The notes beneath the pieces were generated by a model. That model did not search any database. It saw only the letters and a program-made list of their open reading frames with translations, and was not told where the DNA came from. Shown here in pieces: positions 1 through 64,000 of a stretch of DNA of 64,000 nucleotides. The DNA is from Magnetococcales bacterium (lineage in GTDB: Bacteria; Pseudomonadota; Magnetococcia; Magnetococcales; UBA8363). Numbering within the stretch: position 1 is the first letter of the stretch; every line of letters starts with the position of its first letter. A program made the position numbers and the translations under genes. The DNA is taken from positions 1,515 through 65,514 of the forward strand of contig JADGCQ010000009.1 in the NCBI GenBank assembly GCA_015228925.1, in the 5' to 3' direction.

Positions 1-379
1 CGGCGACGACCGGAATAGTGGGATAACGTTCCAGGGTTTCCACAACCGCCTTGACAATATCGGCGGTGGCCAACATCCCCAGTTTGATACAGTCAACCCC
101 GATATCATCCAAAGCGGCACGCATTTGTTGGGCAACCAAGGTTCCCGTCACCGCCTGCACCCCAGTGACCTGGACGGTATCCTGGACCGTAATGGCGGTA
201 ACAGCGGCCTGGGGAATCCCCCCCAAATGGGTAATCATGCGGATATCCAATGGCAATCCGGCACCACAGGTGGGATCCATTCCGGCAACAGTCAACACCC
301 GTCCAGTGAAATACTCATCGCGCATGGTTGTCAAAGTGGTCGCCACTGTGTTAGTTGTCAGCCCTTGTGAGTAAATCAT
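1..379 (-). CDS. thiD: hydroxymethylpyrimidine/phosphomethylpyrimidine kinase ThiD, N-terminal part; the gene runs off the left edge
   Basis: My own minus-strand translation from ATG 379 gives ...RVLTVAGMDPTCGAGLPLDIRMITHLGG...IKLGMLATADIVKAVVETLERYP. This is colinear with the ThiD N-terminus (AGxDxxGGAG ribokinase-fold motif). It is absent from the ORF track because the frame is open at position 1. The start could be 379 or 325. Confidence 0.7.
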   Translation of the reverse strand, partial: MIYSQGLTTNTVATTLTTMRDEYFTGRVLTVAGMDPTCGAGLPLDIRMITHLGGIPQAAVTAITVQDTVQVTGVQAVTGTLVAQQMRAALDDIGVDCIKLGMLATADIVKAVVETLERYPTIPVVA

Positions 380-397
380 AGCCGCGCCGACGAGGTA

Positions 398-1990
398 ATG
401 ACCATGGCAAAAGTCCTGATTTCCGATAAAATGTCACCGGAAGCCGAGCAGGTTTTCCGATCCAGAGGGGTAGAAGTCGATTATCTTCCCGGTTTAACCC
501 CCGACGAGCTTAAAAAGAAACTCCCCGATTATGACGGTATCGCCATCCGTTCCGCAACCAAGTTGACCCAGGATCTGATCCAGGCGGCAACACGACTCAA
601 GGTAATTGGTCGTGCAGGCATCGGTGTGGATAATGTGGATATTCCCGCTGCGTCCAAGCAAGGGGTCATCGTCATGAATGCCCCCTTTGGCAATTCGGTG
701 ACCACTGCCGAACAGACCATGGCCCTGATGTTGGGTGCCGCACGGCATATCCCTGCCGCGACCGCTTCTACCCGTCTGGGCAAGTGGGAAAAAAATGGTT
801 TCATGGGGCGAGAACTTGCGGGCAAAACCCTTGGGATCATCGGTACGGGAAATATTGGTTCCCTGGTGATCGACCGCTGCAAAGGGATGAAGATGGCGAT
901 TCTGGCCTATGATCCTTTCATCAGCAAAGCCAAAGCTTTGGACCTGGGGATCGAATTGGTCGAGAACTTGGACGATTTCTGGCCCCGGGTGGATGTTCTC
1001 ACCGTACACGCCCCGTTAACGCCCAAAACCCGGCATATCATCAATGGTGACGCCTTTGCCAAAATGAAAAAAGGGGTGATCGTCATCAACTGCGCCCGCG
1101 GTGGCATCGTCGATGAGACGGCTTTGTATGAGGCGTTAAAATCGGGCAAGGTTTTTGCGGCGGGCCTGGATGTCTTCGAGAAAGAACCCGCCAAGGAAAA
1201 CCCGTTATTTGGATTGGATAACGTGGTGCTGACCCCTCATCTTGGGGCATCGACCTCCGAGGCGCAAATCAAGGTTGCCGTCCAGATTGCCGAGCAAATC
1301 TCCGATTATCTCCTCAAGGGTACGGTTCAAAACGCCCTCAACATACCCGCCGTTTCGGAAAATGAACTGCCCGCATTGCGCCCTTTTCTCAATCTTGCCG
1401 ACAAACTGGGGACCACCTTGGGGCAACTGACCGAGACAGGGGTTCAATCCATCGAGGTGACCTACGAGGGCGAGGTCGCAGCACTCAATCATAAACCCAT
1501 CACCAACACCCTGTTGAATTCCCTGCTAACCCCCATGTTGGAGATTGGGGTCAATCTGGTCAATGCCCCCCTGATTGCCAAAGAGCGGGGGATCGTCGTT
1601 TCCGAGGTGATCCGCTCGCAGTCGAAAAAAGGGTTTACTTCGCTGATTTCGGTCTCGTTGATTACGGAAAAGCGGAAACGGTGTGTTTCGGGGACTTTGT
1701 CTTATGATCAACGGCCTCGTGTGGTCTCCATGAATGAGATCCCGATTGAGGCGACACCCGAAGGGAATTTGCTGTTTGTCGCCAACCAGGATTCTCCGGG
1801 GCTGATCGGTCGTGTGGGGACCATCTTGGGAGAGGCGGGGATCAATATCGCCAATTTTCATCTGGGACGGACCCACCAGGGGGGATCGGCCATCGCCTTT
1901 ATCAACATCGATCAAGATGTCCCCAAAGGGATCATGGAGCAACTCCTTCAGGTTCCCAACGTCCTGGAAGTCAAGCTGGTACGCTACTGA
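398..1990 (+). CDS. serA: D-3-phosphoglycerate dehydrogenase (long form with C-terminal ACT domain)
   Basis: 530 aa. It has a 2-hydroxyacid dehydrogenase fold, the NAD loop GIIGTGNIGS, and a conserved HAPLTPKT...NCARGG region. The C-terminal ~130 aa are ASB/ACT-like. The start is ATG 398 or 404. Confidence 0.9.
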   Translation: MTMAKVLISDKMSPEAEQVFRSRGVEVDYLPGLTPDELKKKLPDYDGIAIRSATKLTQDLIQAATRLKVIGRAGIGVDNVDIPAASKQGVIVMNAPFGNSVTTAEQTMALMLGAARHIPAATASTRLGKWEKNGFMGRELAGKTLGIIGTGNIGSLVIDRCKGMKMAILAYDPFISKAKALDLGIELVENLDDFWPRVDVLTVHAPLTPKTRHIINGDAFAKMKKGVIVINCARGGIVDETALYEALKSGKVFAAGLDVFEKEPAKENPLFGLDNVVLTPHLGASTSEAQIKVAVQIAEQISDYLLKGTVQNALNIPAVSENELPALRPFLNLADKLGTTLGQLTETGVQSIEVTYEGEVAALNHKPITNTLLNSLLTPMLEIGVNLVNAPLIAKERGIVVSEVIRSQSKKGFTSLISVSLITEKRKRCVSGTLSYDQRPRVVSMNEIPIEATPEGNLLFVANQDSPGLIGRVGTILGEAGINIANFHLGRTHQGGSAIAFINIDQDVPKGIMEQLLQVPNVLEVKLVRY

Positions 1991-1996
1991 CCACGG

Positions 1997-3205
1997 ATGA
2001 CAACCCCATCGGTCCCCCGGCTCACTGTCGTCATCCCCAGCCGCAGTGAGCCGGACCCTGTTTTCCCTCTGGTGTCTTTGGCTGACTGCGACAAACCGGA
2101 TACTTCTGTTGAGGTTATCGTGGTCATCAACGGTTCCGAAGAAGATGAGGATCGGGATCGTCTGGCGAACGTGCGTGCGCGGGATATGGTGACGGCCTGG
2201 GTTGATGATCACCACAATCTATCCTTTGATGTGACGGTACAGTATCATCCGCGTTTGCCACAACGCCAAGCGGGGGTGGGATTGGCGCGGCGGTTGGGGA
2301 TGGATGCGGCGTGTGAAAATTTATTGCGTGCAACACCCAAAAGGCCGGGAATCATCGTTGCCCTGGATGCCGATTGTCGGGTGGCCTCCAATTATTTGAC
2401 CGCTTTGGTTGAACATTTCCAGAAACATCCGAAAACGGGTGGTGCCTCTCTCTACTTTGAACACCCTTTGGACGGTTTGCCGCCGTGGCATCGTGCCGGT
2501 ATTGTTGGATATGAATTATTTTTGCGTCTCTACCGGCAGGGTTTGATCGTCGCCGGATCTCCCCATGCTTTCCACACCGTTGGTTCCGCCATGGCGGTGC
2601 GTGCAGACGTTTATCGGCGTTTGGGAGGGATGAATCGCCGTCAGGCGGGGGAAGATTTTTATTTTTTACAAAAAGTCATGGCCCATGGTCCTTTTTCCGA
2701 TCTGACGACGACCACCGTTTTTCCATCGCCGCGCATTTCGCATCGTGTCCCCTTTGGTACCGGACGTGCCATGGGCAAGTGGTGTGAAAAGGATACGGGG
2801 ACGTTCATGAGTTATGATCCCCAGGTGTTTTCAGATTTGCGCTCTTTTTTTGGGTACGTTCAGGAATTGTCACAGAATCAAGGTACAAAATTTGCTTGTT
2901 CCTCCCCTGTTCTGGCACAATTTTTGGAACAACAACATTTTGATCAGGCCCTGGAAGAACTTCGTACCCATACGGCCACCCCCGATGCTTTCATGAAGCG
3001 TTTTTTTGTTTGGTTCAATCCATTCAGAATATTAAAATGGACCCATTTTGCCACCGAGTGTCATTATCCCAAAATACCCGTATTCCAGGCCGCTTCTACC
3101 CTGCTCGACTGGTTGGGGAGTACTGCGAAAGGGTTGCCTGGAACGGAGGAAGAACTATTGCAGCTCTTCCGCGAGAGGGACCGCAGGGGAGCGTTGGAAA
3201 GGTGA
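1997..3205 (+). CDS. family 2 glycosyltransferase (GT-A fold), specificity unknown
   Basis: 402 aa. It shows an N-terminal LTVVIPSRSE beta-strand start, an ALDADC DxD-like motif and GEDFYFLQK. It begins 7 nt after the serA stop and ends 5 nt before the next gene. Confidence 0.6.
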   Translation: MTTPSVPRLTVVIPSRSEPDPVFPLVSLADCDKPDTSVEVIVVINGSEEDEDRDRLANVRARDMVTAWVDDHHNLSFDVTVQYHPRLPQRQAGVGLARRLGMDAACENLLRATPKRPGIIVALDADCRVASNYLTALVEHFQKHPKTGGASLYFEHPLDGLPPWHRAGIVGYELFLRLYRQGLIVAGSPHAFHTVGSAMAVRADVYRRLGGMNRRQAGEDFYFLQKVMAHGPFSDLTTTTVFPSPRISHRVPFGTGRAMGKWCEKDTGTFMSYDPQVFSDLRSFFGYVQELSQNQGTKFACSSPVLAQFLEQQHFDQALEELRTHTATPDAFMKRFFVWFNPFRILKWTHFATECHYPKIPVFQAASTLLDWLGSTAKGLPGTEEELLQLFRERDRRGALER

Positions 3206-3209
3206 ACCC

Positions 3210-4265
3210 ATGAAGCATGATGATGAATTGACCGAGAAAATCCACAACACGGATGAAAATGGCAAAATACAACGCGATTCAGACTCTCAAGGGATGGTTT
3301 TCAGCAGCCCTGCCATGAAAACCTTGTTGAAGCGCGCCCATCATGTGGCCACACTCGATCTGCCCGTACTCATCCAGGGGGAATCGGGGACCGGTAAAGA
3401 TGGTCTGGCACGACTCATTCATCATGCGTCATCCCGGAGAAATCAGCCCTTTATTTGCGTCAATTGCGGTGCCATCCCTGAAAATCTTGTGGAAGCGGAA
3501 CTCTTTGGTCATGAAAAAGGGGCATTTACCGGGGCACTCCTAGCGCGGAAAGGTTATGTCGCTGAGGCAGACAAAGGGACACTCTTCCTCGATGAAATCG
3601 GTGAATTGCCTTTGGCTACCCAGGTTAAACTTCTCCGCGTACTTCAGGAACGGGAAGTGACAGCGGTGGGTTCGGTGCATCCCCGTCAGGTAGATTTTCG
3701 AATTTTGGCGGCAACCAATCGCGATTTATGGCAAGAAGTTGGCCGAGGCCGTTTTCGTAATGATCTGTTCCATCGCCTTGCGGTGGCTGTTTTCACCATT
3801 CCACCGCTACGAGAACGCTCAGAAGATTTGGAAGAATTGATCCAACTTTTTGTTGAAAAGATTAACCGGGATATGATTCGCCATCCCGGTTTTGACAAAA
3901 AACGCAAACTATCCGATACAGCCCTCACCCTTTTACGCCATCACACTTGGCCAGGCAATATTCGTGAACTGTATAATACACTGCTCCGAGCCATTCTTTG
4001 GAGCGAACACAATGTCGTTAAAGTCAAAGACGTTCAAGACGCCATGTTTGGTATTCACTTGGCACCACCGGCAACCATCCTGGGTCGCGAATTCAGCCGC
4101 GATTTTAAACTGAGCGAGCTATTGACGCAGGTGGCCGACCACTATTTTGAAAAAGCCCTGAGCGAAAGTGGTGGCAATAAATCTTTGGCAACCCGTTTGC
4201 TGGGATTGCCCAACGCCACCACATTTTCCAATTGGAGAAAAAAGTATCCTTGGAAAAAAACATAG
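3210..4265 (+). CDS. sigma-54-dependent transcriptional activator (AAA+ plus HTH only, no receiver or sensor domain)
   Basis: Motifs present are Walker A GESGTGKD, the GAFTGA loop (GHEKGAFTGA), Walker B LFLDEIGEL and a C-terminal Fis-type HTH (GNKSLATRLLGLPNATTFSNW). I trimmed the track ORF (3048) to the in-frame ATG at 3210, just after the upstream stop. Only about 30 aa precede the AAA+ core. Confidence 0.85.
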   Translation: MKHDDELTEKIHNTDENGKIQRDSDSQGMVFSSPAMKTLLKRAHHVATLDLPVLIQGESGTGKDGLARLIHHASSRRNQPFICVNCGAIPENLVEAELFGHEKGAFTGALLARKGYVAEADKGTLFLDEIGELPLATQVKLLRVLQEREVTAVGSVHPRQVDFRILAATNRDLWQEVGRGRFRNDLFHRLAVAVFTIPPLRERSEDLEELIQLFVEKINRDMIRHPGFDKKRKLSDTALTLLRHHTWPGNIRELYNTLLRAILWSEHNVVKVKDVQDAMFGIHLAPPATILGREFSRDFKLSELLTQVADHYFEKALSESGGNKSLATRLLGLPNATTFSNWRKKYPWKKT

Positions 4266-4274
4266 AATATCTCA

Positions 4275-4997
4275 TCAAAAACGCCGTCCTACCCAAACAA
4301 CCCGCCCCACAATCGACAACCGCTCCGCTTGTTCCAGGGTGATTTTAATATCCTCGTAGGCGTCATTGTCATTTTTGATGGTCACCGAACCGTCAAATCC
4401 CCGTTGTAACCGTTTGGCGACCAGATCTTCATCCCGCCGCATGACATAAATAGCATCATTGCGCATGCTGTGATCCCTCTGATCCAGTAACACCAAATCC
4501 CCTTCCTTTAAGGTTGGTTCCATGGAATCCCCAACAATGCTGACCAAGGCAATTTTTTTCGGATCCAGGCGCATGACCGAATGGATCCAATCGGACTTGA
4601 AAGCGATGTGATCCACAACCTGTCCACAATGAAAAGGATCTTCGGTTTCTCCGCTGACCTGGATGCTGAAACGCGGGACGATGACATAAGATTGTGGTGG
4701 AACGTGGTACTGCTCTCCCGGTTCTCTGGCCATGGTTATCGAATCGTCTGAAGGGACGACCGAGACATGGTTTAACCATGGATGCCCCTTTCCAGTCAAA
4801 AGCCAATTAATGGAAATATTGGTATTCATGGCGATTTTGATGAGGGTGCTTGTTTGCGGACACGCCCCCTTATTCAAGATACCCGCCAAAGTGGATTTGC
4901 CCAGTCCAATGCGGGCCGCAAACGCATAGGGACGTTCTTTGCCAATCACAAATTCCAGACGTTCTTTCAGTTGATCCATAGGAAGTTTTTCGGGCAT
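4275..4997 (-). CDS. cI/LexA-type repressor: N-terminal XRE-family HTH plus C-terminal S24 self-cleaving peptidase
   Basis: The HTH region is AFAARIGLGKSTLAGILNKGACPQTSTLIKIAMNTNISINWLLTG. The S24 region is VGDSMEPTLKEGDLVLLD...VAKRL (Ser/Lys dyad context). I chose ATG 4997 (MPEKL) because GGAG lies about 9 nt upstream; the track start at 5027 has no SD. Confidence 0.8.
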   Translation of the reverse strand: MPEKLPMDQLKERLEFVIGKERPYAFAARIGLGKSTLAGILNKGACPQTSTLIKIAMNTNISINWLLTGKGHPWLNHVSVVPSDDSITMAREPGEQYHVPPQSYVIVPRFSIQVSGETEDPFHCGQVVDHIAFKSDWIHSVMRLDPKKIALVSIVGDSMEPTLKEGDLVLLDQRDHSMRNDAIYVMRRDEDLVAKRLQRGFDGSVTIKNDNDAYEDIKITLEQAERLSIVGRVVWVGRRF

Positions 4998-5017
4998 GGC
5001 CATCTCCATAAATGTAA

Positions 5018-5050
5018 AACGAACCATAATGAATAATAACGAACCATAAT
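5018..5050. promoter_or_regulatory. two direct copies of AACGAACCATAAT, operator half-sites (ACGAAC = reverse complement of GTTCGT)
   Basis: The 13-nt repeat occurs at 5018-5030 and 5038-5050, 20 nt apart, immediately upstream of the repressor start. It shares the GTTCGT/ACGAAC half-site with the two palindromes downstream. Confidence 0.4.
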
Positions 5051-5108
5051 ATATCTCAGATGAACTATTTCAGTCCAGCACTGAAAGTTACTGTAACCCA
5101 ATTTTTTT

Positions 5109-5130
5109 AAATGAACTAAAAGTTCGTAAT
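5109..5130. promoter_or_regulatory. palindromic operator-like site AAATGAAC-N5-GTTCGTAAT (site 1)
   Basis: The perfect inverted repeat GAAC/GTTC has identical extended flanks to site 2. It lies in the AT-rich divergent region between the repressor and the 5263 ORF. Confidence 0.45.
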
Positions 5131-5180
5131 TAATTGACAAACGACCGGATATAGTGGAAACTCCCCAAAAAACACCATAT

Positions 5181-5203
5181 AAATGAACCATAGGTTCGTA
5201 AAT
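5181..5203. promoter_or_regulatory. palindromic operator-like site AAATGAAC-N5-GTTCGTAAAT (site 2)
   Basis: It has the same 8+8 nt arms as site 1, 72 nt downstream, and sits about 60 nt upstream of ATG 5263. Confidence 0.45.
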
Positions 5204-5262
5204 CATTCGATGATGCTTTGTTAAATGGCAATCCTAGATCACAATGGCGTATGGAGAATCCA

Positions 5263-5589
5263 ATGAAACAAGACCAAACCGTCAAAGATGAGATATTAAA
5301 AATAATAAAAGAATTCAATATGTTGAAATACAGCATTGCCGCCGTTGAAAGCGATATGGATGTAAGCATCCAAAGAATAAAAAAAACGGGATCCGCTTTT
5401 TCCGAACCCAGGCGTCAAAGAATGCATTTTTTGATCATGAAACTCGCCAAGATGATTGCGGAAAACCGGGAGAGATTATTCCACGACCAATCCCACGGAA
5501 TGTGCCAAGTCGTCATCCAACTGGAACCCCATGAATCCATGACGATAACCATCGAATCCAACGTACAACAGGAGCATTTTTCATCATGA
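5263..5589 (+). CDS. hypothetical protein (first gene of the rightward unit facing the repressor)
   Basis: The track ORF is 5218-5589. I prefer the in-frame ATG at 5263 (MKQDQTVKDE...) because GGAG lies 9 nt upstream. I recognise no motif. The 3' end overlaps the next start (ATGA). Confidence 0.5.
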   Translation: MKQDQTVKDEILKIIKEFNMLKYSIAAVESDMDVSIQRIKKTGSAFSEPRRQRMHFLIMKLAKMIAENRERLFHDQSHGMCQVVIQLEPHESMTITIESNVQQEHFSS

Positions 5590-5957
5590 AAAACCCATTG
5601 CTTGCAGCCACATTTCCCGAATCGTTGAAAGAAATACGTGACGTGATTGGATTGGACAGCACGTTAAAGCTTGTGACGAGTTGTGGCGGCACCCGCGTTT
5701 TTATCCCCAAACATATCAGTGCGCAACATCGGTTGGCCAATTTATTGGGCATCCGAGCAGCGCGTCGGTTGAGTCATTATTTTGGGGGGGAGAGTGTGAC
5801 GGTGGTACGCGGGGCCCCTGCGCTCCGTGCTTTGCGTAACAAGGAGATTATTGATCAATACAGCAAAGGGGTGCGCGTCGCCGACCTAGCCAGGGCCTTT
5901 GCTCTGACGGAGCGGAGGATTTACAGCATACTATCAGAGACAAACGACAAAACTTAA
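5586..5957 (+). CDS. Mor-family (phage Mu middle operon regulator-like) transcriptional activator
   Basis: 123 aa. The sequence FPESLKEIRDVIGLDSTLKLVTSCGGTRVFIPK...AARRLSHYFGGESVTVVRG...RNKEIIDQYSKGVRVADLARAFALTERRIYSILS is colinear with the Mor/C family, with the HTH at the C-terminus. Confidence 0.8.
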   Translation: MKNPLLAATFPESLKEIRDVIGLDSTLKLVTSCGGTRVFIPKHISAQHRLANLLGIRAARRLSHYFGGESVTVVRGAPALRALRNKEIIDQYSKGVRVADLARAFALTERRIYSILSETNDKT

Positions 5958-6020
5958 ACCAAGAAAATTCCCGGCACAGACCAGGGAAATGATTGACAAA
6001 GCCACGCCGGGGATCCTAGT

Positions 6021-6052
6021 CCGGCTTTTGGTATTTTTGCATCAAAAGCCGG
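6021..6052. terminator. 10-bp stem hairpin between convergent genes (possible bidirectional terminator)
   Basis: CCGGCTTTTG (6021-6030) pairs with CAAAAGCCGG (6043-6052) around a 12-nt loop. There is no clean T-run on either side, so confidence is low. Confidence 0.35.
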
Positions 6053-6057
6053 ATTAA

Positions 6058-6741
6058 CTAAAGCACTTTTTTCAAGGATTGCTCAATTCTATTGGACATG
6101 GAAGAGATTTCGCTGATCACCCGGTCGATATCTCCGGCCAGGTCTCTGGCAACACGGGCGGTGCTTTTCACTTCGCCAGCGACGACGGCGAACCCTTTGC
6201 CGAATTCGCCGGCACGCGAGGCTTGAATACCGGCGTTGATAGCCAACACTTCAAGTTCATTGGATATTTTTTCAATTCCATGGAGTGTTTTAGAAACGTC
6301 ACGGGTATTGCGGTCGATTTCCTGCCGCACGCTTGACAGGTCGGTGAAAACCTGATCATTGGCCTTGTTGCGGTTTTCTTCGATGATTGTGATGAACAAC
6401 ATGGCAGCACTCAGGCTGATGACCTGAGCGGTCCCCCGGTTGTTATGGAGAAAGTCTGACGTTTCAGAAGATTCCGAGGCATCGAGGATCAGATCGGCGG
6501 CAAAGTTTTTGACGGCCATTTCCGGCTTGGTCAAGGTTTTGATGCCCAAGCGCATGGCCAGGGTCATCGCTGGGGCATTGGCGTCGGGATCGACGACATA
6601 GATTGGCTCGGCCCCTTTGCTCTTCTGGAAAATTTCCAAAAGGTTTTTACTTTTTTCGCCACCGCCGACGATACCGACTTTTTTTTTGCCTTCACTTGTT
6701 TCCATTTTCCACTCCAACGTTTGCCCACCCAACAGTCCCAT
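6058..6741 (-). CDS. atypical short protein: Rossmann-like N-domain fused to a minimal methyl-accepting chemotaxis (MCP) signalling-tip segment
   Basis: The C-terminal ELEVLAINAGIQASRAGEFGKGFAVVAGEVKSTA matches the invariant MCP hairpin tip (LALNAAIEAARAGExGRGFAVVAxEV). The N-terminal KKVGIVGGGEKS...IYVVDPD resembles a dinucleotide-binding beta-alpha-beta unit. There are no TM, HAMP or methylation helices. Total length is 227 aa. Confidence 0.7.
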   Translation of the reverse strand: MGLLGGQTLEWKMETSEGKKKVGIVGGGEKSKNLLEIFQKSKGAEPIYVVDPDANAPAMTLAMRLGIKTLTKPEMAVKNFAADLILDASESSETSDFLHNNRGTAQVISLSAAMLFITIIEENRNKANDQVFTDLSSVRQEIDRNTRDVSKTLHGIEKISNELEVLAINAGIQASRAGEFGKGFAVVAGEVKSTARVARDLAGDIDRVISEISSMSNRIEQSLKKVL

Positions 6742-6939
6742 GGATCACGCCGTCTTTTTACCACAATTTGCGGGTGACTTGGTACCTTTCTTAACGAGTT
6801 TCAGGAATTTCGGTCGAAAATTTGCGTCTTCCATTTTTTGATTTGGAGTACAACCGCTCTGGGGTGTAGACTTAAAGACGCTATCACTCTTACCAAAGCA
6901 CACTCTCTCGGCAACAAGGTTCGGGGAAAGGATATCTGC

Positions 6940-7722
6940 ATGGAGGATTTTACTCTGTTGCGAAAGAAAGCGACCAAACGATTGTTGCGCATGCATTTTG
7001 AGAGTCAGATCGGCCATATCGGCGGCAACTTATCCGCACTGGATGCCATGCTGTATCTGCACCATTACGTGATGGGCAAAAATGATCTCTTTTTGTTATC
7101 CAAAGGGCATTCTGCGGGAGCTTTGTATGTCACTCTCTGGACATTGGGCTTATTAAGTGAATCCGACTTGGAAACTTTCCATCAAGATGGCACCCGCTTG
7201 GCGGGTCATCCGATACCGAATTGGGGGCCGGGCATTCTCATGGGGACGGGCAGTTTGGGACATGGTGTTTCCCTGGCGGCTGGCATGGCTCTTGCTAAAA
7301 GGTTCCAGAAACAACCAGGGCGGGTGTACTGCTTGACCTCGGATGGGGAGTGGCAGGAGGGATCGACATGGGAAGGGGTGATTTTTTCCCGGCATCAACG
7401 GCTCAACAATTTAACTCTACTTGTGGATGTTAATGGTCTACAGGGTTTTGGTTCCACTCACGAAGTGGCCTCTATGAATGACCTTGCCCCGCGTTTGACA
7501 GGATTTGGTCTGCATGTGGTCGAAGCGGATGGGCATGATCCAGAGAGTATTCGTTGCGCTGTGAACCAGCAGGAGGCGGCAACCCAAGGCCCCTTCGTTA
7601 TCCTGCTCAAGACGGTCAAGGGCAAGGGAATTGAGGGCATGGAAAACCGCATGGAGTCTCATTATCTCCCTTTGGATCGACCCCGTTATGATCAGGCCAT
7701 TCAGGCTTTGGAGATCCCATGA
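6940..7722 (+). CDS. transketolase, N-terminal (ThDP pyrophosphate-binding) subunit of a split enzyme
   Basis: Motifs are GHIGGNLSALD, LSKGHSAGALY, GSLGHGVSLAAGMA and SDGEWQEGSTWEG...LLVDVNGLQ (GDG-N ThDP motif). I trimmed to ATG 6940, which has GGAAAGGA upstream. Confidence 0.85.
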   Translation: MEDFTLLRKKATKRLLRMHFESQIGHIGGNLSALDAMLYLHHYVMGKNDLFLLSKGHSAGALYVTLWTLGLLSESDLETFHQDGTRLAGHPIPNWGPGILMGTGSLGHGVSLAAGMALAKRFQKQPGRVYCLTSDGEWQEGSTWEGVIFSRHQRLNNLTLLVDVNGLQGFGSTHEVASMNDLAPRLTGFGLHVVEADGHDPESIRCAVNQQEAATQGPFVILLKTVKGKGIEGMENRMESHYLPLDRPRYDQAIQALEIP

Positions 7723-8624
7723 GACATGCGGCCTGTTCCAGTTGGATCAATCTTTTTCGACGACAAAATTTTGTTTTCCTGACGGGTGATCTGGGTTTTG
7801 GGGCATTGGAGCCGTTGCGTGACGAAATGGGGCAGCATTTTATTAACGTCGGTATTGCCGAACAGAACATGGTTTCTGTGGCGGCAGGCATGGCCCGCAT
7901 GGGGATGAGTGCTTGGATTTACAGCATTGCCCCATTTTGTTACGCTCGTCCTTTTGAACAGATACGCAATGACGTCTGCTTACACGGCCTGCCTGTTAAA
8001 ATTGTTGGCAATGGTGGTGGTTATGGTTATGGCACCATGGGGTCGAGTCACCATGCGTTGGAGGATTATGGTACACTTCTGAGCTTGCCTGGCATGAGGG
8101 CGTATGTGCCTATTTTTGCTGCTGATGTTGATCCGATGGTTAAGAAAATGGCCCAAGAAAGCCATCCGGCCTACCTGCGGTTGGGGCGGTGCGAAAGGCC
8201 CAAGGAGTATGCCATTCCCCCCTATGCCCCCTGGCGACGCCTGTTAACGGGTGGTGGAACCCCTGCGTTGGTGATAGGGCCGTTGGCAGGAGGGGTGATT
8301 GAAGCCTGTTGGATTTTGCCGGAGGGGCACCGCCCAGAAATTTGGGGTCTTTGCCAGTTGCCGATGACGGCATATCCGCCACCGCAGGCTTTTATTGACC
8401 TAGTACGATTACGCCGGAAACTTGTCGTTATTGAGGAGCATGGTGTTCATGGCAGTGCTGGCCAGATGTTGGCACACACGTTTTTACAGAATAACATTTC
8501 TTTGGATAGCTTCGTACACATGCACGCCGTGGGTTACCCTTCGGCAACATATGGTTCGCAATCTTTTCATCGCAAAGAGTGTGGATTGGACAAGAACACT
8601 CTGCTGAAGATCTTAACCGGATAA
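7719..8624 (+). CDS. transketolase, C-terminal (pyrimidine-binding) subunit
   Basis: The sequence FLTGDLGFGALEP...GIAEQNMVSVAAGMA...RPFEQIRNDV is typical of TK/DXS-like central and C-terminal domains. The start overlaps the previous stop by 4 nt. Confidence 0.85.
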   Translation: MRHAACSSWINLFRRQNFVFLTGDLGFGALEPLRDEMGQHFINVGIAEQNMVSVAAGMARMGMSAWIYSIAPFCYARPFEQIRNDVCLHGLPVKIVGNGGGYGYGTMGSSHHALEDYGTLLSLPGMRAYVPIFAADVDPMVKKMAQESHPAYLRLGRCERPKEYAIPPYAPWRRLLTGGGTPALVIGPLAGGVIEACWILPEGHRPEIWGLCQLPMTAYPPPQAFIDLVRLRRKLVVIEEHGVHGSAGQMLAHTFLQNNISLDSFVHMHAVGYPSATYGSQSFHRKECGLDKNTLLKILTG

Positions 8625-8695
8625 GGGGGGTCGAAAAGTAACCATGGTTCATGTGCTATCAAGACCGTCGATACCAAAACGGGGCGTGTACTGAC

Positions 8696-9640
8696 ATGAG
8701 TATCACTGAAGCCAACCAGCGTCTGGAACTTCAGGCGACCAAGTGTATTTTTTGCGGGGATGCCCCAAATCTGGAACGTTATCCACCGAGGTTTTCTCCT
8801 GAAAAATTGTCTGCATACACCTTCAGTGCCCGTCGAAACCGGCAACGGGAGCATTATCGTATCGTCTGCTGCGCCAACTGTGGACTGGTCCGTTCGGATC
8901 CGGTCTTGAAAGAAGAGGTACAAAATCAATTTTACCGAGAAAGCGAGTTTTTGTTTTCAGAAGAAGCTCCGTTTGCTGCCAGAACCTATGCCTATCTTCT
9001 GGAGAGGCTGTTACGGCAGCATCAGGGGGATAAACCGGTCCACAGCGTCTGCGAAATTGGTTGTAGCAGTGGTTTCTTCCTGGAACAATGTATAGACTTG
9101 GGCTTTGACGACGTGATAGGCTTTGAACCAAGCATTCAATGTCGGCAACATGCCGCACCGAAGGTGCGTGACCGTATCATTACCGCTCCTTTTTCTCCAG
9201 AACATGTCGCTGGGCGACGCTTTGATCTTTTGTGTAGTTTCCATGTTTTTGATCATTTGCGAAACCCGTTACAGGTTTTGTCTGATGCGGCGACCCATCT
9301 GAATGGGGGCGGTTATGTCTTCCTGGTTTGTCACGATGTCGAAAGTCTGGGTGCCCATATGCTGGGGAGTCGTAATCCTATTTTTGACGTTGAACATATT
9401 TATCTGTTTTCAAAAAAAACCATTAGCATGATGCTGGAAAGAACGGGGTTTACCACATTGGAAGTTGGCTCGCTGACGAATACCTATCCTTTGGGGTACT
9501 GGATGAGGATGTTCCCCGGTGCGGGTGGCATTGCTCAATGGTTGCCGCGCATGTTGGCACGTTTGCCAATATCTTTGCGGGCAGGTAACCTTTATGCGTT
9601 TGGCCGTAAGGGAGGGGGGGGAGGCAATGCTGACAGATAA
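8696..9640 (+). CDS. class I SAM-dependent methyltransferase with N-terminal Cys4 zinc-ribbon-like segment
   Basis: The paired cysteines are CIFCGD...CCANCGLV, followed by SAM motif I EIGCSSGFF. The start could be 8651 or 8696. Confidence 0.7.
   Translation: MSITEANQRLELQATKCIFCGDAPNLERYPPRFSPEKLSAYTFSARRNRQREHYRIVCCANCGLVRSDPVLKEEVQNQFYRESEFLFSEEAPFAARTYAYLLERLLRQHQGDKPVHSVCEIGCSSGFFLEQCIDLGFDDVIGFEPSIQCRQHAAPKVRDRIITAPFSPEHVAGRRFDLLCSFHVFDHLRNPLQVLSDAATHLNGGGYVFLVCHDVESLGAHMLGSRNPIFDVEHIYLFSKKTISMMLERTGFTTLEVGSLTNTYPLGYWMRMFPGAGGIAQWLPRMLARLPISLRAGNLYAFGRKGGGGGNADR
9614..9621 (+). repeat. G8 homopolymer
   Basis: The sequence reads aagGGAGGGGGGGGAGGCaATG. The tract encodes the GGGGG tail of the methyltransferase and forms the SD region 6 nt before the GT2 ATG at 9627. 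Confidence 0.9.
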
Positions 9641-10682
9641 GATGATCTCAGTGGTAGTGACCTGCTACCGTGATGAAGGAAGCGTCAGGGAATTACTGCG
9701 TCGCCTTGAGACAGTAATGCAGGAGGTGACCCCCAACTGGGAGGTGATCTACGTCAACGATGCCAGTCCTGACCAAGCAGAGCAGGTGCTTTTGGAAGAG
9801 GCCCGGACCAATAAACGCCTAACGGTGATCTCCCATTCGCGCAATTTTGGAGCCCAGGTGGCGTTTACCACGGGGATGATGCAGGCCAAAGGCGACGCCG
9901 TGGTAATTATGGATGGTGATTTACAAGATCCACCGGACTTAATTCATGATTTTGTTCGTCTCTGGATAGAGAAGTATGATGTTGTCTATGGTATTCGCGC
10001 TGAACGCACGGAAGGGTGGGCGCGCAACCTTGGGTATAAAGTATTTTACAGAATATTAAAAAGGATTTCCTACCTAGATGTCCCCGTAGATGCTGGGGAA
10101 TTTTCTTTGATGGATCGTGTCGTCGTTGATGTGATCCTCCACGCTGAGGAACGGGATCGTCTGGTTCGAGGGTTGCGCGTTCATGCCGGATTCAGACAAA
10201 CGGGAGTTCCATTCAAACGTCCGGCCCGCTTTTCCGGCGAATCCACGCAAAGTCTGCTAGACTATGTCATGTGGGCGTTTAAATCTTTTACCAGCTATTC
10301 CTTGTTTCCACTGCGCCTGATTACGGTGATGTCATTTCTATTAACATTGGTGTCGTTCCTGTTTCTTCTGTACTTTCTGGCCGGTTATTTATTAGGTCTT
10401 CCAGCCCCTCCCGGTTTTATGAGTCTGATGATGATCATATTGACGTTGGGAGCCATCATCATGTTTTCCCTGGGGATGATCGGTGAATATCTGGGACGAC
10501 TTTTTTTAGAGATCAAACAACGCCCACAACCGGTGATCAGTCGATTGGTAAACGATCACCGTGACCATCCTCTGCCCTGGTTGGGGAGAGTCAACGATTT
10601 TCGTGAACAGTCACCCGACCAATCCACAGCATCTTCCCTGTTGCGGGATGGTGAGAAGCGGGATGGGCATAGTTCCGAGTAA
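9627..10682 (+). CDS. polyprenyl-phosphate glycosyltransferase (GT2; DPM1/ArnC/GtrB/CsbB-like) with C-terminal TM helices
   Basis: Motifs are ISVVVTCYRDE, YVNDASPD, and MDGDLQDPP (DxD). Two C-terminal hydrophobic helices follow (LFPLRLITVMSFLLTLVSFLFLL; MSLMMIILTLGAIIMFSLGMIGEY). I trimmed the track ORF to ATG 9627. Confidence 0.85.
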   Translation: MLTDKMISVVVTCYRDEGSVRELLRRLETVMQEVTPNWEVIYVNDASPDQAEQVLLEEARTNKRLTVISHSRNFGAQVAFTTGMMQAKGDAVVIMDGDLQDPPDLIHDFVRLWIEKYDVVYGIRAERTEGWARNLGYKVFYRILKRISYLDVPVDAGEFSLMDRVVVDVILHAEERDRLVRGLRVHAGFRQTGVPFKRPARFSGESTQSLLDYVMWAFKSFTSYSLFPLRLITVMSFLLTLVSFLFLLYFLAGYLLGLPAPPGFMSLMMIILTLGAIIMFSLGMIGEYLGRLFLEIKQRPQPVISRLVNDHRDHPLPWLGRVNDFREQSPDQSTASSLLRDGEKRDGHSSE

Positions 10683-10702
10683 GGCGAAGCGGGAGAGTTA
10701 TT

Positions 10703-11470
10703 TTGCCAGAACTGGATTTGCAAGAGCAGTTTCGTCCGCCGGACAACCTTCCACCGGGACACTTGTGGTTAGGCAGGGTGCTGTTTGCCTTGCGTCCCTG
10801 GCTGGATTTGCAGGTGGGGTCGGTTTTGCTGCCGTTGATTCCTTGGCTGCGTGGTCGCCGAGGCAAGGTGTTGGAAGTGGGTTGCGGAGCGCAACCTTAT
10901 CGGCATTTTTTATCCGATGCCAGTGTTTATCGCTGCTTGGATTGGTCCGGGGCAGAACCCTACTTCAATTATGCGACTCCCGATACGGAAAGGTATCATG
11001 GGGAGCGGTTTCCCGTTGAAGACGGTTGGGCAGAGCATGTGTTTCATACAGAAGTTTTGGAGCATGTTTGGGACATGCCTGGTTTTTTGGCAGAGTGCCG
11101 CCGGGTGATGGCGGCTGGAGGGAGTCTGTTTTTCACCATACCATTTCAGGCGCGCTACCATTACATTCCCCACGATTATTGGCGGTGTACTCCGGCGGCT
11201 TTGGAGCGCATGCTGCGTGAGGCAGGCTTTCAAGATGTCCAGATCACTTCCCGTGGGACCGATGTGACCGTGGCCATTTACAAAGTTGTCAGTGTGGTCT
11301 ATCGGCTGTTGTTGAGCAAGCAGTGGGTCAACACTGCGATTGGCATCGTTTTACTTCCGTTGTTGGTGACTGGTTTGGTGCTGGGACAGATCTCCCTTCG
11401 CAGCCGGTGGGGATCGACGGATGATACGTTGGGTTATGTGATCACTGCTTCTGTTGCCAGTAGCCAATAG
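10703..11470 (+). CDS. class I SAM-dependent methyltransferase with C-terminal membrane anchor
   Basis: SAM motif I is VLEVGCGAQPY and the acidic loop is LEHV. C-terminal hydrophobic helices are present. The start is a TTG taken from the track, so it is uncertain. Confidence 0.6.
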   Translation: MPELDLQEQFRPPDNLPPGHLWLGRVLFALRPWLDLQVGSVLLPLIPWLRGRRGKVLEVGCGAQPYRHFLSDASVYRCLDWSGAEPYFNYATPDTERYHGERFPVEDGWAEHVFHTEVLEHVWDMPGFLAECRRVMAAGGSLFFTIPFQARYHYIPHDYWRCTPAALERMLREAGFQDVQITSRGTDVTVAIYKVVSVVYRLLLSKQWVNTAIGIVLLPLLVTGLVLGQISLRSRWGSTDDTLGYVITASVASSQ

Positions 11471-11505
11471 CGTCAATTCGTTACGTTTCCCAAAGGACAT
11501 CCCCC

Positions 11506-13062
11506 ATGCCGGTACGGATCACCTTGTACGATTATGCCTACGAAACTCTGGCCATTCAGTATCTGGCATCCATACTGATGCAGGAGGGTTTTCCGGCCAG
11601 TGTCCATTACGACTTATCCATGGATATGGATTATCTGGATCAGGATTTTTTCCTGACCAAATGGCTCTCGCTAACCCCCTTGGAGGCGGCCAAAGGGATA
11701 TTGGAACACAAACCGGAGGTGGTGGGGTTTTCGCTGCTGACCCCTTTTTATGTGAAGCTACGCCGCATTATCCGTGCCGTTAAAGAATTGGCACCGGAGG
11801 TGGTTGTCGTGGCGGGTGGACCACATCCGACGCTGGTTCCGGCGGGTACATTGGAAAATCACGATATTGATTTCATTTTTGTAGGCGAAGCAGATTTTTC
11901 TCTTCCGAATTTTCTCAGACTTTTGGAAAACGAAGGACTTGAAAAAGTGAGGTCATTGCCTAAAGAGGCGATGCCAGGGGTATGGAATCGTTTTGGTGAG
12001 GAGATTAGGGATCGTGGTTACGGCCCGTTCCGGGGTAACCTAGATGAGGTACCGTTTCCAGAGAAGGACGCTTATTATTTGCGTAATCCTTCCTTGAGAC
12101 TTTTGTATACGGCAACGTGCAGTCGGGGCTGCGTATTTTCCTGTACGTATTGCAATAGCAGTACTTTGCGAAAGATTTATAAAGAGGAGTGCGGAGAACG
12201 TTATTTTCGCGTCCGTTCGGTGGGTAATGTCATTGAGGAACTGCGGCAAGCTAAAGAACGTTACCGGCCAAAGTATGTGATGTTTTTGGACAATCTGTTT
12301 GCCCCGCAAATATCATGGCTGCGGAAATTTGCCGAAGAATATCCTCGTGAAGTTGGTTTGCCATTTTTTTGCGAGACCAATCCCATGTCACACACCAGAG
12401 AAAGTTTGGAGTTAATTGCCAAAGCGGGTTGCGTGTTGTTGCAGTTTGGATTCCAGAGTGCCAATGAAGAGGTACGCCGTACCATTCTTGGTCGTCGTGA
12501 GTCCAATGATCGTATCCGGGAGCTGGTTGTGGCGGCCAGAGAATTGGGAATGTTTGTGTGTGTAGACCACATTGCCAACCTGCCTGGGGAGGTGCGGGCA
12601 CATTTGGATGAAGCTGTAGCTTTATATCAAGAAATTCGTCCTAATTGGATCAATCTTGGTTTTTTGCAATATTATCCAGAATCAGACATCATTGAAATAG
12701 CCATTTCTCGCCGTTTTATGACCCGGGAAGAGGTATTGCCTATTTTCCGCGGTGAGAGCCAAAGTTCGTTTCGTTTGTTGGCCCGTTCAGGACTTGGAGA
12801 ATTTTACCATACTTTGCCCATACGTTTGTTTGCCGCATTCAAGCTTCCGCCACGGATGGGTAATTGGGTGATTGGGTTGTTGGAACACAGACTGTTCACC
12901 CGATCCCTCTCCTGGAGTGCTTCGCTATTCATTTACGCATCCAGAATTTTTTATGCGTTCACAGACAGGAGGGATTTTCTGATACGGCACCATATTGTTC
13001 GTAACCTCTACGTCATTAAAAACTTGGCGTTAGAAAAATGGAGACTGCATGGCGGACACTGA
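11506..13062 (+). CDS. B12-binding-domain radical SAM enzyme (class B)
   Basis: The N-terminal flavodoxin-like B12 domain reads VVGFSLLTPFY...VVVVAGGPHPT. The radical SAM cluster motif is CVFSCTYC (Cx3Cx2C). 518 aa. Confidence 0.85.
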   Translation: MPVRITLYDYAYETLAIQYLASILMQEGFPASVHYDLSMDMDYLDQDFFLTKWLSLTPLEAAKGILEHKPEVVGFSLLTPFYVKLRRIIRAVKELAPEVVVVAGGPHPTLVPAGTLENHDIDFIFVGEADFSLPNFLRLLENEGLEKVRSLPKEAMPGVWNRFGEEIRDRGYGPFRGNLDEVPFPEKDAYYLRNPSLRLLYTATCSRGCVFSCTYCNSSTLRKIYKEECGERYFRVRSVGNVIEELRQAKERYRPKYVMFLDNLFAPQISWLRKFAEEYPREVGLPFFCETNPMSHTRESLELIAKAGCVLLQFGFQSANEEVRRTILGRRESNDRIRELVVAARELGMFVCVDHIANLPGEVRAHLDEAVALYQEIRPNWINLGFLQYYPESDIIEIAISRRFMTREEVLPIFRGESQSSFRLLARSGLGEFYHTLPIRLFAAFKLPPRMGNWVIGLLEHRLFTRSLSWSASLFIYASRIFYAFTDRRDFLIRHHIVRNLYVIKNLALEKWRLHGGH

Positions 13063-13723
13063 GGAGATTACACGTAATCTATTAGAGATGTATGGGCATG
13101 ATGATTGGATCATGCGCGGCAACTTTCGCATTTTTCTGGAATTGTCCGGCATAGCGAGTTTACCTCGTTCTGCGGCAATTTTGGATTTGGGTTGCGCTAT
13201 GGGGCATTTCATGCGGCTGCTACAGAACCAGGGTTTCAGTCATGTAACAGGTGTGGATGCCGCTCCCGCCATGGTGGATATTGCCCGAAAAATAACCGGT
13301 TGTACCATCCATTTGAGCGATGCCACCCTGTGTGATCAATTATTGACTCCGGGGAGTCAGGATGTCATCGTCATATCCGACCTGATTCACCACCTGGAGA
13401 AAGTGAGTGAATGGGAGAGATTGCTGATGGGGTGTCATCGACTTTTGAAACCGGGTGGTATTTTGGTGATTCGGGAACCTTGGCCTACGCTGATAGTGCG
13501 ACTGTTGCAGTTTTTTTCACAATTCCCTGTATTGTATCGAGGGGCAATGGCGGCGCGGTTACGTTCTTTTCAAGAAGAGAAAAATCTGCTTGAGCATTTT
13601 TACACCCACTGGATAACCGATTATCCGCAGCATATTGCCCGGGCCGGGTTTGCGAAAGGTCGGGATCTGGTCTGGCTGGTCCATCGGATAACGGTCTGCG
13701 TCCGTCGGGAGTCAACACCGTGA
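13049..13723 (+). CDS. class I SAM-dependent methyltransferase
   Basis: Motif I is ILDLGCAMGHF, with DVIVISDLIHHL and LKPGGILVI also present. It overlaps the upstream gene by 14 nt. Confidence 0.75.
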   Translation: MADTEEITRNLLEMYGHDDWIMRGNFRIFLELSGIASLPRSAAILDLGCAMGHFMRLLQNQGFSHVTGVDAAPAMVDIARKITGCTIHLSDATLCDQLLTPGSQDVIVISDLIHHLEKVSEWERLLMGCHRLLKPGGILVIREPWPTLIVRLLQFFSQFPVLYRGAMAARLRSFQEEKNLLEHFYTHWITDYPQHIARAGFAKGRDLVWLVHRITVCVRRESTP

Positions 13724-14184
13724 GACCGGGAATGCACCTGCTGTCGGCGGTTGGTTTGGGTGCTGTGGTATGGCACCAGACCGGGGTGGTATCGTGGGCA
13801 TTGGCCATAGCGTCAGGGGCTTTTTTGTTGGATTTGGACCATATGGTGGATTATCTGGTTCACAAAAAAGGGAGACAGATTTCTATTCAAGAATTTCTGG
13901 TGCCGGGCCAACCGTCCACTTGGCAGAGAATGGTTTTCTTTATGCACGGTTATGAGTGGATTGTGGGGTTGGGCTGGCTTGCCTGGAACTATCATCTGCC
14001 CATTCTGTCATGGATGGTTTGCGGTGCAGGTATCCATCTTCTCATGGACGAAGTGGGCAACCGATTGCCAGGCAACAGACATCGCATTTCGCCGTTCTTT
14101 TATTTTTTCTGTTTTCGTTTGAGCAAGGGATTTCAGACGAAAAAAATTTCCTATTGGGTTAACGAGGAAGGTCAAGAAGTATGA
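13720..14184 (+). CDS. small polytopic membrane protein, DUF457/YdjM-like (putative metal-dependent hydrolase fold)
   Basis: It has about 4 hydrophobic helices, with LLDLDH and IHLLMDE His/Asp motifs. Both ends overlap neighbouring genes by 4 nt. Confidence 0.45.
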   Translation: MRPGMHLLSAVGLGAVVWHQTGVVSWALAIASGAFLLDLDHMVDYLVHKKGRQISIQEFLVPGQPSTWQRMVFFMHGYEWIVGLGWLAWNYHLPILSWMVCGAGIHLLMDEVGNRLPGNRHRISPFFYFFCFRLSKGFQTKKISYWVNEEGQEV

Positions 14185-15242
14185 TTGATCTGCGAACCAT
14201 GGCTGGATTGGGCTACCAAATCGTGCGAAGCAATGTGCGCAAGGAAAGACAGCCGGTTTTTCTCAGTCTGTACATTACCAACCGGTGCAATTTAAAATGT
14301 AGCTATTGTTTCGTTGTCGATCCGCGTTTTTCCAAAGAATTTTTGCGGATGCAACTCAGTTTGGGAGAAATTAAAGAAATAGTCGATGAATTTTATGCCA
14401 TGGGCATGAGAATGATTTTCATGCTTGGTGGGGAACCTTTAGTCCATAAGGAGATTGGTCCCATTATCGAGCATATTGTCAACAAAGGGATTTATTTACA
14501 GGTTGTAACCAATGGTCAGTTGATTGAGCGGAGGTTGGAATCCTTGCGCCGGGTTCATGGTTTATGTGTCAGTTTGGACGGTTTGGATGAAGCCACGGAT
14601 GTGATTCGTGGTGCTGGTGTGTATGAGAAAGCTTTACAAGGTATTCGTGTGGCTGTGGCCAATCGTATTCCAACGCGGGTTCATGCGGTGCTAACGCGCA
14701 ATAATTTGCACCATATACGTCCTTTGGCTGAGTTGTGTCGATCTTTGAAGGTAGCGATGACCATTTCGCCACCCAATTTTCTTGGAGAGGCGGAACAGGA
14801 TTATTTAAATATCACCAGTGACGAATACCGGAAGTTTTGGAAAGGTTATCTGGACTTATACATCGAAGGTCTTCCCATAGCGAATTCACCCCTGGCCATT
14901 AAGAAATGTATGAACTGGCCTAAACATTATCACCATTATATCCGGCGGGGAGAAGAATTCCCCGGGTATAAACCCACATTTTGCATGAATGGGTATACAT
15001 ATGTTGCCGTTGGGGCCGATGCTACCATGTATAATTGTATTAATTTGGGTCCCACCCATGGTCCCAACATACGGACCGTAGGTTTGCGTAAGGCTTGGGA
15101 GCAATTGTTGGATTATCGCCCCGACTGTGTTTCCTGCTCCAGCATCAATTGTATTGAGACCTCCCTTTTACTCAAGCTGCGTTTAAGTGCTATTTGGGAA
15201 GGGATGCGTTTTCATAAGGGTATGGTGCCGAATGGCAGTTAA
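14181..15242 (+). CDS. radical SAM enzyme with C-terminal SPASM/twitch-like Cys cluster
   Basis: The cluster motif is ITNRCNLKCSYCF (Cx3Cx2C), with GGEPL also present. The C-terminal cysteines are FCMNG...YNCINLG...DCVSCSSINC. Confidence 0.85.
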   Translation: MIDLRTMAGLGYQIVRSNVRKERQPVFLSLYITNRCNLKCSYCFVVDPRFSKEFLRMQLSLGEIKEIVDEFYAMGMRMIFMLGGEPLVHKEIGPIIEHIVNKGIYLQVVTNGQLIERRLESLRRVHGLCVSLDGLDEATDVIRGAGVYEKALQGIRVAVANRIPTRVHAVLTRNNLHHIRPLAELCRSLKVAMTISPPNFLGEAEQDYLNITSDEYRKFWKGYLDLYIEGLPIANSPLAIKKCMNWPKHYHHYIRRGEEFPGYKPTFCMNGYTYVAVGADATMYNCINLGPTHGPNIRTVGLRKAWEQLLDYRPDCVSCSSINCIETSLLLKLRLSAIWEGMRFHKGMVPNGS

Positions 15243-15253
15243 TTCCAAAGTAT
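15207..15253 (+). repeat. 47-bp direct repeat, copy 1 (covers the radical-SAM stop and the GT-C start)
   Basis: The sequence cgttttcataagggtatggtgccgaatggcagttaattccaaagtat matches 16842-16888 at 44/47 positions. Confidence 0.9.
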
Positions 15254-16773
15254 ATTTACAAAAAATATCTGCGAAAATACAGGAATGGCACCTTTTCGTG
15301 GCGATATGCCTATATCATTTTATATTGGCACTTTATTATAAGGAAGTTTCGGGAGTCTCTATAGAGACTTCATGGAATCTTTGGACTATGCAACTGATCC
15401 CAAGGGATCTTCTTGAACATAAATTCCTGGAAAGCCTTTGGAATCTGCACGTGCAACCGCCCCTTTATAATGTTTTGGCAGGGATGATCCTTAAATTATC
15501 CCCTTCCAATTATTACCCAATTATGCATTATTTTAATATAGGACTTGGGACAATCGCAAGCGGAATGACATTTATTATTATTGCAACAATCACTCGAAAT
15601 CGGATATTTTCTTTTATCGTTGCTGCTCTCCTTATAAACAACCCAGCCATTTATTTATACGAAGCTTATAATTTATATGCCTTCCTTACAAGTTATTTTG
15701 TTATACAGTCTGTCTTTTTTGTAGCTTGTTTTGTCCGGGACAAAAAATCCCATAACCTTATATTATTTGTTCTTTCTCTCAATCTTTTAGCCTTGACGCG
15801 GGGCAGTTTCCATTTATTTGTCCCTTTGTCGGGTTTGTTTTTCTCATGTCTTATTGTTCCAAGGCGTGAGGTATTTCGGGTGTTTTTTTTGTCGTTATTG
15901 ATGTGCATTCCCACATTAGGCTGGTATGGGAAGAATCAGGTTAAATTTGGATTCTTTGGTACAAGCAGTTGGTTAGGTGGCAATTTTTTCAATGCTGTTC
16001 TTGGGGGATACCAATACCGGGACACACCAGAAGCGCGGAGTTATGTTGATAATCTTGTTGCCAAAGGGATCATTGATCCTATGGTAGGTCGGTATCCTAC
16101 GGCCCTGTTGAGTGTGGCAACTATTCGGGAGGAGGGGTTTAACAAACAATCGACGATTGAGGCTCTGAATAGAGAAAATTTTATGAATATCAATTATATC
16201 GATGTTTATAAAGTTTATTTACGCAGTTCCCTTAATGTAATCAGGTATGATCCGGTGCAGTGGTTAAAGATTATTTCCACATCTTATGAGAGGTATTGCC
16301 GCCCTTCAACGGTTTTCAAGCATCTTATTTATGGCCGGACGAAAAATGAACCAGGCAACGCTGCGAAAATGACGTTGCCTGTGTTCGTCTATGAAAATAT
16401 TTTCCTTGGCAAGCAATGGATGCGTCCTAGTAACCAACCGGGTGGAATCAAGATGGGATCTATTTTATTTTTTGTTTTTCCCTTGTCGTTTGTATTGTAT
16501 CTGGTGCTGCTGTTGCGGGAGGGAAATGCGTCCTGGTGTGGCATTATCGGTTACATCAGAGATAATCCTATCCTGTTTGTCATTCTAACCTTTGTACTCT
16601 ATAGCACCCTGGTCTCGTGCATGTTTGCTTACGATGAGAATGAGAGATATAAATTTGATATTGAACAAGTATTCTACGTTGGTCTTGCGGGTATCTGCTA
16701 CACGTTATGGCCTCGATCATCGTTTCGGCCACCAGGGTGCGTGATCGGATCTTCCTTCTGCTCAACAGGCTGA
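15232..16773 (+). CDS. polytopic membrane protein, GT-C fold glycosyltransferase-like (ArnT/PMT family 39/83-like)
   Basis: It has at least 10 predicted TM helices, an early periplasmic-loop motif LHVQPPLYNVL (compare the conserved xPPL of ArnT/PMT) and a large loop in the C-terminal half. ATG 15232 (MAVNSK) overlaps the upstream stop. The gene is AT-rich. Confidence 0.6.
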   Translation: MAVNSKVYLQKISAKIQEWHLFVAICLYHFILALYYKEVSGVSIETSWNLWTMQLIPRDLLEHKFLESLWNLHVQPPLYNVLAGMILKLSPSNYYPIMHYFNIGLGTIASGMTFIIIATITRNRIFSFIVAALLINNPAIYLYEAYNLYAFLTSYFVIQSVFFVACFVRDKKSHNLILFVLSLNLLALTRGSFHLFVPLSGLFFSCLIVPRREVFRVFFLSLLMCIPTLGWYGKNQVKFGFFGTSSWLGGNFFNAVLGGYQYRDTPEARSYVDNLVAKGIIDPMVGRYPTALLSVATIREEGFNKQSTIEALNRENFMNINYIDVYKVYLRSSLNVIRYDPVQWLKIISTSYERYCRPSTVFKHLIYGRTKNEPGNAAKMTLPVFVYENIFLGKQWMRPSNQPGGIKMGSILFFVFPLSFVLYLVLLLREGNASWCGIIGYIRDNPILFVILTFVLYSTLVSCMFAYDENERYKFDIEQVFYVGLAGICYTLWPRSSFRPPGCVIGSSFCSTG

Positions 16774-16841
16774 CGATGTTCATAAATTTGCGAAGGCTTC
16801 TGAATTTCTTGGTCCGGTTGGCCCAAACGATGATCAAGGCC

Positions 16842-16888
16842 CGTTTTCATAAGGGCATGGTACCGAATGGCAGTTAATTCTAAAGTAT
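16842..16888 (+). repeat. 47-bp direct repeat, copy 2 (relic of the same gene junction)
   Basis: It re-encodes ...RFHKGMVPNGS-stop and then MAVNSKVSFGGIIH-stop. The upstream frame reads LLNFLVRLAQTMIKARFHKG, against LLLKLRLSAIWEGMRFHKG in the intact gene. Confidence 0.9.
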
Positions 16889-16907
16889 CTTTTGGTGGGA
16901 TAATTCA

Positions 16908-19337
16908 CTAACTCTGGGCTGGAAGCTGATCAGTGGAATTCCCAAAGAAAAAGCGGGAAAGCCAATGGATCCATCGAAGGTAGAAAAAATCTTTATACGG
17001 GGGTTCATAGGTTAAAATAACTTCGTGAATTCCCTGCGGGACCATGCAACCCAAAAAGGTGTGATAAGCGGGAAAAGCCCCGGTCGGGACTCCATCGATG
17101 CGTACCCGCCAAGCCGGATTGTAATTGAAGACCGACACGAGAATGCCTAGTGATGAGTAATCAACCCTCAGGATAATCTTGTCTGGGGAATATAAAATAT
17201 TTTGTATCTCTGCCCATTGGTTTTCCGATGGATCTCCAAAATCCACATTCCCATCTCCCTCCTGCATAAAAACATGCGATTGCAATTGCTCCCTGGAAGA
17301 TTGGCCAAGTTCCTCAAGCAATTTTTCCTTGGTAGAAAAAATCTTCTGCGCAAATACCCCAAAATAACGGGGAAACGGGTCGGTGAGACGATAGATATGA
17401 AGGATTAGGTTTTCACGCAAGCTCGGATCACCAAAACGAGACCAAAAACCAAAGGCGGCCAAAGGTTTGCGCACTTGAATGGATTCCACATGGCTCAATT
17501 CTGCATCATTGAGGCGTACAGGAGAGAAGACATAATGAACATTGGCAAGGCGTAACAGATTAATGTTTATCGATTCTCCCATTCTGAAAGGTTCATCCAA
17601 AAGCATGGTTTCCGGGAGAAGACGGAAGTATAATTTGTAGCTCCCATGGGGAAAAGGGCCAAGCCTGTTGAGAATCGGAGCGGTCATGACGTTCCAATAC
17701 TCTAAAAACCTTTTTGGAATTAGGGCATTGTAGCCGTCAATCGTTTCAAAATTATGACTGATGAGCAAAGATGGAAAATAATTTTTTTCTCTGATCATCG
17801 CCGCTCTGAATGGCATGGTATCCAACTCCGTCAGAGAATGGTGTACCCTGCGCAATTCAGGTTGATCCAGGTATTCCTGTTGACTACCACTGCGTATCGT
17901 CATCCCTATCGACTGCGTAATCCAACCCAATGTCCCGAAGGTGGTGAGCAAAAAAAGAAGGGATAGTGAGCCATAAACCAACCATTCATACCCTTTTCGC
18001 ATCCTTGAACTCGATGGCGTCCGTATTGACAGTGTTAAATAGCGTGCAGAAAATAAAAGCATCGTCAAAGGGAAAACCTGCGCAAACCGCCAAAATCGTA
18101 TAATCTTAAAAAGACCCAGTGAAAACAAAAATTCGACAAGGAATCTGGAGCCGGCCAGGAGGAATGGTAGAAGAAGAAACAAAATATCCAGCATATTCCT
18201 AGAGTATCTTTTTTCCCGCACCCCATGAAAAAAACATCCAATGGTAGCCACAAACAAACACCATCCAAGGCTCCAAGAAAATGGCGTGAGGAAATAATTG
18301 CCGATAATGGGACGATTTGTTCCGATCACTGCTGAGAAACTAGCAAAACTCTCAATTGTATGTATAACAATATCAATACTATACCAGTATATCCTCTTGA
18401 TAAACAACACTATAATGTAAACCCAGGACAGGGAAGTCGTCTCAACCAAAGGTTGCAGCAACGTCTGACTTTCTTGGATCGCTGGGTTGAAACGATATGA
18501 AAGGGGTATGGCAAACTGAACCGCCATAAAAATGGCAAGGGTTGGAATAACCATTCCAGCATGAAGGAAGGTTATGTAAATAATTCTCGATTTTAAACAA
18601 CCGCGCCCATCATAAAATAATAGAATATAAATAATTATAAATGTTGATATATACACAATATCAGCAACTTCAGCCATAAAAAAAGCCGCGTAGAAAAATC
18701 CCATCGCAAATGCTATGCTACAGGAGATCGTTTTTTTTCTGAGGTTTCCTTCAATCTCTATCAGATACGCCAACCCTCCCGTAACCCAAGGGAGTACGGC
18801 ATAGGCCATATTGGAGAAGGGGTCGTTCCGGACAGAAGTGAGGACGTAATAGAGCGTTGCCAAAAATCCTGTCAATAACCGCGATCCGTTTTCACGTTTC
18901 AGAAGAAAATAGGCCCCGGAAATCGACAGAATCATATAGAGCGCAACATTGATACGATATGCTGTCATCGGATCAAACAGATTAAATAAAATTTGATTGA
19001 TTCCTACAAATTTTTCATCCTGAGAAAGTCCATCAAAACCGGCAACGAAATTGGGATGCCAGTAGGACAGGCCGTGTTTTTTATAATTCGACGCATTTGA
19101 AATGAGTTGTATCAGAGGACCATCGACACCATCACTGAACCGGACATAGGAATCCTCTCCCAGCATAAAATAAGGGGCGAAAAGAACGATAGCCACAACG
19201 ATGAGGACGCCCCCCCAAGCAGCTTTTTTTTCATGCTGAAATCTCTCCGGTTTTTGTTCAGTTTGAATTGAGAATCCCCCGCCCCTCAGGTCTCCATTCC
19301 CATCAAAATCATCGAAGGATAGGCACGATGAAACCAA
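16908..19337 (-). CDS. YfhO-family polytopic membrane protein (GT-C type extracytoplasmic glycosyltransferase-like); start codon problematic
   Basis: 809-codon frame with about 13 or more TM helices. The C-terminal soluble domain ending ...FNYNPAWRVRIDGVPTGAFPAYHTFLGCMVPQGIHEVILTYEPP is typical of YfhO. The frame opens at a TTG (19337) without an SD. The only SD-ATG (19234) is +1 out of frame behind an A8 tract; see findings. Confidence 0.65.
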   Translation of the reverse strand: MVSSCLSFDDFDGNGDLRGGGFSIQTEQKPERFQHEKKAAWGGVLIVVAIVLFAPYFMLGEDSYVRFSDGVDGPLIQLISNASNYKKHGLSYWHPNFVAGFDGLSQDEKFVGINQILFNLFDPMTAYRINVALYMILSISGAYFLLKRENGSRLLTGFLATLYYVLTSVRNDPFSNMAYAVLPWVTGGLAYLIEIEGNLRKKTISCSIAFAMGFFYAAFFMAEVADIVYISTFIIIYILLFYDGRGCLKSRIIYITFLHAGMVIPTLAIFMAVQFAIPLSYRFNPAIQESQTLLQPLVETTSLSWVYIIVLFIKRIYWYSIDIVIHTIESFASFSAVIGTNRPIIGNYFLTPFSWSLGWCLFVATIGCFFHGVREKRYSRNMLDILFLLLPFLLAGSRFLVEFLFSLGLFKIIRFWRFAQVFPLTMLLFSARYLTLSIRTPSSSRMRKGYEWLVYGSLSLLFLLTTFGTLGWITQSIGMTIRSGSQQEYLDQPELRRVHHSLTELDTMPFRAAMIREKNYFPSLLISHNFETIDGYNALIPKRFLEYWNVMTAPILNRLGPFPHGSYKLYFRLLPETMLLDEPFRMGESININLLRLANVHYVFSPVRLNDAELSHVESIQVRKPLAAFGFWSRFGDPSLRENLILHIYRLTDPFPRYFGVFAQKIFSTKEKLLEELGQSSREQLQSHVFMQEGDGNVDFGDPSENQWAEIQNILYSPDKIILRVDYSSLGILVSVFNYNPAWRVRIDGVPTGAFPAYHTFLGCMVPQGIHEVILTYEPPYKDFFYLRWIHWLSRFFFGNSTDQLPAQS
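19210..19231 (-). repeat. A8 (19224-19231) and G7 (19210-19216) homopolymers at the 5' end of the YfhO-like gene
   Basis: The minus strand reads ATGAAAAAAAAGCTGCTTGGGGGGGC. I confirmed the tract lengths against the track translation (HEKKAAWGG). Confidence 0.85.
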
Positions 19338-19606
19338 AACTCATTGTCTGCATCAAGCAGCGTTCACCAACGTCTGATTCTTGCGCTGGCCGAGGAAGCT
19401 TGGCATTGGTTGACCAACTGCAACAAGGTATCCAGAAAAAAGGGTTGAACATTGATTTGGAGACGGTTCACTGTCTGGGGGAATGTCATCAGGGGCCGAA
19501 TATGCGTCTTGCCCCTGGAGGCGAATTTTTTCATGGCGTGGAAACCAAAGACATCGAGACGATTATCGATAAAATGGCGGATTTCCTCACCAAGAATCCC
19601 CCGTGA
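19328..19606 (+). CDS. thioredoxin-like [2Fe-2S] ferredoxin
   Basis: The sequence is MKPKLIVCIKQR...CAGRGS...VHCLGECHQGPNMRL, with 4 Cys in the spacing of the NuoE/thioredoxin-like Fdx family. I trimmed the track ORF to ATG 19328. Confidence 0.7.
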   Translation: MKPKLIVCIKQRSPTSDSCAGRGSLALVDQLQQGIQKKGLNIDLETVHCLGECHQGPNMRLAPGGEFFHGVETKDIETIIDKMADFLTKNPP

Positions 19607-19652
19607 CGCGGCCATGACATGGTTTGACCACCGGAGACCTCCCCTCGTTGCA

Positions 19653-20489
19653 TCAGCGTCCAACGGTCAACTGATGGAGGAGCGTGGCCAGCACAAAACC
19701 ATCTCCAGGATTGAGGGGATGTTCACCCACAGTGGGGATAACCACCGATTTTCCAAACAAAGCCGGGACGTTGTTCATGTCCTGGCTGAAACCGGGAACC
19801 AAGCTGTCCCCCAAAACAAACGGCTGGCGACGCACGAGAGAAAAATAACGCATTTTCGGATGCGGCGTGTTGTTGAGGGCAAAAAGCATGGAACCGGGAA
19901 CGGGCCGTGTCAGATCAACCAAAAGAGTGCTGGAATTCCTAAGAAGGGGATAGGGAGTGCCGACAAAAAATTCCTTGATGACATCAATGGGCCAAGGATC
20001 GGAAATCTCATCCAACGCTTGTTCGGCCCGGGGCGTCCCCAAATGCGGGGTGGCGATGGTGATCAACGCTTTGACAGGGGGAATGTGCGCACGGACCAAA
20101 GCCATACGCGCCACAACACCCCCTGCCGAATGGCCAACAAGAATCAGCTTCTGACCGGGATGGGCACGGCCCAGATGATGCAACTGAGTCTCCAAAATCA
20201 TGGTCTGCAAAACAATGGGTGCCAGAGAAGGCAGTTGCACAAGATAGACGGCGTTGGCTGGCAGATCGGCTTTGGTGGATCTCTGATTGGGAAGAATCCA
20301 CGGCGGTTCGGGAATCACCATCCCTGCCAACGGCCAACCTTGGGAGTGCAACAAAGGGACAACACCACTGGTTTGCCAAGACTGTGCGCTACCCAAATAG
20401 CCATGGATCAAAATCACCAAATCGGCCTGGGCACTGCGGCTGAATAAAAAAACGACGGTGGCCAAAAGAAAAAAAATGTGTTTGCGCAT
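19653..20489 (-). CDS. secreted alpha/beta-fold hydrolase (lipase/esterase-like)
   Basis: The signal peptide is MRKHIFFLLATVVFLFSRSAQA. An HG oxyanion motif LIHGY and the nucleophile elbow GHSAGG are present. Confidence 0.75.
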   Translation of the reverse strand: MRKHIFFLLATVVFLFSRSAQADLVILIHGYLGSAQSWQTSGVVPLLHSQGWPLAGMVIPEPPWILPNQRSTKADLPANAVYLVQLPSLAPIVLQTMILETQLHHLGRAHPGQKLILVGHSAGGVVARMALVRAHIPPVKALITIATPHLGTPRAEQALDEISDPWPIDVIKEFFVGTPYPLLRNSSTLLVDLTRPVPGSMLFALNNTPHPKMRYFSLVRRQPFVLGDSLVPGFSQDMNNVPALFGKSVVIPTVGEHPLNPGDGFVLATLLHQLTVGR

Positions 20490-20753
20490 GGGTTGTCTCT
20501 TTTAAAAGGGAGAAACCGAGTGATTGAAGAGGAAGACCTGGAAGTGGTATCATCCGAGAATCGGAAGCTGTGGGCAACTCGGTACATCGACTCGGCACAA
20601 AACAAACTTTAAAAGCCCAACCGCTGACAGGATAGTGTCCTGTTTTTCCCAAAGCAAGGGTGAGCCTTTCTCTGGGGCGGCGAGGATTGGCGTGAGGGTG
20701 TCCTGTTGTGCCCGTAATTGCTCGTTCACCTTGATAACCTGGAGGGGTAGAAT

Positions 20754-21146
20754 GTGACTGAAGAATCCCGACCAACAAATATCGCCGTAACCGCAGTAAC
20801 CCAATATCTGGAATCCCACTCCAATCCAGAAAAAGGGGAGTACGCCTTTGGCTATGCCATTACCATCCGTAACGATGGTCCCAAACCGGCACAATTGTTA
20901 CGCCGACATTGGATGGTGACTTCTGATAATGGTCGCCATCAGGAGGTGCGTGGCGAGGGGGTCGTGGGGGAAAAACCACGCTTGGAACCGGGTGAGGTAT
21001 TCAACTACAACAGTTGGGCCGTGTTGGAAACCCCCACAGGCCACATGGAGGGGCGTTATATGTTTGTCACCGACGAAGGGGAACGGTTTTGGACACCAAT
21101 CGCGCCATTTTTTATGGAAGTTCCCGGTGCCAGAGTTCTCAATTAA
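20754..21146 (+). CDS. apaG: ApaG (DUF525) protein
   Basis: 130 aa, colinear with ApaG: YAFGYAITIRNDG...RHWMVTSDNGRHQEVRGEGVVGEKPRLEPGEVFNYNS...GHMEGRY. The start is GTG. Confidence 0.85.
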   Translation: MTEESRPTNIAVTAVTQYLESHSNPEKGEYAFGYAITIRNDGPKPAQLLRRHWMVTSDNGRHQEVRGEGVVGEKPRLEPGEVFNYNSWAVLETPTGHMEGRYMFVTDEGERFWTPIAPFFMEVPGARVLN

Positions 21147-21163
21147 ACGCCACACCCTAGGGC

Positions 21164-21616
21164 GTGTTGACATTCAATTAAATAAAACTATTAAAATAAA
21201 AAAGGGGTCTGGGGGATTGCCCCCAGGGTTTTGATTTTGGTTTTGATTTTCATGCGCCCCTTATCCCGAAGCATTTTTTTCGCGCTTTTTGTTTTTGCGA
21301 AAAAAATGCGCAGGGCGCACGCCTTCGCTTGATGTTTTTCGCGGTTTTTGCGAAAAACATCAAGCATAATGCAATGTTTTTACACCGTCAACATTGCATT
21401 GTGTTTGCCTTCTTTCGCAAAAACCGCGAAAGAAGGCAAACCAAGGCGCACGCCTGCGCATTTTTCCCTTTAAAAGAAAAGGCACGGGAAAAATGCTTCG
21501 GGATAAAGGGCGCGTAAAAAGCAAAATCAAAATCAAAACCCTGGGGGCAATCCCCCAGACCCCTTTTTTCTTTTAATAATTTTTTAGGGGGGCAATAAAT
21601 TATCGAATGTCAACAC
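21164..21616. repeat. MITE/PATE-like nested palindromic element, copy A (core 21191-21576)
   Basis: - **Outer inverted repeat:** GTGTTGACATTC (21164-21175) pairs with GAATGTCAACAC (21605-21616).
- **Terminal inverted repeats (TIR):** TTAAAA(T/G)AAAAAAGGGGTCTGGGGGATTGCCCCCAGGGTTTTGATTTT on the left and its reverse complement on the right.
- **Internal hairpins:** 21271-21309, 21331-21361, 21368-21400 and 21403-21441.
- **Terminator features:** each TIR contains a GC hairpin (CTGGGGG/CCCCCAG) followed by a T-run, so it looks like a terminator in both directions. Confidence 0.85.
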
Positions 21617-21619
21617 CCC

Positions 21620-22270
21620 CTAAAAGGGGGAAGAAAACATACCCGTCAAAAATGGGTTATGTTTCCGTTCCGCCCCCAGAGTGGTGTCAGGCCCGTGGCC
21701 TGGATGGCAAACTATGTTGTCTCCCAAGGGAAGCAACCGTTTTTTGATGGAATGGAGCAACTGGCTATGATTTCCACCCGGAAGGTCGGTGCGACCAATG
21801 GAACCCTGAAACAACGTATCCCCGACCGCCATACTGTCTCCCCAGCGTAGACAAACGCCACCAGGGGTATGTCCAGGGGTGTGAATGACGTGAATCTCCA
21901 TCCCCGATACCTGAAGGGTTTCGTCGTCCGCAAGTTCCCGATCAATGGTGGGCGCAGAACCAAACGGCAACCCCCAAGCCCGTGCATGTTGCTTGGCAGC
22001 CGCAACCAAAGAGGCATCCCCAGGATGAATCCAAAATTCACACCCAGTCTTTTCCTTTAAATCGGTTACACCACCCAAATGGTCAAAATGACCGTGGGTG
22101 TTGATAATGTGGGTCAACTTCGCCCCCAATCGATCCAACTGCACCAAAATCCGGTCAGCATCACCACCAGGATCCATAATCACCGCCAATCCTTCCTCAC
22201 GGTTGACCAATATCTGACAATTGACTTGGAGAACGCCCGCTTCCATGGCAAGATGATAGGGTGTAACCAT
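21620..22270 (-). CDS. MBL-fold metallo-hydrolase (glyoxalase II / GloB-like)
   Basis: The metal motif is HTHGHFDHLGG, with HTPGHTPG and a C-terminal GHG also present. 216 aa. Confidence 0.85.
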   Translation of the reverse strand: MVTPYHLAMEAGVLQVNCQILVNREEGLAVIMDPGGDADRILVQLDRLGAKLTHIINTHGHFDHLGGVTDLKEKTGCEFWIHPGDASLVAAAKQHARAWGLPFGSAPTIDRELADDETLQVSGMEIHVIHTPGHTPGGVCLRWGDSMAVGDTLFQGSIGRTDLPGGNHSQLLHSIKKRLLPLGDNIVCHPGHGPDTTLGAERKHNPFLTGMFSSPF

Positions 22271-22349
22271 CGGTTATTCCTTAAAAATGTTTGAATATGG
22301 TTTCTAGAATCGAAATGCTCAACGGTATGCCCCGCAATTTTGTGATGCG

Positions 22350-22706
22350 CTAGTGTGTCATGTTGGCTGTCAACCCCTCACGCATCACAACCTTGTACCC
22401 TTTTTCCCGGAGTTGATCTACCAGCAAATCCATATTTTCCATGGCAGGATCCAAATCGTCGAATATCTGACGACGAACCGTTCCCGACGAACCGGAACGA
22501 CCCCACTCCCGGATGATCTGCCATTCTCCCAGAAGATCGCGTTGAATCTGGATGGAATAAAACCAGACTTCTCCAGACTGAGCGTTGATTTTTTGCAGGT
22601 AGGCTTTCATGTCATGATATGCTTTGATCCGCCTGTGCGATTTTTCCGTGTACCAGCCCTTGACCCAGCTATAATAGGACAGAAACCATGTCAGTTCGCA
22701 AGTCAA
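22350..22706 (-). CDS. WGR-domain protein
   Basis: The sequence [37 protein letters not shown]...REKGYKVV has the WGR signature (EWGRxG). The true start may be the internal Met at 22610. Confidence 0.6.
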
Positions 22707-22747
22707 TGTGAAAAATTTTAATTCAATATCACAAAAAAAGGGGTATC

Positions 22748-23173
22748 ATGGTCGCATCGACACCACCACAGTCCTGGATCATCCCCCGGCCCATCGTCAA
22801 TCGCATCCTGACCCATGCCATGCAAACAGCACCCCAGGAATGTGTCGGTCTGCTTTCGGGAAATCAGCGGCAAATCAAAGGATGGCACCCGATGACCAAC
22901 CATTGGCACCATGAACGCCGCTTCCTTGCCGATCCTTCTCAGCAGATTCAAATCATGAAGGAATTACGCTCTCGTGGCGAAGAGATCGTCGCCATTTATC
23001 ACAGCCATCCACAAGCGGCTGCGCAACCGTCGTATCGAGATCTGCAAGAATCGCATTACCCCGATGCCCTGTATCTTATCGTCTCCCTGGATACCCTGGG
23101 GCGACTGGACATGAATGGGTTCCTCCTTCGGGATGGCACTGCGGAACCGCAAGAATTGACCCTCTGCGATTGA
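22748..23173 (+). CDS. JAB/MPN (Mov34) family metalloprotease
   Basis: A conserved Glu occurs in QECVGLLSG. The JAMM motif is HSHPQAAAQPSYRD (HxHx7Sx2D). Confidence 0.8.
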   Translation: MVASTPPQSWIIPRPIVNRILTHAMQTAPQECVGLLSGNQRQIKGWHPMTNHWHHERRFLADPSQQIQIMKELRSRGEEIVAIYHSHPQAAAQPSYRDLQESHYPDALYLIVSLDTLGRLDMNGFLLRDGTAEPQELTLCD

Positions 23174-23224
23174 CGGTGGTTCAAATATTTTGTTAAAAAT
23201 GATCAGTCCAAATAGGGTGGAATT

Positions 23225-23935
23225 GTGATGATGCGGTTTCTCAAATGGTTGTTTCATTCCCTGACCCCCTATCTTGTGGGCGTGTTGTTGGGAATCGGAT
23301 TTTTTATATTGCTTGCCCGTTTCATAGGCTCCCCTGGAAAATTATTGCAAAGTGCCCCCGATCTTTCCCAACATGTGGCATGGTTGTCCGGGGTCATGAA
23401 CGGCAAAGTGGCATCCGATACTTCCGAGGTCAAAGTTGAAACCGTCCGCATCGCCCCCAAACAGGACATCCCGGAAGGTGCCACGGTTGCCCAATCACAC
23501 GCCAGCTCCAAAGTATCCCCTCACCAGGAGACGACCACCCCAACAACCCCAGCAGTAAGTTTGCCGCAACCTGCCAGCCCCCTCCCCCTTTCGGGGCAGA
23601 AATACGTTCCAGTTCAAACGCACAGCTCAGGGGATCATCGAGGTGATGGCGTGGACGCGACGCATGGGCCAACAATGATCATCATCGAAGAGTGTGGGCT
23701 ACCTCCCATGAGGCCGGGTTTGGATCAGGAACGTTATATGGCATGCCAATGGCGGCGCAATTGCCAAATCCGTGTCGATAACTATCAAAAAATGATTGCC
23801 CAGGGGTTACAGGGGTGTCCAAAAAATACCACCCATGCCCAAATGTGCCGCAATTTCTACCGCTCATTGGAAATGCAAAATCCTCCCCAGGCGTGTGATG
23901 GACCGCCATGGTATGGCGTGAGCCAAAGAAACTAA
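23225..23935 (+). CDS. hypothetical membrane-anchored protein (Pro/Thr-rich linker, Cys-rich C-terminal domain)
   Basis: It has an N-terminal TM helix (YLVGVLLGIGFFILLARF), a TTPTTPAVSLPQPASPLP linker and 6 Cys in the last 90 aa. I recognise no family. Confidence 0.45.
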   Translation: MMMRFLKWLFHSLTPYLVGVLLGIGFFILLARFIGSPGKLLQSAPDLSQHVAWLSGVMNGKVASDTSEVKVETVRIAPKQDIPEGATVAQSHASSKVSPHQETTTPTTPAVSLPQPASPLPLSGQKYVPVQTHSSGDHRGDGVDATHGPTMIIIEECGLPPMRPGLDQERYMACQWRRNCQIRVDNYQKMIAQGLQGCPKNTTHAQMCRNFYRSLEMQNPPQACDGPPWYGVSQRN

Positions 23936-23945
23936 AAACCTTATT

Positions 23946-24425
23946 TTAGACACGAAACCGGGCAATCTGAGATATGTGAAGATAACTCTTCTCAAGGTCG
24001 GGAACATGCCGGATCAAATTGGCCAAAGCAGATAACATCATTTCGGGGTTGTCGGGATAGTCATGGCTTGCTTGATTGCGGAGTTCCCGTAGCACCTGCC
24101 ACCCTTCGGCAGAGGGGAGAATTCCCAATTGCTCGGCACGATTGAGTTTATCGAGAAATGGCTCCCCTTCGCGCCATTCTGCCAGTAATACCAATAAGGA
24201 AGGGAGAAGTCGCAGACCCATGGCGTCTTGCAATCGACCAAAACGGAACAAAAGTTGGTCCAAGGTGCGGATTTCTTCATTGCTGAGGTTCTCATGCGCC
24301 CCTGTTCGCAAAGCTTTAAAATGTACCGCTTCCTCATAAGCCAACCGTAAATGAAACCCATGTTGATCACATTCCTTCAATGCCTGAGTCAATTTGAGTC
24401 GGGCCACTTCCTGGGTCATGGTCAC
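23946..24425 (-). CDS. HEPN-domain protein (toxin partner of the MNT nucleotidyltransferase)
   Basis: The Rx4H motif occurs in LRELRNQASHDYP. 159 aa, helical. It overlaps the upstream MNT gene by 4 nt. Confidence 0.75.
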   Translation of the reverse strand: MTMTQEVARLKLTQALKECDQHGFHLRLAYEEAVHFKALRTGAHENLSNEEIRTLDQLLFRFGRLQDAMGLRLLPSLLVLLAEWREGEPFLDKLNRAEQLGILPSAEGWQVLRELRNQASHDYPDNPEMMLSALANLIRHVPDLEKSYLHISQIARFRV

Positions 24426-24727
24426 AACGCGATTCCCGTTTCCCGAGCTATCCGCTGAATGGGTTCTTGTGTTTTGCCCTCTGCGGGGGCAAAAACCAGG
24501 TCGATGCGACGCTCTCCAAGCCTCTGTTTGGCTCGGACTAAAAAACGAATTTTGCCCGCCAACATTTCCGCAACCGTGTTATGGACACCGGTGACATAAA
24601 GATCAATATCTCCCCCCCTTTGGGTATCATCGGTTCGGGAACCAAAAAGATAGAGGCGGGCCTGGGGACCAAACACCTCCAGACCAACCTCTTTAAGTAT
24701 GGTGATTTGATGGGGCGTCAAGCGCAT
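24422..24727 (-). CDS. minimal nucleotidyltransferase (MNT) antitoxin
   Basis: The sequence LYLFGSRTDDTQRGGDIDLYV contains the GSx(n)DxD pol-beta nucleotidyltransferase motif. 101 aa. Confidence 0.8.
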   Translation of the reverse strand: MRLTPHQITILKEVGLEVFGPQARLYLFGSRTDDTQRGGDIDLYVTGVHNTVAEMLAGKIRFLVRAKQRLGERRIDLVFAPAEGKTQEPIQRIARETGIAL

Positions 24728-24872
24728 GGATTCGATTTCTAGCGAACGTTATGTTTCCTCTACCCTTTCCAAAGGTTCGATGGTAATCGCTCTTCAGGAG
24801 CGGTTCAAGTCAAATGATCAGGCAATGGCCTGGCGTGCCATCGGCAATCGGAGACCATTGCCTGGATCAGGA

Positions 24873-27800
24873 TTACATCCGGCCTTTCCCACGACCGGCG
24901 TAACCAGAAGTTATTGTTGATGTAAAACGATTATTATTGTCATGCTGCCAATGAACATCACCTGTACCATCCTCCCGACGAATCAGACACTTCCACTGAA
25001 AATCTGGCTGTGAAGGAAGGTTTGACACAACCCCGGTCCATATCGGTTCGGTCGGGCCATAGCGTCCCCCAGAGGGGGGTGGTGTGACGATATATTCCCA
25101 ATAGATACTGGGATCCAATTTGACGGCCTGGGCGGGATTCCAACTCCCCAACTCTGACAAAGAACCGGTTACATAAACACTCCAACCCGGCTCGGTTTTT
25201 CCATTGTCGCAAACAAAATTGACCGATGTTTTCTTGGCGACCGGTGCCAAATTAAAAACAAATTCCTTATTTCCGGTCAATATATTGGTTGGGGGTACTT
25301 TGGCCACAATCCAACGCTCATCCACCGAAACCCAACCGCTGGCAGCCTGATCCAAGTCCTTACGGGAATCGCGCTTGCTTAAAGGCTGTCCTTGGAAAAG
25401 AACCTCCATACCACGGGCATTTTCTACAACAAGTTCCACAATCATGGATCGCTCGGATGGAACACCAGAAGGGAGAGAACCACCATCGGCAACCTTGCTT
25501 GGATCCACCATCACCTTGACCTGAGTATCGGACACTTGTTGTTGATGTAACAGGGTTGTCACATACCGATAACTCGGATTACCCTGATTGTCATAGCTGG
25601 AGATGGTTGTCCCATCATCTTCATACAGCGTGAACTGGGAAGCTTTCTGATCGGCATACACACGCATCATCAGGTCTGTATTTTGGCCGCCCGCACGTTG
25701 ATGATCAAAGGCATCCTTGGTTTGATCATTGACGTTCATCATCGGCAAAATGGCCCCCGCTTTGACAAAGGCCGGCAAACGCAACAATCCGTCCCGATAA
25801 ACCGGCAGATTGTCCAGATATTCACCCTGGCTGGTAAACCATTCATGGGTATTGAAGTTGCTCCAACGCCCTTTGGGTAAATACAAATTCCGTTCATATT
25901 CCCCATGCGCCGCCACCATGCCCACCATGATACTGTCACCCACCATTTTTTGATTGCCCATTTGCGCCAGCGTGGCATCCTCCGGGAAATAAAAGACAGG
26001 CGGCGGAATAATCGGTTCACCTTCCAAGAAAGCACGGTAGGCCAAGCTGTAATAATAGGGAATCAATTGATACCGTTGACGAATGTTGGCCAAATTGCTC
26101 TCTTTATGACCAACCTTGTTGGGTGCGGTGGCGTAGGGATAAGCGATGCTCACAAACTCATTGTCAACATGGGGCCGGACTGGGACATCAAACCAGGATC
26201 CATAAGCAAACCATTGGGTGTAGAGTTCATTTTCATACTTGCGATATAAGCCTTCTTTGTCATTGAATGGCAGGGCTGATTTGCGGAAACCACCAATATC
26301 GGCCCCATAATAGTCGATGCCGGAAAAAGACATGTGCATTTGTGAATTGGCGTGCGCGGCCAAAGATTCTACATGAGATCCGATATCGCCAGACCACATG
26401 GCCGTCCCAAATCGTTGTGTCCCTGCGGCCCCAGACCGGGATACAATGAATGGACGGGGACGTTTCACACCCAGGTTATCGGTATCCTCTCGATGGTTCC
26501 AATATCCATTCCAAATGGAACGATTCCACAAAAGATTGTAAAGGTTATGGATATCGGAATGATGATTTTTAAGTTCCGGTTGATTCTCTCGATTGACGGA
26601 TTGTTCCAACCCTTCGTAACAGGCCTCTTCCCTTCGGGTCTCCGGTTCACCAAGATCGGTCCAATGGGCATGGACCCCTTTCATGGACAAATTGGGATAA
26701 CGCCTGTTGTCGTGAATCCATGCACCAGCCTGGGGGTCTGACCAATCCATCATATGACCCTTGCCCCAAAAATCGTTCTTTTCGATCTCGATGGCCTTTT
26801 GCTGACGGGCATCACACACCCCTCCTGTCCGCTGATAGGCCGATAGGTTTCCAGGCATTTCACTGTAAGTATTGGTATTTTTGTTGAGATAAGACTCTTC
26901 GATGACCGTCAAGCCAACGTGATCCTGGTGCAAATCTTTGATGTGTTGATCGGGATTGGTAAAATCAAAATGATTGGCTTTCAAACTCTCCGATTGATTC
27001 TGGTCCCAATCCAACAGGCCCATGAATTGCTGGTTTTCATTCTTTGTATTAATGCCGCCAAACCAGTTCAGATCCAGGACAAAACCATCCACCGGAAAGC
27101 CATCGTTACGCAATCCTTGGCGCAGAGTGTCGATTTCCTCCCAATTGTCGTACCCAAATTCCGAAACCCAAAGTCCAAAGGATTTGCGCGGGGGGACCGG
27201 AGGGCGTCCAGTCAGATCCATATAGGTGGAACGCAAGCTTTTTAAATCGGGTCCAGTGATAAGATACCAGCGTAGCTGGTCACCATACATGGCGGCATTC
27301 CACGTTGAACCTTCAAAAGACCAATCCTGTTTATAGACATTATCCATAAACAAAGCGTAGTGGCGTCCATCGGATCCCGTGGCAAAGTAAACTGGGATTT
27401 GTACATTGCCGACCATGCCACCGCCAAATACAACAAAATCGTTCCCTAACTCCCCTTGACCAACCCGCTTTTTTTGCTGTCTACGGTCGCCGTCGGCTTG
27501 TCCTGGATTTTGCAACTGCTGTCCCAACCCATAGACATGATCCATACCGTTGGCATCGATTTGGATCCCTTTCCAGGGATTTTCCAAATTGTTTGGACAG
27601 ATTCTTGTCAACGTTTTTCCACCCTGTTGTTTATCCGCCAAAGTCAGGCACAGACTGGCGGGATCAATGTCAATCCGCATCGCTCCCGTTTCCAGAACCT
27701 TGCCATTGGCAGAGATGCTGTACTGGGTGGCACCGGGAAAATTTGTTCGAGCAACCATGGGGGACGTATAAATAGGCTGGTCAACCTGGGGAACCGGCAT

Positions 27801-27983
27801 GGCCGAGGCCTCAAAATGGACCAAGTTTTCACTCAACACTTCAACTTTCAAGTATTCATTGTTTTTATTTGTAAATATCTTTCTTTGTGGCGTAGCATCC
27901 GCAGCGTTTACGGCTGGTAAACCCAATGGTACAAAAAGCCCTGCGACCAATAGCCTGAAGGGAAAATGTTTATGGCTTGGCAC
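24873..27983 (-). CDS. secreted glycoside hydrolase family 31 alpha-glucosidase/transglucosidase with C-terminal CBM20 starch-binding module
   Basis: - **Signal peptide:** FRLLVAGLFVPLGLPAVNAADA.
- **GH31 core:** DGFVLDLNWFGG, HAHWTDLGEPE, RPFIVSRSGAAGTQRFGTAMWSGD.
- **CBM20-like tail:** the last ~100 aa read VNFVCDNGKTEPGWSVYVTGSLSELGSWNPAQAVKL...FQWKCLIR.
- **Start:** GTG. Confidence 0.85.
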   Translation of the reverse strand: MPSHKHFPFRLLVAGLFVPLGLPAVNAADATPQRKIFTNKNNEYLKVEVLSENLVHFEASAMPVPQVDQPIYTSPMVARTNFPGATQYSISANGKVLETGAMRIDIDPASLCLTLADKQQGGKTLTRICPNNLENPWKGIQIDANGMDHVYGLGQQLQNPGQADGDRRQQKKRVGQGELGNDFVVFGGGMVGNVQIPVYFATGSDGRHYALFMDNVYKQDWSFEGSTWNAAMYGDQLRWYLITGPDLKSLRSTYMDLTGRPPVPPRKSFGLWVSEFGYDNWEEIDTLRQGLRNDGFPVDGFVLDLNWFGGINTKNENQQFMGLLDWDQNQSESLKANHFDFTNPDQHIKDLHQDHVGLTVIEESYLNKNTNTYSEMPGNLSAYQRTGGVCDARQQKAIEIEKNDFWGKGHMMDWSDPQAGAWIHDNRRYPNLSMKGVHAHWTDLGEPETRREEACYEGLEQSVNRENQPELKNHHSDIHNLYNLLWNRSIWNGYWNHREDTDNLGVKRPRPFIVSRSGAAGTQRFGTAMWSGDIGSHVESLAAHANSQMHMSFSGIDYYGADIGGFRKSALPFNDKEGLYRKYENELYTQWFAYGSWFDVPVRPHVDNEFVSIAYPYATAPNKVGHKESNLANIRQRYQLIPYYYSLAYRAFLEGEPIIPPPVFYFPEDATLAQMGNQKMVGDSIMVGMVAAHGEYERNLYLPKGRWSNFNTHEWFTSQGEYLDNLPVYRDGLLRLPAFVKAGAILPMMNVNDQTKDAFDHQRAGGQNTDLMMRVYADQKASQFTLYEDDGTTISSYDNQGNPSYRYVTTLLHQQQVSDTQVKVMVDPSKVADGGSLPSGVPSERSMIVELVVENARGMEVLFQGQPLSKRDSRKDLDQAASGWVSVDERWIVAKVPPTNILTGNKEFVFNLAPVAKKTSVNFVCDNGKTEPGWSVYVTGSLSELGSWNPAQAVKLDPSIYWEYIVTPPPSGGRYGPTEPIWTGVVSNLPSQPDFQWKCLIRREDGTGDVHWQHDNNNRFTSTITSGYAGRGKGRM

Positions 27984-28028
27984 GGAACCCCCCTGTCGTT
28001 GAGTGTGATGAACGATTCATGGCACGGC

Positions 28029-28086
28029 AATGATAAAATTAAATATCATTATCATTGAGACTGAGAATCATGATAATCAAGATAAC
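28029..28086. promoter_or_regulatory. AT-rich block with inverted AATGATA/TATCATT arms and reiterated GATAAT-type hexamers (operator-like, Fur-box-like)
   Basis: AATGATA (28029-28035) pairs with TATCATT (28044-28050). The minus strand reads GATAATGATATTTAATTTT, which matches the Fur consensus GATAATGATAATCATTATC at 14/19 by my alignment. TCATGATAATCAAGATAAC lies at 28068-28086. The block sits between the divergent GH31 and EBP genes. Confidence 0.3.
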
Positions 28087-28097
28087 TGTCATGGGCA

Positions 28098-29192
28098 ATG
28101 GATTGCAATAAATATGGTCATTCAAATCATGGGAGATCAATCTTGAAGCCTTCCAACCCATTGCAAAAGTTAGAAGACAAAAATCCTTTTGCGGCCATTA
28201 AAACCCGCCATGGACGCATGTTTGAGATTTTCCGTTATTTGCACACGGTAGCGGGTTCACAACAACCGGTTTTGATCCATGGTGAAACGGGGGTCGGCAA
28301 AGAATTGGTGGTGCAGGCATTGCACAAGGCCAGCGGTCTGAGTGGACCCTTGATCGCGGTGAACGTCGCCGGACTGGATGGCACTATGTTCTCCGATACC
28401 TTATTTGGTCATATCCGTGGGGCCTATTCCGGTGCCGAAAGCATTCGTCACGGATTGGTGGCCGAAGCCCAGGGAGGGACACTGTTTCTCGATGAGATGG
28501 GTGACCTCAACCAGGAATCCCAGACCAAATTACTCAGACTGTTGCAAGAAAGGACTTATTATCCCTTGGGGGCGGACGTGACGCGGACAACCAATGCCCG
28601 GGTAGTCTGTGCAACCCATTGTGATCTTAAGAAACATATAGCACAGGGGTTGTTTCGCGCCGATCTTTATTATCGTCTTGCGGCGCACCATGTATCGATA
28701 CCGCCACTGCGGGAGCGCGTCGAAGACATTGCCCTGCTCACCGAACATTTTGTTGCCGAATCGGCCCATGCGTTGGGTAGGCCGCCTCCTCGAATACCCG
28801 ACGAATTTTTGCAATACCTCGAAGCTTATCTTTTTCCGGGTAATGTCCGAGAACTTCAGGCATTGATTCACGATGCCGTGGCTTGTCATAGCGATGGGGT
28901 GTTATCTTGGGAAACGGTTGCCATCAAACTCCAAGATACGGACCATTTCTCTGGAAAGAGCGGTTCCGTAATCTGGCATGGGGGAAACACCCTATTCCGT
29001 GCCATCCCAGGTCCATTACCCACATTCAAAGAGGTGGAGCGGCAGCTTTTGGAGGAGGCCTTGCGTCGTAGTCATGGCAATCAGGGGGTTGCTGCGACCA
29101 TGCTGGGCATCTCACGGACGGCCCTCAATCGGCGCGTTCAGATGGCGTTGCGTCGCAAAAAAAATCGGGTATTGAACCCAAGAACCCAATAA
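28098..29192 (+). CDS. sigma-54-dependent transcriptional activator (AAA+ plus HTH only) with a variant GAYSGA loop
   Basis: Walker A is GETGVGKE, the loop is GHIRGAYSGA in place of GAFTGA, and Walker B is LFLDEMGDL. The C-terminal HTH is GNQGVAATMLGISRTALNRR. About 30 aa precede the AAA+ core. Confidence 0.85.
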   Translation: MDCNKYGHSNHGRSILKPSNPLQKLEDKNPFAAIKTRHGRMFEIFRYLHTVAGSQQPVLIHGETGVGKELVVQALHKASGLSGPLIAVNVAGLDGTMFSDTLFGHIRGAYSGAESIRHGLVAEAQGGTLFLDEMGDLNQESQTKLLRLLQERTYYPLGADVTRTTNARVVCATHCDLKKHIAQGLFRADLYYRLAAHHVSIPPLRERVEDIALLTEHFVAESAHALGRPPPRIPDEFLQYLEAYLFPGNVRELQALIHDAVACHSDGVLSWETVAIKLQDTDHFSGKSGSVIWHGGNTLFRAIPGPLPTFKEVERQLLEEALRRSHGNQGVAATMLGISRTALNRRVQMALRRKKNRVLNPRTQ

Positions 29193-29256
29193 ACGGTGTC
29201 ATTGCAATCCTGGGCAATCCTGGCGCGACGGGTGCTGCCGTGACCAGTGGACGGGG

Positions 29257-29922
29257 TTAGCCCAATTTCATCAACGCAAACAATGCGCCAATGATCAAAG
29301 CGGTTTGCGCCACAAACATGCTTGCCATCCATTTAATGATCTCCACTTTGGCGGCTTCAACCTTGGCGTCCACTTTGGCCAAAATTTCAACCTTCGTGGT
29401 TTCAATCTTACCACTCAGTTCGGCTTTCGTCGCCTCAATCTTACCGTCCAGTTCTTTGATATCCCGTTTCAGTTCGGCTTTCGTCGCCTCAATCTGACCG
29501 TCTAGTTCTTTAATATCTCGTTTCAGTTCAGCTTTCGTGGCTTCAATCTTACCATCTATTTCCTTGATATCTCGTTGCAGTTCAGCTTTCGTGGCTTCAA
29601 TCTTACCATCTATTTCCTTGAGATCTCGTTGCAGTTCAGCTTTCGTGGCTGCAATCTTACCATCTATTTCCTTGATATCTCGTTGCAGTTCAGCTTTCGT
29701 GGCTTCAATCCTACCATCTATTTCCTTGAGATCCCGCTTCAGGTTGGCTCCCACGTCGGCCAAATCCCGATTGAGGAGCATCATATCCTGTTTGGTAGCG
29801 AGCCGATCTTCCACCAGGACAACCAATGCTTCTGCCTGAATTTCTGCTTGGCGTTCATCCACGCCCGCATCGCGCAGCTTTCTGACATAGGCGAGTGTGT
29901 CAAAAGCGATGGTTGTACTCAT
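29257..29922 (-). CDS. DUF1640-like coiled-coil protein with C-terminal TM anchor and expanded 18-aa repeats
   Basis: The N-terminus FDTLAYVRKLRDAGVDERQAEIQAEAL is typical of DUF1640. Six tandem RDIKEIDGKIEATKAELQ units follow. The C-terminus is IKWMASMFVAQTALIIGALFALM. Confidence 0.75.
   Translation of the reverse strand: MSTTIAFDTLAYVRKLRDAGVDERQAEIQAEALVVLVEDRLATKQDMMLLNRDLADVGANLKRDLKEIDGRIEATKAELQRDIKEIDGKIAATKAELQRDLKEIDGKIEATKAELQRDIKEIDGKIEATKAELKRDIKELDGQIEATKAELKRDIKELDGKIEATKAELSGKIETTKVEILAKVDAKVEAAKVEIIKWMASMFVAQTALIIGALFALMKLG
29413..29736 (-). repeat. six tandem 54-bp coding repeats
   Basis: The nucleotide units are near-identical (for example tcaatcttaccatctatttccttgatatctcgttgcagttcagctttcgtggct). 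They correspond to residues 63-170 of the DUF1640 protein. Confidence 0.9.
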
Positions 29923-30041
29923 GATGCTCGTCTCCTGGCCGTCAATGCCGCACTGAACTCTCCGGGCATTCTATCCCACATCATCTCACACCGTCCAACA
30001 CTATCTTAAATCCAGAAACAACGCACACATCGTTGACCGTT

Positions 30042-31004
30042 TCACAGCCGATTTCGCCCCAAAAATGCCTCTACCCTATCGAAAACTAAGGACTGATTGT
30101 CCCAGGGGATAATCATCAATTCCGGTTCCCGCTTGAACCAGGTCACTTGGCGTTTGGCATAGCGGCGGCTTTCACGTTTGGCATGATCCACTGCCATGTC
30201 CAACGTGCAATGGCCATCAAAAAAAGGGAACAACTGCCGATAACCCACCGCTTTCATGGCGGGGTGATCCCGGTCGTATCCCGCTTTCCACAAGGTTTCA
30301 ATCTCATCCAATAAACCAAGTGCCAACATCTGATCAAAACGGGCATCGATCCGTTCATAAAGTAACGCCCGTGGCCAACTGAAAGCGAGTTTCAACACCG
30401 AAAGTCGCGGCGGTGGCGGTTGTCTCTGCTGCCAAAGGGTTAAAGGGATCCCTGTCGCGGTAACAACCGCCAAACCTTGGACAATCCGGTGGGAGTCGCC
30501 TTCTGGAATACGTTGCGCCAGTTCGGGATCACACTGTTTCAAGCGATCGTGAAGTGCTGGCCATCCCCATCGAAGACCTTCCTGGCGCAACCCTTCCCGA
30601 ATGGATGGATCCATCGACGGCATGGTGGCAAGACCACATTCCACCGCCCGAAAATAAAGACCGCTACCACCCACAAACAAGGGGATCACCCGGCGGCTGT
30701 GACAATCCCGGATGACACCCCAAGCCTCCTCACGATAACGGTCGGCAGAATAGACTTCCGGTGGCGCAACCCGGTCCAAAAGATGGTGGCGCACCTGCGA
30801 CCGTTCTTCATCTCCAGGCTTCGCGGCACCGATGGAAAAACCTCGGTAAATCTGCACCGAATCGGCGTTGACGATCTCCAGGGAATAACGTTTGGCCAAC
30901 GCCATCCCCACATCGCTTTTACCCGATGCCGTCGGCCCCATGAGAAAAATAACCGGACCCTGGGGAGGGGCCTCAGCCAATGGAGAAACTGGATCGATCA
31001 ACAT
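30042..31004 (-). CDS. miaA: tRNA dimethylallyltransferase
   Basis: The P-loop is LMGPTASGKS and SVQIYRGFSIGAAKP is present. 320 aa, colinear with MiaA. Confidence 0.9.
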   Translation of the reverse strand: MLIDPVSPLAEAPPQGPVIFLMGPTASGKSDVGMALAKRYSLEIVNADSVQIYRGFSIGAAKPGDEERSQVRHHLLDRVAPPEVYSADRYREEAWGVIRDCHSRRVIPLFVGGSGLYFRAVECGLATMPSMDPSIREGLRQEGLRWGWPALHDRLKQCDPELAQRIPEGDSHRIVQGLAVVTATGIPLTLWQQRQPPPPRLSVLKLAFSWPRALLYERIDARFDQMLALGLLDEIETLWKAGYDRDHPAMKAVGYRQLFPFFDGHCTLDMAVDHAKRESRRYAKRQVTWFKREPELMIIPWDNQSLVFDRVEAFLGRNRL

Positions 31005-31119
31005 ACCCCTTTGCCAACTCCAATGCTGGGCGGTTACGATGGATTATCCCCACACCATGGGGGTTTTCAGTATGTCGGGGAGGCTGGTGGGCAGTCTACA
31101 AAAAAAAAGGATTGCAGTC

Positions 31120-31848
31120 ATGTTGTTGAAAGATAAGGTCACCCTGGTTACCGGGGCAGGAACAGGGATCGGACAAGCGGTGGCAAACCTGTTTGCCCGC
31201 GAGGGGGCCTGGGTCATCCTCCTGGGCCGGACTCAAAAAACATTGGAGGAGACTTTTGACCAGATCACGACCGTCGGCGGTCGGGCGGTCATCCTCCCCT
31301 TGGACCTGGAAAACGCCTTGAACCTTGTTCCCGACGTGGTGCGGGCCGTCCATGAACGGTTCGGTCGCCTGGATGTTTTGGTCAACAATGCGGGCATCCT
31401 GGGAACCCTGACCCCTTTGGAACATTTCGATAGCGTCTTGTGGGAGCAGGTGTTTCGGATCAACGTGACCGCCCCGTTCTTTTTAACCCGTGAGATGATC
31501 CCCCTGTTAAAACGCAGCCCCGACGCCTCGGTGATCAACGTCGTTTCGACGGTCGCCTTCAAAGGCCGACCCTTTTGGGGGGCTTATAGTGCTGCCAAGG
31601 CGGCATTGGTCAACCTGACCGAAACCTGGGCGGGGGAATTTCCCAATCAGGGGATCCGTTTCAACACCGTCAACCCCGGAGCCACCGCCACCACCATGCG
31701 TGCCCAAGCCTATCCTGGGGAAGACCCCGCAACTTTACCCACACCCCAGCAGGTGGCCCGCGTATTTCTCTATCTGGCTGCAAACCATTCCCGCGATGTC
31801 CGCGGCCAACACCTCAACGCCCGCGATTGGCTCTCATGGCAATTGTAA
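31120..31848 (+). CDS. short-chain dehydrogenase/reductase, YciK-like
   Basis: Motifs are TGAGTGIGQA and NNAG, with the YxxxK catalytic motif in GAYSAAKAA. It is colinear with E. coli YciK as I recall it. I trimmed the track ORF to ATG 31120. Confidence 0.8.
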   Translation: MLLKDKVTLVTGAGTGIGQAVANLFAREGAWVILLGRTQKTLEETFDQITTVGGRAVILPLDLENALNLVPDVVRAVHERFGRLDVLVNNAGILGTLTPLEHFDSVLWEQVFRINVTAPFFLTREMIPLLKRSPDASVINVVSTVAFKGRPFWGAYSAAKAALVNLTETWAGEFPNQGIRFNTVNPGATATTMRAQAYPGEDPATLPTPQQVARVFLYLAANHSRDVRGQHLNARDWLSWQL

Positions 31849-31866
31849 ATCAATAAACAAAAATTA

Positions 31867-32085
31867 TTAAAAGAAAAAAGGGGTCTGGGGGATTGCCCCC
31901 AGGGTTTTGATTTTGATTCTAAAAAAAAAGATTTCCATGTTTAAGCTTTTGACTTTGTTTTTGAATTGAAACAAAGTCAAAAGCAAAATCAAAAGCGGAA
32001 AATGGAAACCTTTTTGTTTAAAGTCAAAATCAAATTCAAAATCAAAACCCTGGGGGCAATCCCCCAGACCCCTTTTTTCTTTTAA
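31867..32085. repeat. MITE/PATE-like nested palindromic element, copy B
   Basis: It has the same TIR as copy A (TTAAAAGAAAAAAGGGGTCTGGGGGATTGCCCCCAGGGTTTTGA and its reverse complement). The interior hairpin is GCTTTTGACTTTGTTT/AAACAAAGTCAAAAGC. It lies between convergent genes. Confidence 0.85.
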
Positions 32086-32113
32086 TCATTTATTTTTCGT
32101 CCCCATCCAAAGA

Positions 32114-33472
32114 TCACCGGTGCGGTTTCGCCGGAACAGGCGGTTTGGCACTCAGCACCTGGGCCATCTGTGCCACACTGTCGGCCATGGAGCAACCCTC
32201 GCGCACCGATTGCCGCAAAAAGGCCCGAATCGGTTCAAATAATTGGATGGAGCGATCAATACGGGGGTTGCTACCCGCCACATAAGCACCGATGTTGATC
32301 ATATCCTCCGCCTTGGCATAAGTTGCCAAAGATTCCCGCAACGATGCCGCAACGCGAATTTGTTCGTCGCTCACCAAATCCGTCATAAGCCGGGAGATGG
32401 AGGCCAAGACATCCAACGCCGGATAATGATTGGCCGATGCCAAATCCCGAGACAAAACAAAGTGACCATCCAAGATACCTCGGACGGCATCGACGATAGG
32501 ATCCTGAAGATCATCCCCTTCCATCAACACCGTATAGAGTCCGGTAATACTACCGTTCCCCCGGTCCCGGCCCGCCCGCTCCAACAGTTTCGGCAACAAC
32601 ATAAACGTCGATGGGGGATAACCCCGGCTGGTCGGCGGTTCCCCCCGCGCCAAACCAATTTCCCGTTGCGCCATGGCAAAACGGGTCACCGAATCCATCA
32701 GCAACAACACATTCTGTTCCTTGGCGCGAAAATATTCAGCAATGGCCGTCGCCAAAAAGGCAGCGCGCAACCGTAATAAAGGTGGCTGATCCGAAGTGGC
32801 CACAACCACCACCGAACGCGCCATCCCTTCGGGGCCTAAATCTTTTTCCAAAAATTCCACCACCTCCCGTCCCCGCTCCCCAACCAGGGCGATGACGTTG
32901 ACATCCGCCTCGGTATAACGGGCCATCATCCCCAAAAGGGTACTTTTCCCCACCCCGGAACCGGAAAAAATCCCAATCCGTTGTCCCCGCCCCAAGGTCA
33001 ACAACGCATTGATGGATCGGATACCAATATCCAACGGTTGATCGATACGACGACGTTGCATGGGATTGATGGGATCGGAATGCAATGCAATCCGCTCGTG
33101 GGTATGGATGGGAGGGCCATTATCGATGGGTTCTCCCAAAGGGCCAAGTACCCGACCCAAAAGATCCGGTCCCACACCCACCATTTCCGATTGGCTTTCG
33201 GCAAGGATCAAACTGCCGGGATGGATCCCCTTGAGGGAACCCATGGGCATCAACAACAAAGAATTATTCCGAAACCCAACCACCTCCGCCTTGACCGATT
33301 CCGCATCGCCTTCGGGAATCACCTCGCACAGATCACCAATGGAGGCGGCAGGCCCCGCGCTTTCAATGAGCAATCCAACCACCTGGGTCACACGGCCAAC
33401 CCGCCGCAGTCCCAACGCCCCCCGTGCGCTATCGGCATAATCCTCCCAAGGGATGGTCATGGCACGCATCAT
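32114..33472 (-). CDS. fliI: flagellum-specific ATPase
   Basis: Walker A is GSGVGKST and Walker B is LLLMDSVTR. It is colinear with the F1-beta-like FliI/T3SS ATPases. Confidence 0.9.
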   Translation of the reverse strand: MMRAMTIPWEDYADSARGALGLRRVGRVTQVVGLLIESAGPAASIGDLCEVIPEGDAESVKAEVVGFRNNSLLLMPMGSLKGIHPGSLILAESQSEMVGVGPDLLGRVLGPLGEPIDNGPPIHTHERIALHSDPINPMQRRRIDQPLDIGIRSINALLTLGRGQRIGIFSGSGVGKSTLLGMMARYTEADVNVIALVGERGREVVEFLEKDLGPEGMARSVVVVATSDQPPLLRLRAAFLATAIAEYFRAKEQNVLLLMDSVTRFAMAQREIGLARGEPPTSRGYPPSTFMLLPKLLERAGRDRGNGSITGLYTVLMEGDDLQDPIVDAVRGILDGHFVLSRDLASANHYPALDVLASISRLMTDLVSDEQIRVAASLRESLATYAKAEDMINIGAYVAGSNPRIDRSIQLFEPIRAFLRQSVREGCSMADSVAQMAQVLSAKPPVPAKPHR

Positions 33473-34362
33473 GGCGTTTTCTCACCATCATCTTCAGAAA
33501 TCATCGCATCGCCTGGAGTCTGCGCACTTTGAGCCGCCTGCGCCATGGCGTTCAGACCGTGAACCGCCAAAACGGGACGTTCCCCTTCCAATGAACGGAT
33601 GGCCCGACCAGCGGCGGCATCGGCAATGTCACCATGGGGGCCGGCGGTCAGCCGTTCCTGCAAAAACTGGCGAATCTGAATTTCAACCTCCCGCAATTGT
33701 TCCTCGATCAAATCTTCCAGGCCACCAAAATCGCTGTCCATGGTGACCGAACCCGGCTTGACACGCGCATCGGCCTCAAGTGTGAGTCCCTGCAAATCCT
33801 CCATGTCCTTGATGATCTCATAAACTTCCGGCGCAATATGCAACACAATGTTGCGCCTGCCGGCGGCATGTTTCAAAATTCGGTGAATCCGATGAACGAT
33901 CATTTCGGGATGAATACTCAGTTCATGCGCCAACAACTCCCGTGTCAAGGTCAGGCAGGTCTCGACAAGAAACCTTTCGGAAGCGGCAAAAATCCGCTCC
34001 GGCAAACCATCCAATTCCCGGATCTGGCTCTCCAACTGCGGCAAAACCCGGTTGATCTCCTGCTGCATTCTTTGTTCGCCAATCTCCAAACCCGCCTGTT
34101 CCGCCTCGGCGTAAACCTTTTGATACAACGCCCGCTCCATCTCCTCCATGCGCCGACGCTGAATCTCTTCTGGGGGGATCTCAGGAACCTCCACCTCACG
34201 TGTCACTTCGGGCAGGCGACCATTGGGCATATACCGCATGAAGGTTTCGCCAGATTGACCCTGAACATCTTGATGCGACAAAAGATCGCTGTACAGCAGT
34301 CTGCGCAACGCTTCGCTCTGACCTTCTTCGCCCCGAATCAATTCGCCACCTGGTGAAACCAT
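33469..34362 (-). CDS. fliH: flagellar assembly protein FliH
   Basis: The call rests on its position between fliG and fliI, a central coiled-coil region and a C-terminal FliH/YscL-type domain. I prefer ATG 34362, which has GGGAGG 7 nt upstream, over the track GTG at 34380. Confidence 0.75.
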   Translation of the reverse strand: MVSPGGELIRGEEGQSEALRRLLYSDLLSHQDVQGQSGETFMRYMPNGRLPEVTREVEVPEIPPEEIQRRRMEEMERALYQKVYAEAEQAGLEIGEQRMQQEINRVLPQLESQIRELDGLPERIFAASERFLVETCLTLTRELLAHELSIHPEMIVHRIHRILKHAAGRRNIVLHIAPEVYEIIKDMEDLQGLTLEADARVKPGSVTMDSDFGGLEDLIEEQLREVEIQIRQFLQERLTAGPHGDIADAAAGRAIRSLEGERPVLAVHGLNAMAQAAQSAQTPGDAMISEDDGEKTP

Positions 34363-34386
34363 GAAACACCTCCCATCCACTTAAAC

Positions 34387-35460
34387 CTATAAAACAACGT
34401 CGTCGGACCCTTTGCCCATGATGACGATGGCCCCTTCGGATTCCAATTTTCTGGCAATCTTGAGAATCCCCTGTTGCGCCCCTTCCACATCGGAAACCTT
34501 GACCGGCCCCATCATTTCCAGATCCTCGCGCAACATCTCCGCCGCTCGTTCCGACATGTTGAGGAAGAACTTTTCCTTGAGCCGGTCGTCGGCCCCCTTG
34601 AGGGCGGCCAGCAGTTCGTCGTTGGAAATATCCCGGAGCAAAACCTGGAAGCTCTTGTCGTCCATAAGCAGCAAATCTTCAAACAAGAACATCTCTTTGC
34701 GAACCTCTTCGGCCAGCGGATTATCCTCCTCATCCAGATAAGCCAGCAATTTGTCGGAAATATCCCGACTCATCATATTGAGCAGTTCGGCAACCTTCTT
34801 GACACCACCACCACCCTCCTGTGCATAGCCACCGCGTGTCGCACCCAGGGCGTTGAGTTCCGTCAGCAAAGATTCTTCAATGTCCATCAACGCACCCGGC
34901 GGCAGATTACCCAGCTTGGCCATACGGAAGATCACCTCCTGCTGGGTATCGTGGGCCAGAAAGTCGATGACAAAGGATGCCTGTTCCAATTGTAATTGGG
35001 ATAATATCAGGGCAATACTTTGTGGATGCTCGTTGGCCAAAAACGTCGCGACCAACGTGGGTTCCATGCTGTTGAGAATTTCCCACGGGGTGTTCTTTGG
35101 ACCTTGTTGCAACTCCTTGAGCAATTGCCGCCCCTTCTCCTTGCCCAGGGCCTTCATCACCAAATCCTTCATCTTGTTCATGCCACCGCGAACATCGAAC
35201 TGTTGCAATTCAAATTTATCGAGAAATTCCTGCCGCACCGCCTGGACGACCTCCTGGGGCATCACCCCCATGCGGGCGATGGTACGCGATATCTCCCGAA
35301 TTTCATCCTCCTGCAACCCTTCCATAATCTTCTTGGAATCAGCATCTGGGAGAGACAACAAAAACACCGCCGCCTTTTCCTTACCGCTCAAACGAAAGCG
35401 TCGTATATTGGTCTTTTTGGAATCTGTCGCCGTTCCTGGCCAAACCTGTGTCTCTGCCAT
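34387..35460 (-). CDS. fliG: flagellar motor switch protein FliG
   Basis: The sequence EDEIREISRTIARMG...MGPVKVSDVEGAQQGILKIARKLESEGAI is the typical FliG C-terminus. Confidence 0.9.
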   Translation of the reverse strand: MAETQVWPGTATDSKKTNIRRFRLSGKEKAAVFLLSLPDADSKKIMEGLQEDEIREISRTIARMGVMPQEVVQAVRQEFLDKFELQQFDVRGGMNKMKDLVMKALGKEKGRQLLKELQQGPKNTPWEILNSMEPTLVATFLANEHPQSIALILSQLQLEQASFVIDFLAHDTQQEVIFRMAKLGNLPPGALMDIEESLLTELNALGATRGGYAQEGGGGVKKVAELLNMMSRDISDKLLAYLDEEDNPLAEEVRKEMFLFEDLLLMDDKSFQVLLRDISNDELLAALKGADDRLKEKFFLNMSERAAEMLREDLEMMGPVKVSDVEGAQQGILKIARKLESEGAIVIMGKGSDDVVL

Positions 35461-35500
35461 AACGTTGTCTCTTTTTTATCTTAAAGGGATGATCAATTTC

Positions 35501-37153
35501 TCAATTTTCCAAGGCCAGCCAGGAGCGGATGATTTCTCTGGCATCCTCAACATGTTCACCAATCATCTGCGAAGTCAGCTTGATGTTACGATCCGGTACC
35601 CGCATCCGAATGGGTTGTTCTGTCGGCAGCGTGCCGATCCCCTCCGCAAGCAATTGTTCTTCAAGTTCGGCAACCGCTGCGGGGACACCACTGTTATCCG
35701 CAGACAATTCGTTCTCCATGAGTTTTTGCACCATGGGCCGCAGGACAATGAAGAGAACCAGAAGAATCGTCAGGACCAAGCCAACCTGCATCCAGAAAGC
35801 GGGTTGCTTCCAGAACGGGATCCCCTCCTCTTCCGAGGCGACCATGGGGGCGAACGGCGTTTCGGAAACCTCGATGGTGTCGCCACGATCGGCACGAAAC
35901 CCAACCGCCTGCTCCACAATCTTTTTCAACCCGTTCATCTCGTCTTCAGTCCGTTTTACATATTGCGGTGCCGCATCGGGTTTATCCGATTTTTCCAGTT
36001 TGGCATCGACCAGGACCGCAACGGATATCCGTTTGATGGTCCCTACCGGTAAAACGGTTTTTTCAACTTTCTTTGAAATTTCATAATTGATGGTTTCACG
36101 CTCAACGTTGCGTGTTTGATTGGATCCCGAAGCACCCGCCCCAGAACGATCATTGGCATCGTTGGGACGAACACCCGGAGTACCACCCACCCCAAATTCA
36201 CCCTTGCTGGATTCCGTAGACGTTTGTTCGCTCCGGGCAACCTGCCCATCGGGATTGAAGGTCTCCTCCTGCCGCTCCACCTGGGAAAGATCCAGGTCGG
36301 CGGTAATCCGCACAATGCTCCGGCTGACACCACTGGCATTGATGCCGATAATCTTGTCCAACATAGCCTGTGCGCGATTTTCCAAGGATTTTTCAACCTG
36401 CTTTTGCATATCCATGGATTCATCGGCACCCATGCGGCCATCTTTGGAGGCTTGCTGCCCACCGGCGACCAAATTACCCTTTTGATCCAGCAAGGTGACC
36501 TGAGATTCATCCAACCCTTCGACCGCAGCCGCGACCAAGTGGACAATCCCTTCCGCCTGTTTGGCATTGAGCGGATGGACCAATTCCATGATCACCGATG
36601 CCGTCGCCGGACGCTCCTCGGTGACAAACAATGATTGCTTGGGCATCACCAAATGAACCCGGGCCTTACTCACCGCATCGATGCTTTCGATGGTGCGGGC
36701 CAACTCCCCCTGAAGTGCCCGTTGAAAGTTCATTCTTTGCATGAAATCGGTCATGCCCACCAGATTGCCCTGATCAAACACCTCAAAACCAACTCCCGTC
36801 CCCTTCTTGGGCAAACCCAAGGTGGCCATCTCCAGGCGCAGGTCATAAACACGATCCGCAGGGACTTCAATCGAACTGCCTCCCACCCCCAACTGGTAAG
36901 GGACGTTCATTTTGACCAACTGTTCCACAACACGCCCCGCCTCCACCTCCGGCAGACTGGAGAACAACGTCTTATAAGAGGGCCGCGTGATAAACCAGAT
37001 CACCGCTGTCAACGCGATGACAGTGGAAATGACTGCCACGATCAGACCATTACGTCCCCCCAAAGGAAGATTTTCGAGAAACCTTGAAAAGGCTTCCGCC
37101 GGAGTTTCGCTCCTTCCAGAGTTCGTGGATGCCGAGGTCGCGGATTCAGCCAT
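35501..37153 (-). CDS. fliF: flagellar MS-ring protein FliF
   Basis: 550 aa. It has an N-terminal TM helix and YscJ/FliF ring-building motifs (LFSSLPEVEAGRVVEQL..., ARVHLVMPK), followed by a second TM helix and a C-terminal FliG-binding tail. Confidence 0.9.
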   Translation of the reverse strand: MAESATSASTNSGRSETPAEAFSRFLENLPLGGRNGLIVAVISTVIALTAVIWFITRPSYKTLFSSLPEVEAGRVVEQLVKMNVPYQLGVGGSSIEVPADRVYDLRLEMATLGLPKKGTGVGFEVFDQGNLVGMTDFMQRMNFQRALQGELARTIESIDAVSKARVHLVMPKQSLFVTEERPATASVIMELVHPLNAKQAEGIVHLVAAAVEGLDESQVTLLDQKGNLVAGGQQASKDGRMGADESMDMQKQVEKSLENRAQAMLDKIIGINASGVSRSIVRITADLDLSQVERQEETFNPDGQVARSEQTSTESSKGEFGVGGTPGVRPNDANDRSGAGASGSNQTRNVERETINYEISKKVEKTVLPVGTIKRISVAVLVDAKLEKSDKPDAAPQYVKRTEDEMNGLKKIVEQAVGFRADRGDTIEVSETPFAPMVASEEEGIPFWKQPAFWMQVGLVLTILLVLFIVLRPMVQKLMENELSADNSGVPAAVAELEEQLLAEGIGTLPTEQPIRMRVPDRNIKLTSQMIGEHVEDAREIIRSWLALEN

Positions 37154-37240
37154 GGTCTGTCCTCTTGTTGTACAATGGGGATGGTCTCGACCGTTATCAA
37201 ATCAGGACCATCCTGGTTGGGTCATGCCATTCATGAAATA

Positions 37241-37549
37241 TCAGGCTGGCATACTCATGATTTCCCGATAAACATCCAGGGCCTTGTTGCGAACCTGGAG
37301 CATCAACCGCAAAGAAAGCTCCGCCTCGGATGAGGCGATTTGCGCTTCGTGAATGCTGACCCCAGAATTTCCCAAAAGGGCGCGTTCGCCCAAATCTTTG
37401 GCCCGCTTTTCCAATCGATCGGTCTCTTTGATCTGATTGCCCAGCATCACGGCAAAATCTTCCACCGGGTCACCACTTTCGCCTCCCACTTGCGCAAGGG
37501 TATTCATGTTGGGCATGACCGGACTACTGCTGATCGCTTGAATAGACAT
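37241..37549 (-). CDS. fliE: flagellar hook-basal body complex protein FliE
   Basis: 102 aa. The C-terminus SLRLMLQVRNKALDVYREIMSMP is characteristic of FliE. Confidence 0.85.
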   Translation of the reverse strand: MSIQAISSSPVMPNMNTLAQVGGESGDPVEDFAVMLGNQIKETDRLEKRAKDLGERALLGNSGVSIHEAQIASSEAELSLRLMLQVRNKALDVYREIMSMPA

Positions 37550-37565
37550 GGTTTAGGTGATCCTT

Positions 37566-37991
37566 TTATCTGCCAATCTCCAGGGCCTTCATGGCCATGG
37601 CTTTGGACGCATTGAGGACGGTGACGTTGGATTCATAGGAGCGACTGGCCGACATCATGTTGACCATTTCGGTAACCATGTCGATGTTGGGCATGGCGAC
37701 GTAACCATCGGCATTGGCATCGGGATGGTTGGGGTCGTATTGCATACGGGGTGGTCTTTCATCCACATGGACACGATCCACCGAAACCCCGGTCGCTCCC
37801 GCCATCTCTTCACGGCTCAACATCTCCTTGAAAGGTTTGGCCACAAACACGGGATCCTTGCGTTTATACGGCCCGCCTTCCGCAGTACGGGTGGTTTGGG
37901 CATTGGCCACGTTTTCGGCAATGACATTCATCCGCAAACGTTGCGCAGCCAACCCCGATGAGGTCACTCGGAATGAGGTAAGAAAATCCAT
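37566..37991 (-). CDS. flgC: flagellar basal-body rod protein FlgC
   Basis: Supporting sequences are SGLAAQRLRMNVIAENVANAQTT, the C-terminal VNMMSASRSYESNV, and YVAMPNID. Confidence 0.9.
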   Translation of the reverse strand: MDFLTSFRVTSSGLAAQRLRMNVIAENVANAQTTRTAEGGPYKRKDPVFVAKPFKEMLSREEMAGATGVSVDRVHVDERPPRMQYDPNHPDANADGYVAMPNIDMVTEMVNMMSASRSYESNVTVLNASKAMAMKALEIGR

Positions 37992-38029
37992 CGTTCACGT
38001 TCCTTTTTTTGACTGGCACAACCACCGGT

Positions 38030-38437
38030 TTAGCGACCGTCTATGACCATCCGCATGGTTGAAATCTGACCGCTGAGCGATTGGGCGGCATAGTTATAAA
38101 GCAACTGGTTAGCCGATTGCATGGCCATCTCCTGCTCCAGATCGACGCTGTTCAAATCACCCTTGGGGATGGAGATTTCCACCGCCTGCATCTCTCCCGC
38201 AACCGGGCCGTTGTAGGGCATGGGCATATGTTTGCCGCTAGTCCGGGCAACCGCCAATGAACCGGGCGGCGGCAAGGCTTTGGCCATTTCGTCTTCAAAT
38301 TCAAGACGCATGGACTTATACCCAGGGGTATCGACATTCGCAATATTGGCGGCGATCAATTCCTGACGCTCATGTCTTAAGTTCAGGAGGTTGGTCTTAA
38401 AAGCCCCTGCGGGGCCAAGCAAACCGAGTCCGGCCAT
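38030..38437 (-). CDS. flgB: flagellar basal-body rod protein FlgB
   Basis: The rod N-terminal motif IAANIANVDTPGYK is present. I prefer ATG 38437, which has GGGAG 8-9 nt upstream, over the track TTG at 38455. Confidence 0.85.
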   Translation of the reverse strand: MAGLGLLGPAGAFKTNLLNLRHERQELIAANIANVDTPGYKSMRLEFEDEMAKALPPPGSLAVARTSGKHMPMPYNGPVAGEMQAVEISIPKGDLNSVDLEQEMAMQSANQLLYNYAAQSLSGQISTMRMVIDGR

Positions 38438-38498
38438 TGTTTTTCTCCCTGTCAAAGCGTTGGCGAAAAGCTTTCTGCTCTTTGCGCGAATGACAGTG

Positions 38499-38515
38499 AA
38501 GCACGGAACATGCCA
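38499..38515 (-). promoter_or_regulatory. sigma-54-type promoter (-24/-12) for the flgB operon
   Basis: The minus strand reads TGGCATGTTCCGTGCTT, with the GG and GC separated by exactly 10 nt. The -12 GC lies about 65 nt upstream of the flgB ATG. The -12 element is GTGC rather than TTGC. Confidence 0.55.
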
Positions 38516-38569
38516 AAATTGTTATTGAACCTGAACCCATCGCAATGGCTGGGTGAGATCAAACCGTGT

Positions 38570-38585
38570 TGGCACAGAACTGGCA
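38570..38585 (+). promoter_or_regulatory. sigma-54-type promoter (-24/-12) for the divergent SPOR/ankyrin/Sel1/cysZ unit
   Basis: The plus strand reads TGGCACAGAACTGGCA, with GG-N10-GC spacing. The -24 element is perfect (TGGCAC) and the -12 element is TGGC. It lies about 77 nt upstream of ATG 38662. Confidence 0.5.
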
Positions 38586-38661
38586 TTAATTTTTGGCGTG
38601 CAAAATGGCGATAGCCTGTGTTACCACTTTAAGATCAACGCCTGACAGATCGGAACACGAC

Positions 38662-39486
38662 ATGATCAAAATCGAAATTATTGGACCGAATGGTGAAAAC
38701 CTGCTGGGCGGCACCCTGTCGGAACGGGTCAGAAGACTCGGTTTGCCTGTACTCGGTTTGCTCGGAGGGATGGTACTATCCTTTTTTTTGGCAAATAGCC
38801 TCGTCACCTCCGACAGTGAGATCCGTGCCGATGCCTCACAAGAGGTGCCAAAGACGTTCCAGTCTGGGGTCAGCTACCCCCTGCCAACCGCGCATGTTCC
38901 GAGTAGTGCGCCGAATGTTGCGATAATCACAGCCCAAGGACCATACCCGACCACCCCCAGCGACAAATCGCACACCCTCGCCCAATTCACCGGCAACAAA
39001 AAGGTGACCAATTCTTCAGCCAACGTGACCTCACCCAAAGGACACGCAGGTGCATCGGCCCCACCCAAGGGGGGGCAATACTCTGCCAGCACGCAGGCTT
39101 TTGATTCCGATCCTTTGTTGGACGAACGGATTCAAGCCGCCAAGACGTGGCTTACTGCGAATAATAACAGTGCCATTTACAGTGTCCAGCTCATGTCCGT
39201 TCATCGGTCGTCTTTGGGGGGATTGAAATCCTTCCTGAGCCGTTCCAACCTGGGTCTGTCCGCAGATAAGCTGATGGCCTTCCCCGTAGACCAGGATCGT
39301 CTCCTCCTCTTCTACGGTCAATACGCCACCCGTGAAGAGGCCACTCAGGCCATTGCTTCCCTCCCCGCAAGCATTCGCAATACCGGCCCATTTGTCTTGA
39401 CCGGAAAAAACATCGAGGGAAAACTGGCCCGATTGCACAAAGACACCGAGCCACGGGGCGGGTTGGTTGCCGCCTTGAAACAATAA
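38662..39486 (+). CDS. membrane-anchored protein with C-terminal SPOR-like (peptidoglycan-binding) domain
   Basis: The TM helix is LPVLGLLGGMVLSFFLA, followed by a Pro/Ser/Thr-rich linker. The C-terminus is IYSVQLMSVHRSS...LLLFYGQYATREEATQAIASLP (SPOR pattern). I trimmed to ATG 38662. Confidence 0.55.
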   Translation: MIKIEIIGPNGENLLGGTLSERVRRLGLPVLGLLGGMVLSFFLANSLVTSDSEIRADASQEVPKTFQSGVSYPLPTAHVPSSAPNVAIITAQGPYPTTPSDKSHTLAQFTGNKKVTNSSANVTSPKGHAGASAPPKGGQYSASTQAFDSDPLLDERIQAAKTWLTANNNSAIYSVQLMSVHRSSLGGLKSFLSRSNLGLSADKLMAFPVDQDRLLLFYGQYATREEATQAIASLPASIRNTGPFVLTGKNIEGKLARLHKDTEPRGGLVAALKQ

Positions 39487-40205
39487 TGAAAAACGCGATC
39501 ATGGTTCCGAGAATGCGCGTCGTTTGGCGGTTGTTGGGACTGCTTTTCCTCTTGGGATGGCTGGGTCAAGGGAGTGCCTTGGCGGGTTTGGTGCATCAAG
39601 CCGCCTACCAGGGGCGGCTGGAGACTGTCAAAAGGCTGCTCGCCGACAAACAGGCCGAAATTGACATCTCCGATGGCTTTGGTTCGACCCCTCTGCACCA
39701 TGCGGCCATGGGGGGAAAAGCGGATGTGGTGACTTGGCTGCTGCACAGTGGTGCCAAGGTCGATGCCCTCGATACGGGAGGGGGGACTCCGTTGATTCTG
39801 GCTATCCAATCCAACCATGTGGAAGTCGCCAAGATTTTGGTTCAGGCTGGGGCTGATGTCAACGTACACGATAATCTGGGCACAAGCGTGCTTGCGGGTG
39901 CCGCCTATCACGGGAATCGTGATCTGGTGGAACTGTTATTGGATCGCGGTGCCCAGGTCAATCATGCCAACGATATGGGACTTACCCCGTTGCACATGGC
40001 GACCCTGGCCAATGCCAAAACGATCATGCGAATATTGCTCAATCGTGGGGCCGATGCCAATGCCAAAGATGCCTCCAGTGAGACCCCTCTCAACAAGCAG
40101 AGGGATGAAGAGGCCCGTCAACTCCTGATGGGATATGGTGCGCGTGTGGTGGCAAACCAAGATGGAACCCTCGTCGAACAGTCTTCTCCCAAGGGGATAG
40201 AATAA
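39486..40205 (+). CDS. secreted ankyrin-repeat protein
   Basis: A signal-like N-terminus is followed by about 5 ANK repeats (GSTPLHHAAMGGKADVVTWLLHSGAKVD, GGTPLILAIQSNHVEVAKILVQAGADVN, and others). Confidence 0.85.
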   Translation: MKNAIMVPRMRVVWRLLGLLFLLGWLGQGSALAGLVHQAAYQGRLETVKRLLADKQAEIDISDGFGSTPLHHAAMGGKADVVTWLLHSGAKVDALDTGGGTPLILAIQSNHVEVAKILVQAGADVNVHDNLGTSVLAGAAYHGNRDLVELLLDRGAQVNHANDMGLTPLHMATLANAKTIMRILLNRGADANAKDASSETPLNKQRDEEARQLLMGYGARVVANQDGTLVEQSSPKGIE

Positions 40206-40768
40206 TGATGGCCATGGCTGAATCCGTAAAAACCCAAGCTGCCCCGATCCACGTCATGACCACGGAAAGTCCAGGGTTTCATGAACTCAATCAGGAAGAT
40301 TACGTCGCAACTTTGACCACATTTGCCGAGTGGGGAGACCCCAAAGCCCAACATGATCTGGCAGCACTCTATCTGGAAGGGCTTGACGTGGAACAGGATT
40401 TTGCCGCCGCCTTGAAATGGCATACCCTCGCCGCCCAACAAGGCAATATTCTTTCGCAACACGATCTGGCAACGATGTATCTGGAAGGGTTGGGGGTCAC
40501 ACCCGATCCAGAGACCGCCTTTCGCTGGTTTTTCAAGGCAGCAACCCATGGCGATGCCAAAGCGCAAAATAATCTGGGCATCCTTTATGCCACCGGAACC
40601 GGCGTCGCACTGGATATCATCGAGGCGGCCCAATGGTTTTTATCGGCGGAGTCTCAGGGGATGCTGGATGCCACCGAAAATCTGGAAATTGCCAAGGAAG
40701 AGATGACCCCGGAGCAACTTCAAGAGGCGACAATGCGCTTCCAACTGCGCCAACAGGCAGAGACATGA
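40205..40768 (+). CDS. Sel1-like (SLR/TPR) repeat protein
   Basis: There are four units of the form GDxKAQxxLAxxYxxGxGVxxDxxxAxxWxxxAAxQG. Confidence 0.85.
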   Translation: MMAMAESVKTQAAPIHVMTTESPGFHELNQEDYVATLTTFAEWGDPKAQHDLAALYLEGLDVEQDFAAALKWHTLAAQQGNILSQHDLATMYLEGLGVTPDPETAFRWFFKAATHGDAKAQNNLGILYATGTGVALDIIEAAQWFLSAESQGMLDATENLEIAKEEMTPEQLQEATMRFQLRQQAET

Positions 40769-41502
40769 CCTCTCCCGTTCAAGGTGCCGCCTCCCTTTGG
40801 GCGGGACTCACCATGATTTTTCGTCCCGAACTACGTCGGTTTGTCTGGATTCCATTGTTGGTGAATAGCCTCTTGTTTGGACTGGGATTGTGGTATGGTT
40901 TTGGACAGACGGCGGATCTGCTGGCATGGATTGCCGGGTTTCTCCCCAGTTGGCTACAATGGCTCAGTTGGCTTTTGGTACCATTTTTGGTCGTGGGCGC
41001 GGTGTTGGTATTGATTTCCACATTCACCGTGGTTGCCAATCTGATCGCCTCCCCGTTCTTAAGCTTGCTCGCCGCCGAAGTGGAAGGTCTCATGACCGGC
41101 AAGAAACCGGTGGCCCAATCCCCCGCTCAAGCCATAGGCAATGAATTGGAGAAATTCTTCTACTCCATCAAATGGCTCATCTGGTTTCCGATACTTTTTT
41201 TTATTCCCGTCGTCAATACCCTGATTTCCCCGCTATGGTTTGTTTTTTGTGCCTGGATGATGGCCGTAGAATACGGCGATTATCCCATGGCCAACCAAGG
41301 GATGAATGGTCGCACCGTCCGCCAACATCTCAAGTGCCATAGGGGAGGAAGTCTTGGTTTTGGTGTCGCGGTCATGGTGATGATGATGGTGCCGGTGGTC
41401 AATTTTCTCGTCATGCCCGCCGCCGTGGCGGGGGCGACCATTTTTTGGCTGAAAACACGCCAACCGCAAACTCTGGAAGGGCAATTTCAAGCGACCCCCT
41501 GA
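40765..41502 (+). CDS. cysZ: CysZ/EI24-family membrane protein (putative sulfate transporter)
   Basis: The sequence FRPELRRFVWIPLLVNSLLFGLGLWY and 4 TM helices are colinear with CysZ. I trimmed the track ORF to ATG 40765, which overlaps the upstream stop. Confidence 0.7.
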   Translation: MTSPVQGAASLWAGLTMIFRPELRRFVWIPLLVNSLLFGLGLWYGFGQTADLLAWIAGFLPSWLQWLSWLLVPFLVVGAVLVLISTFTVVANLIASPFLSLLAAEVEGLMTGKKPVAQSPAQAIGNELEKFFYSIKWLIWFPILFFIPVVNTLISPLWFVFCAWMMAVEYGDYPMANQGMNGRTVRQHLKCHRGGSLGFGVAVMVMMMVPVVNFLVMPAAVAGATIFWLKTRQPQTLEGQFQATP

Positions 41503-41512
41503 AAAGAGTTGG

Positions 41513-42127
41513 CTATTTTCTGGAAACCATCCGTTGCCGCCTCGCAGCCTCTGCCCAAAACGCTGATCGGCTTACACCAATGGATGCCGCCTCCGCATCA
41601 ATTTGTTCAATCAAGTCCTCGTCCAGGGAAATATTCGGCCAGCCCTCGTTCCCCAAAAGGTTGACCCGCACCAGAATACGAGCCACCTCTTGAATATCGG
41701 GGTCAGTGACCATGTCATCCAACGTTATCGGGGTCGGCATGGGATCGCCATCGGCGGCCATGGCTGCGACATGCCCTGCCAACGCATTTTCCGCCTGCTC
41801 CGCCGCCTCCTGAACCGTCAGTCCATGGCTAACGCATCCCGGAAAATCGGGGAAAGTCACACCAAATCCATCAACCCCTCTCTCAATGATCGCCAGAAAT
41901 CGTTGAATGGCCATGCTTTTTCTCCTGAGCGCAGCTTGAGACCAGTCTGCCGCTCTGATGCTCTTTAGGGTTCCGATGGGCATATCTTTTACTGGGTGGG
42001 CGACAGTGACCTTGCCGGGAAGACCATCGTGCTTAAAATGGTTATGGTCGCCTGTCTGGCCGACTTTGTACCACCCAGCCTCCTGTAGTCTTTTGATAAT
42101 TTCTCGGCTACTCTTCGGCATTGCCAA
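41513..42127 (-). CDS. HicA toxin and HicB antitoxin in one continuous reading frame (HicB part begins at the internal ATG 41914)
   Basis: Residues 1-62 read SSREIIKRLQEAGWYKVGQTGDHNHFKHDGLPGKVTVAHPVKDMPIGTLKSI, which is HicA/YcfA. Residues 72-204 read FLAIIERGVDGFGVTFPDFPGCVSHGLTVQEAAEQAENALAGHV, which is HicB, followed by a C-terminal RHH (ISLDEDLIEQIDAEAASIGVSRSAFW). No stop codon lies between them. AGGAG lies 8 nt before the internal ATG. Confidence 0.7.
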   Translation of the reverse strand: MAMPKSSREIIKRLQEAGWYKVGQTGDHNHFKHDGLPGKVTVAHPVKDMPIGTLKSIRAADWSQAALRRKSMAIQRFLAIIERGVDGFGVTFPDFPGCVSHGLTVQEAAEQAENALAGHVAAMAADGDPMPTPITLDDMVTDPDIQEVARILVRVNLLGNEGWPNISLDEDLIEQIDAEAASIGVSRSAFWAEAARRQRMVSRK

Positions 42128-42181
42128 TCTCCCCCGAGAATCCCCCTATCGGTCCAGCCATTCCCAAAGATCGGAACGCAG

Positions 42182-42982
42182 TCAATCATGACCTGCCCGA
42201 AAAACCTCGTCCAGAGACCGGGCGTCGAAGATGCGAAGGCTCCATTCTTCCAGGGAGGAGAGATCGGCCTTGGAAAGACTTTCGCAGACCCAGGCGGGGA
42301 GGTCGCCAAAACGACGTTGCAACTGGCGCGTCAGCATCTTTGCCTCGCCTTTCTTTTCTCTATCCCGATGAAACACCTCCAGTCGATGCTTCAATTTCGG
42401 CAAGGAAAAAAGCTCCTCCTCCGGCATTGCATCCACCATGGACTTGAACAATTTTTTCTCGAATTGCATCACATACTCTGGCGTGATCCCTTCCATCTCA
42501 GGACTATTCAAGGCATTTTTCATTTTTAACCTCCATAAACCGACGACAATCTGACCAAATGCCACGGAGATCGAGGTCTCGCAACCCATCCGCCAAACGC
42601 AGACATTGTTCTTGGGTCCACCCTCTTGCGCCAACCTCTTTGCGCTGAATCAGAATGAGATCCGCAATGGGTGGGGCGGGAACGACTGGAACTTCCGTCC
42701 GTACCTCGATGCCAACAGGCTCCAGCAACACTTTCAGCGTCTCGCCGACCAAATGGTGCCAATGGGTTTTCCCGTCTTTTTCCAACAAATCGAAACCACT
42801 CCACCCAACCGAGGATACAAACGCCCATTCCGATGCGCGTATTGCAACTGAAAACCTTCTGTTACAGCCTCAAAGCCCTGCCGACCGTCCCGACCTGAAC
42901 GATCAAGCGCAAACAAATCCAATTCAAAATTTTCCGAGGCAACCTTCCCTGAATGACCCCGTACTCTTTCCGTGATCACCAT
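42182..42982 (-). pseudogene. frameshifted DUF4351-type (PD-(D/E)xK nuclease/putative transposase-like) gene
   Basis: The C-terminal ORF (42182-42634) ends LTRQLQRRFGDLPAWVCESLSKADLSSLEEWSLRIFDARSLDEVF, a DUF4351 pattern. The preceding piece (42504-42788) is in another frame and is joined exactly if one copy of a 7-bp duplication is removed. A third frame (42734-42982) may hold the N-terminus, but that is uncertain. Confidence 0.5.
42514..42527 (-). repeat. 7-bp tandem duplication (minus strand AAAAATG AAAAATG) causing the frameshift
   Basis: The plus strand reads cattttt cattttt. Deleting one unit fuses ...RRFMEVKN to ALNSPEMEGITPEYV... in frame. Confidence 0.85.
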
Positions 42983-42990
42983 TCCTCCCA

Positions 42991-44565
42991 TCACTCCCAC
43001 TCGATGGTTCCGGGCGGTTTGGAGGTGATGTCATAGGTCACCCGATTGATCCCCTGGACCTCGTTGATGATGCGATTGGATATTTTTTTCAATAAATCCA
43101 CCGGCATGGGATACCAATCCGCCGTCATGTAATCCCGCGTCGCCACCGCCCGCAAGGCGATGACATGCTCATAGGTCCGCCCATCCCCCATGACGCCAAC
43201 GCTCTTGACCGGCAAAAAAACTGCAAACGCCTGGGCAATTTTTTCATAATGGCCCGATTGGTGGAGTTCCTCCATATAAATATGGTCCGCCTGCCGCAAC
43301 ACATCGGCAAAGGCTTTCCTAACCTCACCCAGAATACGCACACCCAACCCCGGCCCCGGAAAAGGATGACGAAAAACCATCTCCCTAGGCAACCCCAGTT
43401 CCAATCCAACTTGGCGTACCTCATCCTTGAACAATTCCCGCAACGGCTCCAACAATTTCAACCCCATCCGCTCCGGCAATCCCCCCACATTATGATGCGA
43501 CTTGATATTGGTCGCCACACCCGTCTTTCCCCCAGCCGATTCAATGACATCGGGATAAATCGTCCCCTGAGCCAACCAGCGAACGCCAGGAATCTTCCCC
43601 GCCTCCTCCTCAAACACTTCAATGAACGTATGGCCAATGATTCGGCGTTTTTGTTCAGGATCGGTCACCCCCGCCAACCGTCCCAAAAATCGATCCTGGG
43701 CCTGAATGTGCAACACCCGGACACCCATGTGTTTGGCAAAGGTGGCCATGACCTCCTCCCCCTCGTGCAAACGCAGCAAACCATTATCCACAAACACACA
43801 GGTCAACTGTTCCCCCAAAGCCCGATGGGCCAAGGCCGCCACCACCGAAGAGTCCACCCCCCCCGATAGCCCCAAGACCACATGGTCCGAGCCAATTTTT
43901 TCGCGGATGGCGGCAATCTCATAGTCGATAAAACCAGAAGCGGTCCACAAACCATGACCACCGCAAACATCCCGCACAAAACGGTTGATCAAAGCCGCCC
44001 CATTCTCCGTATGATCCACTTCGGGGTGAAACTGGACGCCATAAACCTCGCGCGTCGTCGATTCGATGGCGGCAACCAACCCCCCCGCACTCCGTGCCGT
44101 CACCACAAATTCTTGGGACACCTCAACCACATGATCACCATGGCTCATCCAGACCTGAGGACCACGATTCTCCTGAAACCAATGGCCAAAAAGCGGCTTT
44201 CGATGGGTCTCCTCGCCAGTGGCATGTAATTGCGCCGCCCCATACTCACGCTTGTCGGACGCCTGGACCACACCGCCACACGCCCGCGCCAACAGGTGCA
44301 TCCCATAACAAATCCCCAAAACCGGCACCTTGAGTTCAAGAACCGCCTGGCGCAAATCGGGTGCGCCGGTGTCATAGACCGAACGATGCCCGCCGGAAAG
44401 GATAATCCCCAAGGGGTTGAATGCGCGGATCGCCTGGTCATCCATCGACCAGGGGTGAATTTCACAATAACTCCCGCACTCCCGAACCCGTCGGGCGATG
44501 ATTTGGGTATATTGCGATCCGTAGTCCAGAATTAAAAATTTTTCGGCATGTATGGCGTCGGTCAT
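42991..44565 (-). CDS. guaA: GMP synthase (glutamine-hydrolysing)
   Basis: The N-terminus [21 protein letters not shown] is the GATase domain, SGGVDSS is the ATP-PPase P-loop, and the C-terminus is PPGTIEWE. I trimmed to ATG 44565; the track ORF extends into guaB. Confidence 0.9.
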
Positions 44566-44573
44566 GGGGGGAT

Positions 44574-46073
<1,500 letters not shown>

Positions 46074-46106
46074 TTAGGGGAGAAAAATCCCCGGACCTTA
46101 AAATTA

Positions 46107-46298
46107 TTAAAAGAAAAAAGGGGTCTGGGGGATTGCCCCCAGGGTTTTGACTTTGTTTTTGAATTGAAACAAAAAGGTTTCCATGCCCTGCTTTTGACTT
46201 TGTTTCAATTCAAAAGCAAATTCAAAAACGGAAAAGGGAGCTTTTTGTTTAAAATCAAAACCCTGGGGGCAATCCCCCAGACCCCTTTTTTCTTTTAA
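46107..46298. repeat. MITE/PATE-like nested palindromic element, copy C
   Basis: Its TIRs are identical to those of copies A and B. The interior shares modules with copy B (GACTTTGTTTTTGAATTGAAACAAA; GGAAAAnGGAnnCTTTTTGTTTAAA) in a different arrangement. It lies between the rlmE stop and the guaB start. Confidence 0.85.
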
Positions 46299-46373
46299 TA
46301 ATTGAATTCAATTTCAATAACGTCCCAGCCCCAACTCTAGCACGGAATCGGCAAACGCCCAATAGCCCAAATC

Positions 46374-47024
46374 TCACGGAGCCGCACGAAATCCCACCCC
46401 CACCAAATACTGCTCCGCACTCCGATCCCGACTGGCCTGCGGTTTGATCACCTTGACCCGCTCAAAATCCAAACGGGCACGACGCACCGTTTCATGGAAT
46501 CCCGGCCCCTGAAACACCTTAACCACCAACGATCCACCCGCCCGCAAAGTCTGTCGCGCAAAATCATGGGCCGCTTCAGCCAATAATTCACCACGAGTCT
46601 GATCCGCCGCCGCAATTCCCGTCATGTTGGGTGCCATGTCCGACAACACAACATCCACCGTCCGACGCGGATGAATCGCACGGCCAAGATCCTCCAACGC
46701 CGCCTCCCCAAGAAAATCACCCTGAATGAAAATCACCCCCTCCAGCGGCGGCATCACCAAAAGATCCATCGCCACCACCCGACCCGAATGACCCACCAGA
46801 TTGGCCGCAACCTGACACCAACCCCCAGGAGCCGATCCCAAATCCACCACCGTCATCCCCGGTGCCAACAACCGCCCGGAAGTCCCCACCATGGCATGAC
46901 CATTCAATTCCAACAGCTTATAGGCAGCCCGAGAACGGTAACCATCACGCCGCGCCTGAAGGACAAAAGGGTCGCTGTGATGCTCACGCAACCAGCGACC
47001 ACTGGAAGGACGACGTTTAACCAT
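46374..47024 (-). CDS. rlmE: 23S rRNA (uridine2552-2'-O)-methyltransferase RlmE/FtsJ
   Basis: Supporting sequences are WLREHHSDPFVLQARRDGYRSRAAYKLLEL, VVDLGSAPGGW and VVLSDMAPN. Confidence 0.9.
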   Translation of the reverse strand: MVKRRPSSGRWLREHHSDPFVLQARRDGYRSRAAYKLLELNGHAMVGTSGRLLAPGMTVVDLGSAPGGWCQVAANLVGHSGRVVAMDLLVMPPLEGVIFIQGDFLGEAALEDLGRAIHPRRTVDVVLSDMAPNMTGIAAADQTRGELLAEAAHDFARQTLRAGGSLVVKVFQGPGFHETVRRARLDFERVKVIKPQASRDRSAEQYLVGVGFRAAP

Positions 47025-47038
47025 GGTCTTGCCAATGG

Positions 47039-47515
47039 TCAGCGATAATGAATTTCAATGATCTCAAACCGACGTAGACCACCCGGAGCATGAACCTGAA
47101 CCTGATCCCCCTCCTCCTTGCCAATCATCCCACGCGCCATGGGACTGGTGATGGAAATCATCCCCTGGTCCAAATCCGCCTCGTCAACGCCGACAATCTG
47201 ATAAGTGGCCTCCTCATCCGTTTCGACATCGGCCACCGTGACCGTGGCCCCAAAAACCACCTTGCTGGATTGAATCCGAGAGGGATCGATAATCTCCGCC
47301 GAAGATAAACTGGTTTCCAACTCCTTGATCCGCCCCTCGTTGAAGGATTGCTGCTCCTTGGCAGCATGATATTCCGCATTCTCAGACAAATCCCCATGCT
47401 CACGCGCCACCGAAATGGCCTCCACAATACGGGGCCTTTCCACCGACTTGAGCCGCTTTAACTCCTCTCGAAGTTTTTCCGCGCCAAGCACGGTCATAGG
47501 AGTCCTTTGGGACAT
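47039..47515 (-). CDS. greA: transcription elongation factor GreA
   Basis: 158 aa. Supporting sequences are [20 protein letters not shown] and the C-terminal [18 protein letters not shown]. Confidence 0.9.
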
Positions 47516-47583
47516 GATAAACCCACCCTTAACAGTTGATGATCAATGCCAAAAATGATACAAACCACCTGCGGCTTGATTGA

Positions 47584-50500
47584 TCAGTGTTGAATTTCCT
47601 GATGATAATCCTGGAGAGCCTTGCAACGAAAACCCGATTCCTGAATGGCCGCCATGGCCGCCACCGCCGCCCGCATCCCGGCAATGGTGGTAAAATAGGG
47701 AATCCGCCCCAAAAGGGCACTGCGACGCAAGGATAATGAATCGGCAAGGGCCTGTTTACCCTGGGTGGTATTGAATACCAGCAGGATATCGCCATTTTTC
47801 ATCATATCCACAATATCGGGCCGCCCTTGGTTGACCTTGTGGATCTTGGTGACTAAAAGCCCCTCCATACCCAGATAATGCGCCGTACCCTCGGTGGCGC
47901 AAATCGTAAATCCCATCTCGACCAATCTTTGCGCCGGTTGCAGAACCGCGCTCTTATCCTCATCCTTGACAGAGATACAAGCCATCCCCCGCACCCCGGC
48001 CCCCGGCCTGGGGAGAATGGTCCCCGCACTCTCCTGCGCTTTGGCAAATGCCAGGGCAAAAGAATCGGCCAGTCCCATGACCTCGCCGGTCGATTTCATC
48101 TCCGGTCCCAAAACGGTATCCACCCCCGGAAATTTTTCAAAAGGAAACACCGCTTCCTTGACCGCCATATGGGTAAATCGCGGCTCCCGCCCCAAACCAA
48201 TAGCACTCAGGCGTTCCCCCGCCATGATACGCGCCCCAACTTTGGCCAGAGGCACCCCGGTCGCCTTGGAAACGAACGGCACCGTCCGTGACGCCCGCGG
48301 GTTGACCTCCAAAATATAAACCGCCCCCTGGCAAATGGCAAACTGAACGTTCATCAGGCCAACCACTTTCAAAGCTTTGGCCAAAAGAACCGTTTGTCGT
48401 TTGATCTCTTCGATCAAGTCCTGACCAATGGAATACGGCGGCAAAGAACAGGCGGAATCCCCCGAATGAATCCCCGCCTCCTCGATATGCTCCATGACAC
48501 CACCCACCAAAACATCGTCACCATCGGCGATACAATCGACATCGATTTCAATGGCATCGCTTAAAAAATGGTCCAACAACACCGGATGATCTGGGGATGC
48601 CCGCACGGCGGTACGCATGTAGCGTTCCAGATCGCTTGCGGCATAAACGATCTCCATGGCCCTGCCACCCAAAACATAGGAAGGACGGACCACAATGGGA
48701 TAACCGACCGATGCCGCAATGGCCATCGCCTCGGCCTCAGAACGGGCAATGGCATTTTTCGGCTGCCTAAGCCCCAACGTCTCCAATAACACCTGAAATC
48801 TTTCCCGATCTTCCGCTTGGTCGATGGCATCGGGACTGGTGCCAATGATGGGGGCACCCGCAGCCTCCAAGGATTTGGCCAATTTCAAAGGTGTCTGACC
48901 ACCCAACTGGACGATAATCCCCTGGGGACGTTCGATTTCAACAATGTTGAGGACATCCTCCAGGGTCAACGGTTCAAAATAGAGCCGGTCGGAGGTGTCA
49001 TAGTCGGTGGAGACCGTTTCCGGGTTGCAATTGACCATAATCGTCTCAAACCCCGCCTCCTTAAGGGCAAACGCGGCATGAACACAGCAATAATCAAACT
49101 CAATCCCCTGACCGATGCGATTGGGTCCACCACCCAAGATCATGATTTTGCGGCGGTCGCTGGGGGCCGCTTCGCATTGCACCTCGTAGGTAGAATACAA
49201 ATAGGCGGTCTGCGATGAAAATTCAGCCGCGCAGGTATCGACCCGTTTAAATACCGGCTTCACCCCATGGCTGTGACGGACTGCCCGAATCTCCGCCTCA
49301 TGCGATCCCATGATGCGCGCCAAAGTCGCATCGGAAAACCCCATCCGTTTCAATTCCAGCCAGTTTTCACGAGAAAGATCCTGAGGATGTCTCCCATACA
49401 ACAACCGCTCTTTTTCGACGATCTGCTGAATCTGGTCCAAAAACCAAGGATCAATCGCCGTCACCTGGTGTATCCAGGCCAACGAACGGCCACACCGAAA
49501 CGCATCGGCCACCAGAAGAATGCGATCAGGGCCAGCAAAATGAAGCTGCCGTTCCAAAGCGGCATCCCGTTCCCCCTGGGAATCATACGGTTGTGCCGCA
49601 AAAATGGGATCAAAACCATCCAGCCCCGTCTCCATGGAACGCAAAGCCTTGTGCATCGATTCCTTGAAGGTGCGGCCAATGGCCATGGCCTCCCCCACCG
49701 ATTTCATCTGTGTCGTCAAGGTTGCTTCCGCCTGGGGAAATTTTTCAAAGGTAAACCGGGGAATCTTGGTGACCACATAATCGATGGTGGGTTCAAAGGA
49801 TGCTGGGGTAACACCTGTGATATCATTCATGATTTCTGGAAGCGTATACCCAACCGCCAGCTTGGCGGCCACTTTGGCGATGGGAAATCCGGTCGCCTTG
49901 GAGGCCAGAGCCGAAGAACGGGAGACCCGTGGATTCATCTCGATGACGACCATACGGCCATTTTCTGGACTGATGGCAAACTGGACATTGGAACCGCCCG
50001 TATCCACACCCACCTCCCGGAGAATGGCAATGGAGGCATCCCGCAATTCTTGATATTCCTTGTCGGTCAACGTCAGTGCCGGTGCCACCGTGATGGAGTC
50101 GCCGGTATGAATCCCCATGGGATCGATATTCTCGATCGAGCAAACGATAATCGCGTTATCATCCCGATCCCGAACGACTTCCATTTCAAATTCTTTCCAG
50201 CCAATCAGGGATTCTTCGATCAGCACCTCGCCGGTGGGCGATGCGGCAAGCCCGCGGCGCACGATGGCCTCATATTCCTCCATGTTGTAAGCCACCCCCC
50301 CCCCGGTCCCTCCCAAAGTATAACTGGGCCGGATAATCAAGGGGAAAGGGATCTGTTGATGGATCCCCAAGGCGTCATCCCAATTGTGGGCAAACCCACT
50401 CTGGGCCATCTCCAGACCAATTTTGGTCATCGCATTTTTGAATAATTCCCGGTCTTCCGCTTTGGCGATGGCGTCACGGGAGGCACCGATCAATTCGCAG

Positions 50501-50844
50501 CCAAACTTTTCCAGGACACCCAGTTCTGCCAGCTTCATGGCCAGATTCAGGGCTGTTTGACCGCCCATGGTAGGCAACAGGGCATCGGGTCTTTCCTGCT
50601 CGATGATGCGGGTGACGACCTCCACCGTCAGCGGCTCGACATAGGTACGATGGGCCAGATTGGGATCGGTCATGATGGTGGCCGGATTGGAATTGACCAA
50701 CACGACCTGATAGCCCTCTTCGCGCAGGGCCTTGCAGGCTTGTGCCCCAGAATAGTCAAACTCGCAGGCCTGACCGATAACGATCGGCCCGGCACCGATA
50801 ATAAAGATTTTTTTGATATCGTCCCGTCTTGGCATAGCCGTCAC
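47584..50844 (-). CDS. carB: carbamoyl-phosphate synthase large subunit
   Basis: 1086 aa, with duplicated ATP-grasp halves and an N-terminus [35 protein letters not shown]. Confidence 0.95.
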
Positions 50845-50848
50845 CTGG

Positions 50849-52009
50849 TCATGAATGTTTGGCGTGACGCATCATCGTCACAAAATCGCCAAAAAGATAA
50901 TGGGCATCGTGGGGACCGGGGCTGGCTTCGGGGTGGTATTGCACCGAAAAGACCGGTAATCGATGGTGGGCAATCCCTTCGACACTACCATCAAACAAGG
51001 ATTCATGGGTTACCGATACCTCCTTGGGCAGTGAATCCCGCGTTACGACAAACCCATGATTTTGCGCGGTAATTTCGACAAGACCTGTTCGAATATTCTT
51101 GACCGGATGATTACCGCCACGGTGACCGAATTTCATTTTGGAGGTACTGGCCCCCAAAGCCAGTGAAAGCATCTGGTGACCGAGACAAATCCCGAATAGT
51201 GGGAGACCGGTTTGCAACAGCCGTTCGATCAGACGAATGCCATGTTTGACCGCCTCAGGATCCCCCGGTCCGTTGGAGAGAAAGAAACCGTCGAAACCGC
51301 CATCCAGGAGCTGTCCACCATCGACACGGGACGGCCAGATTTTCAGCTCACAGCCCGCCGAAACCAGATTACGCAATATATTATATTTGACGCCATAATC
51401 CACCACCGCCACCTTGCATGGGGGGAGACCATCTCCAGGCACCTCACCTTTGGGGTGCCAAACATTTTTTTTCCATGCTGTCAAACCATCCCGCCAAAGA
51501 TAGGGGGTTTCACAACTGACCTCACCAGTCAAGTCCATCCCGGCAAGCCCCGGCCACCCCCTGGCCTTGGCGACCAGAGATGCGGTATCAAAATCGACTG
51601 TAGACAGCACGCCACGCCGCGACCCCTGATCACGCAAAAGCCCCACCAGTTGGCGGGTATCGATCCCTTCGATCGCAGGAATTTTATGCCGGGCAAGGAA
51701 ACCGGCCAGATTTTCCTTAGCACGCCAGTTGGAGGGGACACGGGAGGATTCGCGGATAATGAAACCTTTAAGCCAGGGCCGACGCGACTCCATATCTTCG
51801 GGATTAATCCCAACATTGCCGATTTGGGGCGCGGTCATCGTGACAATCTGACCCGCATAGGAGGGATCGCTCATGATCTCCTGATACCCCGTCATCGAGG
51901 TGTTGAAACAGACCTCGCCGACCTCTTCCCCCGCAGCACCACAAGCCATACCATCGAAACGGGTGCCATCATCCAAAACCAAAACCGCTTTATCTACGCC
52001 ATGGATCAT
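50849..52009 (-). CDS. carA: carbamoyl-phosphate synthase small subunit
   Basis: The N-terminus is [13 protein letters not shown]...[10 protein letters not shown]. The GATase triad context is GICLGHQ...HPE. I trimmed to ATG 52009 ([12 protein letters not shown]) by colinearity with CarA. Confidence 0.9.
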
Positions 52010-52411
52010 CGCAGCCCACCCGTTGACCATCAGTTGATAGGAACCGCCACAGCCTGTTTGATCCATCCGCTCAAAGACCAAACAAACCACCCTATCAAAT
52101 CTAAACCCGTCCGGCCTGTTTGCCAACCAACAAAAAATGTTTGAAAGGCTTCATCGTTGGTTTCCACACCCCCCATGGGTTACTTAAAAAGGCCGGATGA
52201 TTCGCTGTAAGTATCGCCATCTGCTGACATGGCCAACGTAACCTCGTAAAATCGCCATACGGGGGAAATAGGCTTATGCCAAAGAGGAATCGACCTGTTC
52301 AAACAGGCTGGATCAATTTTCAGTCACACGATCGTTTCGTTGTGGATCGTTGGTCCATTTATATGATACATCCTCAGGGACAACCCGCAGGATTGAACAA
52401 GGTGGAAAATC

Positions 52412-52603
52412 ATGAGTCCAAACAATGAAGAAATCTTGAGCAAACCAGATCTGTTTGATTTGGCACTTCCAGCACTCATTCGAGCGCAAAAAAAAGCCTA
52501 TGAAAAGGCCAGACAGTGTGGAGGAACCGTTTGCATCTGGAAAGATGGTAAAATTGCAGAGGTTGATCCCACCACTCTCCTGGATGATCAACCACAACCA
52601 TAA
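52412..52603 (+). CDS. small hypothetical protein (63 aa)
   Basis: The ORF lies in an AT-rich island. Its composition looks protein-like (ALPALIRAQKKAYEKARQCGGTVCIWKDGKIAEV). I recognise no family, and a competing antisense ORF exists. Confidence 0.35.
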   Translation: MSPNNEEILSKPDLFDLALPALIRAQKKAYEKARQCGGTVCIWKDGKIAEVDPTTLLDDQPQP

Positions 52604-52660
52604 CAATCACCAAATTCATGGTATTTTAGTGTCTATCACAACCAACCAGGGGATACCAAA

Positions 52661-53890
52661 ATGTCTCTTTCAGAAAAGAGGTTACAACAACGGAGAAATA
52701 AAAAAAATGCAAAAAAACAATCGCGAAAGAAAAACACTATAGGGACATTGATAGGTTCTTACGGCAACATCCATGCCGCGATCAACGCACCTGTTCATGA
52801 ATGCCTTGTCAGTGAAACTCTGGAAGATGATGGAATTGGGAATGTATTTTTCAGCAGAAAAATGTTGAATGGTGACATTGCATTAGGTTCTTTTCTTATC
52901 GATATCTATTGTTTAGGCGTAAAGGATTCTTTTTTTAGAATCATTTCAGAGCATGAATATCAACATTTTATTGGAAATAGTCCGCAGAAGATGGAAACGA
53001 TTCACCCTGCATGTGCCAGGAAACTGATTGAAGGATCGGTTGAATTTGCGCACCAATATGGAATTGCTCCGCATAAAGAATATAAAACTGTCATGTTGAT
53101 ATTTGGCGATTTTGATTCTGATGTTTGTCCTTCAAGCTATGAATATGGAAAGGACGGTGAACCATTATTTATCCCCGGACCCTATGATAGCCAAAAGAAA
53201 ATTAAAGAAATATTTGAAAAAATTGGTTACGACGATCTCAGCGTGTTAAGGGGCGTTTCTGGTGAGCTATCGCCTGAAGATTTGGAGGGATTGGGACCTG
53301 ATTACGAGTATGTTAATTTTGAGATTACTGAAGATGCATTGCCCGATAAAAAACTCGATCAACTCACGGCAGCAGAGCGTGACGAATTAGACGCAATCCA
53401 TGACCAATTGACTTTGGGATCTCACAAAGTCATACGAAGATTGCAAGAATTCATTCAGAAGTATCCAGATATTCCAGTGCTGTATAATTATCTTTTTGTT
53501 TCATACAGTTGTTCAAACAATACAGAAAAAACTATCGAAACACTTGCAAAATGCATGGAATTATTCCCCGATTATTTATTCTCGAAAATTGCTCATTGCC
53601 ATCAAAAAATGAATGAAGGCGATATGGAAATTGTTCCAAAAGTTTTTGATGGAAGATTTGATCTCTCTTTCCACATCAAGGATAGAAGAACATACCATAT
53701 TTCTGAGTTTACAGGCTTTAATGCACTCATGGTTCGTTATTTTAAAATGATCGGAAAAGAAAGAATTGCAAAAAATTTTCTTGAACTATTGGAAAGAGTT
53801 GCTCCAGACCATCCTACCACCCAGAGTGCCAAACGCTTTCTCAATCCAGGACTTCTCCATAAATTTATTAATAAGATGCGAAATGTATGA
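52661..53890 (+). CDS. hypothetical protein (409 aa; basic N-terminus, helical-repeat C-terminal half)
   Basis: It is a long uninterrupted ORF in the AT-rich island. The N-terminus is KRLQQRRNKKNAKKQSRKKN. I can name no catalytic motif. Confidence 0.5.
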   Translation: MSLSEKRLQQRRNKKNAKKQSRKKNTIGTLIGSYGNIHAAINAPVHECLVSETLEDDGIGNVFFSRKMLNGDIALGSFLIDIYCLGVKDSFFRIISEHEYQHFIGNSPQKMETIHPACARKLIEGSVEFAHQYGIAPHKEYKTVMLIFGDFDSDVCPSSYEYGKDGEPLFIPGPYDSQKKIKEIFEKIGYDDLSVLRGVSGELSPEDLEGLGPDYEYVNFEITEDALPDKKLDQLTAAERDELDAIHDQLTLGSHKVIRRLQEFIQKYPDIPVLYNYLFVSYSCSNNTEKTIETLAKCMELFPDYLFSKIAHCHQKMNEGDMEIVPKVFDGRFDLSFHIKDRRTYHISEFTGFNALMVRYFKMIGKERIAKNFLELLERVAPDHPTTQSAKRFLNPGLLHKFINKMRNV

Positions 53891-54068
53891 AGAGGAAAGT
53901 ATCGCTTCAATGTTTTGCAAAATTGACCTTAGCAGGGGAGGCCAAACCTTCAATTGGCATCGGTCACCATCAACCATTTTGACACTCCGGGGCACAACCG
54001 TGTTGTCATGGACCTCATTTCATGCTACTAAAAATCAGGAATATCCCATTTAAAGAGGAGATGGTGTC

Positions 54069-54461
54069 ATGTCGTCTGTCGTTCGCAAGGCCATGCTTGG
54101 GGCATGGGTTCTTCTGGGGGGTACCCTCGCATGTACCGGGGTAGCCAATGCCGAAAATCGTGGTCAGTTAAGCTATGCCGATGATGTTCGTCCCATCCTG
54201 CAAATCCGTTGCATGGAATGCCATTCGGGCAACGGTGCCGGGGTCACCGCCAGCGGTTTGAACTTGGAAACCTACGAAGGCCTGATGAAAGGGACCCGCT
54301 TCGGACCCATCGTCATCCCCGGCAATGCCATGGTCAGCAATCTCAACGTCCTGGTGGAAGGACGCGCCGGTATCCGCATGCCCCACGACCGCAAACGGTT
54401 GACCTCCTGTGAAACATCGATCCTGCACGATTGGGTCAATCAAGGGGCCAGAAACAACTAA
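54069..54461 (+). CDS. secreted mono-haem c-type cytochrome domain protein
   Basis: The signal peptide ends in ...GVANA. There is a single haem-binding motif CMECH, in the context DVRPILQIRCMECHS. Confidence 0.7.
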   Translation: MSSVVRKAMLGAWVLLGGTLACTGVANAENRGQLSYADDVRPILQIRCMECHSGNGAGVTASGLNLETYEGLMKGTRFGPIVIPGNAMVSNLNVLVEGRAGIRMPHDRKRLTSCETSILHDWVNQGARNN

Positions 54462-54579
54462 ATCAGTCTTATGACACTTTAGGGCGTGGCGTTGGTGCCA
54501 GGGCTTGGTGTCCGGTGTGTAATCGCCGGAACGCCTTTGGTTTGCTGTACCTGAAACGACTCTCCAAGGATGGTGAATC

Positions 54580-55896
54580 ATGCGCATTACCATGATCGGT
54601 ACCGGATACGTCGGGTTGGTTTCCGGGGCTTGTTTTTCCGAGTTTGGGGCCGAGGTCATCTGCGTCGATTGCGATACCTCCAAGATTGATCGACTGAATC
54701 GGGGGGAAATTCCCATCTTCGAGAACGGGCTGGAAGAACTGGTCACCCGTAACCATAAAGAAGGGCGGTTGCTTTTTCAGACCGATACTGCCGCAGCGGT
54801 CGCCGCTAGCGACGTGGTGTTTATCGCCGTGGGAACCCCGGAACGCCGTGGCGATGGTGCCGCCGACCTGCGCTATGTTTTTCAGGCGGCACGCGATGTG
54901 GCACGCGGCATTCAAAAATTTACCGTCGTCGTCACCAAATCCACAGTCCCCGTCGGGACCGGCCAGCAGGTGGCGCGGATCATCCGTGAAGAAAACCCCG
55001 AGGCCGATTTTGAAATGGCCTCCAATCCCGAATTTTTACGCGAAGGGGCCGCTATCGAAGATTTCATGCGGCCCGACCGGGTTGTCATCGGTGTGGAATC
55101 GGACCGGGCCGCCCAGGTTTTAAGAAATCTTTATCGTCCTCTGTATCTCAGTGAAACCCCCATACTCATCACCAATATTGCCACCGCTGAGTTGACCAAA
55201 TATGCCGCCAACGCTTTCCTGGCGACAAAAATAACCTTTATCAATCAATTGGCCAATCTTTGTGAATCGGTTGGGGCGGATGTTCACCACGTCGCCAAAG
55301 GGATGGGATTGGACCAACGGATTGGCAGCCAGTTTTTGCAACCCGGTCCCGGTTATGGTGGCTCGTGTTTCCCCAAGGATACCCAGGCCCTGGTGAAAAC
55401 CGCCCGGGAACATGGCCAACCCATGGGGATCGTCGAGCAAGTCATCGAAGCCAACCGCCTGCAAAAAGAGCGGATGGTGGATAAAATCGTCGGTGCCCTG
55501 TCGGGAACGGTCGCTGGCAAACAACTTGCGGTCCTTGGACTCACGTTCAAGTCCAATACCGATGATCTGCGGGATGCCCCGGCACTGACAATATTGCCGG
55601 CACTGCTCCGTCAGGGGGCGATCATACGGGCTTATGATCCCGAAGGGATGCGGGGGGCGGCCCAGCTTCTTCCCGGTGTGGAAATGGTCCAAGGCCCCTA
55701 TGAGGCCTGCAAGGATGCCGATGCCCTGATTATTCTCACCGAGTGGAACCAGTTTCGCAACCTGCAACTGGACCGCTTGAAAACACTGTTAAAACCACAG
55801 CCAGGCACAGGCCAGGTCTTCTGCGATTTGCGAAACATCTACGAACCCGCTCTGATGAAAGAGCTTGGATTCCACTACATCTGCGTAGGCCGCTAA
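54580..55896 (+). CDS. ugd: UDP-glucose 6-dehydrogenase
   Basis: The N-terminal NAD motif is ITMIGTGYVGLVSGACF and the catalytic Cys context is GGSCFPKD. 438 aa. Confidence 0.9.
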   Translation: MRITMIGTGYVGLVSGACFSEFGAEVICVDCDTSKIDRLNRGEIPIFENGLEELVTRNHKEGRLLFQTDTAAAVAASDVVFIAVGTPERRGDGAADLRYVFQAARDVARGIQKFTVVVTKSTVPVGTGQQVARIIREENPEADFEMASNPEFLREGAAIEDFMRPDRVVIGVESDRAAQVLRNLYRPLYLSETPILITNIATAELTKYAANAFLATKITFINQLANLCESVGADVHHVAKGMGLDQRIGSQFLQPGPGYGGSCFPKDTQALVKTAREHGQPMGIVEQVIEANRLQKERMVDKIVGALSGTVAGKQLAVLGLTFKSNTDDLRDAPALTILPALLRQGAIIRAYDPEGMRGAAQLLPGVEMVQGPYEACKDADALIILTEWNQFRNLQLDRLKTLLKPQPGTGQVFCDLRNIYEPALMKELGFHYICVGR

Positions 55897-55899
55897 CCC

Positions 55900-57294
55900 A
55901 TGAATGCAATCAATCCGCACATTTTTCGTGAATACGATATCCGGGGCATTGCCGGAAAAGATTTGACCGAGTCTTTGGTATTCGACTTGGGCCGAATTTT
56001 TGCCAGCCGCCTTCGCAAAGAACTTTCCCTGGTTACCCCACCCAGGGTGGCGGTCGGTCGTGATGGTCGCCTCTCCTCGCCACAACTGGCGGCAAAACTC
56101 GCCGCCGGATTGGCCCAAGGGGGTGCCCTGGTGGATGATGTCGGGTTGGTTCCCAGTCCTGGGCTTTATTTCGCCATGCATCATTTCAAGGCCGATGCCG
56201 GGATCATGATCACCGGCAGTCATAATCCGCCCGATTATAATGGCATGAAAATGGTCAAGACCAGCCGCCCCGTCTATGGCGACCAGATTCAGGAACTCAA
56301 ACACGCCCTCATGGCAGAATCCTTTGAGGATCATCCCGGCGGAGCCATCCACAAGACGGATATCCTGGACGCCTACCTGCAACGGTTGATTGTGGATTTT
56401 AAACCGGGTCGCCCAGTCAAGGTGGTCCTGGATTGCGGCAATGGGGCCAGTGGTGTCATTGCGCCGCAACTTTTGGAAAAACTTCCCGGAATCGAGGGGG
56501 AGGTGCTGTTTGCCGAGGTCGATGGCCGCTTTCCCAACCATCACCCCGATCCAACCCTCCCCGAAAATCTTCATCAACTGCGCCAGCGTATGCAGGAGAT
56601 CGGTGCCGAGATCGGCATCGCCTACGATGGGGATGGGGATCGCATCGGTGCTTTGGACCATCAGGGTAAGATCGTCTGGGGGGATCGCATGATGATCCTG
56701 TTCGCCCGCCAGATTCTCATTACCCATCCGGGTGCAACCATCATTGGCGACGCCAAATGTTCCCAGGTGATGTTTGATGCCATTGCCCAGGCGGGGGGGA
56801 ACCCCTTGATGTGGAAAACCGGGCATTCGTTGATCAAAACCAAGATGAAGGAGACCGGTGCCCCTCTGGCGGGTGAAATGAGCGGCCATTTATTCTTCGC
56901 CGACCGCTACCTGGGGTTTGATGATGCCCTTTATGCCACGGTGCGCCTCCTTGAAATCATTGCCCAGGCCCCCTCCACGCTGGCGGAACGTCTCAGCGAC
57001 CTCCCCGAAGTTCATGCCACCCCCGAACTGCGCATCGACTGCCCAGATGAGAAAAAGTTTCAGGTCATGGCACGCATCCTCCAGGGGGAACGGGACAAAG
57101 GCTCCGATTTTTCCGATGTCGATGGGGTTCGCGTCCGTTGCGATGGTGGGTGGTGGTTGCTGCGGGTTTCCAATACCCAACCGGCCCTGGTCGCACGGGT
57201 GGAAGCCAACACCTTAAAACGGCTGCACGAAATCGCCCAGGAGGTCGCAGCTCTCCTGAAGCCGGAAGGGGTCTTTCTTCCCGCCTGGGAATGA
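55900..57294 (+). CDS. phosphomannomutase/phosphoglucomutase (alpha-D-phosphohexomutase)
   Basis: The active-site phosphoserine loop is TGSHNPPDYNG, the metal loop is DGDGDR and the sugar loop is GEMSGH. Confidence 0.9.
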   Translation: MNAINPHIFREYDIRGIAGKDLTESLVFDLGRIFASRLRKELSLVTPPRVAVGRDGRLSSPQLAAKLAAGLAQGGALVDDVGLVPSPGLYFAMHHFKADAGIMITGSHNPPDYNGMKMVKTSRPVYGDQIQELKHALMAESFEDHPGGAIHKTDILDAYLQRLIVDFKPGRPVKVVLDCGNGASGVIAPQLLEKLPGIEGEVLFAEVDGRFPNHHPDPTLPENLHQLRQRMQEIGAEIGIAYDGDGDRIGALDHQGKIVWGDRMMILFARQILITHPGATIIGDAKCSQVMFDAIAQAGGNPLMWKTGHSLIKTKMKETGAPLAGEMSGHLFFADRYLGFDDALYATVRLLEIIAQAPSTLAERLSDLPEVHATPELRIDCPDEKKFQVMARILQGERDKGSDFSDVDGVRVRCDGGWWLLRVSNTQPALVARVEANTLKRLHEIAQEVAALLKPEGVFLPAWE

Positions 57295-57342
57295 CCGTTT
57301 TATGGACGGTCGGAATGATGGCAGAACATTGAGAGAATCATC

Positions 57343-58671
57343 ATGAGAATTGACCGCCTGAAGGTGACCCATTTCAAGGGATTTAATTCCCGTGAATTTA
57401 TGTTTCACCCCCAATTCAATCTGATCGTGGGGATGAACGGTACTGGGAAAACCAGTGTCCTTGATGCCCTGGGGGTGACAACAGGTGTTTGGCATATAGG
57501 AATGAAGAATAATGTTATCAATCTTATTCATCCTGATGCGATAAGGCTCTGTCAATTTAAGCATAAGGATAGTACCGAGGATGAAGAGTACCATTCCAAC
57601 ATACAGTGGGAACATGTTTATCCCTGTGAAGTTTCTGCCTCTGGCTTGGTTCAAGGTCAAAACCTCTCCTGGACCATCTCTCAGACTTCTCAGTCCCGCT
57701 TCAGTGTGGTTGAAGGTTCAACCAGGATCATGCAGATGGCCGCAGAGACTGCTCAATCCATTCGCAATGGATCAAACATCCCTTTGCCGCTCATCTCCTA
57801 TTATAGCCTCGGAAGGTCGCGGCAGGAGCCACACGGCTCATCCAAAATAACTGACCCCATGGAAATTGTCAGCAAAGAGGATCAATCCCGTCTGTCTGAA
57901 TATTGGAACTCTGTCGATCCCAATTTTTCGGTCATCCATCTGACACGCTGGATTGCACGACAATCGTGGATTGCCTTTCAGCAGTCAAGTCGCGTTCCAC
58001 CTGTGTTCCTGGCGGTCAAAAAAGCTATGGTTTCCTGCATTGAGGGGGCAAGTGATCTTTATTTCGATCCCAACCTTGGGGAAGTTGTCGTGGCATTATC
58101 CACAGGAACACTCCCTTTTTCCTATTTAAGTGATGGGCAACGCTCCATGTTGGCCATGGTGGGTGATATCGCGCTTAAAGCAGCCAAATTAAATCCACAG
58201 TTTGGCAGTACCGTCTTGGAGGAAACATCGGGGGTGGTGCTGGTCGATGAACTCGATTTGCACCTTCATCCACGCTGGCAACGGGGTGTGATCGAAGATT
58301 TGCGGCGCGTATTCCCCAAGATTCAATTTATTTGTACCACCCACTCCCCGTTCCTGATTCAATCGTTGCGCAGTGGTGAAGAGTTGATCGTCCTTGATGG
58401 CCAACCCACGGCTGAAGTAGCAAACAAATCGATTGAGGAAGTCGCGCTGGGTATTCAAGGGGTTAATGGTATTCACGTCAGTCAACGATATAAAGAAATG
58501 GAAAATACGGCCCAACGCTATCTTGAAATGCTGGAACAAGGTTCCGCCGTTCCGAGAGATCAACTGGAAGCGTTCAAAAACAGGTTGGCTGGAGAGTTGA
58601 TGCCCTATGCGGACAACCCAGCATTCCAGGCTTTCCTGGAAATGAAGCGTGCGGCCAAGCTGGGGAGTTGA
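57343..58671 (+). CDS. ptuA: Septu-type PtuA-like ABC/SMC-fold ATPase
   Basis: The N-terminus is MRIDRLKVTHFKGF, Walker A is GMNGTGKTS, and Walker B plus the D/H-loop region is VVLVDELDLHLHP...TTHSP. 442 aa. An HNH gene follows directly. Confidence 0.7.
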   Translation: MRIDRLKVTHFKGFNSREFMFHPQFNLIVGMNGTGKTSVLDALGVTTGVWHIGMKNNVINLIHPDAIRLCQFKHKDSTEDEEYHSNIQWEHVYPCEVSASGLVQGQNLSWTISQTSQSRFSVVEGSTRIMQMAAETAQSIRNGSNIPLPLISYYSLGRSRQEPHGSSKITDPMEIVSKEDQSRLSEYWNSVDPNFSVIHLTRWIARQSWIAFQQSSRVPPVFLAVKKAMVSCIEGASDLYFDPNLGEVVVALSTGTLPFSYLSDGQRSMLAMVGDIALKAAKLNPQFGSTVLEETSGVVLVDELDLHLHPRWQRGVIEDLRRVFPKIQFICTTHSPFLIQSLRSGEELIVLDGQPTAEVANKSIEEVALGIQGVNGIHVSQRYKEMENTAQRYLEMLEQGSAVPRDQLEAFKNRLAGELMPYADNPAFQAFLEMKRAAKLGS

Positions 58672-58674
58672 ACC

Positions 58675-59412
58675 ATGAGGCCGGTATGTCGTGGCTCATC
58701 GCCCCAAACTGACGATTTTTCAAATTATAGCGATGCCAAGCCAGAGTTGGTATCACGGCTCGGCCCATATTGCAGTTATTGTGAGCGACCGATTCATACA
58801 AACTTAGCCGTGGAGCATATCCAACCCAAGGGGCTGGCGGAATATGCACATCTGGTGGGGTGCTGGAGCAACTTCCTTTTGGCTTGCGTCAACTGTAATT
58901 CGTCCAAATTGGACAAAAATGTCAATCTAGCACAGACGATCCTGCCAGATCGTGATAACTCTTTTTTTGCACTCCGTTATCTCCCAGATGGTCGGATTGA
59001 GCCATCTGCCGCAGCCATATCTGGAGACTTCAAGACGATGGTTGCGGAAACGTTAGCATTGACCGGGTTAGACAAGGCCATGGTCATAACGCTTGATAGC
59101 CATGGCAGACAGGTTGCGTTGGATCGAGTGAGCCAACGTATGCAGATATGGCTCAAAGCTGAAGATGCCAAAACGGATATTGAGAATAATCCAGCAAATT
59201 CCGTTCTTCGAGAATTCGCCGCAAAATTAGCCGTTGCGGAAGGTTTTTTTAGTATTTGGATGACAGTTTTTGACGGCGATCCCGATATGCGCAACCGTTT
59301 GATCGATGCCTTTCCAGGGGTAAGGGGGAGTGGTTGTTTTGACCCGATCAGCACAGCCCCCGTTTCACCCGCTCCCAATCCTGATGGTCTGGCCCATGGT
59401 GGCAAGATATGA
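58675..59412 (+). CDS. ptuB: Septu-type PtuB-like HNH endonuclease
   Basis: The HNH core is CSYCERPIHTNLAVEHIQPK...NFLLACVNCNSSK. 245 aa. It starts 3 nt after the ATPase stop. Confidence 0.7.
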   Translation: MRPVCRGSSPQTDDFSNYSDAKPELVSRLGPYCSYCERPIHTNLAVEHIQPKGLAEYAHLVGCWSNFLLACVNCNSSKLDKNVNLAQTILPDRDNSFFALRYLPDGRIEPSAAAISGDFKTMVAETLALTGLDKAMVITLDSHGRQVALDRVSQRMQIWLKAEDAKTDIENNPANSVLREFAAKLAVAEGFFSIWMTVFDGDPDMRNRLIDAFPGVRGSGCFDPISTAPVSPAPNPDGLAHGGKI

Positions 59413-60341
59413 AACCGTTGGATACCGCAATCCTGTTGGCTGGAGTCCCTTTGGCCTCCCCGGTCACGTTGTTATCGGGGTGTGTCGGTTTTTGTGAAGA
59501 CTTGGCCCGTATGGAAGGGTTTGATTTTTCTGCCGTAGGGGCTATTTTCCTCAAGGGGACCACACTTCAGGCGCGCCAGGGCAATCGACCACCACGGGTT
59601 GTGGAAACGCAAGGGGGGATGCTCAATGCCATCGGGTTGCAAAACCCCGGGGCACGCCATGTCGTCGATCATATCCTCCCCACCATTCAACACCTGCCGA
59701 CCCGTTTTTTCGCCAATATTGCCGGTTCCACCGTGGCGGAATATGGTGAAGTCGCCCGCATTTTCGATGACAGCCCCGTGGATGGGATCGAAATCAATAT
59801 TTCCTGCCCCAACGTCAAGGAGGGAGGGGCCGCTTTTGGTTCCGATCCCAAGGTTGCGGCACACGTCGTTGAAACCGTGAAACGGGTAACCTCCAAGCCG
59901 GTCATCACCAAACTTTCCCCCAATGTCACCGATATCACCCGTGTAGCCCAAGCGGTTATCGATGCCGGCACCGATGCCATATCCGCCATCAACACCCTGA
60001 TGGGAATGGCCATCGACCTGGAAAAACGCCGTCCTGTCCTGGGTAACGGCCAAGGGGGACTCTCTGGACCCGCCATCAAACCTGTGGCATTACTACAAGT
60101 CTGGCGTATTCACCAAATTGCCGGACCCAGGGGTATTCCCATCGTCGGCCAAGGGGGAATCACGACCGCACGCGATGCCATGGAATTTATGGTCGCTGGT
60201 GCCACGGCCATTGGATTGGGTACCGCCCTATTTCGTAATCCCCTGGGGGCCAGGGAAGTCCTGGATGGTATGGTGGCCTGGGGCCAACGCCTGGGTGTTG
60301 CAAACTTCCATGAGATCAGGGGGACACTCAACCAACCATGA
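59409..60341 (+). CDS. pyrD: dihydroorotate dehydrogenase, class 1 catalytic subunit
   Basis: Supporting sequences are GMLNAIGLQNPG, EINISCPNVK (active-site Cys) and GGLSGPAIKP...VGQGGI. The ATG overlaps the ptuB stop (ATGA). Confidence 0.85.
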   Translation: MKPLDTAILLAGVPLASPVTLLSGCVGFCEDLARMEGFDFSAVGAIFLKGTTLQARQGNRPPRVVETQGGMLNAIGLQNPGARHVVDHILPTIQHLPTRFFANIAGSTVAEYGEVARIFDDSPVDGIEINISCPNVKEGGAAFGSDPKVAAHVVETVKRVTSKPVITKLSPNVTDITRVAQAVIDAGTDAISAINTLMGMAIDLEKRRPVLGNGQGGLSGPAIKPVALLQVWRIHQIAGPRGIPIVGQGGITTARDAMEFMVAGATAIGLGTALFRNPLGAREVLDGMVAWGQRLGVANFHEIRGTLNQP

Positions 60342-60401
60342 TGACCACCCCCATGATGCCATTTCCCCTTCCGGCATCGCGGATAAACAGGAGTCACTTT
60401 C

Positions 60402-61370
60402 GTGCATGTCGTATTGGCGCAACCCCGGGGATTCTGCGCCGGGGTAGAACGGGCAATAGCCATCGTGGAAAAAGCCCTCGAAGTCTATGGGCCACCTTTG
60501 TATGTTCGCCATGAAATCGTCCACAACCGGAGGGTGGTGGAATCTCTGCGGCGCAAGGGGGCGGTATTCGTCGATGAGCTTGACTTGGTTCCCGATGGTG
60601 CCACGGTGATTTTTTCCGCCCACGGTGTATCCAAGTCTGTCGCCCAAGAGGGCCATCGCCGTCCATTGCGCGTATTGGATGCCACCTGCCCCCTGGTGGA
60701 AAGGGTCCACCGCCAAGCCGTCCGCTTCCATGATGAAGGGTATCGCGTCATCCTCATCGGCCATCCCGGTCATCCCGAAGTCGAAGGGACCGTCGGACAA
60801 CTGCCACCGGGAAACATGGAGGTCATCAAAGATGAACAGGCCGTCGGCACCCTTCCCCACAGCCATGATCACAAAGTCGCCTATATCACCCAAACCACCC
60901 TCTCATTGGACGAAACCGCCGAGGTGGTCCAACAATTACAGGCCCGTTTTCCCAACATTCGGGCACCTGGACGAGAAGATATCTGCTACGCGACCCAAAA
61001 TCGACAAAACGCCGTCAAGGCTCTCACCCAACGTTGCGATCTGATTTTGGTATTGGGCGCGCCCAACAGCAGTAATTCCAACCGCCTGCGGGAAGTGGCC
61101 GAACGAGGAGGGACACCCGCCTATCTCATCGAGTCAGCGACCGATGTTCACATGGCGTGGTTTGAGGGCGTTCAAACTCTGGGGATCACCGCAGGGGCCT
61201 CCGCCCCGGAAATATTGATCGATGAACTACTGGCCCATCTGCATGTGGATCATCACAATGTCGAAGTGTTGTCGGTCAACGAAGAAAATCTTGTCTTCCC
61301 CCTCCCCAGGGAGTTGATCAAAGACATGGATATGATCTCTCCATCGTCATCACAGCCCCCCCCACAGTGA
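60402..61370 (+). CDS. ispH: 4-hydroxy-3-methylbut-2-enyl diphosphate reductase
   Basis: Supporting sequences are PRGFCAGVERAI, HEIVHN, DATCPLV and NSSNSNRL. Confidence 0.9.
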   Translation: MHVVLAQPRGFCAGVERAIAIVEKALEVYGPPLYVRHEIVHNRRVVESLRRKGAVFVDELDLVPDGATVIFSAHGVSKSVAQEGHRRPLRVLDATCPLVERVHRQAVRFHDEGYRVILIGHPGHPEVEGTVGQLPPGNMEVIKDEQAVGTLPHSHDHKVAYITQTTLSLDETAEVVQQLQARFPNIRAPGREDICYATQNRQNAVKALTQRCDLILVLGAPNSSNSNRLREVAERGGTPAYLIESATDVHMAWFEGVQTLGITAGASAPEILIDELLAHLHVDHHNVEVLSVNEENLVFPLPRELIKDMDMISPSSSQPPPQ

Positions 61371-61383
61371 TCCATCGGCCACC

Positions 61384-62208
61384 ATGCGTCCAACCAAACC
61401 AACCTTGGAACATTCCAGAATCGGAATTATCTTCTGGATTTTTTCCATCCTCTGGCTCATGGGATATGGCCATGGCTGGAGTATGGACAACCAGGATGCC
61501 TGGGGAGGCGTTCCGGGGGAAACATTGGAATTTGATCTTCAATGGTTGGGGATACCGGCGGGTCGCGCTTCCATCATGATGACGACCGAATCGGTTCAAC
61601 GGGTCAATTTTGAGGCGGAAGCACGCACCATTGGGGTATTAAAAATTTTTGGTCCATTCCATGATCGCATCCGTGCCATCGCTCGGAAAGGCCCTGTAGA
61701 TTTTACCAGTTTGGAAGTCTTCAAAGATCAACGCAAAGGTCAGGATATTCGCCTGACCCATGATTTTTTTGATTGGAAGAACAGGCTTCTCACCCGAAAC
61801 CGCCAGGGAGAAGACCTCAAAGGATTACCCCTTGAAAAACCTGGTACCAACGACCCGGTGACAGGATTTTTTTCCATCCGCAGCCTCCCCGATTTTGGCC
61901 CGGGGAAAACCATACAAAAACCCATGCAGGTGGGATGGGCCATCGAAGAGGTTACATTTCGGGCGGATGGTGTGGAACGACGCTTAAGTCCAGTGGGTTG
62001 GTTTGATGTATTCCGGGTCCGCTTGGAGATCCCCCATTCGGATCTGTTTCACCAGCCGGATGATCTGGTCCTATGGTTGACGGCAGACCGGAGACGATTA
62101 CCCATCCGGGTCGAATCGGTATTACGCCTCGGTCGCGCCTCAGCCGACCTGATTGCCTATGATGATGGTCGTGGTGGAAAAAAATCCGCTGATAAGGAAA
62201 AAAAATAA
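61384..62208 (+). CDS. DUF3108-like periplasmic/outer-membrane protein
   Basis: It has an N-terminal hydrophobic signal and a beta-rich sequence with LEFDLQWLGIPAGRASIMM, typical of DUF3108. Confidence 0.6.
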   Translation: MRPTKPTLEHSRIGIIFWIFSILWLMGYGHGWSMDNQDAWGGVPGETLEFDLQWLGIPAGRASIMMTTESVQRVNFEAEARTIGVLKIFGPFHDRIRAIARKGPVDFTSLEVFKDQRKGQDIRLTHDFFDWKNRLLTRNRQGEDLKGLPLEKPGTNDPVTGFFSIRSLPDFGPGKTIQKPMQVGWAIEEVTFRADGVERRLSPVGWFDVFRVRLEIPHSDLFHQPDDLVLWLTADRRRLPIRVESVLRLGRASADLIAYDDGRGGKKSADKEKK

Positions 62209-62951
62209 TGGCTCCCCGTGTTATCGCAATCATCCCCTCCCGTTTTTCCTCCCAACGCCTGCCGGGCAAACCGCTGTTACCCATGGCGGGCAAACCCATG
62301 ATTCAGCATGTCTACGAACGGGCCATCCGGGCTAGGTTGGACGATGTGATCGTTGCTACCGACGATGAACGCATTCAAGCGGCAGTCCAGGGTTTTGGCG
62401 GTCGCGTGGTCATGACCCGCACAGACCATCTTTCCGGTACCGACCGCGTGGCCGAAGCGGCTCTGGGGTTGGATGCCGATTTTATCGTCAATATTCAGGG
62501 TGACGAACCCCTCTTGGATCCAGAGGCCATCAATCAGGCGGTCACCCCCTTTTTGACCGATGACCGTCTGGTCATGTCCACTCTGGCGCATCGCATCACC
62601 CAGCCTGCGGAAATCATGGATCCCAATGTGGTCAAGGTGGTCTGCAACGCCCAGGGGTTTGCCCTTTATTTTTCCCGCGCCCCCATACCGTGGGCGCGAT
62701 ACGAAGACCATGGACCTCCTGGTGCTTGGCGTCACATTGGCCTGTATGTATTTGGCAAAGATTTTCTGGCCCTGTTTGCCGCCCTCCCCCCGACCCCTTT
62801 GGAAAAACGCGAAGGATTGGAACAACTGAGGGCTTTGGAACACGGATACCCGATACGTGTCGTGCCGTCCAATGCGGGGGCATTGGGGGTGGATACCAGG
62901 GCCGACTATGAAAAAGTCCGTTGCATTCTGGAACAGGGAGAACAATCATGA
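62208..62951 (+). CDS. kdsB: 3-deoxy-manno-octulosonate cytidylyltransferase (CMP-KDO synthetase)
   Basis: Supporting sequences are IIPSRFSSQRLPGKPL, VATDDERI and NIQGDEPL. Confidence 0.9.
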   Translation: MAPRVIAIIPSRFSSQRLPGKPLLPMAGKPMIQHVYERAIRARLDDVIVATDDERIQAAVQGFGGRVVMTRTDHLSGTDRVAEAALGLDADFIVNIQGDEPLLDPEAINQAVTPFLTDDRLVMSTLAHRITQPAEIMDPNVVKVVCNAQGFALYFSRAPIPWARYEDHGPPGAWRHIGLYVFGKDFLALFAALPPTPLEKREGLEQLRALEHGYPIRVVPSNAGALGVDTRADYEKVRCILEQGEQS

Positions 62952-63301
62952 ATGAACCTTCCGGGACCATCGAATTCAATCCCAAACGGGTTTCCCAACG
63001 CCTGACGGAACAAACGCCCGCCATCCTCCGCATTGACAAAGAAAAAATTCCCGTCGAAATTCTTGATATCGGGGTTTCCGGTTTCGGCCTTCATGCCATG
63101 GTTGGGTTGGATTTGGGAAACCTTGTCGAATTGGAGGTTACCAGCGACGGCAGCTTGGATGCTTATATTTGCAAGGTTGTTTTTTCCAGTCAGGAGGGAA
63201 GACATTTCCGTATCGGTCTTGAAATCCTTGAACAGGAACCAGAAATCGTCATCATGTCACCCGATGACGAGGAGGCGCAATATCTTAATATGGGAGAATG
63301 A
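62948..63301 (+). CDS. PilZ-like domain protein
   Basis: RVSQR fits the RxxxR motif, and LDIGVSGFGL is an imperfect DxSxxG. About 117 aa. The ATG overlaps the kdsB stop. Confidence 0.5.
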   Translation: MNEPSGTIEFNPKRVSQRLTEQTPAILRIDKEKIPVEILDIGVSGFGLHAMVGLDLGNLVELEVTSDGSLDAYICKVVFSSQEGRHFRIGLEILEQEPEIVIMSPDDEEAQYLNMGE

Positions 63302-63912
63302 CGTTGATGGGAAAACTACGGCGATGGATTTGGTTGATTTTTCTCATTCTGAACGGTTGCGCCACCGTTCCGGCAAACGTCGATCAGGCCTGTGTTCTCC
63401 TGGAAGGGCGTGATGATTGGTATAGAAGTCTTCGCGCTTCCGAAAAAAAGTGGGGCGTTCCCATGCACGTCCAACTGGCGATCATTCACCAGGAGTCGAA
63501 ATTTCGCTCAGACGCCAAACCGCCCCGAAAAAAATGGTTTGGTTTCATTCCCGGCCCCAGACCTTCCAGTGCCTATGGTTACGCCCAGGCCCTGGACGAC
63601 ACCTGGGCATGGTACAAGAAAAAAACGGGTAATTCCTGGGCCGACCGCGATGATTTTGATGATGCGGTCGATTTTATCGGTTGGTATGTCGATATCAGCC
63701 ATAAAACCATCGGATTATCCAAATGGGACGCCAAATCACACTATCTGGCTTACCACGAGGGGCATGGTGGCTATAAAAAGAAGACGTTTCTGAACAAACC
63801 CTGGTTAGTCCATGTCGCCGATAAAGTCGCTACCAGGGCTTCCGAATACAAAGAACAACTCAAAGAATGCAGTTCTACCTTGGATAGTAGAAAAAGTTTT
63901 TTCAGTTTCTAA
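63298..63912 (+). CDS. lipoprotein with lytic-transglycosylase-like (SLT/goose-lysozyme fold) region
   Basis: The lipobox is LILNGC, and the catalytic-Glu context is LAIIHQESKFR, with AYGYAQALDDTW also present. Confidence 0.6.
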   Translation: MTLMGKLRRWIWLIFLILNGCATVPANVDQACVLLEGRDDWYRSLRASEKKWGVPMHVQLAIIHQESKFRSDAKPPRKKWFGFIPGPRPSSAYGYAQALDDTWAWYKKKTGNSWADRDDFDDAVDFIGWYVDISHKTIGLSKWDAKSHYLAYHEGHGGYKKKTFLNKPWLVHVADKVATRASEYKEQLKECSSTLDSRKSFFSF

Positions 63913-64000
63913 TGGAAAAAGATCCAAAAAGGGAATCGGTTTTGCCTCATCAGAAGAAAAATTTATGAAGCGTGTAGAGGACACAATCGGGTAGAGTCGA

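Follow-up and report, generated by a model that had tools for sequence, protein, structure and literature searches.

The window analysed here is a stretch of 64,000 nucleotides from a contig of a Magnetococcales bacterium, and between positions 6940 and 16773 it carries ten genes on one strand (+) with overlapping or tight junctions. The first two genes encode a transketolase-like pair, TK-N (6940-7722; Pfam Transketolase_N, 4.3e-30) and TK-C (7719-8624; Transket_pyr, 6.6e-22), and are followed by the genes for the methyltransferase MT1 (8651-9640; Methyltransf_23, 3.7e-23), the GtrB/ArnC-type glycosyltransferase GT2 (9627-10682; Glycos_transf_2, 9.4e-27), the methyltransferase MT2 (10703-11470; Methyltransf_23 and Methyltransf_11), the class B radical SAM enzyme B12-rSAM (11506-13062; B12-binding PF02310, 6.4e-16, and Radical_SAM PF04055, 2.9e-23), the methyltransferase MT3 (13049-13723; Methyltransf_25, _11 and _12, 1e-16 to 2.5e-14), a 154-aa integral membrane protein without significant Pfam or NCBIfam match (13720-14184), a second radical SAM enzyme, rSAM (14181-15242; Radical_SAM, 2.5e-24), and a 513-aa protein assigned by AF2 fold and family bridging as PMT/ArnT-like GT-C (15232-16773). 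Six junctions overlap (by 4, 14, 14, 4, 4 and 11 nt), including every stop/start overlap listed in an earlier reading of the bare sequence (the sequence-only reading), and the other three are gaps of 20-35 nt; promoter and terminator scans performed at about chance level and carry no information on the operon ends. Downstream lie a YfhO-like gene on the opposite strand and a small ferredoxin-like gene. The enzyme classes named by the sequence-only reading were all borne out by Pfam, NCBIfam, PDB, fold and family-bridging comparisons, and its remark that no nucleotide-sugar synthase, flippase or polymerase was in view agrees with Pfam, which gives no match in 6940-19606 to a synthase of nucleotide sugars, a GtrA/Wzx flippase or a polymerase. 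The cassette likewise has no gene for an ArnE/F flippase, and its core has none for a nucleotidyltransferase or sugar kinase.

Co-occurrence of the gene set across genomes, which had been suggested as a check, is observed: the first nine genes, TK-N through rSAM, are found together in nine further loci (L001, L002, L003, L004, L007, L087, L088/L089, L092 and L123) from Magnetococcales, Nitrospirota, Desulfobacterales and metagenome contigs, with MT2 undetectable in L002 and L007. The MT3 gene lies directly 3' of the B12-rSAM gene in every collinear locus, the window included, and its presence is less clear in the gene order of L002/L007. Partial sets consistent with the cassette occur on four truncated contigs (L005, L006, L093 and L105), and a Nitrospinota locus (L096/L122) has neither the TK pair nor MT2; because of this locus, these genes are regarded as dispensable or encoded elsewhere. 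The cassette spans at least four bacterial phyla, with a truncated version in a fifth, the Omnitrophota. Magnetotactic bacteria are over-represented among the named carriers, a skew from which sampling and habitat effects are inseparable. Judged by this comparative genomic evidence, the cassette is a real functional unit and not a chance adjacency, because the same genes come together in numerous unrelated genomes, in at least four different orders. The neighbours in other loci include sugar-pathway genes for a DegT aminotransferase and SDR epimerases, which flank some loci only and not the window cassette, as well as RmlA, RmlC, a UDP-sugar dehydrogenase and a carbamoyltransferase; L002 is flanked by a lipid A acyltransferase gene with MlaA, genes for a GmhA-like SIS isomerase and a phosphatase precede the cassette in L123, and a separate Magnetococcales mini-cassette (L084) encodes an SDR::GT2 fusion.

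The two genes beyond the cassette show a different picture. The 809-aa gene (16908-19337, - strand; HQL75_03305 in NCBI, 762 aa) is convergent to the cassette, and the ferredoxin candidate (19328-19606, + strand) adjoins it, as had been noted, in divergent orientation, each forming its own transcription unit. The window protein matches only DUF6044 (PF19510, 9.2e-10) and has no match to PF09586; its family is large (1557 relatives among 1.84 billion representatives), and of 30 aligned members (the window protein and 29 relatives) 29 match DUF6044 and 28 match PF09586 YfhO (best 3.9e-12). The family has an acidic motif of the DxxD type behind membrane helix 1, with an invariant D69 and, at D72, an acidic residue in at least 80% of sequences; D102 is conserved as well. 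By family bridging the protein is thus YfhO-like, in line with the sequence-only reading, and a predicted GT-C. For its neighbour, a thioredoxin-like 2Fe-2S ferredoxin is a plausible call, the match to PF01257 being marginal (1.9e-5; 25.0 bits, with the cut-off at 24.8) and that to the NCBIfam 2Fe-2S ferredoxin lying under cut-off (1e-10). No related cassette locus examined contains the YfhO-like gene or the ferredoxin, and we therefore take the functional unit to be 6940-16773 and not 6940-19606. A pairing of the YfhO-like gene with GT2 in one operon was rejected, the gene being convergent and absent from related loci. Comparison of the loci identifies both genes as likely bystanders, so that two proposals of the sequence-only reading, the YfhO-like protein as part of the system and the ferredoxin as reductant of the radical SAM enzymes, are not upheld.

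GT2 is the most conserved gene of the cassette (66-69% identity). Its best solved relative is the Synechocystis GtrB (PDB 5ekp; 2.6e-66, 227 bits), aligned at full length over residues 7-307, followed by ArnC structures (1e-33 to 5e-37) and DPMS (8e-13); among NCBIfam models it matches PgfS (2e-55) and ArnC (1.6e-41), both under cut-off. Hydrophobic segments at 224-289 and two C-terminal membrane helices complete the predicted architecture. These matches bear out the earlier call and identify GT2 as a polyprenyl-phosphate glycosyltransferase of the GtrB/ArnC type, with C55-P loading as its predicted role.

The tenth gene was examined by fold as well as by family, the window protein itself having no match to any Pfam model. 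The AF2 model of the 513-aa protein (pLDDT 89.3, pTM 0.91) is made up almost wholly of helices, a dozen or so of them long, in agreement with hydropathy, and GT-C enzymes are defined as having 8-13 transmembrane helices (PMC5836110). The top 36 Foldseek matches in the PDB are all GT-C proteins, AftB and Emb among them, with ArnT first (5ezm; probability 1.0, E 2e-3 to 0.25, TM 0.27-0.41). Of the 22 aligned family members, six match PF02366 PMT (best 3.9e-5) and three match PMT_2 (1.6e-6), and a PMT-like motif, LHxQPPLYN, is nearly invariant. For the DXD-type acidic motif of GT-C enzymes in the first extracytoplasmic loop, the alignment has no invariant Asp/Glu column; 21 of the 22 sequences have an acidic residue there, either as P-x-[DE]-x-L or, shifted in register by two residues, as [DE]-x-x-L-L. 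On the predicted fold and family bridging, the protein is a PMT/ArnT-like GT-C, as first suspected. This assignment covers the window and the mini-cassette L084, whose counterpart is 64% identical. A large membrane protein adjoins the cassette in every complete locus, and the slots elsewhere hold large membrane proteins with no detectable sequence similarity to the 513-aa protein. The terminal transferase slot is thus predicted to be exchangeable between loci, because unrelated large membrane proteins fill it.

In the window this slot bears a recombination scar in the form of a 51-nt direct repeat that brackets the 513-aa gene. Copy 1 (15207-15257) covers the rSAM 3' end and the start of the 513-aa gene, and copy 2 (16842-16892) is a non-functional remnant of these two gene ends past the GT-C stop codon; the copies are 92% identical (blastn E 2.6e-15), and where they differ within the rSAM tail, the changes are synonymous. 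At the protein level the rSAM-tail remnant reaches back to 16812 (21 aa, 62%), and a 28-nt inverted repeat (16709-16736/16814-16841) abuts copy 2. The 513-aa gene and the TK pair also differ in lineage from those of other full cassettes, the window TK-N being 60% identical to that of L084 and 37-42% identical to those of other full cassettes. The window averages 51.1% GC, compared with 40.0% in the 513-aa gene (GC3 41%) and 43.3% in the 809-aa gene (GC3 45%), with a minimum of 38.7-39.3% in one-kb windows at 15-16.5 kb. The compositional dip described in the sequence-only reading is therefore real but smaller than stated, its contrast of 23-38% with 60-65% reflecting extremes of single 60-nt lines, and the mosaic acquisition that it proposed for the distal part is supported more directly by the repeat and the differing lineage than by GC.

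The transketolase-like pair was compared with E. coli TktA in one MAFFT alignment of the window pair and six orthologous pairs. The residues for thiamine-diphosphate and metal binding and the catalytic histidines (H26, H66, H100, D155, N185, E411 and H473) are kept, the first five in TK-N, the thiamine-diphosphate-binding subunit, and the last two in TK-C, the pyrimidine-binding subunit, which also keeps R358. The aldose pocket of TK-C is altered, with H461 replaced by Gly and D469 by Met, Asn or Ala, and the S385 and H261 regions missing. A canonical transketolase (EC 2.2.1.1) was ruled out by loss of the phosphorylated-aldose pocket (H461, D469 and S385), so that the 'two-subunit transketolase' of the sequence-only reading stands as a split pair with its thiamine residues and falls as a canonical enzyme. 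The pair is predicted to have intact thiamine chemistry and an altered acceptor pocket. All three methyltransferases belong to the class I SAM-dependent type: MT1 has a Cys-rich N-terminal segment and orthologues of 50-56% identity in cassette loci, and MT2 has a C-terminal TM helix (207-234) followed by a GSxDDxLGY motif, kept in 7/7 orthologues. The 154-aa protein has no match to the GtrA family (E up to 5) and reaches YdjM at only E 0.76-2.4, and its single-sequence AF2 model was unusable (pLDDT 53.5). Common to eight orthologues and invariant in them are His, DxDH, His, HxxxDExGNR, FY, R and GF, a His/Asp signature that looks enzymatic rather than transporter-like and makes the protein a candidate membrane metalloenzyme.

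B12-rSAM combines an N-terminal B12-binding domain with a CxxxCxxC radical SAM core, whose C209, C213 and C216 do not vary across 18 sequences, and a conserved C-terminal extension of about 100 aa. It scores under the cut-off of all NCBIfam equivalogs, the best being the RiPP enzyme ApyD (106 bits against a cut-off of 750), and its closest solved structures are AprD4 (6e-10), which is a dehydratase and not a methylase, and TokK (8.5e-7). Relatives at 39% identity or more number only 42 proteins among 5.8 billion, and those at 31% or less are without the other cassette genes. The second rSAM also lies below all NCBIfam cut-offs, with HpnH, MoaA and SPASM maturases as top matches and with BlsE (1.3e-14), then MoaA, DesII and viperin as closest solved relatives. 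Its DCVSCSSINCIE motif is kept across orthologues, and its conserved C-terminal cysteines probably form an auxiliary cluster. We infer the chemistry of both radical SAM enzymes from distant relatives only.

Several known systems resemble parts of the cassette. In the Gtr systems of Shigella and Salmonella phages, O-antigen glucosylation involves the flippase GtrA, GtrB and a serotype-specific GtrC. GtrB is the closest solved relative of the window GT2, and the predicted loading enzyme is conserved while the terminal membrane transferase varies by locus, as GtrC does by serotype; unlike Gtr, the cassette has no GtrA-family protein, has a PMT/ArnT-like terminal enzyme and carries eight extra tailoring genes. 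Phage-type regulators, a further likeness to Gtr, are found 1 kb upstream of the cassette in the window, whereas the B12-rSAM family is missing from viral contigs. The Arn pathway, comprising ArnA, B, C, D, E/F and T, places L-Ara4N on lipid A, and its deformylase ArnD processes the sugar after undecaprenyl-phosphate loading. The window GT2 is ArnC-like (5e-37), the 513-aa protein has ArnT as its best match by fold, and membrane-bound MT2 and the 154-aa protein suggest post-loading processing in the cassette as well; however, homologues of ArnA, ArnB, ArnD and ArnE/F are absent from 6940-19606, where neither a formyltransferase/decarboxylase nor a DegT aminotransferase, deformylase or SMR-type flippase occurs, and the predicted cassette chemistry (a thiamine-dependent enzyme, two radical SAM enzymes and three methyltransferases) is unrelated. 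B12-radical SAM C-methylation of sugars is known from MoeK5 (moenomycin), which acts on a lipid-linked saccharide, and GenK/GenD1 (gentamicin). The cassette likewise places a class B radical SAM enzyme among sugar-tailoring genes, but the likeness observed is one of context, the closest solved relatives of the cassette enzyme being AprD4 and TokK with weak E-values, and the context here is an envelope glycan rather than an antibiotic. In the mycobacterial decaprenyl-phosphate arabinose pathway, DprE1/E2 remodel a polyprenyl-phosphate-bound sugar before its use by Emb/Aft GT-C enzymes, an order that we also propose for the cassette; AftB and Emb are among the fold matches of the 513-aa protein as well, although the remodelling enzymes are different and the cassette has no PRPP-transferase step. 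Finally, in three-component glycosylation a GT-A enzyme that uses C55-P works with a flippase and with a GT-C (PMC5836110), and the CsbB/YfhO, GtlA/GtlB and PgfS/PgfM systems transfer unmodified GlcNAc, Gal or Glc to teichoic acids or surface proteins without tailoring genes (PMC5836110, PMC7389260, PMC11092751). As in these systems, one locus pairs a predicted C55-P GT-A enzyme with a GT-C, and GT2 matches the PgfS model at 2e-55; a YfhO-like protein adjoins the window cassette, but it is convergent and not conserved with it. Of the three-component architecture recognised in the sequence-only reading, GT2 and the 513-aa GT-C are retained and the YfhO-like protein is not.

We consider, with some reserve, that 6940-16773 probably encodes an extracytoplasmic glycosylation system that depends on polyprenyl phosphate, belongs with the Gtr, Arn and CsbB-YfhO systems in kind, and has a large, undescribed tailoring module. 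In the first step, GT2 would move the sugar of a nucleotide-sugar, its presumed substrate, to undecaprenyl phosphate at the inner membrane face. In the second, the sugar would be remodelled largely while lipid-linked; tailoring of the lipid-linked sugar is probably membrane-sited, because four of the proteins (GT2, MT2, the 154-aa protein, the GT-C) are predicted to be membrane-embedded or membrane-anchored. B12-rSAM would target an unactivated carbon, C-methylation being the most likely outcome, the second rSAM would carry out a radical sugar change like those of BlsE, DesII and AprD4, whether a decarboxylation, a deoxygenation or an epimerisation, and the three methyltransferases may perform O- or N-methylation. 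The TK-like pair may add a two-carbon ketol to a sugar intermediate with a keto or aldehyde group, or else supply an unusual ketose precursor, and the 154-aa protein may be a membrane metalloenzyme acting on the lipid-linked intermediate as a positional analogue of ArnD.

It is possible, though we regard it as doubtful, that the TK pair, the two radical SAM enzymes and the methyltransferases instead build an unusual nucleotide- or phospho-sugar (e.g. a branched, C-methylated or chain-extended one) in the cytoplasm, with only the finished sugar loaded by GT2 and transferred by the GT-C, and with a product of the same type. TK-N, TK-C, MT1, MT3, rSAM and B12-rSAM have no clear TM helix in the window, as this route would have it, but MT2 has its membrane anchor in all seven orthologues and the conserved, enzyme-like 154-aa protein sits in the membrane. 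Similarly, retention of the transketolase phosphate-site residues R358 and R520 (Arg/Lys) is to be weighed against loss of H461, D469 and S385, the residues by which canonical transketolase holds its phosphorylated aldose. Both radical SAM enzymes have closest solved relatives that use soluble sugar derivatives, the isomerase and phosphatase upstream of L123 fit the same route, and the fusion in L084 implies nucleotide-sugar chemistry right before loading, whereas a nucleotidyltransferase or sugar kinase is missing from the core.

A second and unlikely alternative is that the product is a membrane lipid or free glycolipid head group rather than a donor for surface glycosylation, akin to hopanoid side-chain (HpnH, HpnI, HpnJ) or calditol synthesis, with the large membrane proteins as unrelated neighbours or transporters. 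The top NCBIfam matches of the radical SAM enzymes do include HpnJ, HpnH and a lipid-biosynthesis B12 radical SAM model, all far under cut-offs, and L002 lies beside a lipid A acyltransferase and MlaA, but GT2 is GtrB/ArnC-type over its full length (227 bits to GtrB) with no HpnI-type match in NCBIfam or the PDB, and squalene, hopene or isoprenoid genes are found in no locus. The sequence of the large membrane protein differs between loci, as expected of unrelated neighbours, yet one is present beside every complete locus, with a predicted PMT/ArnT GT-C in the window and L084. A RiPP or other secondary-metabolite cluster, with a peptide as the substrate of the radical SAM enzymes and methyltransferases and as the target of glycosylation by GT2, is very improbable despite ApyD and SPASM-type peptide maturases among the radical SAM matches, given NCBIfam scores far under cut-offs throughout, the absence of precursor peptide, protease and exporter genes, the envelope-sugar neighbours in other loci, and a GtrB-type GT2, GT-C and transketolase-like pair that are foreign to such clusters.

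The view of the sequence-only reading that this combination is not a described pathway holds, since a search of the literature and family databases found no paper or family model describing it; the cassette is uncharacterised and its tailoring module has not been previously described. In the extracytoplasmic glycosylation system proposed here, the remodelled sugar would be flipped and then handed by the GT-C to a periplasmic acceptor, for which LPS or lipid A, a surface protein and pilin are the candidates.

The cassette is a run of ten genes on the forward strand (6940-16773) that encodes, in order, a split transketolase-like pair (TK-N and TK-C), a class I methyltransferase (MT1), a glycosyltransferase (GT2), a second methyltransferase (MT2), a B12-binding radical SAM enzyme (B12-rSAM), a third methyltransferase (MT3), a 154-aa membrane protein, a second radical SAM enzyme (rSAM) and a 513-aa membrane protein. 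The ORF list agrees with the operon-like run described in the sequence-only reading, including all six of its overlaps (7719/7722, 9627/9640, 13049/13062, 13720/13723, 14181/14184 and 15232/15242), and the remaining three junctions are gaps of 20-35 nt. The enzyme classes assigned earlier are backed by Pfam and NCBIfam, with Transketolase_N (4e-30) and Transket_pyr (7e-22) on two separate ORFs, a GT2 family match (9e-27), three methyltransferases that are all class I, one protein with B12-binding and Radical_SAM domains and another with Radical_SAM. The 154-aa and 513-aa proteins have no family match in these collections, and the latter would be 528 aa long if started at an upstream GTG. A promoter and terminator scan gave results near chance level, a tRNA scan of the window found none, and an Rfam scan of the whole window returned zero matches, and therefore no cobalamin or SAM riboswitch.

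Evidence that these genes work together comes from their joint conservation. The B12-rSAM family is rare: of the 5.8 billion proteins covered by the homology search, 42 reach 39% identity or more. The surroundings of its relatives (loci L001, L002 and so on) were taken from assemblies, species-representative genomes and metagenomes, and all were searched with the window's proteins. The nine-gene set of TK-N, TK-C, MT1, GT2, MT2, B12-rSAM, MT3, the ~150-aa membrane protein and the second rSAM is complete in L001 (Thermodesulfovibrionales), L003 (a 728-kb ENA contig), L004 (groundwater Nitrospirae), L087 and L088/L089 (Magnetococcales), L092 (metagenome) and L123 (Desulfobacterales), and is present without detectable MT2 in L002 (Ca. 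Magnetomonas plexicatena) and L007 (Nitrospirae nDJH6bin1), while the short contigs L005, L006, L093 and L105 carry partial sets consistent with the cassette. Gene order is collinear with the window in L001, L003, L004 and L123; rSAM comes first in L087, the cassette is split into two divergent operons in L088, and the order is B12-MT3-membrane-rSAM-TK-TK-MT1-GT2-MT2 in L092 and TK-TK-rSAM-B12-membrane-GT2-MT in L002 and L007. The co-occurrence check across genomes thus found the set together repeatedly outside the window, and because it survives much shuffling in at least four phyla, we conclude that the nine genes are functionally coupled.

Variants of the cassette are found as well. The Nitrospinota locus L096/L122 (283-kb contig) is without the TK pair and MT2, and in the metagenomic L095 the cassette is joined by a carbamoyltransferase of NodU/CmcH type and a second B12-rSAM. 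In the expanded cassette of L123 (1-21554), the upstream additions are a second B12-rSAM, a 2-hydroxyacid dehydrogenase, a GmhA-like SIS isomerase and a gene that is inositol-phosphatase-like; three more methyltransferases and an MT::GT2 fusion are added downstream. Among loci with a B12-rSAM of 33-48% identity, L008-L011, L015, L100, L101 and L103 have none of the other cassette genes, L099 keeps MT3 alone, and the short contig L102 (43%) still has MT3 and rSAM; the boundary of the cassette family is not sharp, since L002 and L007 (45-47%) carry the set. Around the most distant relatives (31% identity or less; L012 onward, L106-L121), no more than scattered weak matches to a methyltransferase or radical SAM enzyme are seen.

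The same comparison corrects the limits of the unit, which had been drawn at 6940-19606. None of the cassette loci contains the 809-aa gene (16908-19337, reverse strand), the ferredoxin candidate (19328-19606, forward strand) or the window's alpha/beta hydrolase, so that the unit is 6940-16773. The proposal that the ferredoxin serves as a dedicated reductant is rejected, as it is not conserved with the cassette; its ORF has a marginal match to thioredoxin-like 2Fe-2S ferredoxin.

The closest solved protein to GT2 in a PDB search is Synechocystis GtrB (2.6e-66, residues 7-307 versus 28-329), followed by ArnC (1e-33 to 5e-37) and dolichol-phosphate mannose synthase (8e-13). GT2 has two hydrophobic helices at its C-terminus and by family is a predicted polyprenyl-phosphate sugar-loading enzyme. 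When the window's TK pair and six orthologous pairs are aligned with E. coli TktA, residues H26, H66, H100, D155, N185, E411 and H473, which serve in cofactor binding and catalysis, are kept; H461 is replaced by Gly, D469 by Met, Asn or Ala, and the S385 and H261 regions are missing. The residue pattern predicts intact thiamine chemistry and an acceptor pocket unlike that of the pentose-phosphate transketolase. Both radical SAM enzymes score far below every curated NCBIfam equivalog. The closest solved relatives of both act on sugars, being AprD4 and TokK for the B12-rSAM, and BlsE, MoaA and DesII for the second rSAM, which has a conserved C-terminal Cys motif, DCVSCSSINC. MT2 has a C-terminal transmembrane helix in 7/7 orthologues. 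The 154-aa protein has about four helices and a signature of His, DxDH, His and HxxxDExGNR that is invariant across eight orthologues, by which it looks like a candidate membrane metalloenzyme; its YdjM matches are not significant and its single-sequence AF2 model is unusable (pLDDT 53.5).

For the 513-aa protein, an AF2 model built from a 22-sequence alignment is confident (pLDDT 89.3, pTM 0.91), and in a Foldseek search of the PDB all of ranks 1-36 are GT-C enzymes with ArnT on top, at probabilities of 0.9-1.0 for ranks 1-32 and 0.54-0.98 for ranks 33-36, with E-values of just 2e-3 to 0.25 and TM scores of 0.27-0.41. Independently of the fold match, Pfam PMT is matched by 6/22 family members and PMT_2 by 3/22. 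A nearly invariant LHxQPPLYN resembles the HPPL motif of protein O-mannosyltransferases, and the usual acidic first-loop residue is found in 21/22 sequences, though not in a single alignment column. The neighbouring 809-aa protein (HQL75_03305) matches DUF6044 (Pfam, 9e-10) and has 1557 relatives among 1.84 billion representatives. In an alignment of the window protein and 29 relatives (n=30), DUF6044 is matched by 29/30 members and YfhO by 28/30, which supports the earlier YfhO-like label by family bridging; D69 and D72 come after its first helix. YfhO proteins are viewed as GT-C enzymes (PMC5836110). Sequence searches of PDB chains with the 513-aa family profile and the 809-aa protein gave zero matches, and a profile-profile comparison of these two window GT-C candidates was marginal (55% probability).

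A large membrane protein adjoins the core in every complete locus, and its position (the slot; 15232-16773 in the window) is occupied by at least six groups without detectable mutual similarity: the window's 513-aa protein with the 501-aa protein of L084, a smaller separate Magnetococcales cassette; L001 (526 aa) with L004 (584 aa); L002 with L007 (390 aa each); L003 (723 aa); L087 (701 aa); and L088 (586 aa). In hhalign comparisons with the 513-aa and YfhO-like profiles, the slot proteins of other loci reach probabilities of at most ~30%. The 81% that L085_808 reaches against the YfhO-like profile does not concern a cassette slot, as this protein is encoded beside a 513-aa-family gene in L085.

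In the window the low-GC 513-aa gene is exactly flanked by a 51-nt direct repeat (15207-15257 and 16842-16892; 92% identical, E 2.6e-15). The first copy comprises the final 36 nt of the rSAM gene and the start of the 513-aa gene, whereas the second lies 3' of the 513-aa stop codon as a non-functional remnant that differs from it synonymously within the rSAM-tail part. A weaker protein-level remnant of the rSAM tail extends back to 16812, and a 28-nt inverted repeat (16709-16736/16814-16841) abuts the second copy. The tail itself, KGMVPNGS*, is unique to the window's rSAM. The direct repeat looks like a recombination scar at the joint of core and transferase slot, left by cassette swapping.

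Mosaic acquisition, earlier suspected from GC content, is supported on better grounds by kinship with L084 (GCA_002753595.1, 3723-13353). This related Magnetococcales-type cassette has the order B12-rSAM, TK-N, TK-C, a fusion of an SDR (epimerase/dehydratase) with GT2, a methyltransferase, the 501-aa GT-C and a 586-aa unknown protein. The closest relatives of both the window's 513-aa gene (64%) and its TK pair (60-62%) are in L084, of which the GT2 (40%) and B12-rSAM (24%) are distant from the window's. The TK pairs of other full cassettes share 56-66% identity with one another, L003 standing apart at ~45%, and only ~43-44% with the window's pair. In trees of GT2, B12-rSAM and rSAM the three Magnetococcales cassettes group together, and a Nitrospirota origin of the inner seven genes was dropped because of this grouping. 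Because the TK pair and the 513-aa gene are nearest to L084 while GT2, B12-rSAM and rSAM group with those of the full Magnetococcales cassettes, the window's cassette is, as judged from these comparisons, a mosaic of modules with different histories, in which the TK pair and the GT-C are the parts foreign to the full-cassette lineage.

The AT-richness of the distal part is real, although the dip is smaller than had been claimed. GC is 40.0% in the 513-aa gene (GC3 41%) and 43.3% in the 809-aa gene (GC3 45%), compared with 45-54% in the other cassette genes and 51.1% in the whole window; since GC3 is low too, this is not just an amino-acid effect. The 1-kb minimum of 38.7-39.3% at 15-16.5 kb is equalled within the window only at 52.5-53 kb. 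At 38.4% in 1-kb windows, that second low-GC patch (52000-53900) reaches the level of the GT-C region, and within it is an ORF of 409 aa without Pfam match (52661-53890) that could be a further envelope-glycan gene gained by acquisition. Shortly downstream of it come a UDP-glucose dehydrogenase (54580-55896) and a phosphomannomutase (55900-57294), ~38 kb downstream of the cassette.

Elsewhere the neighbours of the cassette are envelope-sugar genes: a DegT aminotransferase, an SDR and pilin-like genes in L001; RmlA, RmlC and UDP-sugar enzymes in L003; a lipid A acyltransferase and MlaA in L002; a GmhA-like SIS protein, a phosphatase and further MT::GT2 genes in L123; and a carbamoyltransferase in L095. 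Three further B12-binding radical SAM genes flank the L002 cassette (58-2825 and 15654-17183) next to its acyltransferase and MlaA genes, which suggests a larger envelope-modification region. The flanks in the window are of another kind. A phage-type CI/LexA-like S24 repressor (phrog_4, 3.8e-39) is situated 1-2.7 kb upstream of the cassette (4275-5957), accompanied by an activator of late transcription that is Mor-like (phrog_836, 6.5e-33) and by an ORF with weak similarity to Mu Gam; no further phage genes are in view beside them. Despite the CI-like and Mor-like genes a phage-borne cassette is unsupported, because the B12-rSAM family has no relative on viral contigs. A reverse-strand gene (6058-6741) that separates the Mor-like gene from the cassette encodes a 227-aa protein with little beyond an MCP signalling domain (5.8e-19) and without membrane or sensor part, which may be a truncated chemoreceptor. 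Farther upstream, a 402-aa ORF (1997-3205) with weak GT2/HpnI-like matches overlaps by 158 nt the listed start of a sigma-54 activator ORF (3048-4265), the true start of which is probably downstream; a second sigma-54 activator is at 28098-29192. The other flanks of the cassette are housekeeping and flagellar genes.

The named carriers are strongly skewed to magnetotactic bacteria of several phyla. Six are magnetotactic: three Magnetococcales MAGs, Ca. Magnetomonas plexicatena and, by the form of their names, the MAGs nHLHbin2 (Omnitrophota) and nDJH6bin1 (Nitrospirae). The latter two names are of the form used for the genome set of PMC7602337, which comprises 168 magnetically enriched, magnetosome-gene-bearing genomes, and 2/4 species-representative genomes with the cassette are from that set. 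This counting places L002, L006, L007, L087, L088 and the window on the magnetotactic side and leaves out L001, L003, L004, L005/L122 and L123. The cultured Magnetococcus marinus and Magnetospirillum are not among the close B12-rSAM matches, Magnetospirillum moscoviense having a distant relative only (27% identity), and the window shows no magnetosome genes. Shared habitat or sampling may account for the skew.

Taken together, the analysis shows a GtrB-type loading enzyme and a PMT/ArnT-like GT-C combined with a conserved tailoring set, several members of which are membrane-bound. We propose that a sugar would be loaded on undecaprenyl phosphate and then tailored, largely at the membrane: the B12-rSAM would most likely perform C-methylation, the second rSAM a radical sugar transformation, and the three methyltransferases would add O- or N-methyl groups, while the TK-like pair could provide a two-carbon addition or supply a precursor, and a hydrolytic step would fall to the 154-aa protein. 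After flipping, by a route that is not among the cassette assignments, the sugar would be transferred by a lineage-specific enzyme to a periplasmic acceptor. The main rival has the same end product, with the tailoring carried out on a cytoplasmic nucleotide- or phospho-sugar. Much less likely are a pathway for a membrane-lipid head group and a RiPP cluster, the latter of which was rejected. A hopanoid pathway was rejected on scores far under the cut-offs, absent isoprenoid genes and a GT2 that is GtrB-type, not HpnI-type.

In logic the cassette is like the Gtr, Arn and CsbB/YfhO systems. However, it lacks the GtrA-type flippase that defines three-component systems as well as the Arn-specific enzymes, and it adds a large tailoring set, whereas the known Gtr, Arn, CsbB/YfhO and Pgf systems deliver simple or lightly processed sugars. 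A search of the literature on the gene combination, DUF6044 and a link to magnetotactic bacteria found no description, in agreement with the earlier reading, which did not recognise the combination as a described pathway. To our knowledge the chemistry of the cassette is unreported for any polyprenyl-phosphate monosaccharide system, and the literature searched likewise contains none. By coupling a loading system to two radical SAM enzymes, one of them B12-binding, and to three methyltransferases and a thiamine enzyme of non-canonical type, the conserved cassette predicts lipid-carrier sugar chemistry of a new kind. Several unannotated families are also defined by it: that of the 154-aa membrane enzyme, that of the methyltransferase with the membrane anchor, and those of the proteins in the variable slot. 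Its exchangeable terminal-transferase slot, with an apparent recombination scar in the window, is a natural experiment on acceptor specificity.

The most far-reaching reading, which we consider unlikely as a whole, is that of a modular, horizontally exchanged envelope-glycan system that typifies magnetotactic bacteria of different phyla (Magnetococcales, magnetotactic Nitrospirota, Omnitrophota, and possibly Nitrospinota and Desulfobacterota). On undecaprenyl phosphate this system would assemble a sugar without chemical precedent, bearing a radical C-methylation and multiple methyl groups and lengthened or branched through thiamine-dependent two-carbon transfer, which swappable GT-C enzymes would put on a lineage-specific surface acceptor. 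Were this so, B12-radical SAM and transketolase-like reactions would for the first time be seen on a lipid-linked envelope sugar, and magnetotactic bacteria would have a non-magnetosome trait in common. Provided that it is real, the magnetotactic skew would indicate either an envelope trait that these bacteria share or exchange of genes between them.

Follow-up and report, generated by a model that had tools for sequence, protein, structure and literature searches.

A gene on the minus strand of the window (the whole stretch of DNA analysed here, 64,000 nt) appears to have been separated from its own start codon by the loss of a single base. The ATG at 19234, which has a Shine-Dalgarno-like sequence in front of it, lies in a different reading frame from the 771-codon body of a predicted GT-C-fold membrane glycosyltransferase, and the run of A directly behind this ATG is one base shorter than the corresponding stretch of the only close orthologue. 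The explanation that we favour, and to which we give about an even chance, is a non-programmed slippage deletion of one base; the main rival to a real deletion of this kind is an error of assembly.

The minus-strand locus

Reading of the sequence confirmed the layout proposed in the initial annotation, in which GGAGAG, a spacer of 8 nt (ATTTCAGC), the ATG, an A8 run and a G7 run follow one another on the minus strand, with GCTGCTT between the two runs (Table 1). The list of open reading frames likewise bore out that the ATG, which is the first start codon in its frame past the upstream stop, does not share the frame of the 809-codon ORF, whose translation includes ...ERFQHEKKAAWGGVLIVVAIVLFAPYF. 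The ORF opened by the ATG does stop early, as had been claimed, although we count 40 codons rather than about 44. Addition of one A to the A8 run gives MKKKAAWGGVLIVV... and restores the ancestral frame.

In the long frame, neither the sequence nor the ORF reading reveals an ATG, GTG or TTG between the TTG at 19337 and the GTG at 19196. It had been stated that the TTG lacks a Shine-Dalgarno sequence, adds 35 residues and overlaps the start of a divergent ferredoxin gene; all of this holds, the TTG being antisense to the first codons of that gene. A distance of 93 nt separates the ferredoxin gene from the ATG at 19234, and the NCBIfam 2Fe-2S ferredoxin models match the ferredoxin below their cut-offs.

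Table 1. Features of the locus, in positions of the window.
Feature	Position	Strand	Remarks
Shine-Dalgarno-like GGAGAG	19248-19243	-	from sequence reading; 8 nt upstream of ATG
ATG	19234-19232	-	ancestral start of the DUF6044/GT-C gene; pairs in the alignment with the in-frame ATG that begins P0002, at 1091 of L001
A8 run	19231-19224	-	site of the one-base deficit; 9 nt in the orthologue, AAAAGAAAA
G7 run	19216-19210	-	part of W-G-G in the conserved frame; orthologue TGG GGT GGC, ungapped
Long ORF	16908..19337	-	809 codons (809 aa), starting at TTG 19337
Gene body	16908..19223	-	771 codons and stop, from GCT (Ala) onwards
Out-of-frame ORF opened by ATG	19112..19234	-	40 codons, MKKKLLGGASSS...*
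TTG	19337-19335	-	sole in-frame start upstream as sequenced; no Shine-Dalgarno sequence; adds 35 codons
GTG	19196-19194	-	codon 48 of the long ORF; start of the public 762-aa protein HQL75_03305
Divergent neighbour, ferredoxin	19328..19606	+	92 aa, thioredoxin-like [2Fe-2S]; ATG 19328; PF01257, 25.7 bits

Comparison with the orthologue

The collections searched held one close orthologue, the protein P0002 encoded on Logan contig L001, with 80% amino acid and 85% nucleotide identity. Its N-terminus is MKRKAAWGGVIVVVATVLLAPYF (DNA CGCATGAAAAGAAAAGCTGCCTGGGGTGGCGTC), and its 5' end reads in a single frame as ATG AAA AGA AAA GCT GCC TGG GGT GGC. Alignment of the two 5' regions contains a single gap, which falls in the A-run: 8 nt separate the ATG from the Ala codon in the window and 9 nt in L001. 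Both runs are interrupted in L001, the A-run as AAAAGAAAA and the G-run as GGGGTGG. The nine codons from the A-run to the annotated GTG specify seven identical residues in the two genes, with one L/I and one I/V change, and they differ by two synonymous third-position changes; this pattern indicates that the stretch is coding. The gene is otherwise undisrupted across 775 aligned codons, with a dN/dS of 0.28. An intact 771-codon body would equally be expected if the deficit were an artefact.

Since the ATG at 19234 has an in-frame counterpart in L001, we take it to be the ancestral start, and because the same ATG and the residues that follow it begin the orthologue in frame, the out-of-frame combination of Shine-Dalgarno sequence and ATG is not a chance match. 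We conclude from this sequence comparison that the ATG at 19234 is the true start of the gene, in support of the earlier proposal that the run behind it is one base short. The G7 run, which the initial annotation had drawn into the frame problem, has no part in it (Table 1). As to the tract itself, its ancestral state in this lineage could be A9 or AAAAGAAAA, the comparison being with one close orthologue.

DNA similarity between the window and L001 reaches back to ~30 nt upstream of the ATG; it vanishes further up, where the neighbouring gene in L001 is a different one, RseC_MucC. By hand count from the alignment, 21 of 33 nucleotides of the upstream region are identical; L001 has AAGAGA in place of GGAGAG, and an additional ATG of L001, at 1061, is aligned to AAA in the window. 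The upstream residues look alike (NKNRRDFS in the window and NQNKRDFR in L001). A coding region upstream of the ATG and in its frame was considered and rejected, since in the window this frame offers no start codon downstream of the stop at 19288-19286 until the ATG is reached. We read the region as a moderately conserved leader with the ribosome-binding site.

Exact-protein look-ups with the 762-aa and 809-aa products and with the neighbouring ferredoxin returned nothing on record, and the collections searched contained no further sequence of this species. Scans of genome contigs with P0002 and with a three-sequence alignment found no relative. The sole find of a metagenome scan was a 54%-identical relative, whose ORF is open upstream of its called start (GTG at 120 and 144), and which is uninformative on the tract.

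Protein family and N-terminus

The initial annotation had labelled the product a YfhO-like surface glycosyltransferase. This label is appropriate at the level of superfamily and fold, but not as a Pfam family, which is DUF6044 (PF19510): the window protein matches this profile with 38 bits and the orthologue with 49.8 bits against a cut-off of 27, and the profile is also matched by 58 of 60 representatives of the family. For the YfhO profile, the match in the window protein covers just the C-terminal ~75 residues and scores 22 bits, below the cut-off of 28.5. Matches to YfhO with E < 0.01 (best 3.9e-12) occur in 55 of the 60 representatives, and the window protein stays below the cut-off; the relationship is therefore one of superfamily.

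In an AlphaFold2 model of the orthologue (pLDDT 85.3, pTM 0.88), the helix formed by residues 5-23 is TM1. The top Foldseek matches in the PDB were all GT-C enzymes (AftD, 8e-8; STT3, 9e-6 to 1e-3; AftA, ArnT and PMT), although the TM-scores were modest at 0.34-0.47. Searching the PDB by sequence, whether with the protein alone or with a profile of 60 sequences, gave no significant match; the GT-C identity thus came from fold comparison only. On the strength of these models, the gene product is predicted to be a membrane glycosyltransferase with the GT-C fold, belonging to the DUF6044/YfhO superfamily and carrying a YfhO-like C-terminal domain. It resembles the YfhO/DUF6044 GT-C glycosyltransferases in its above-threshold DUF6044 match, its YfhO-like C-terminus, the fold and the conserved acidic residues of the loop after TM1, and it differs from them in that it falls below the threshold of the YfhO Pfam model. 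A literature search for DUF6044 returned no paper mentioning the family and no reported function of a member.

All 13 N-termini of the family that were aligned consist of a short polar stub, a hydrophobic TM1 of ~15-20 residues and a loop with the motif PY..G..S...D..D. In 65 representatives, the median position of the first Asp in the DxxD motif is 43; this Asp lies at 35 in the repaired protein, at 22 with the GTG start and, by hand count, at 69 with the TTG start. Across 60 sequences, residues D35 and D68 in the numbering of P0002 show a conservation of at least 90%, and both follow the TM1 helix; by analogy with other GT-C enzymes, they may be catalytic. The public protein that begins at the GTG (P0001) has the N-terminus MAIVLFAPYF, and of TM helix 1 it keeps just 11 residues. 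The public annotation therefore starts the protein too late, and its 762-aa product is without the true N-terminus and the greater part of this helix.

Homopolymer runs in the window

The window contains 20 homopolymer runs of at least 8 nt. Runs of this length are about twelve times commoner throughout the window than base composition predicts; for A and T, there are 16 as compared with ~1.3 predicted from base frequencies (our own arithmetic). Long ORFs harbour 16 of the 20, and all but one of these 16 keep frame, among them G10 in carB, G8 in guaA and C8 in ispH. Coding runs also occur in carA, and their distances from the 5' ends of genes range from 39 to 1059 nt, so that they are not concentrated at 5' ends and include housekeeping genes. 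We attribute the excess to a preference for AAA, TTT and GGG codons and not to targeted repeats. By itself, an A8 run is unremarkable in this DNA.

Other frameshifts were sought in the window wherever two long open frames of one strand overlap across a homopolymer. Four candidates (G8 at 9614, A9 at 31100, 1991-4263 and guaB/guaA) proved, upon comparison with Pfam, to be adjacent complete genes, and no other split gene was detected in the window by this search.

Explanations for the missing base

We propose that strand slippage in the A-run of Lys codons could have turned A9 into A8, or removed the G from AAAAGAAAA, and that 8 nt in place of nine would then have cut off the start codon and the Lys-rich stub from the 771-codon body. 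The deletion is probably real and not a consensus error. It would also be recent in the sampled population, as the gene is undisturbed elsewhere and has been under purifying selection. Initiation at the ATG would yield a 40-residue nonsense peptide. The in-frame alternatives would be the TTG, which has no ribosome-binding site, and the GTG or an ATG at codon 58, either of which would drop the first TM helix, the element expected to place the putative catalytic acidic loop outside the membrane. With a nonsense peptide from the ATG and defective alternatives in frame, the allele would be null or strongly reduced. It resembles pseudogenes and frameshifted alleles that arise from indels in mononucleotide runs, and equally assembly errors of run length, in that a one-base change in a run of 8 splits the start from an intact, conserved ORF, and it shares with such alleles a run made of consecutive Lys codons (AAA). 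Nothing sets it apart from them except the position of the run at codons 2-4, as a result of which the whole protein is affected.

The main rival, an assembly or consensus error, is possible but on the unlikely side. It supposes that the organism truly has A9 after the ATG and a normal gene, and that one nucleotide dropped out when the genome was sequenced, amplified or assembled. The intact and conserved remainder of the gene is what a working gene would show, the deficit lies in the type of sequence most prone to length errors, and the record is a metagenome-assembled genome, the consensus of which may carry artefacts of low coverage or mixed strains. Nevertheless, all 15 other coding runs of at least 8 keep frame, G10 in carB and G8 in guaA included, and there is no other split gene; runs are therefore not systematically miscounted by the assembly, although this does not count against a single error. 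A consensus of eight A is usually reliable in Illumina HiSeq/metaSPAdes data. Data of this type were used in a large survey of magnetotactic bacteria (PMC7602337), from which the genome, to judge by its resemblance, may come.

It is also conceivable, but quite improbable, that the sequence is correct and that expression begins at another in-frame codon, either the TTG at 19337 (809 aa, with a 35-residue extension) or the annotated GTG at 19196. The long frame is indeed open back to the TTG, the TTG product has an intact TM1 with KK before it, and the N-terminal stubs of the family vary in length, with DxxD at 70-109 in three of the 65 representatives. The TTG, however, lacks a Shine-Dalgarno sequence and lies antisense within the ferredoxin CDS, so that the mRNA would have to begin inside the neighbouring gene; the 35-codon extension is dissimilar to the DNA upstream of the orthologue, where the alignment gives it no counterpart; and an open stretch of 37 codons would arise by chance in about 1 in 5 to 6 cases, (61/64)^37 by our own arithmetic. 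The GTG would leave 11 hydrophobic residues as compared with a TM helix of ~15-20 in the family, and the codons upstream of it show conservation of the coding type. A scan of the divergent intergenic region for sigma-70 promoters gave no minus-strand site, a result that is uninformative for this phylum.

A further reading is that of the initial annotation, which had suggested a slipped-strand ON/OFF switch: an evolved contingency locus would alternate between A9 (ON) and A8 (OFF) by slipped-strand mispairing and vary a surface glycan, the assembled genome having caught the OFF state. Glycosyltransferase genes are often phase-variable in host-adapted bacteria, and here a mononucleotide run stands directly behind the start codon of a GT-C glycosyltransferase gene that faces, in convergent orientation, a cluster of genes for GT2, methyltransferase and radical-SAM proteins, and a change of one base brings back the ancestral frame. 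The similarity to the contingency loci of Neisseria (lgt), Haemophilus (lic/lgtC), Campylobacter and Helicobacter is that of a 5' mononucleotide tract in a surface-glycan gene in which a shift of +/-1 nt changes the frame. Known phase switches, however, mostly have longer tracts, often of poly-G/C, that are kept across strains, and A8 is at the low, short end of the tract lengths known for high-frequency switching. The present tract is not maintained, being interrupted in the only orthologue, as is the G-run, and its host is an environmental magnetotactic bacterium. Runs of similar length, moreover, are spread over housekeeping genes of the window (carB, carA, guaA and ispH) at any distance from their 5' ends. 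The claim of a switch is thus unsupported, and we consider it very unlikely. If A8 were real and polymorphic, the locus would exemplify variation of the contingency type in a surface-glycan gene of such an environmental bacterium; no finding requires this.

Possible leaky expression by slippage

A real A8 allele could possibly be leaky. In the frame of the ATG, a -1 slippery heptamer, A_AAA_AAG, lies at 19229-19223 (minus strand), where it ends codon 2 and fills codons 3-4, 13 nt downstream of the Shine-Dalgarno sequence used for initiation. A -1 slip of the ribosome on this heptamer would give the ancestral MKKKAAWGG..., as would the insertion of an extra A during transcription of the A8 run. 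In Escherichia coli, the motif A_AA.A_AA.G ranks with the most efficient -1 motifs, although without stimulators -1 slippage in reporters amounted to at most about ten times the 0.055% background (PMC4066793). One-base deletions beside a start codon were rescued to 25-60% by -1 slippage on C-AAA-AAA (PMC1851650), and transcriptional slippage occurs on runs of 8 A in some bacteria (PMC1088944).

The locus shares with dnaX-type -1 frameshifting and with transcriptional slippage on A-runs the heptamer and the restoration of the ancestral protein by a single slip. It differs from dnaX-type frameshifting in having no downstream stimulatory structure: the predicted fold of 19140-19260 on the minus strand has an energy of -32.4 kcal/mol as compared with a mean of -32.7 for shuffled sequences (z = 0.09). 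Given that the downstream RNA has no unusual structure and that unstimulated slippage is low, any rescue may be very small. The AAA AGA AAA of the orthologue is not slippery and is read in a single frame. The two-frame arrangement is therefore not a conserved recoding signal, and rescue by slippage would be incidental. We see little probability that A8 is real and the gene in use, whether through a set low level of expression by slippage, with the Shine-Dalgarno sequence as a stimulator of the ribosomal slip, or as a lineage-specific A8/A9 switch of a surface glycan. Were such a switch real, it would belong to a free-living magnetotactic bacterium and might respond, for instance, to pressure from phages.

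Implications for annotation and for the family

The main value of the finding is one of annotation. The locus is best annotated from the ATG at 19234, either as frameshifted or, after a check of the reads, as corrected to nine A. Beyond this locus, the predicted GT-C fold of DUF6044 proteins and their relationship to YfhO provide a functional handle on an uncharacterised family.

Start region of the DUF6044 gene

The 5′ end of the gene for the DUF6044 (PF19510) membrane protein reads CCGGAGAGATTTCAGCATGAAAAAAAAGCTGCTTGGGGGGGCGTC on the minus strand, and re-reading of the sequence and its ORFs bore out the arrangement of SD-ATG, A8, G7 and frames described in the initial annotation. The long-ORF frame crosses this region as CAT GAA AAA AAA GCT GCT TGG GGG GGC (HEKKAAWGG) and, as sequenced, offers only the codons at 19337, 19196 and 19166 as starts. 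The ATG behind the SD opens an ORF in another frame (19112..19234, minus strand), which has 40 codons rather than the ‘about 44’ first given. Adding one A to the run changes the reading from this ATG to MKKKAAWGGVLIVVAIVLFAPYF.

Features of the DUF6044 gene and of other loci in the window
Feature	Position	Strand	Remarks
GGAGAG (SD)	19248-19243	-	8 nt to ATG
ATG	19234-19232	-	not in long-ORF frame
A8 run	19231-19224	-	followed by GCTGCTT
G7 run	19216-19210	-	after GCTGCTT
Long ORF	16908..19337	-	809 codons; first codon TTG
TTG start, long frame	19337	-	no SD; antisense inside first ferredoxin codons
GTG start, long frame	19196	-	codon 48
ATG start, long frame	19166	-	codon 58
Divergent [2Fe-2S] ferredoxin	start ATG 19328	+	overlapped antisense by TTG 19337
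Cluster convergent with DUF6044 gene	6838-16773	+	one strand
G10 run in carB (47584..50844)	50295-50304	-	GTGGGV glycine loop, in frame
Phage Mu Mor-type activator-like	5586..5957	+	by eye; adjoins MCP ORF 6058..6741(-)
CI/LexA-type repressor-like	4275..5027	-	by eye; same region, 4275-6741

Comparison with an orthologue

Only two proteins came back from a homologue search against 5.8 billion protein clusters. One, P0001, is the public-annotation protein of the window gene itself (762 aa, 100% identity, ‘MAG: hypothetical protein HQL75_03305 [Magnetococcales bacterium]’); its N-terminus, MAIVLFAPYF, shows that GTG 19196 was taken as start in the public annotation. The other, the orthologue P0002 (777 aa, 80% identity, N-terminus MKRKAAWGGVIVVVATVLLAPYF), comes from Logan contig L001 of run SRR25935587, whose start-region DNA is GAGACTTCCGCATGAAAAGAAAAGCTGCCTGGGGTGGCGTC. 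In the pairwise alignment the sole gap of the 5′ region lies inside the A-run (AAAA-AAAA in the window, AAAAGAAAA in L001), and the L001 counterparts of A8 and G7 are both interrupted. Similarity starts ∼30 nt 5′ of the ATG and vanishes farther upstream; identity in the upstream leader is 21/33 positions, counted by hand, as compared with 85% within the gene, and the upstream neighbour in L001 is an RseC_MucC gene where the window has the ferredoxin. From this alignment we infer that ATG 19234 is the true, ancestral start of the gene, that the window is one base short directly after it, and that nothing homologous corresponds to the 35-codon TTG extension. Ten codons before the shared ATG, L001 carries another in-frame ATG (1061-1093, MPNQNKRDFRMKRK...); its aligned counterpart in the window is AAA, so it is not conserved.

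When the window gene was given one extra A and aligned to L001, 775 codons could be aligned, with 80% amino acid and 85% nucleotide identity. Differences at codon positions 1, 2 and 3 numbered 96, 73 and 173, dN/dS was 0.28, and no further disruption was found over the 775 aligned codons. From the A-run to GTG 19196 there are nine codons, encoding AAWGGVLIV in the window and AAWGGVIVV in L001; seven residues are the same, the remaining two are L/I and I/V, and two third-position changes are synonymous. The comparison indicates that the stretch from the A-run to the annotated GTG is coding.

Family, N-terminus and predicted fold

Pfam places the protein in DUF6044: against a cut-off of 27, the window protein scores 38 bits and P0002 49.8 bits, and the match in the 809-aa ORF starts at residue 35, coinciding with the ATG. 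The YfhO profile covers no more than the C-terminal ∼75 residues of the window protein and stays under its cut-off. An exhaustive search gave 1422 family representatives at E ≤ 0.001, and since 58 of 60 representatives match DUF6044 and 55 of 60 also YfhO, the original label ‘YfhO-like’ is fair at superfamily level, the Pfam family proper being DUF6044.

All 13 N-termini aligned open with a short polar segment, which is followed by one hydrophobic helix (∼15-20 residues) and then by a conserved PY..G..S...D..D loop. The first D of the DxxD motif has a median position of 43 in 65 representatives. It falls at 35 in the repaired protein (with A9), at 22 from GTG 19196, below 62 of the 65, and at 69 from TTG 19337 (our own count), a position exceeded by only three. 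In P0003, a 54%-identical relative on metagenome contig L002, TM1 is short from the called start (MMVAVVLL...); upstream (L002 120-200) the ORF stays open to GTG 120 and GTG 144, from which TM1 would be full length.

An AlphaFold2 model of P0002 made with a 60-sequence alignment (pLDDT 85.3, pTM 0.88) has TM1 as helix 5-23. Its top solved-structure matches are all GT-C glycosyltransferases (AftD, 8e-8; STT3 of oligosaccharyltransferase, 9e-6; AftA, ArnT and PMT); the TM-scores are modest (0.34-0.47). The catalytic acidic residues of GT-C enzymes lie in the first extracytoplasmic loop; here the loop that follows TM1 holds two almost invariant residues, D35 and D68. A protein begun at GTG 19196 or ATG 19166 would lack the helix that exports this loop and would be expected to be non-functional.

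In the convergent cluster a transketolase is split into N and pyrimidine-binding parts; alongside it are encoded three SAM methyltransferases, a GT2 glycosyltransferase and two radical-SAM enzymes, one of them B12-binding. Two of its proteins (13720-14184 and 15187-16773) have no Pfam match; the latter, of 528 aa, is highly hydrophobic as judged by eye. The cluster probably serves the modification of glycans or lipids, which fits a glycan-modification role for the DUF6044 gene.

Homopolymer runs and the missing base

Homopolymers of at least 7 nt number 61 in the 64-kb window, and 20 of them reach 8 nt or more. Of these 20, 16 are A or T, where base frequencies predict ∼1.3 (own calculation), and 16 lie within long ORFs, at 5′-end distances of 39-1059 nt; the coding runs include G10 in carB, A8 in carA, G8 in guaA and C8 in ispH. 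Codon preference explains this abundance (AAA 461 versus AAG 268, TTT 512 versus TTC 209, and GGG in 447/1440 Gly codons). The gene's tract is not special, and the run distribution is unlike that of contingency loci. The G10 of carB, the housekeeping gene for the large subunit of carbamoyl-phosphate synthase, is a G/C tract much longer than the G7. Runs in frame and <60 nt from the first start codon occur in ORF 52661..53890(+) (A8 plus A7, 52700-52717) and ORF 6058..6741(-) (A9, 6679-6687), and N-termini rich in Lys through AAA repeats are a recurring feature of the window. L002 carries a hairpin, GGGGGGATGATCCCCCCC, upstream of the P0003 gene (40-100) and, farther downstream, an A8G9 pair. 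These genomes seem to be generally rich in long runs.

In ORF 6058..6741(-) the MCP signalling domain ends at profile position 111/172, at the stop codon; a mobile element may have inserted at 4275-6741 and cut short a gene for a chemoreceptor.

The one-base deficit is an ordinary homopolymer indel or consensus error. On balance we favour a real deletion, the phase-variable case included. That the base is missing from the sequence only, through an assembly or consensus artefact, is possible but rather unlikely. Several observations speak against a systematic error: the frame is kept in 15/15 of the remaining coding runs that reach 8 nt, ORFs of 200 aa and longer by themselves span 81% of the window, and the source data are probably Illumina HiSeq reads assembled with metaSPAdes. 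In such data, genuine frameshifts in genes occur roughly as often as consensus indel errors, or more often. The data type is deduced from a link to a survey of magnetotactic bacteria, to which the MAG probably belongs and which used HiSeq reads and metaSPAdes (PMC7602337). Every other candidate frame switch tested in the window proved to be two complete adjacent genes, which likewise speaks against a systematic error. As for the phase-OFF allele originally proposed, the one point in favour of a switch is that the run sits where it does within a gene for a glycosyltransferase; the tract is short, it is not conserved in the orthologue and the surrounding DNA is full of similar runs, so that we consider a phase-variable A8 very doubtful.

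If the A8 is real, initiation at the SD-ATG would yield a 40-residue nonsense peptide. The run reads ATG AAA AAA AAG in this frame, and A_AAA_AAG at 19229-19223 is the dnaX heptamer; a -1 slip on it would give M-K-K-K-A-A-W..., identical to the A9 product, and one extra A from RNA polymerase would likewise give the A9 protein. In Escherichia coli, A_AA.A_AA.G ranks with the most efficient -1 motifs, and -1 motifs without stimulators reach just 2 to 10 times the 0.055% background (PMC4066793). In pDEST17 constructs, one-base deletions beside the start codon showed 25-60% rescue by -1 slippage on C-AAA-AAA (PMC1851650). Selection against A/T runs in bacteria is typically seen from 9 nt, 8A appears productive in some, and the human apoB A8 run gives ∼10% corrected product (PMC1088944). 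Folding against shuffles detected no stimulatory RNA structure downstream of the A8 run (z = 0.09), and, as regards dnaX-type frameshifting, the slippery arrangement is absent from L001; any rescue would therefore be incidental.

Implications for annotation

The public protein P0001 is N-terminally truncated, its true start being ATG 19234 in a sequence one base short. The initial annotation was right about the out-of-frame start, a catch useful for annotation, and in the DUF6044 family N-terminal starts are probably often placed too far downstream.

What the first reader, a model, noticed from the sequence alone, without database searches (positions are those of the whole stretch)
21164..21616. 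450-bp nested palindrome between apaG and an MBL hydrolase: MITE/PATE-like element loaded with internal hairpins
**Overall structure.** The whole intergenic space is one imperfect palindrome.

**Layers.**
- The outer arms are GTGTTGACATTC and GAATGTCAACAC.
- Next come ~85-nt arms that start with the conserved TIR AAAAGGGGTCTGGGGGATTGCCCCCAGGGTTTTGATTTT.
- Each arm carries its own private hairpin. For example, GCATTTTTTTCGC (21271-21283) pairs with GCGAAAAAAATGC (21297-21309).
- The centre holds three independent perfect hairpins of 11-16 bp stems, at 21331-21361, 21368-21400 and 21403-21441. Several use TTTCGC/GCGAAA stems.

**Coding potential.** It has no credible coding capacity. The track ORFs at 21329-21517 and 21394-21576 are low-complexity read-through.

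**Other copies.** Two further copies with identical TIRs but different interiors occur at 31.9 and 46.1 kb.

**Terminator-like ends.** Each TIR is a GC-rich stem-loop followed by a T-run in both orientations, so the element would act as a bidirectional intrinsic terminator.

**Possible class.** The hairpin-rich ends resemble the substrates of Y1 (IS200/IS605 TnpA or REP-associated RAYT) transposases, but no such gene is in this window.
Basis: partly seen in the sequence, partly recalled or inferred. Interest (0 to 1): 0.6.

Follow-up and report, generated by a model that had tools for sequence, protein, structure and literature searches.

The report
Mosaic palindromic intergenic repeat, Magnetococcales
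The 465-bp palindrome between apaG and the MBL-hydrolase gene is a non-coding, long-form copy of a previously undescribed hairpin-forming mobile repeat family that is abundant in Magnetococcales genomes and whose ends look like two-way transcription terminators; it is a new example of a familiar kind of bacterial junk-or-helper DNA.

Summary
**Observation: confirmed.** Window 21158-21622 is a 465-bp nested palindrome. Each strand folds with a z-score of -26 to -30. It has five perfect private hairpins and a 39-nt TIR that occurs six times in the window, as three inverted pairs.

**What it is.** It is one member of a multi-copy, modular intergenic repeat family.
- Many copies sit at contig ends.
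- Some copies are singlets; others are inverted doublets 88-486 bp long.
- Sharply bounded optional outer "caps" occur.
- Interiors are interchangeable.

**Copy 1.** It belongs to a rare long-interior subfamily seen at non-orthologous loci in three other genomes. Stem changes are compensated there, and the small ORFs are broken.

**Orthologous sites.** The element is absent from the orthologous apaG-MBL spacer in relatives. The nearest relative has elements at a site that is empty in the window.

**Terminator reading.**
- Each TIR is a GC hairpin followed by a T-run.
- Elements are enriched between convergent genes.
- Terminator-homing group II introns have inserted at the same TIR point three times.

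**Not established.** I found no transposase, no RAYT and no consistent target duplication. The mobilising mechanism, and the PATE/Y1 suggestion, therefore remain unproven.

**Verdict.** A new member of a known kind (REPIN/BIME/MITE-like), of moderate interest.

The parts
21158..21622 (.). Copy 1: complete 465-bp element of the long-interior subfamily, with cap A at both ends. It lies between the convergent apaG (ends 21146) and MBL-fold gene (stop TAG at 21620-21622).
   Evidence: Inverted repeats are, and folds. Homologous copies at other loci are L050 (93% identical), L006, L074, L030 and L014.
21158..21178 (+). Left cap A module (TA)GGGCGTGTTGACATTC, short form.
   Evidence: The motif was found 21 times in the sample. 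Sixteen of these lie 40-67 nt outside a canonical core, in the same orientation, and sequence upstream of them is unique.
21574..21622 (-). Right cap A module, long form (TAGGGGGTGTTGACATTCGATAATTTATTGCCCCCCTAAAAA). Its outer TAG is the MBL stop codon.
   Evidence: The same long form occurs in L024, L030, L033 and L043.
21184..21250 (+). Left TIR, in three parts: the A-rich lead ACTATTAAAATAAAAAAGGGGT; the core hairpin CTGGGGGATTGCCCCCAG (21209-21226); and a (GGTTTTGATTTT)x2 hexamer run. It is terminator-like for transcripts arriving from apaG.
   Evidence: The tandem repeat is D6.
21517..21583 (-). Right TIR, the mirror of the left one, with its core hairpin at 21541-21558. It is terminator-like for transcripts arriving from the MBL gene.
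21251..21516 (.). Long interior, in order:
- arm CATGCGCCCCTTATCCCGAAGCA;
- left-arm hairpin 21271-21309;
- hairpin A 21327-21365;
- central hairpin about 21368-21400;
- hairpin C 21403-21441;
- right-arm hairpin 21458-21496.

It is non-coding.
   Evidence: Hairpins are. The ORFs are broken in homologues and have no Pfam hit.
31855..32097 (.). Copy 2: 243-bp short-interior element between a convergent SDR gene and a FliI/T3SS-type ATPase gene. Its left end is shared at the orthologous site in DCbin2 (start of L023).
46102..46303 (.). Copy 3: 202-bp short-interior element, downstream of the FtsJ/RlmE gene and upstream of IMPDH (tandem genes on the minus strand).
3190..3210 (.). Empty site. Two nearly contiguous genes lie here. 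The closest relative, DCbin2, carries at least two family elements plus a group II intron at the same junction.
   Evidence: L023 and L027 versus the window.

Best explanation
**What it is.** Window 21158-21622 is a non-coding copy of a modular, hairpin-forming, mobile intergenic repeat family specific to freshwater Magnetococcales.

**Basic unit.** The unit is a roughly 50-nt terminus made of three parts:
- an A-run;
- a 7-bp GC stem with a 4-nt loop;
- a T-rich TTTTGA hexamer run.

**How units are arranged.**
- Two units in inverted orientation bracket an interchangeable palindromic interior.
- Optional outer caps (A: GGGCGTGTTGACATTC; B: GTAACCGTTCAG) extend the inverted repeat.
- Copy 1 is the cap-A, long-interior form.

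**Mobility (inferred).** Copies have spread within each genome by a trans-acting enzyme that recognises the conserved termini. Recognition is probably of hairpins on single-stranded DNA, REPIN/RAYT-like. The reasons are that singlets exist, no target duplication is visible, and stems stay perfectly paired despite sequence change.

**Function once inserted (inferred from sequence and location).** Each terminus faces the neighbouring gene as a GC hairpin followed by a U-run. The element therefore works as a two-sided intrinsic terminator or 3'-end stabiliser. That would explain why copies are tolerated, and why their termini are conserved, downstream of genes.

**Shown.**
- The structure.
- Copy number and species range.
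- The modules.
- Presence/absence differences.
- The non-coding nature.
- Compensatory stem changes.
- Intron homing into the TIR.

**Inferred.**
- The mobilising enzyme and the single-strand mechanism.
- Actual termination.
For: **Multi-copy and wide range.**
Many are at contig ends.
- There are 125 cores in 0.55 Mb, forming 27 inverted doublets with 48-422 nt between their cores (elements 88-486 bp), plus mid-contig singlets.

**Modularity.**
- Caps lie at fixed offsets with sharp outer borders. An element usually carries the same cap at both ends.
- Interiors are interchangeable.

**Mobility.**
- Copy 1's interior is 93% identical to L050, which lies at a non-orthologous locus.
- The element is absent from the apaG-MBL spacer of nHA5abin3 and DCbin4.
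- DCbin2 has a filled site where the window is empty.
- The outer TIR consensus differs between lineages.

**Constraint on the termini.** At an orthologous site, TIR plus cap are about 95% identical. The adjoining spacer is unalignable and the coding flank is about 78% identical.

**Structure is maintained.**
- Five stem pairs carry double compensatory changes among four copies.
- Hairpins A and C within copy 1 differ at 5 of 16 stem positions, yet both are perfect.

**Terminator-like.**
- Consensus scan.
- Hairpin of -14 to -18 kcal/mol followed by UUUUGAUUUU.
- Convergent 17, tandem 23, divergent 4, against a background of 73/230/77.
- RT plus maturase group II introns are inserted exactly between the stem and the T-run in L014, L023 and L068. 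IIC introns are typically found downstream of terminator motifs (PMC1702495).

**Non-coding.**

**REPIN parallels.** Inverted REP doublets that form hairpins, singlets as remnants, and extragenic location (PMC3116915).
Against: - No mobilising gene was found. There was no Y1/RAYT hit (the weak L039 hit is spurious). No transposase appeared among multi-copy ORFs or in TIR-bracketed intervals. Only 0.58 Mb of fragmentary MAG DNA could be searched.
- No clean filled/empty pair was obtained, so the exact boundaries and the absence of a TSD are not proven. TA precedes 8 of 12 intact cap-A ends, which would also fit a TA-duplicating DDE (IS630/mariner-type) transposase.
- Core invariance is partly forced by the exact-match scan.
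- Compensatory stem changes can arise without selection, through template-switch correction of quasi-palindromes (own knowledge).
- The gene-orientation statistic rests on crude ORF calls. It mis-assigned all three window copies: copies 1 and 2, which are convergent, were called tandem, and copy 3, which is tandem, was called convergent.
- Termination is untested.
Confidence: 0.8

Rival explanations
1. It is a classical MITE: an internally deleted derivative of a DDE-type insertion sequence, for example an IS630/Tc1-mariner-like element that targets TA. It would be mobilised as double-stranded DNA through its long TIRs. On this view the hairpins and the terminator behaviour are by-products.
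For: - Small size, long TIRs, dispersed copies and presence/absence differences.
- TA, often CTA, immediately precedes intact cap-A ends (8 of 12).
- For copy 1, TA flanks both ends, and removing the element plus one TA restores an intact MBL stop codon.
- Subterminal hexamer repeats resemble multiple transposase-binding sites.
Against: - No consistent duplication occurs at the inverted-repeat boundaries of uncapped or cap-B elements.
- TA is palindromic, so it cannot be told apart from TIR sequence.
- No DDE transposase and no full-length parent were found in the sample.
- Intact singlets and compensated internal hairpins are not expected to matter for a dsDNA cut-and-paste substrate.
Confidence: 0.3
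2. These are ordinary host terminators and regulatory palindromes, not mobile DNA. They would look alike because of convergent sequence constraints and gene conversion between intergenic hairpins.
For: - Terminator-like anatomy and location bias.
- Singlets next to genes in DCbin4 look like plain bidirectional terminators.
- A distantly related species has a different hairpin with the same GGGTCTGGG...CCCAG frame downstream of its MBL gene.
Against: - More than 50 nt of identical non-stem sequence, plus caps and 250-nt interiors, are shared at non-orthologous loci at up to 93% identity. This is far beyond what terminator function requires.
- Lineage-specific presence at otherwise conserved sites.
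- Contig breaks at copies.
Confidence: 0.05
3. The long interior of copy 1 encodes a structured non-coding RNA carried as cargo between the termini. Its hairpins would be conserved for an RNA function.
For: - Conserved multi-hairpin architecture across three or four species, with compensatory pairs.
- Very low folding energy.
Against: - Both strands fold about equally well (-283 versus -296 kcal/mol).
- Stems are almost entirely Watson-Crick and perfect, as expected for a DNA palindrome.
- No Rfam family matches. Only sub-threshold miRNA-hairpin noise was seen.
- No convincing promoter is present.
- The terminator-like TIRs would block entry of flanking transcripts.
- Only about 8 copies are known.
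Confidence: 0.07

Closest known systems
REP / REPIN elements mobilised by RAYT (Pseudomonas, Enterobacteria; PMC3116915, PMC3337134)
   Same: - A short palindromic unit repeated many times in extragenic space.
- Inverted doublets with a spacer that fold into one long hairpin.
- Singlets also exist.
- Pairing is kept despite sequence change.
- No visible target duplication.
- The family is shared by related species.
   Different: - No RAYT has been found.
- The conserved unit is longer (about 50 nt, with A- and T-runs) and lacks the GTAG-type motif.
- Doublets are longer and far more variable (88-486 bp, against about 70-110 bp).
- Doublets carry interchangeable interiors and caps.
BIMEs / Rhizobium RIMEs (bacterial interspersed mosaic elements)
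   Same: A mosaic of a palindromic unit combined with several other conserved motifs in variable combinations. Located in intergenic regions, often at 3' ends.
   Different: The sequences are unrelated. Here the modules are arranged symmetrically as nested inverted repeats around a palindromic interior, not as alternating PU/linker arrays.
Bacterial MITEs with regulatory side-effects, such as Neisseria Correia elements (own knowledge)
   Same: Roughly 100-500-bp non-coding elements with TIRs, at high copy number and intergenic. They can act as terminators. A TA target is possible.
   Different: Correia elements have 26-bp TIRs, a proven TA duplication and a fixed interior. Here the TIR is at least 50 nt with an internal hairpin, the interiors vary, and duplication is unproven.
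IS200/IS605-derived PATEs
   Same: Hairpins near the ends, non-coding, and no target duplication.
   Different: PATE ends are not inverted repeats of each other. Their hairpins lie on the same strand, and insertion is next to a fixed tetra- or pentanucleotide. Here the ends are true inverted repeats, and no such target or TnpA/TnpB remnant is seen.
Bidirectional rho-independent terminators
   Same: An A-run, a GC stem-loop and a T-run, located between convergent genes. They are used as homing sites by terminator-seeking group II introns (PMC1702495).
   Different: Ordinary terminators are not 200-470-bp repeats shared between loci and species.

Membership tests
MITE | Small (under about 600 bp) and without coding capacity | tested here: met
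   Elements are 88-486 bp. The ORFs have no Pfam hit and are broken in homologues.
MITE | Terminal inverted repeats | tested here: met
   Arms of 53-131 nt at 87-98% complementarity. The ends are identical across copies.
MITE | Many dispersed copies, with presence/absence between genomes | tested here: met
MITE | Target-site duplication of fixed length | tested here: inconclusive
   No direct repeat occurs at the inverted-repeat borders. TA precedes 8 of 12 intact cap-A ends but cannot be separated from TIR sequence. No clean empty site was obtained.
MITE | An autonomous IS sharing the termini | tested here: inconclusive
   None was found in 0.58 Mb.
REP/REPIN-RAYT | A short imperfect-palindrome unit, highly repeated and extragenic | tested here: met
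   There are 125 hits to the 18-nt core hairpin; only 3 of 47 classifiable elements fell inside an ORF call, and all three are doubtful calls.
REP/REPIN-RAYT | Inverted doublets with a spacer that form a hairpin; singlets also present | tested here: met
   There are 27 doublets, plus mid-contig singlets.
REP/REPIN-RAYT | A cognate RAYT (Y1 HUH transposase) gene flanked by the repeats | tested here: inconclusive
Whole genomes could not be searched.
IS200/IS605 PATE | Same-strand subterminal hairpins without TIRs, and a fixed short target 5' of the left end | tested here: not met
   The ends are true inverted repeats. No conserved one-sided target was seen.
BIME-type mosaic element | A palindromic unit combined with other conserved motifs in variable arrangements | tested here: met
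   Caps A and B, a third cap-like motif, hexamer runs, and at least four interior types.
Intrinsic terminator | A GC-rich stem-loop directly followed by a U-run, at gene 3' ends | tested here: met
   All three window copies lie downstream of at least one gene. Elements are enriched between convergent genes.
Intrinsic terminator | Termination of transcription demonstrated | not testable with these tools
   This needs Term-seq, RNA-seq or a reporter assay.
Known structured RNA (Rfam) | A match at a family's gathering score | tested here: not met
   No hits in the window. Only sub-threshold miRNA-hairpin matches were seen.

The most novel reading that the evidence does not exclude
The family may be a REPIN-like, vertically persisting 'mobile terminator' system of Magnetococcales. 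On this reading:
- It is mobilised by an as yet unidentified, possibly new, single-strand hairpin-recognising enzyme.
- Its termini are kept by host-level selection because they supply bidirectional terminators.
- Its interchangeable hairpin interiors, such as the 265-nt three-hairpin core of copy 1, are structurally selected cargo rather than debris.
Probability: 0.15. Interest if true: 0.6.

Novelty: new member of a known kind. Interest (0 to 1): 0.35.

Why it matters
- **Genome assembly.** These repeats fragment Magnetococcales MAG assemblies; about 40% of sampled copies sit at contig ends. Recognising the family helps assembly and annotation of magnetotactic cocci.
- **A possible natural experiment.** The family may show how a selfish palindromic repeat can double as a ready-made two-way terminator.
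- **Group II introns.** The family provides a defined, repeated homing platform for terminator-seeking group II introns.
- **If a cognate enzyme is found.** It would extend REPIN/RAYT-type systems, or a new analogue, to a deep-branching proteobacterial lineage.
- **What it does not change.** It does not alter current concepts, because comparable families are well known in other bacteria.

Tried and rejected
- **Known RNA family.** Rfam at gathering score on the window and on 20 loci gave nothing for the element. A permissive scan gave only miRNA-precursor hairpin noise.
- **tRNA/tmRNA.** None.
- **Coding interior.** Rejected.
- **Promoter in cap A (TTGACA).** No consistent -10 box at the proper spacing (and inspection).
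- **Autonomous parent or transposase.**
  - Clustering of 1437 ORFs gave only ordinary paralogue families.
  - ORFs in TIR-bracketed intervals are housekeeping or R-M genes.
The one weak hit beside an element is the antisense strand of an acetyltransferase gene.
- **Exact-protein look-ups.** The window's ApaG and MBL proteins found nothing, so the window's genome is not in that collection.
- **Metagenome scan for the long interior.** It returned only the already known C5_bin.1 copy.
- **Other collections.** The viral scan and the plasmid BLAST were empty.
- **Literature.** Searches for Magnetococc* with MITE or REP terms returned no papers.
- **L032 as orthologue of the apaG locus.** Rejected: it is only a paralogous gene match.
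- **Target-site duplications.** The systematic search was negative or inconclusive.

Full report
**1. Observation**

- **Extent.** Window 21158-21622 (465 bp) fills the whole spacer between the convergent ApaG gene (PF04379, ends at 21146) and an MBL-fold gene (PF00753, stop TAG at 21620-21622).
- **Inverted repeats.**
  - Outer arms 21158-21178 / 21602-21622: 21 nt, 90% complementary.
  - Main arms 21184-21314 / 21453-21583: 131 nt, 87%.
  - A second layer 21314-21378 / 21390-21454: 65 nt, 78%.
- **Local hairpins.** Five are perfect:

| Arms | Stem |
|---|---|
| 21271-83 / 21297-309 | 13 bp |
| 21327-42 / 21350-65 | 16 bp |
| about 21368-21400 | 11 bp |
| 21403-18 / 21426-41 | 16 bp |
| 21458-68 / 21486-96 | 11 bp |

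- **Folding.** Either strand folds into one very long stem capped by a three-hairpin junction.
  - ssDNA: -184.8 kcal/mol, z -26.
  - RNA: -283 and -296 kcal/mol for the two strands, z -30 and -27.
- **TIR copies.** The 39-nt TIR occurs six times in the window, as three inverted pairs. Shuffles gave none. These three elements account for essentially all long inverted repeats in the 64 kb.

**2. It is a family, not a local oddity**

- **Range.** All were in Magnetococcales MAGs: DCbin2, DCbin4, nHA5abin3, C5_bin.1 and Magnetococcus sp. DMHC-6. A large share lay at contig ends, as expected for assembly-breaking repeats.
- **Counts.** In the window plus those loci (0.55 Mb) there are 125 cores. 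They include 27 inverted doublets with 48-422 nt between their cores.
- **Singlets.** Mid-contig singlets also occur. Some doublets have a partner with a variant loop.
- **Source of the window.** It comes from a relative of DCbin2, at 91-95% nucleotide identity. Its best MBL orthologue is only 88% identical, so its genome is not itself in the collections.

**3. Anatomy**

Aligning all ends shows a modular design. From the outside in:

1. An optional cap.
   - Cap A is (TA)GGGCGTGTTGACATTC, with a short or a long linker.
   - Cap B is GTAACCGTTCAGnCCCCCC.
   - A third cap-like motif, CAGGGCAATCGCATTTG..., also recurs.
2. ATTATTRAAAGAAAAAAGGGGT.
3. The core hairpin CTGGGGG-ATTG-CCCCCAG.
4. A run of TTTTGA(Y)TTTG hexamer/12-mer repeats of variable number. 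L044 has (GATTTT)x9.
5. An interchangeable palindromic interior.

Further points on the caps:

- They sit 40-67 nt outside the core, always in the same orientation, with unique sequence beyond them.
- An element usually has the same cap at both ends.
- Copies 2 and 3 are uncapped, short-interior elements (31855-32097 and 46102-46303).

**4. Copy 1 belongs to a rare long-interior subfamily**

- **Other copies.** Its 265-nt interior recurs in:
  - DCbin2: L050 (93% identical, with different flanks), L074, L030, L014, and a truncated copy in L049;
  - C5_bin.1: L006, which is the same as metagenome contig L081;
  - nHA5abin3: L010.
- **Compensatory changes.** Across four alignable copies, 103 predicted pairs include five with compensatory double changes, all in hairpins A and C.
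- **Within copy 1.** Hairpins A and C are mirror-image paralogues. They differ at 5 of 16 stem positions, yet each is perfectly paired.
- **Coding potential.** The small ORFs are interrupted by stops or frameshifts in the other copies and have no Pfam match, so the interior is non-coding.
- **RNA families.** No Rfam family matches. Only sub-threshold miRNA-hairpin noise appears.
- **Interpretation.** Both strands fold about equally well and the stems are almost purely Watson-Crick. That favours a DNA-level palindrome over a strand-specific RNA.

**5. Evidence for mobility**

- (a) Near-identical copies lie at non-orthologous loci (section 4).
- (b) The orthologous MBL-apaG spacer lacks the element in relatives.
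  - In nHA5abin3 it is 369 nt of unique sequence.
  - In DCbin4 it holds a mazE/PIN pair and a small ORF.
  - C5_bin.1 and UR-1 have other neighbours.
- (c) At window position ~3190-3210 two genes are nearly contiguous. In DCbin2 the same junction carries at least two elements and a group II intron.
- (d) Copy 2's left end is shared with DCbin2 at the orthologous site. Some insertions therefore predate that split and others postdate it.
- (e) Each lineage has its own consensus for the outer TIR. DMHC-6, for example, has TTATTATTTAAAAAAAAAGGGG.
- (f) At a site shared by C5_bin.1 and DCbin2, TIR plus cap stay about 95% identical. The adjacent spacer is unalignable and the coding flank is about 78% identical.

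Caveat: core invariance across loci is partly imposed by the exact-match scan.

**6. How it moves is not resolved**

- **No enzyme found.**
  - No transposase occurs among multi-copy ORFs.
  - None occurs in short TIR-bracketed intervals.
  - There is no significant Y1/RAYT match. The one weak hit is spurious.
  - Only 0.58 Mb of fragmentary MAGs could be searched.
- **No consistent duplication.** No consistent target duplication is seen at the inverted-repeat borders.
- **The TA observation.**
  - TA precedes 8 of 12 intact cap-A ends.
  - For copy 1, TA flanks both ends. Removing the element and one TA would leave an intact TAG stop for the MBL gene.
  - This fits a TA-duplicating DDE element. 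But TA is palindromic and may simply be TIR sequence.
- **My assessment.**
  - Singlets, inverted doublets that fold as hairpins, stems that stay perfect, and the lack of a visible duplication fit a REPIN/RAYT-like single-strand mechanism better (features as in PMC3116915).
  - I therefore rank that above a classical MITE, but not by much.
  - The PATE comparison fails on anatomy, because the ends are true inverted repeats.
  - Perfect stems could also be produced by template-switch correction of quasi-palindromes, without selection (own knowledge).

**7. What it does where it sits**

- **Terminator anatomy.**
  - Read from either flanking gene, the near TIR is a 7-8-bp GC stem (-14 to -18 kcal/mol). 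It is followed two bases later by UUUUGAUUUU.
  - Read outward, the same stem is followed by ACCCCUUUUUUCUUUU.
- **Location in the window.** All three copies lie downstream of at least one gene: copies 1 and 2 between convergent genes, copy 3 between tandem genes.
- **Location in the sample.**
  - Elements are enriched between convergent genes (17 of 44, against 19% background).
  - They are depleted between divergent genes (4 of 44, against 20%).
  - Chi-square is about 11.8 (my arithmetic). The gene calls are crude.
- **Independent support from introns.**
  - Group II introns with an RT-plus-maturase protein and no endonuclease domain have inserted at exactly the same point. The junction reads ...CCCCCAGACC | intron | CCTTTTTTC...
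  - This is seen in three loci of two species (L014 with both junctions, L023 and L068).
  - Class C introns are characteristically found just after terminator stem-loops (PMC1702495).
- **Conclusion.** A bidirectional terminator or 3'-end protective role is therefore the best-supported function. It remains an inference.

**8. Comparison and novelty**

- The family works like REP/REPIN/BIME mosaic repeats and like terminator-forming bacterial MITEs such as Correia elements.
- It shares no sequence with them. It matched nothing in plasmids or viral contigs.
- No paper in the searchable library links Magnetococcales to MITE or REP elements.
- I rate it a new member of a known kind.
- Somewhat unusual features are the nested caps, the interchangeable hairpin interiors, and the 50-nt terminus that doubles as a two-way terminator.
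- Interest is moderate (0.35). It would rise if a cognate, possibly new, mobilising enzyme or demonstrable host benefit were found.

Noticed in passing
L014 76-~1935 (+); L023 6809-6879 (-); L068 1068-~1340 (-): Group II introns (Rfam RF00029 and RF02001). The encoded protein is 443 aa with RVT_1 and GIIM domains and no endonuclease domain. They are inserted at the identical point of the repeat's TIR, between the stem-loop and the T-run (CCCCCAGACC|GTGCG...CCCTAT|CCTTTTT), in DCbin2 and DCbin4. The L014 and L068 intron copies are 95% identical.
   Followed up: yes
window 3190-3210 versus L023 6500-6889 and L027 1306-1494: Two nearly contiguous genes in the window are separated in DCbin2 by at least two repeat elements, a cap-like module and a group II intron. 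This is a clear filled-versus-empty difference between close relatives.
   Followed up: yes
L082 1575-2760 (DCbin4): The same MBL-apaG spacer that holds copy 1 in the window holds a MazE-antitoxin/PIN toxin pair plus a small ORF in DCbin4. This convergent spacer appears to be a recurrent landing site for different mobile DNA.
   Followed up: partly
L012 4321-6359: A DNA cytosine-methyltransferase-like ORF and an adjacent restriction-enzyme-like ORF lie bracketed by two repeat elements (4067-4324 and 6426-6646).
   Followed up: no
L070 2400-2640; also L032, L039, L042, L057, L059 (DCbin4): There is a different double-hairpin module, ACATCCCCCACAGGGGGTTTGGGGGACGAAGTCCCCCAAGG. It serves as the interior in DCbin4 elements and is tandemly triplicated in L070. 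DMHC-6 uses yet another module (GCAGGGGGATTGGGGGATGCCATCCCCCAAGG).
   Followed up: partly
L044 ~4945-5000: The subterminal hexamer is expanded to (GATTTT)x9. This indicates slippage-type length variation in the TTTTGA run.
   Followed up: no
L023 5-1838 and 3309-6499 versus window 31891-30058 and 1-3190: One DCbin2 contig joins, about 1.5 kb apart, two regions that lie about 27 kb apart and in opposite relative orientation in the window. This is a rearrangement between the two close genomes.
   Followed up: no
L079 3680-3716: In a more distant Magnetococcales MAG the contig ends 80 nt after the MBL gene. It ends in a different 12-bp hairpin built on the same GGGTCTGGG...CCCAG frame, which may be a remote relative or a native terminator.
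   Followed up: no
window 16709-16841: An unrelated 28-nt inverted repeat (86% complementary, 77-nt spacer). It is the only other long inverted repeat in the window.
   Followed up: no
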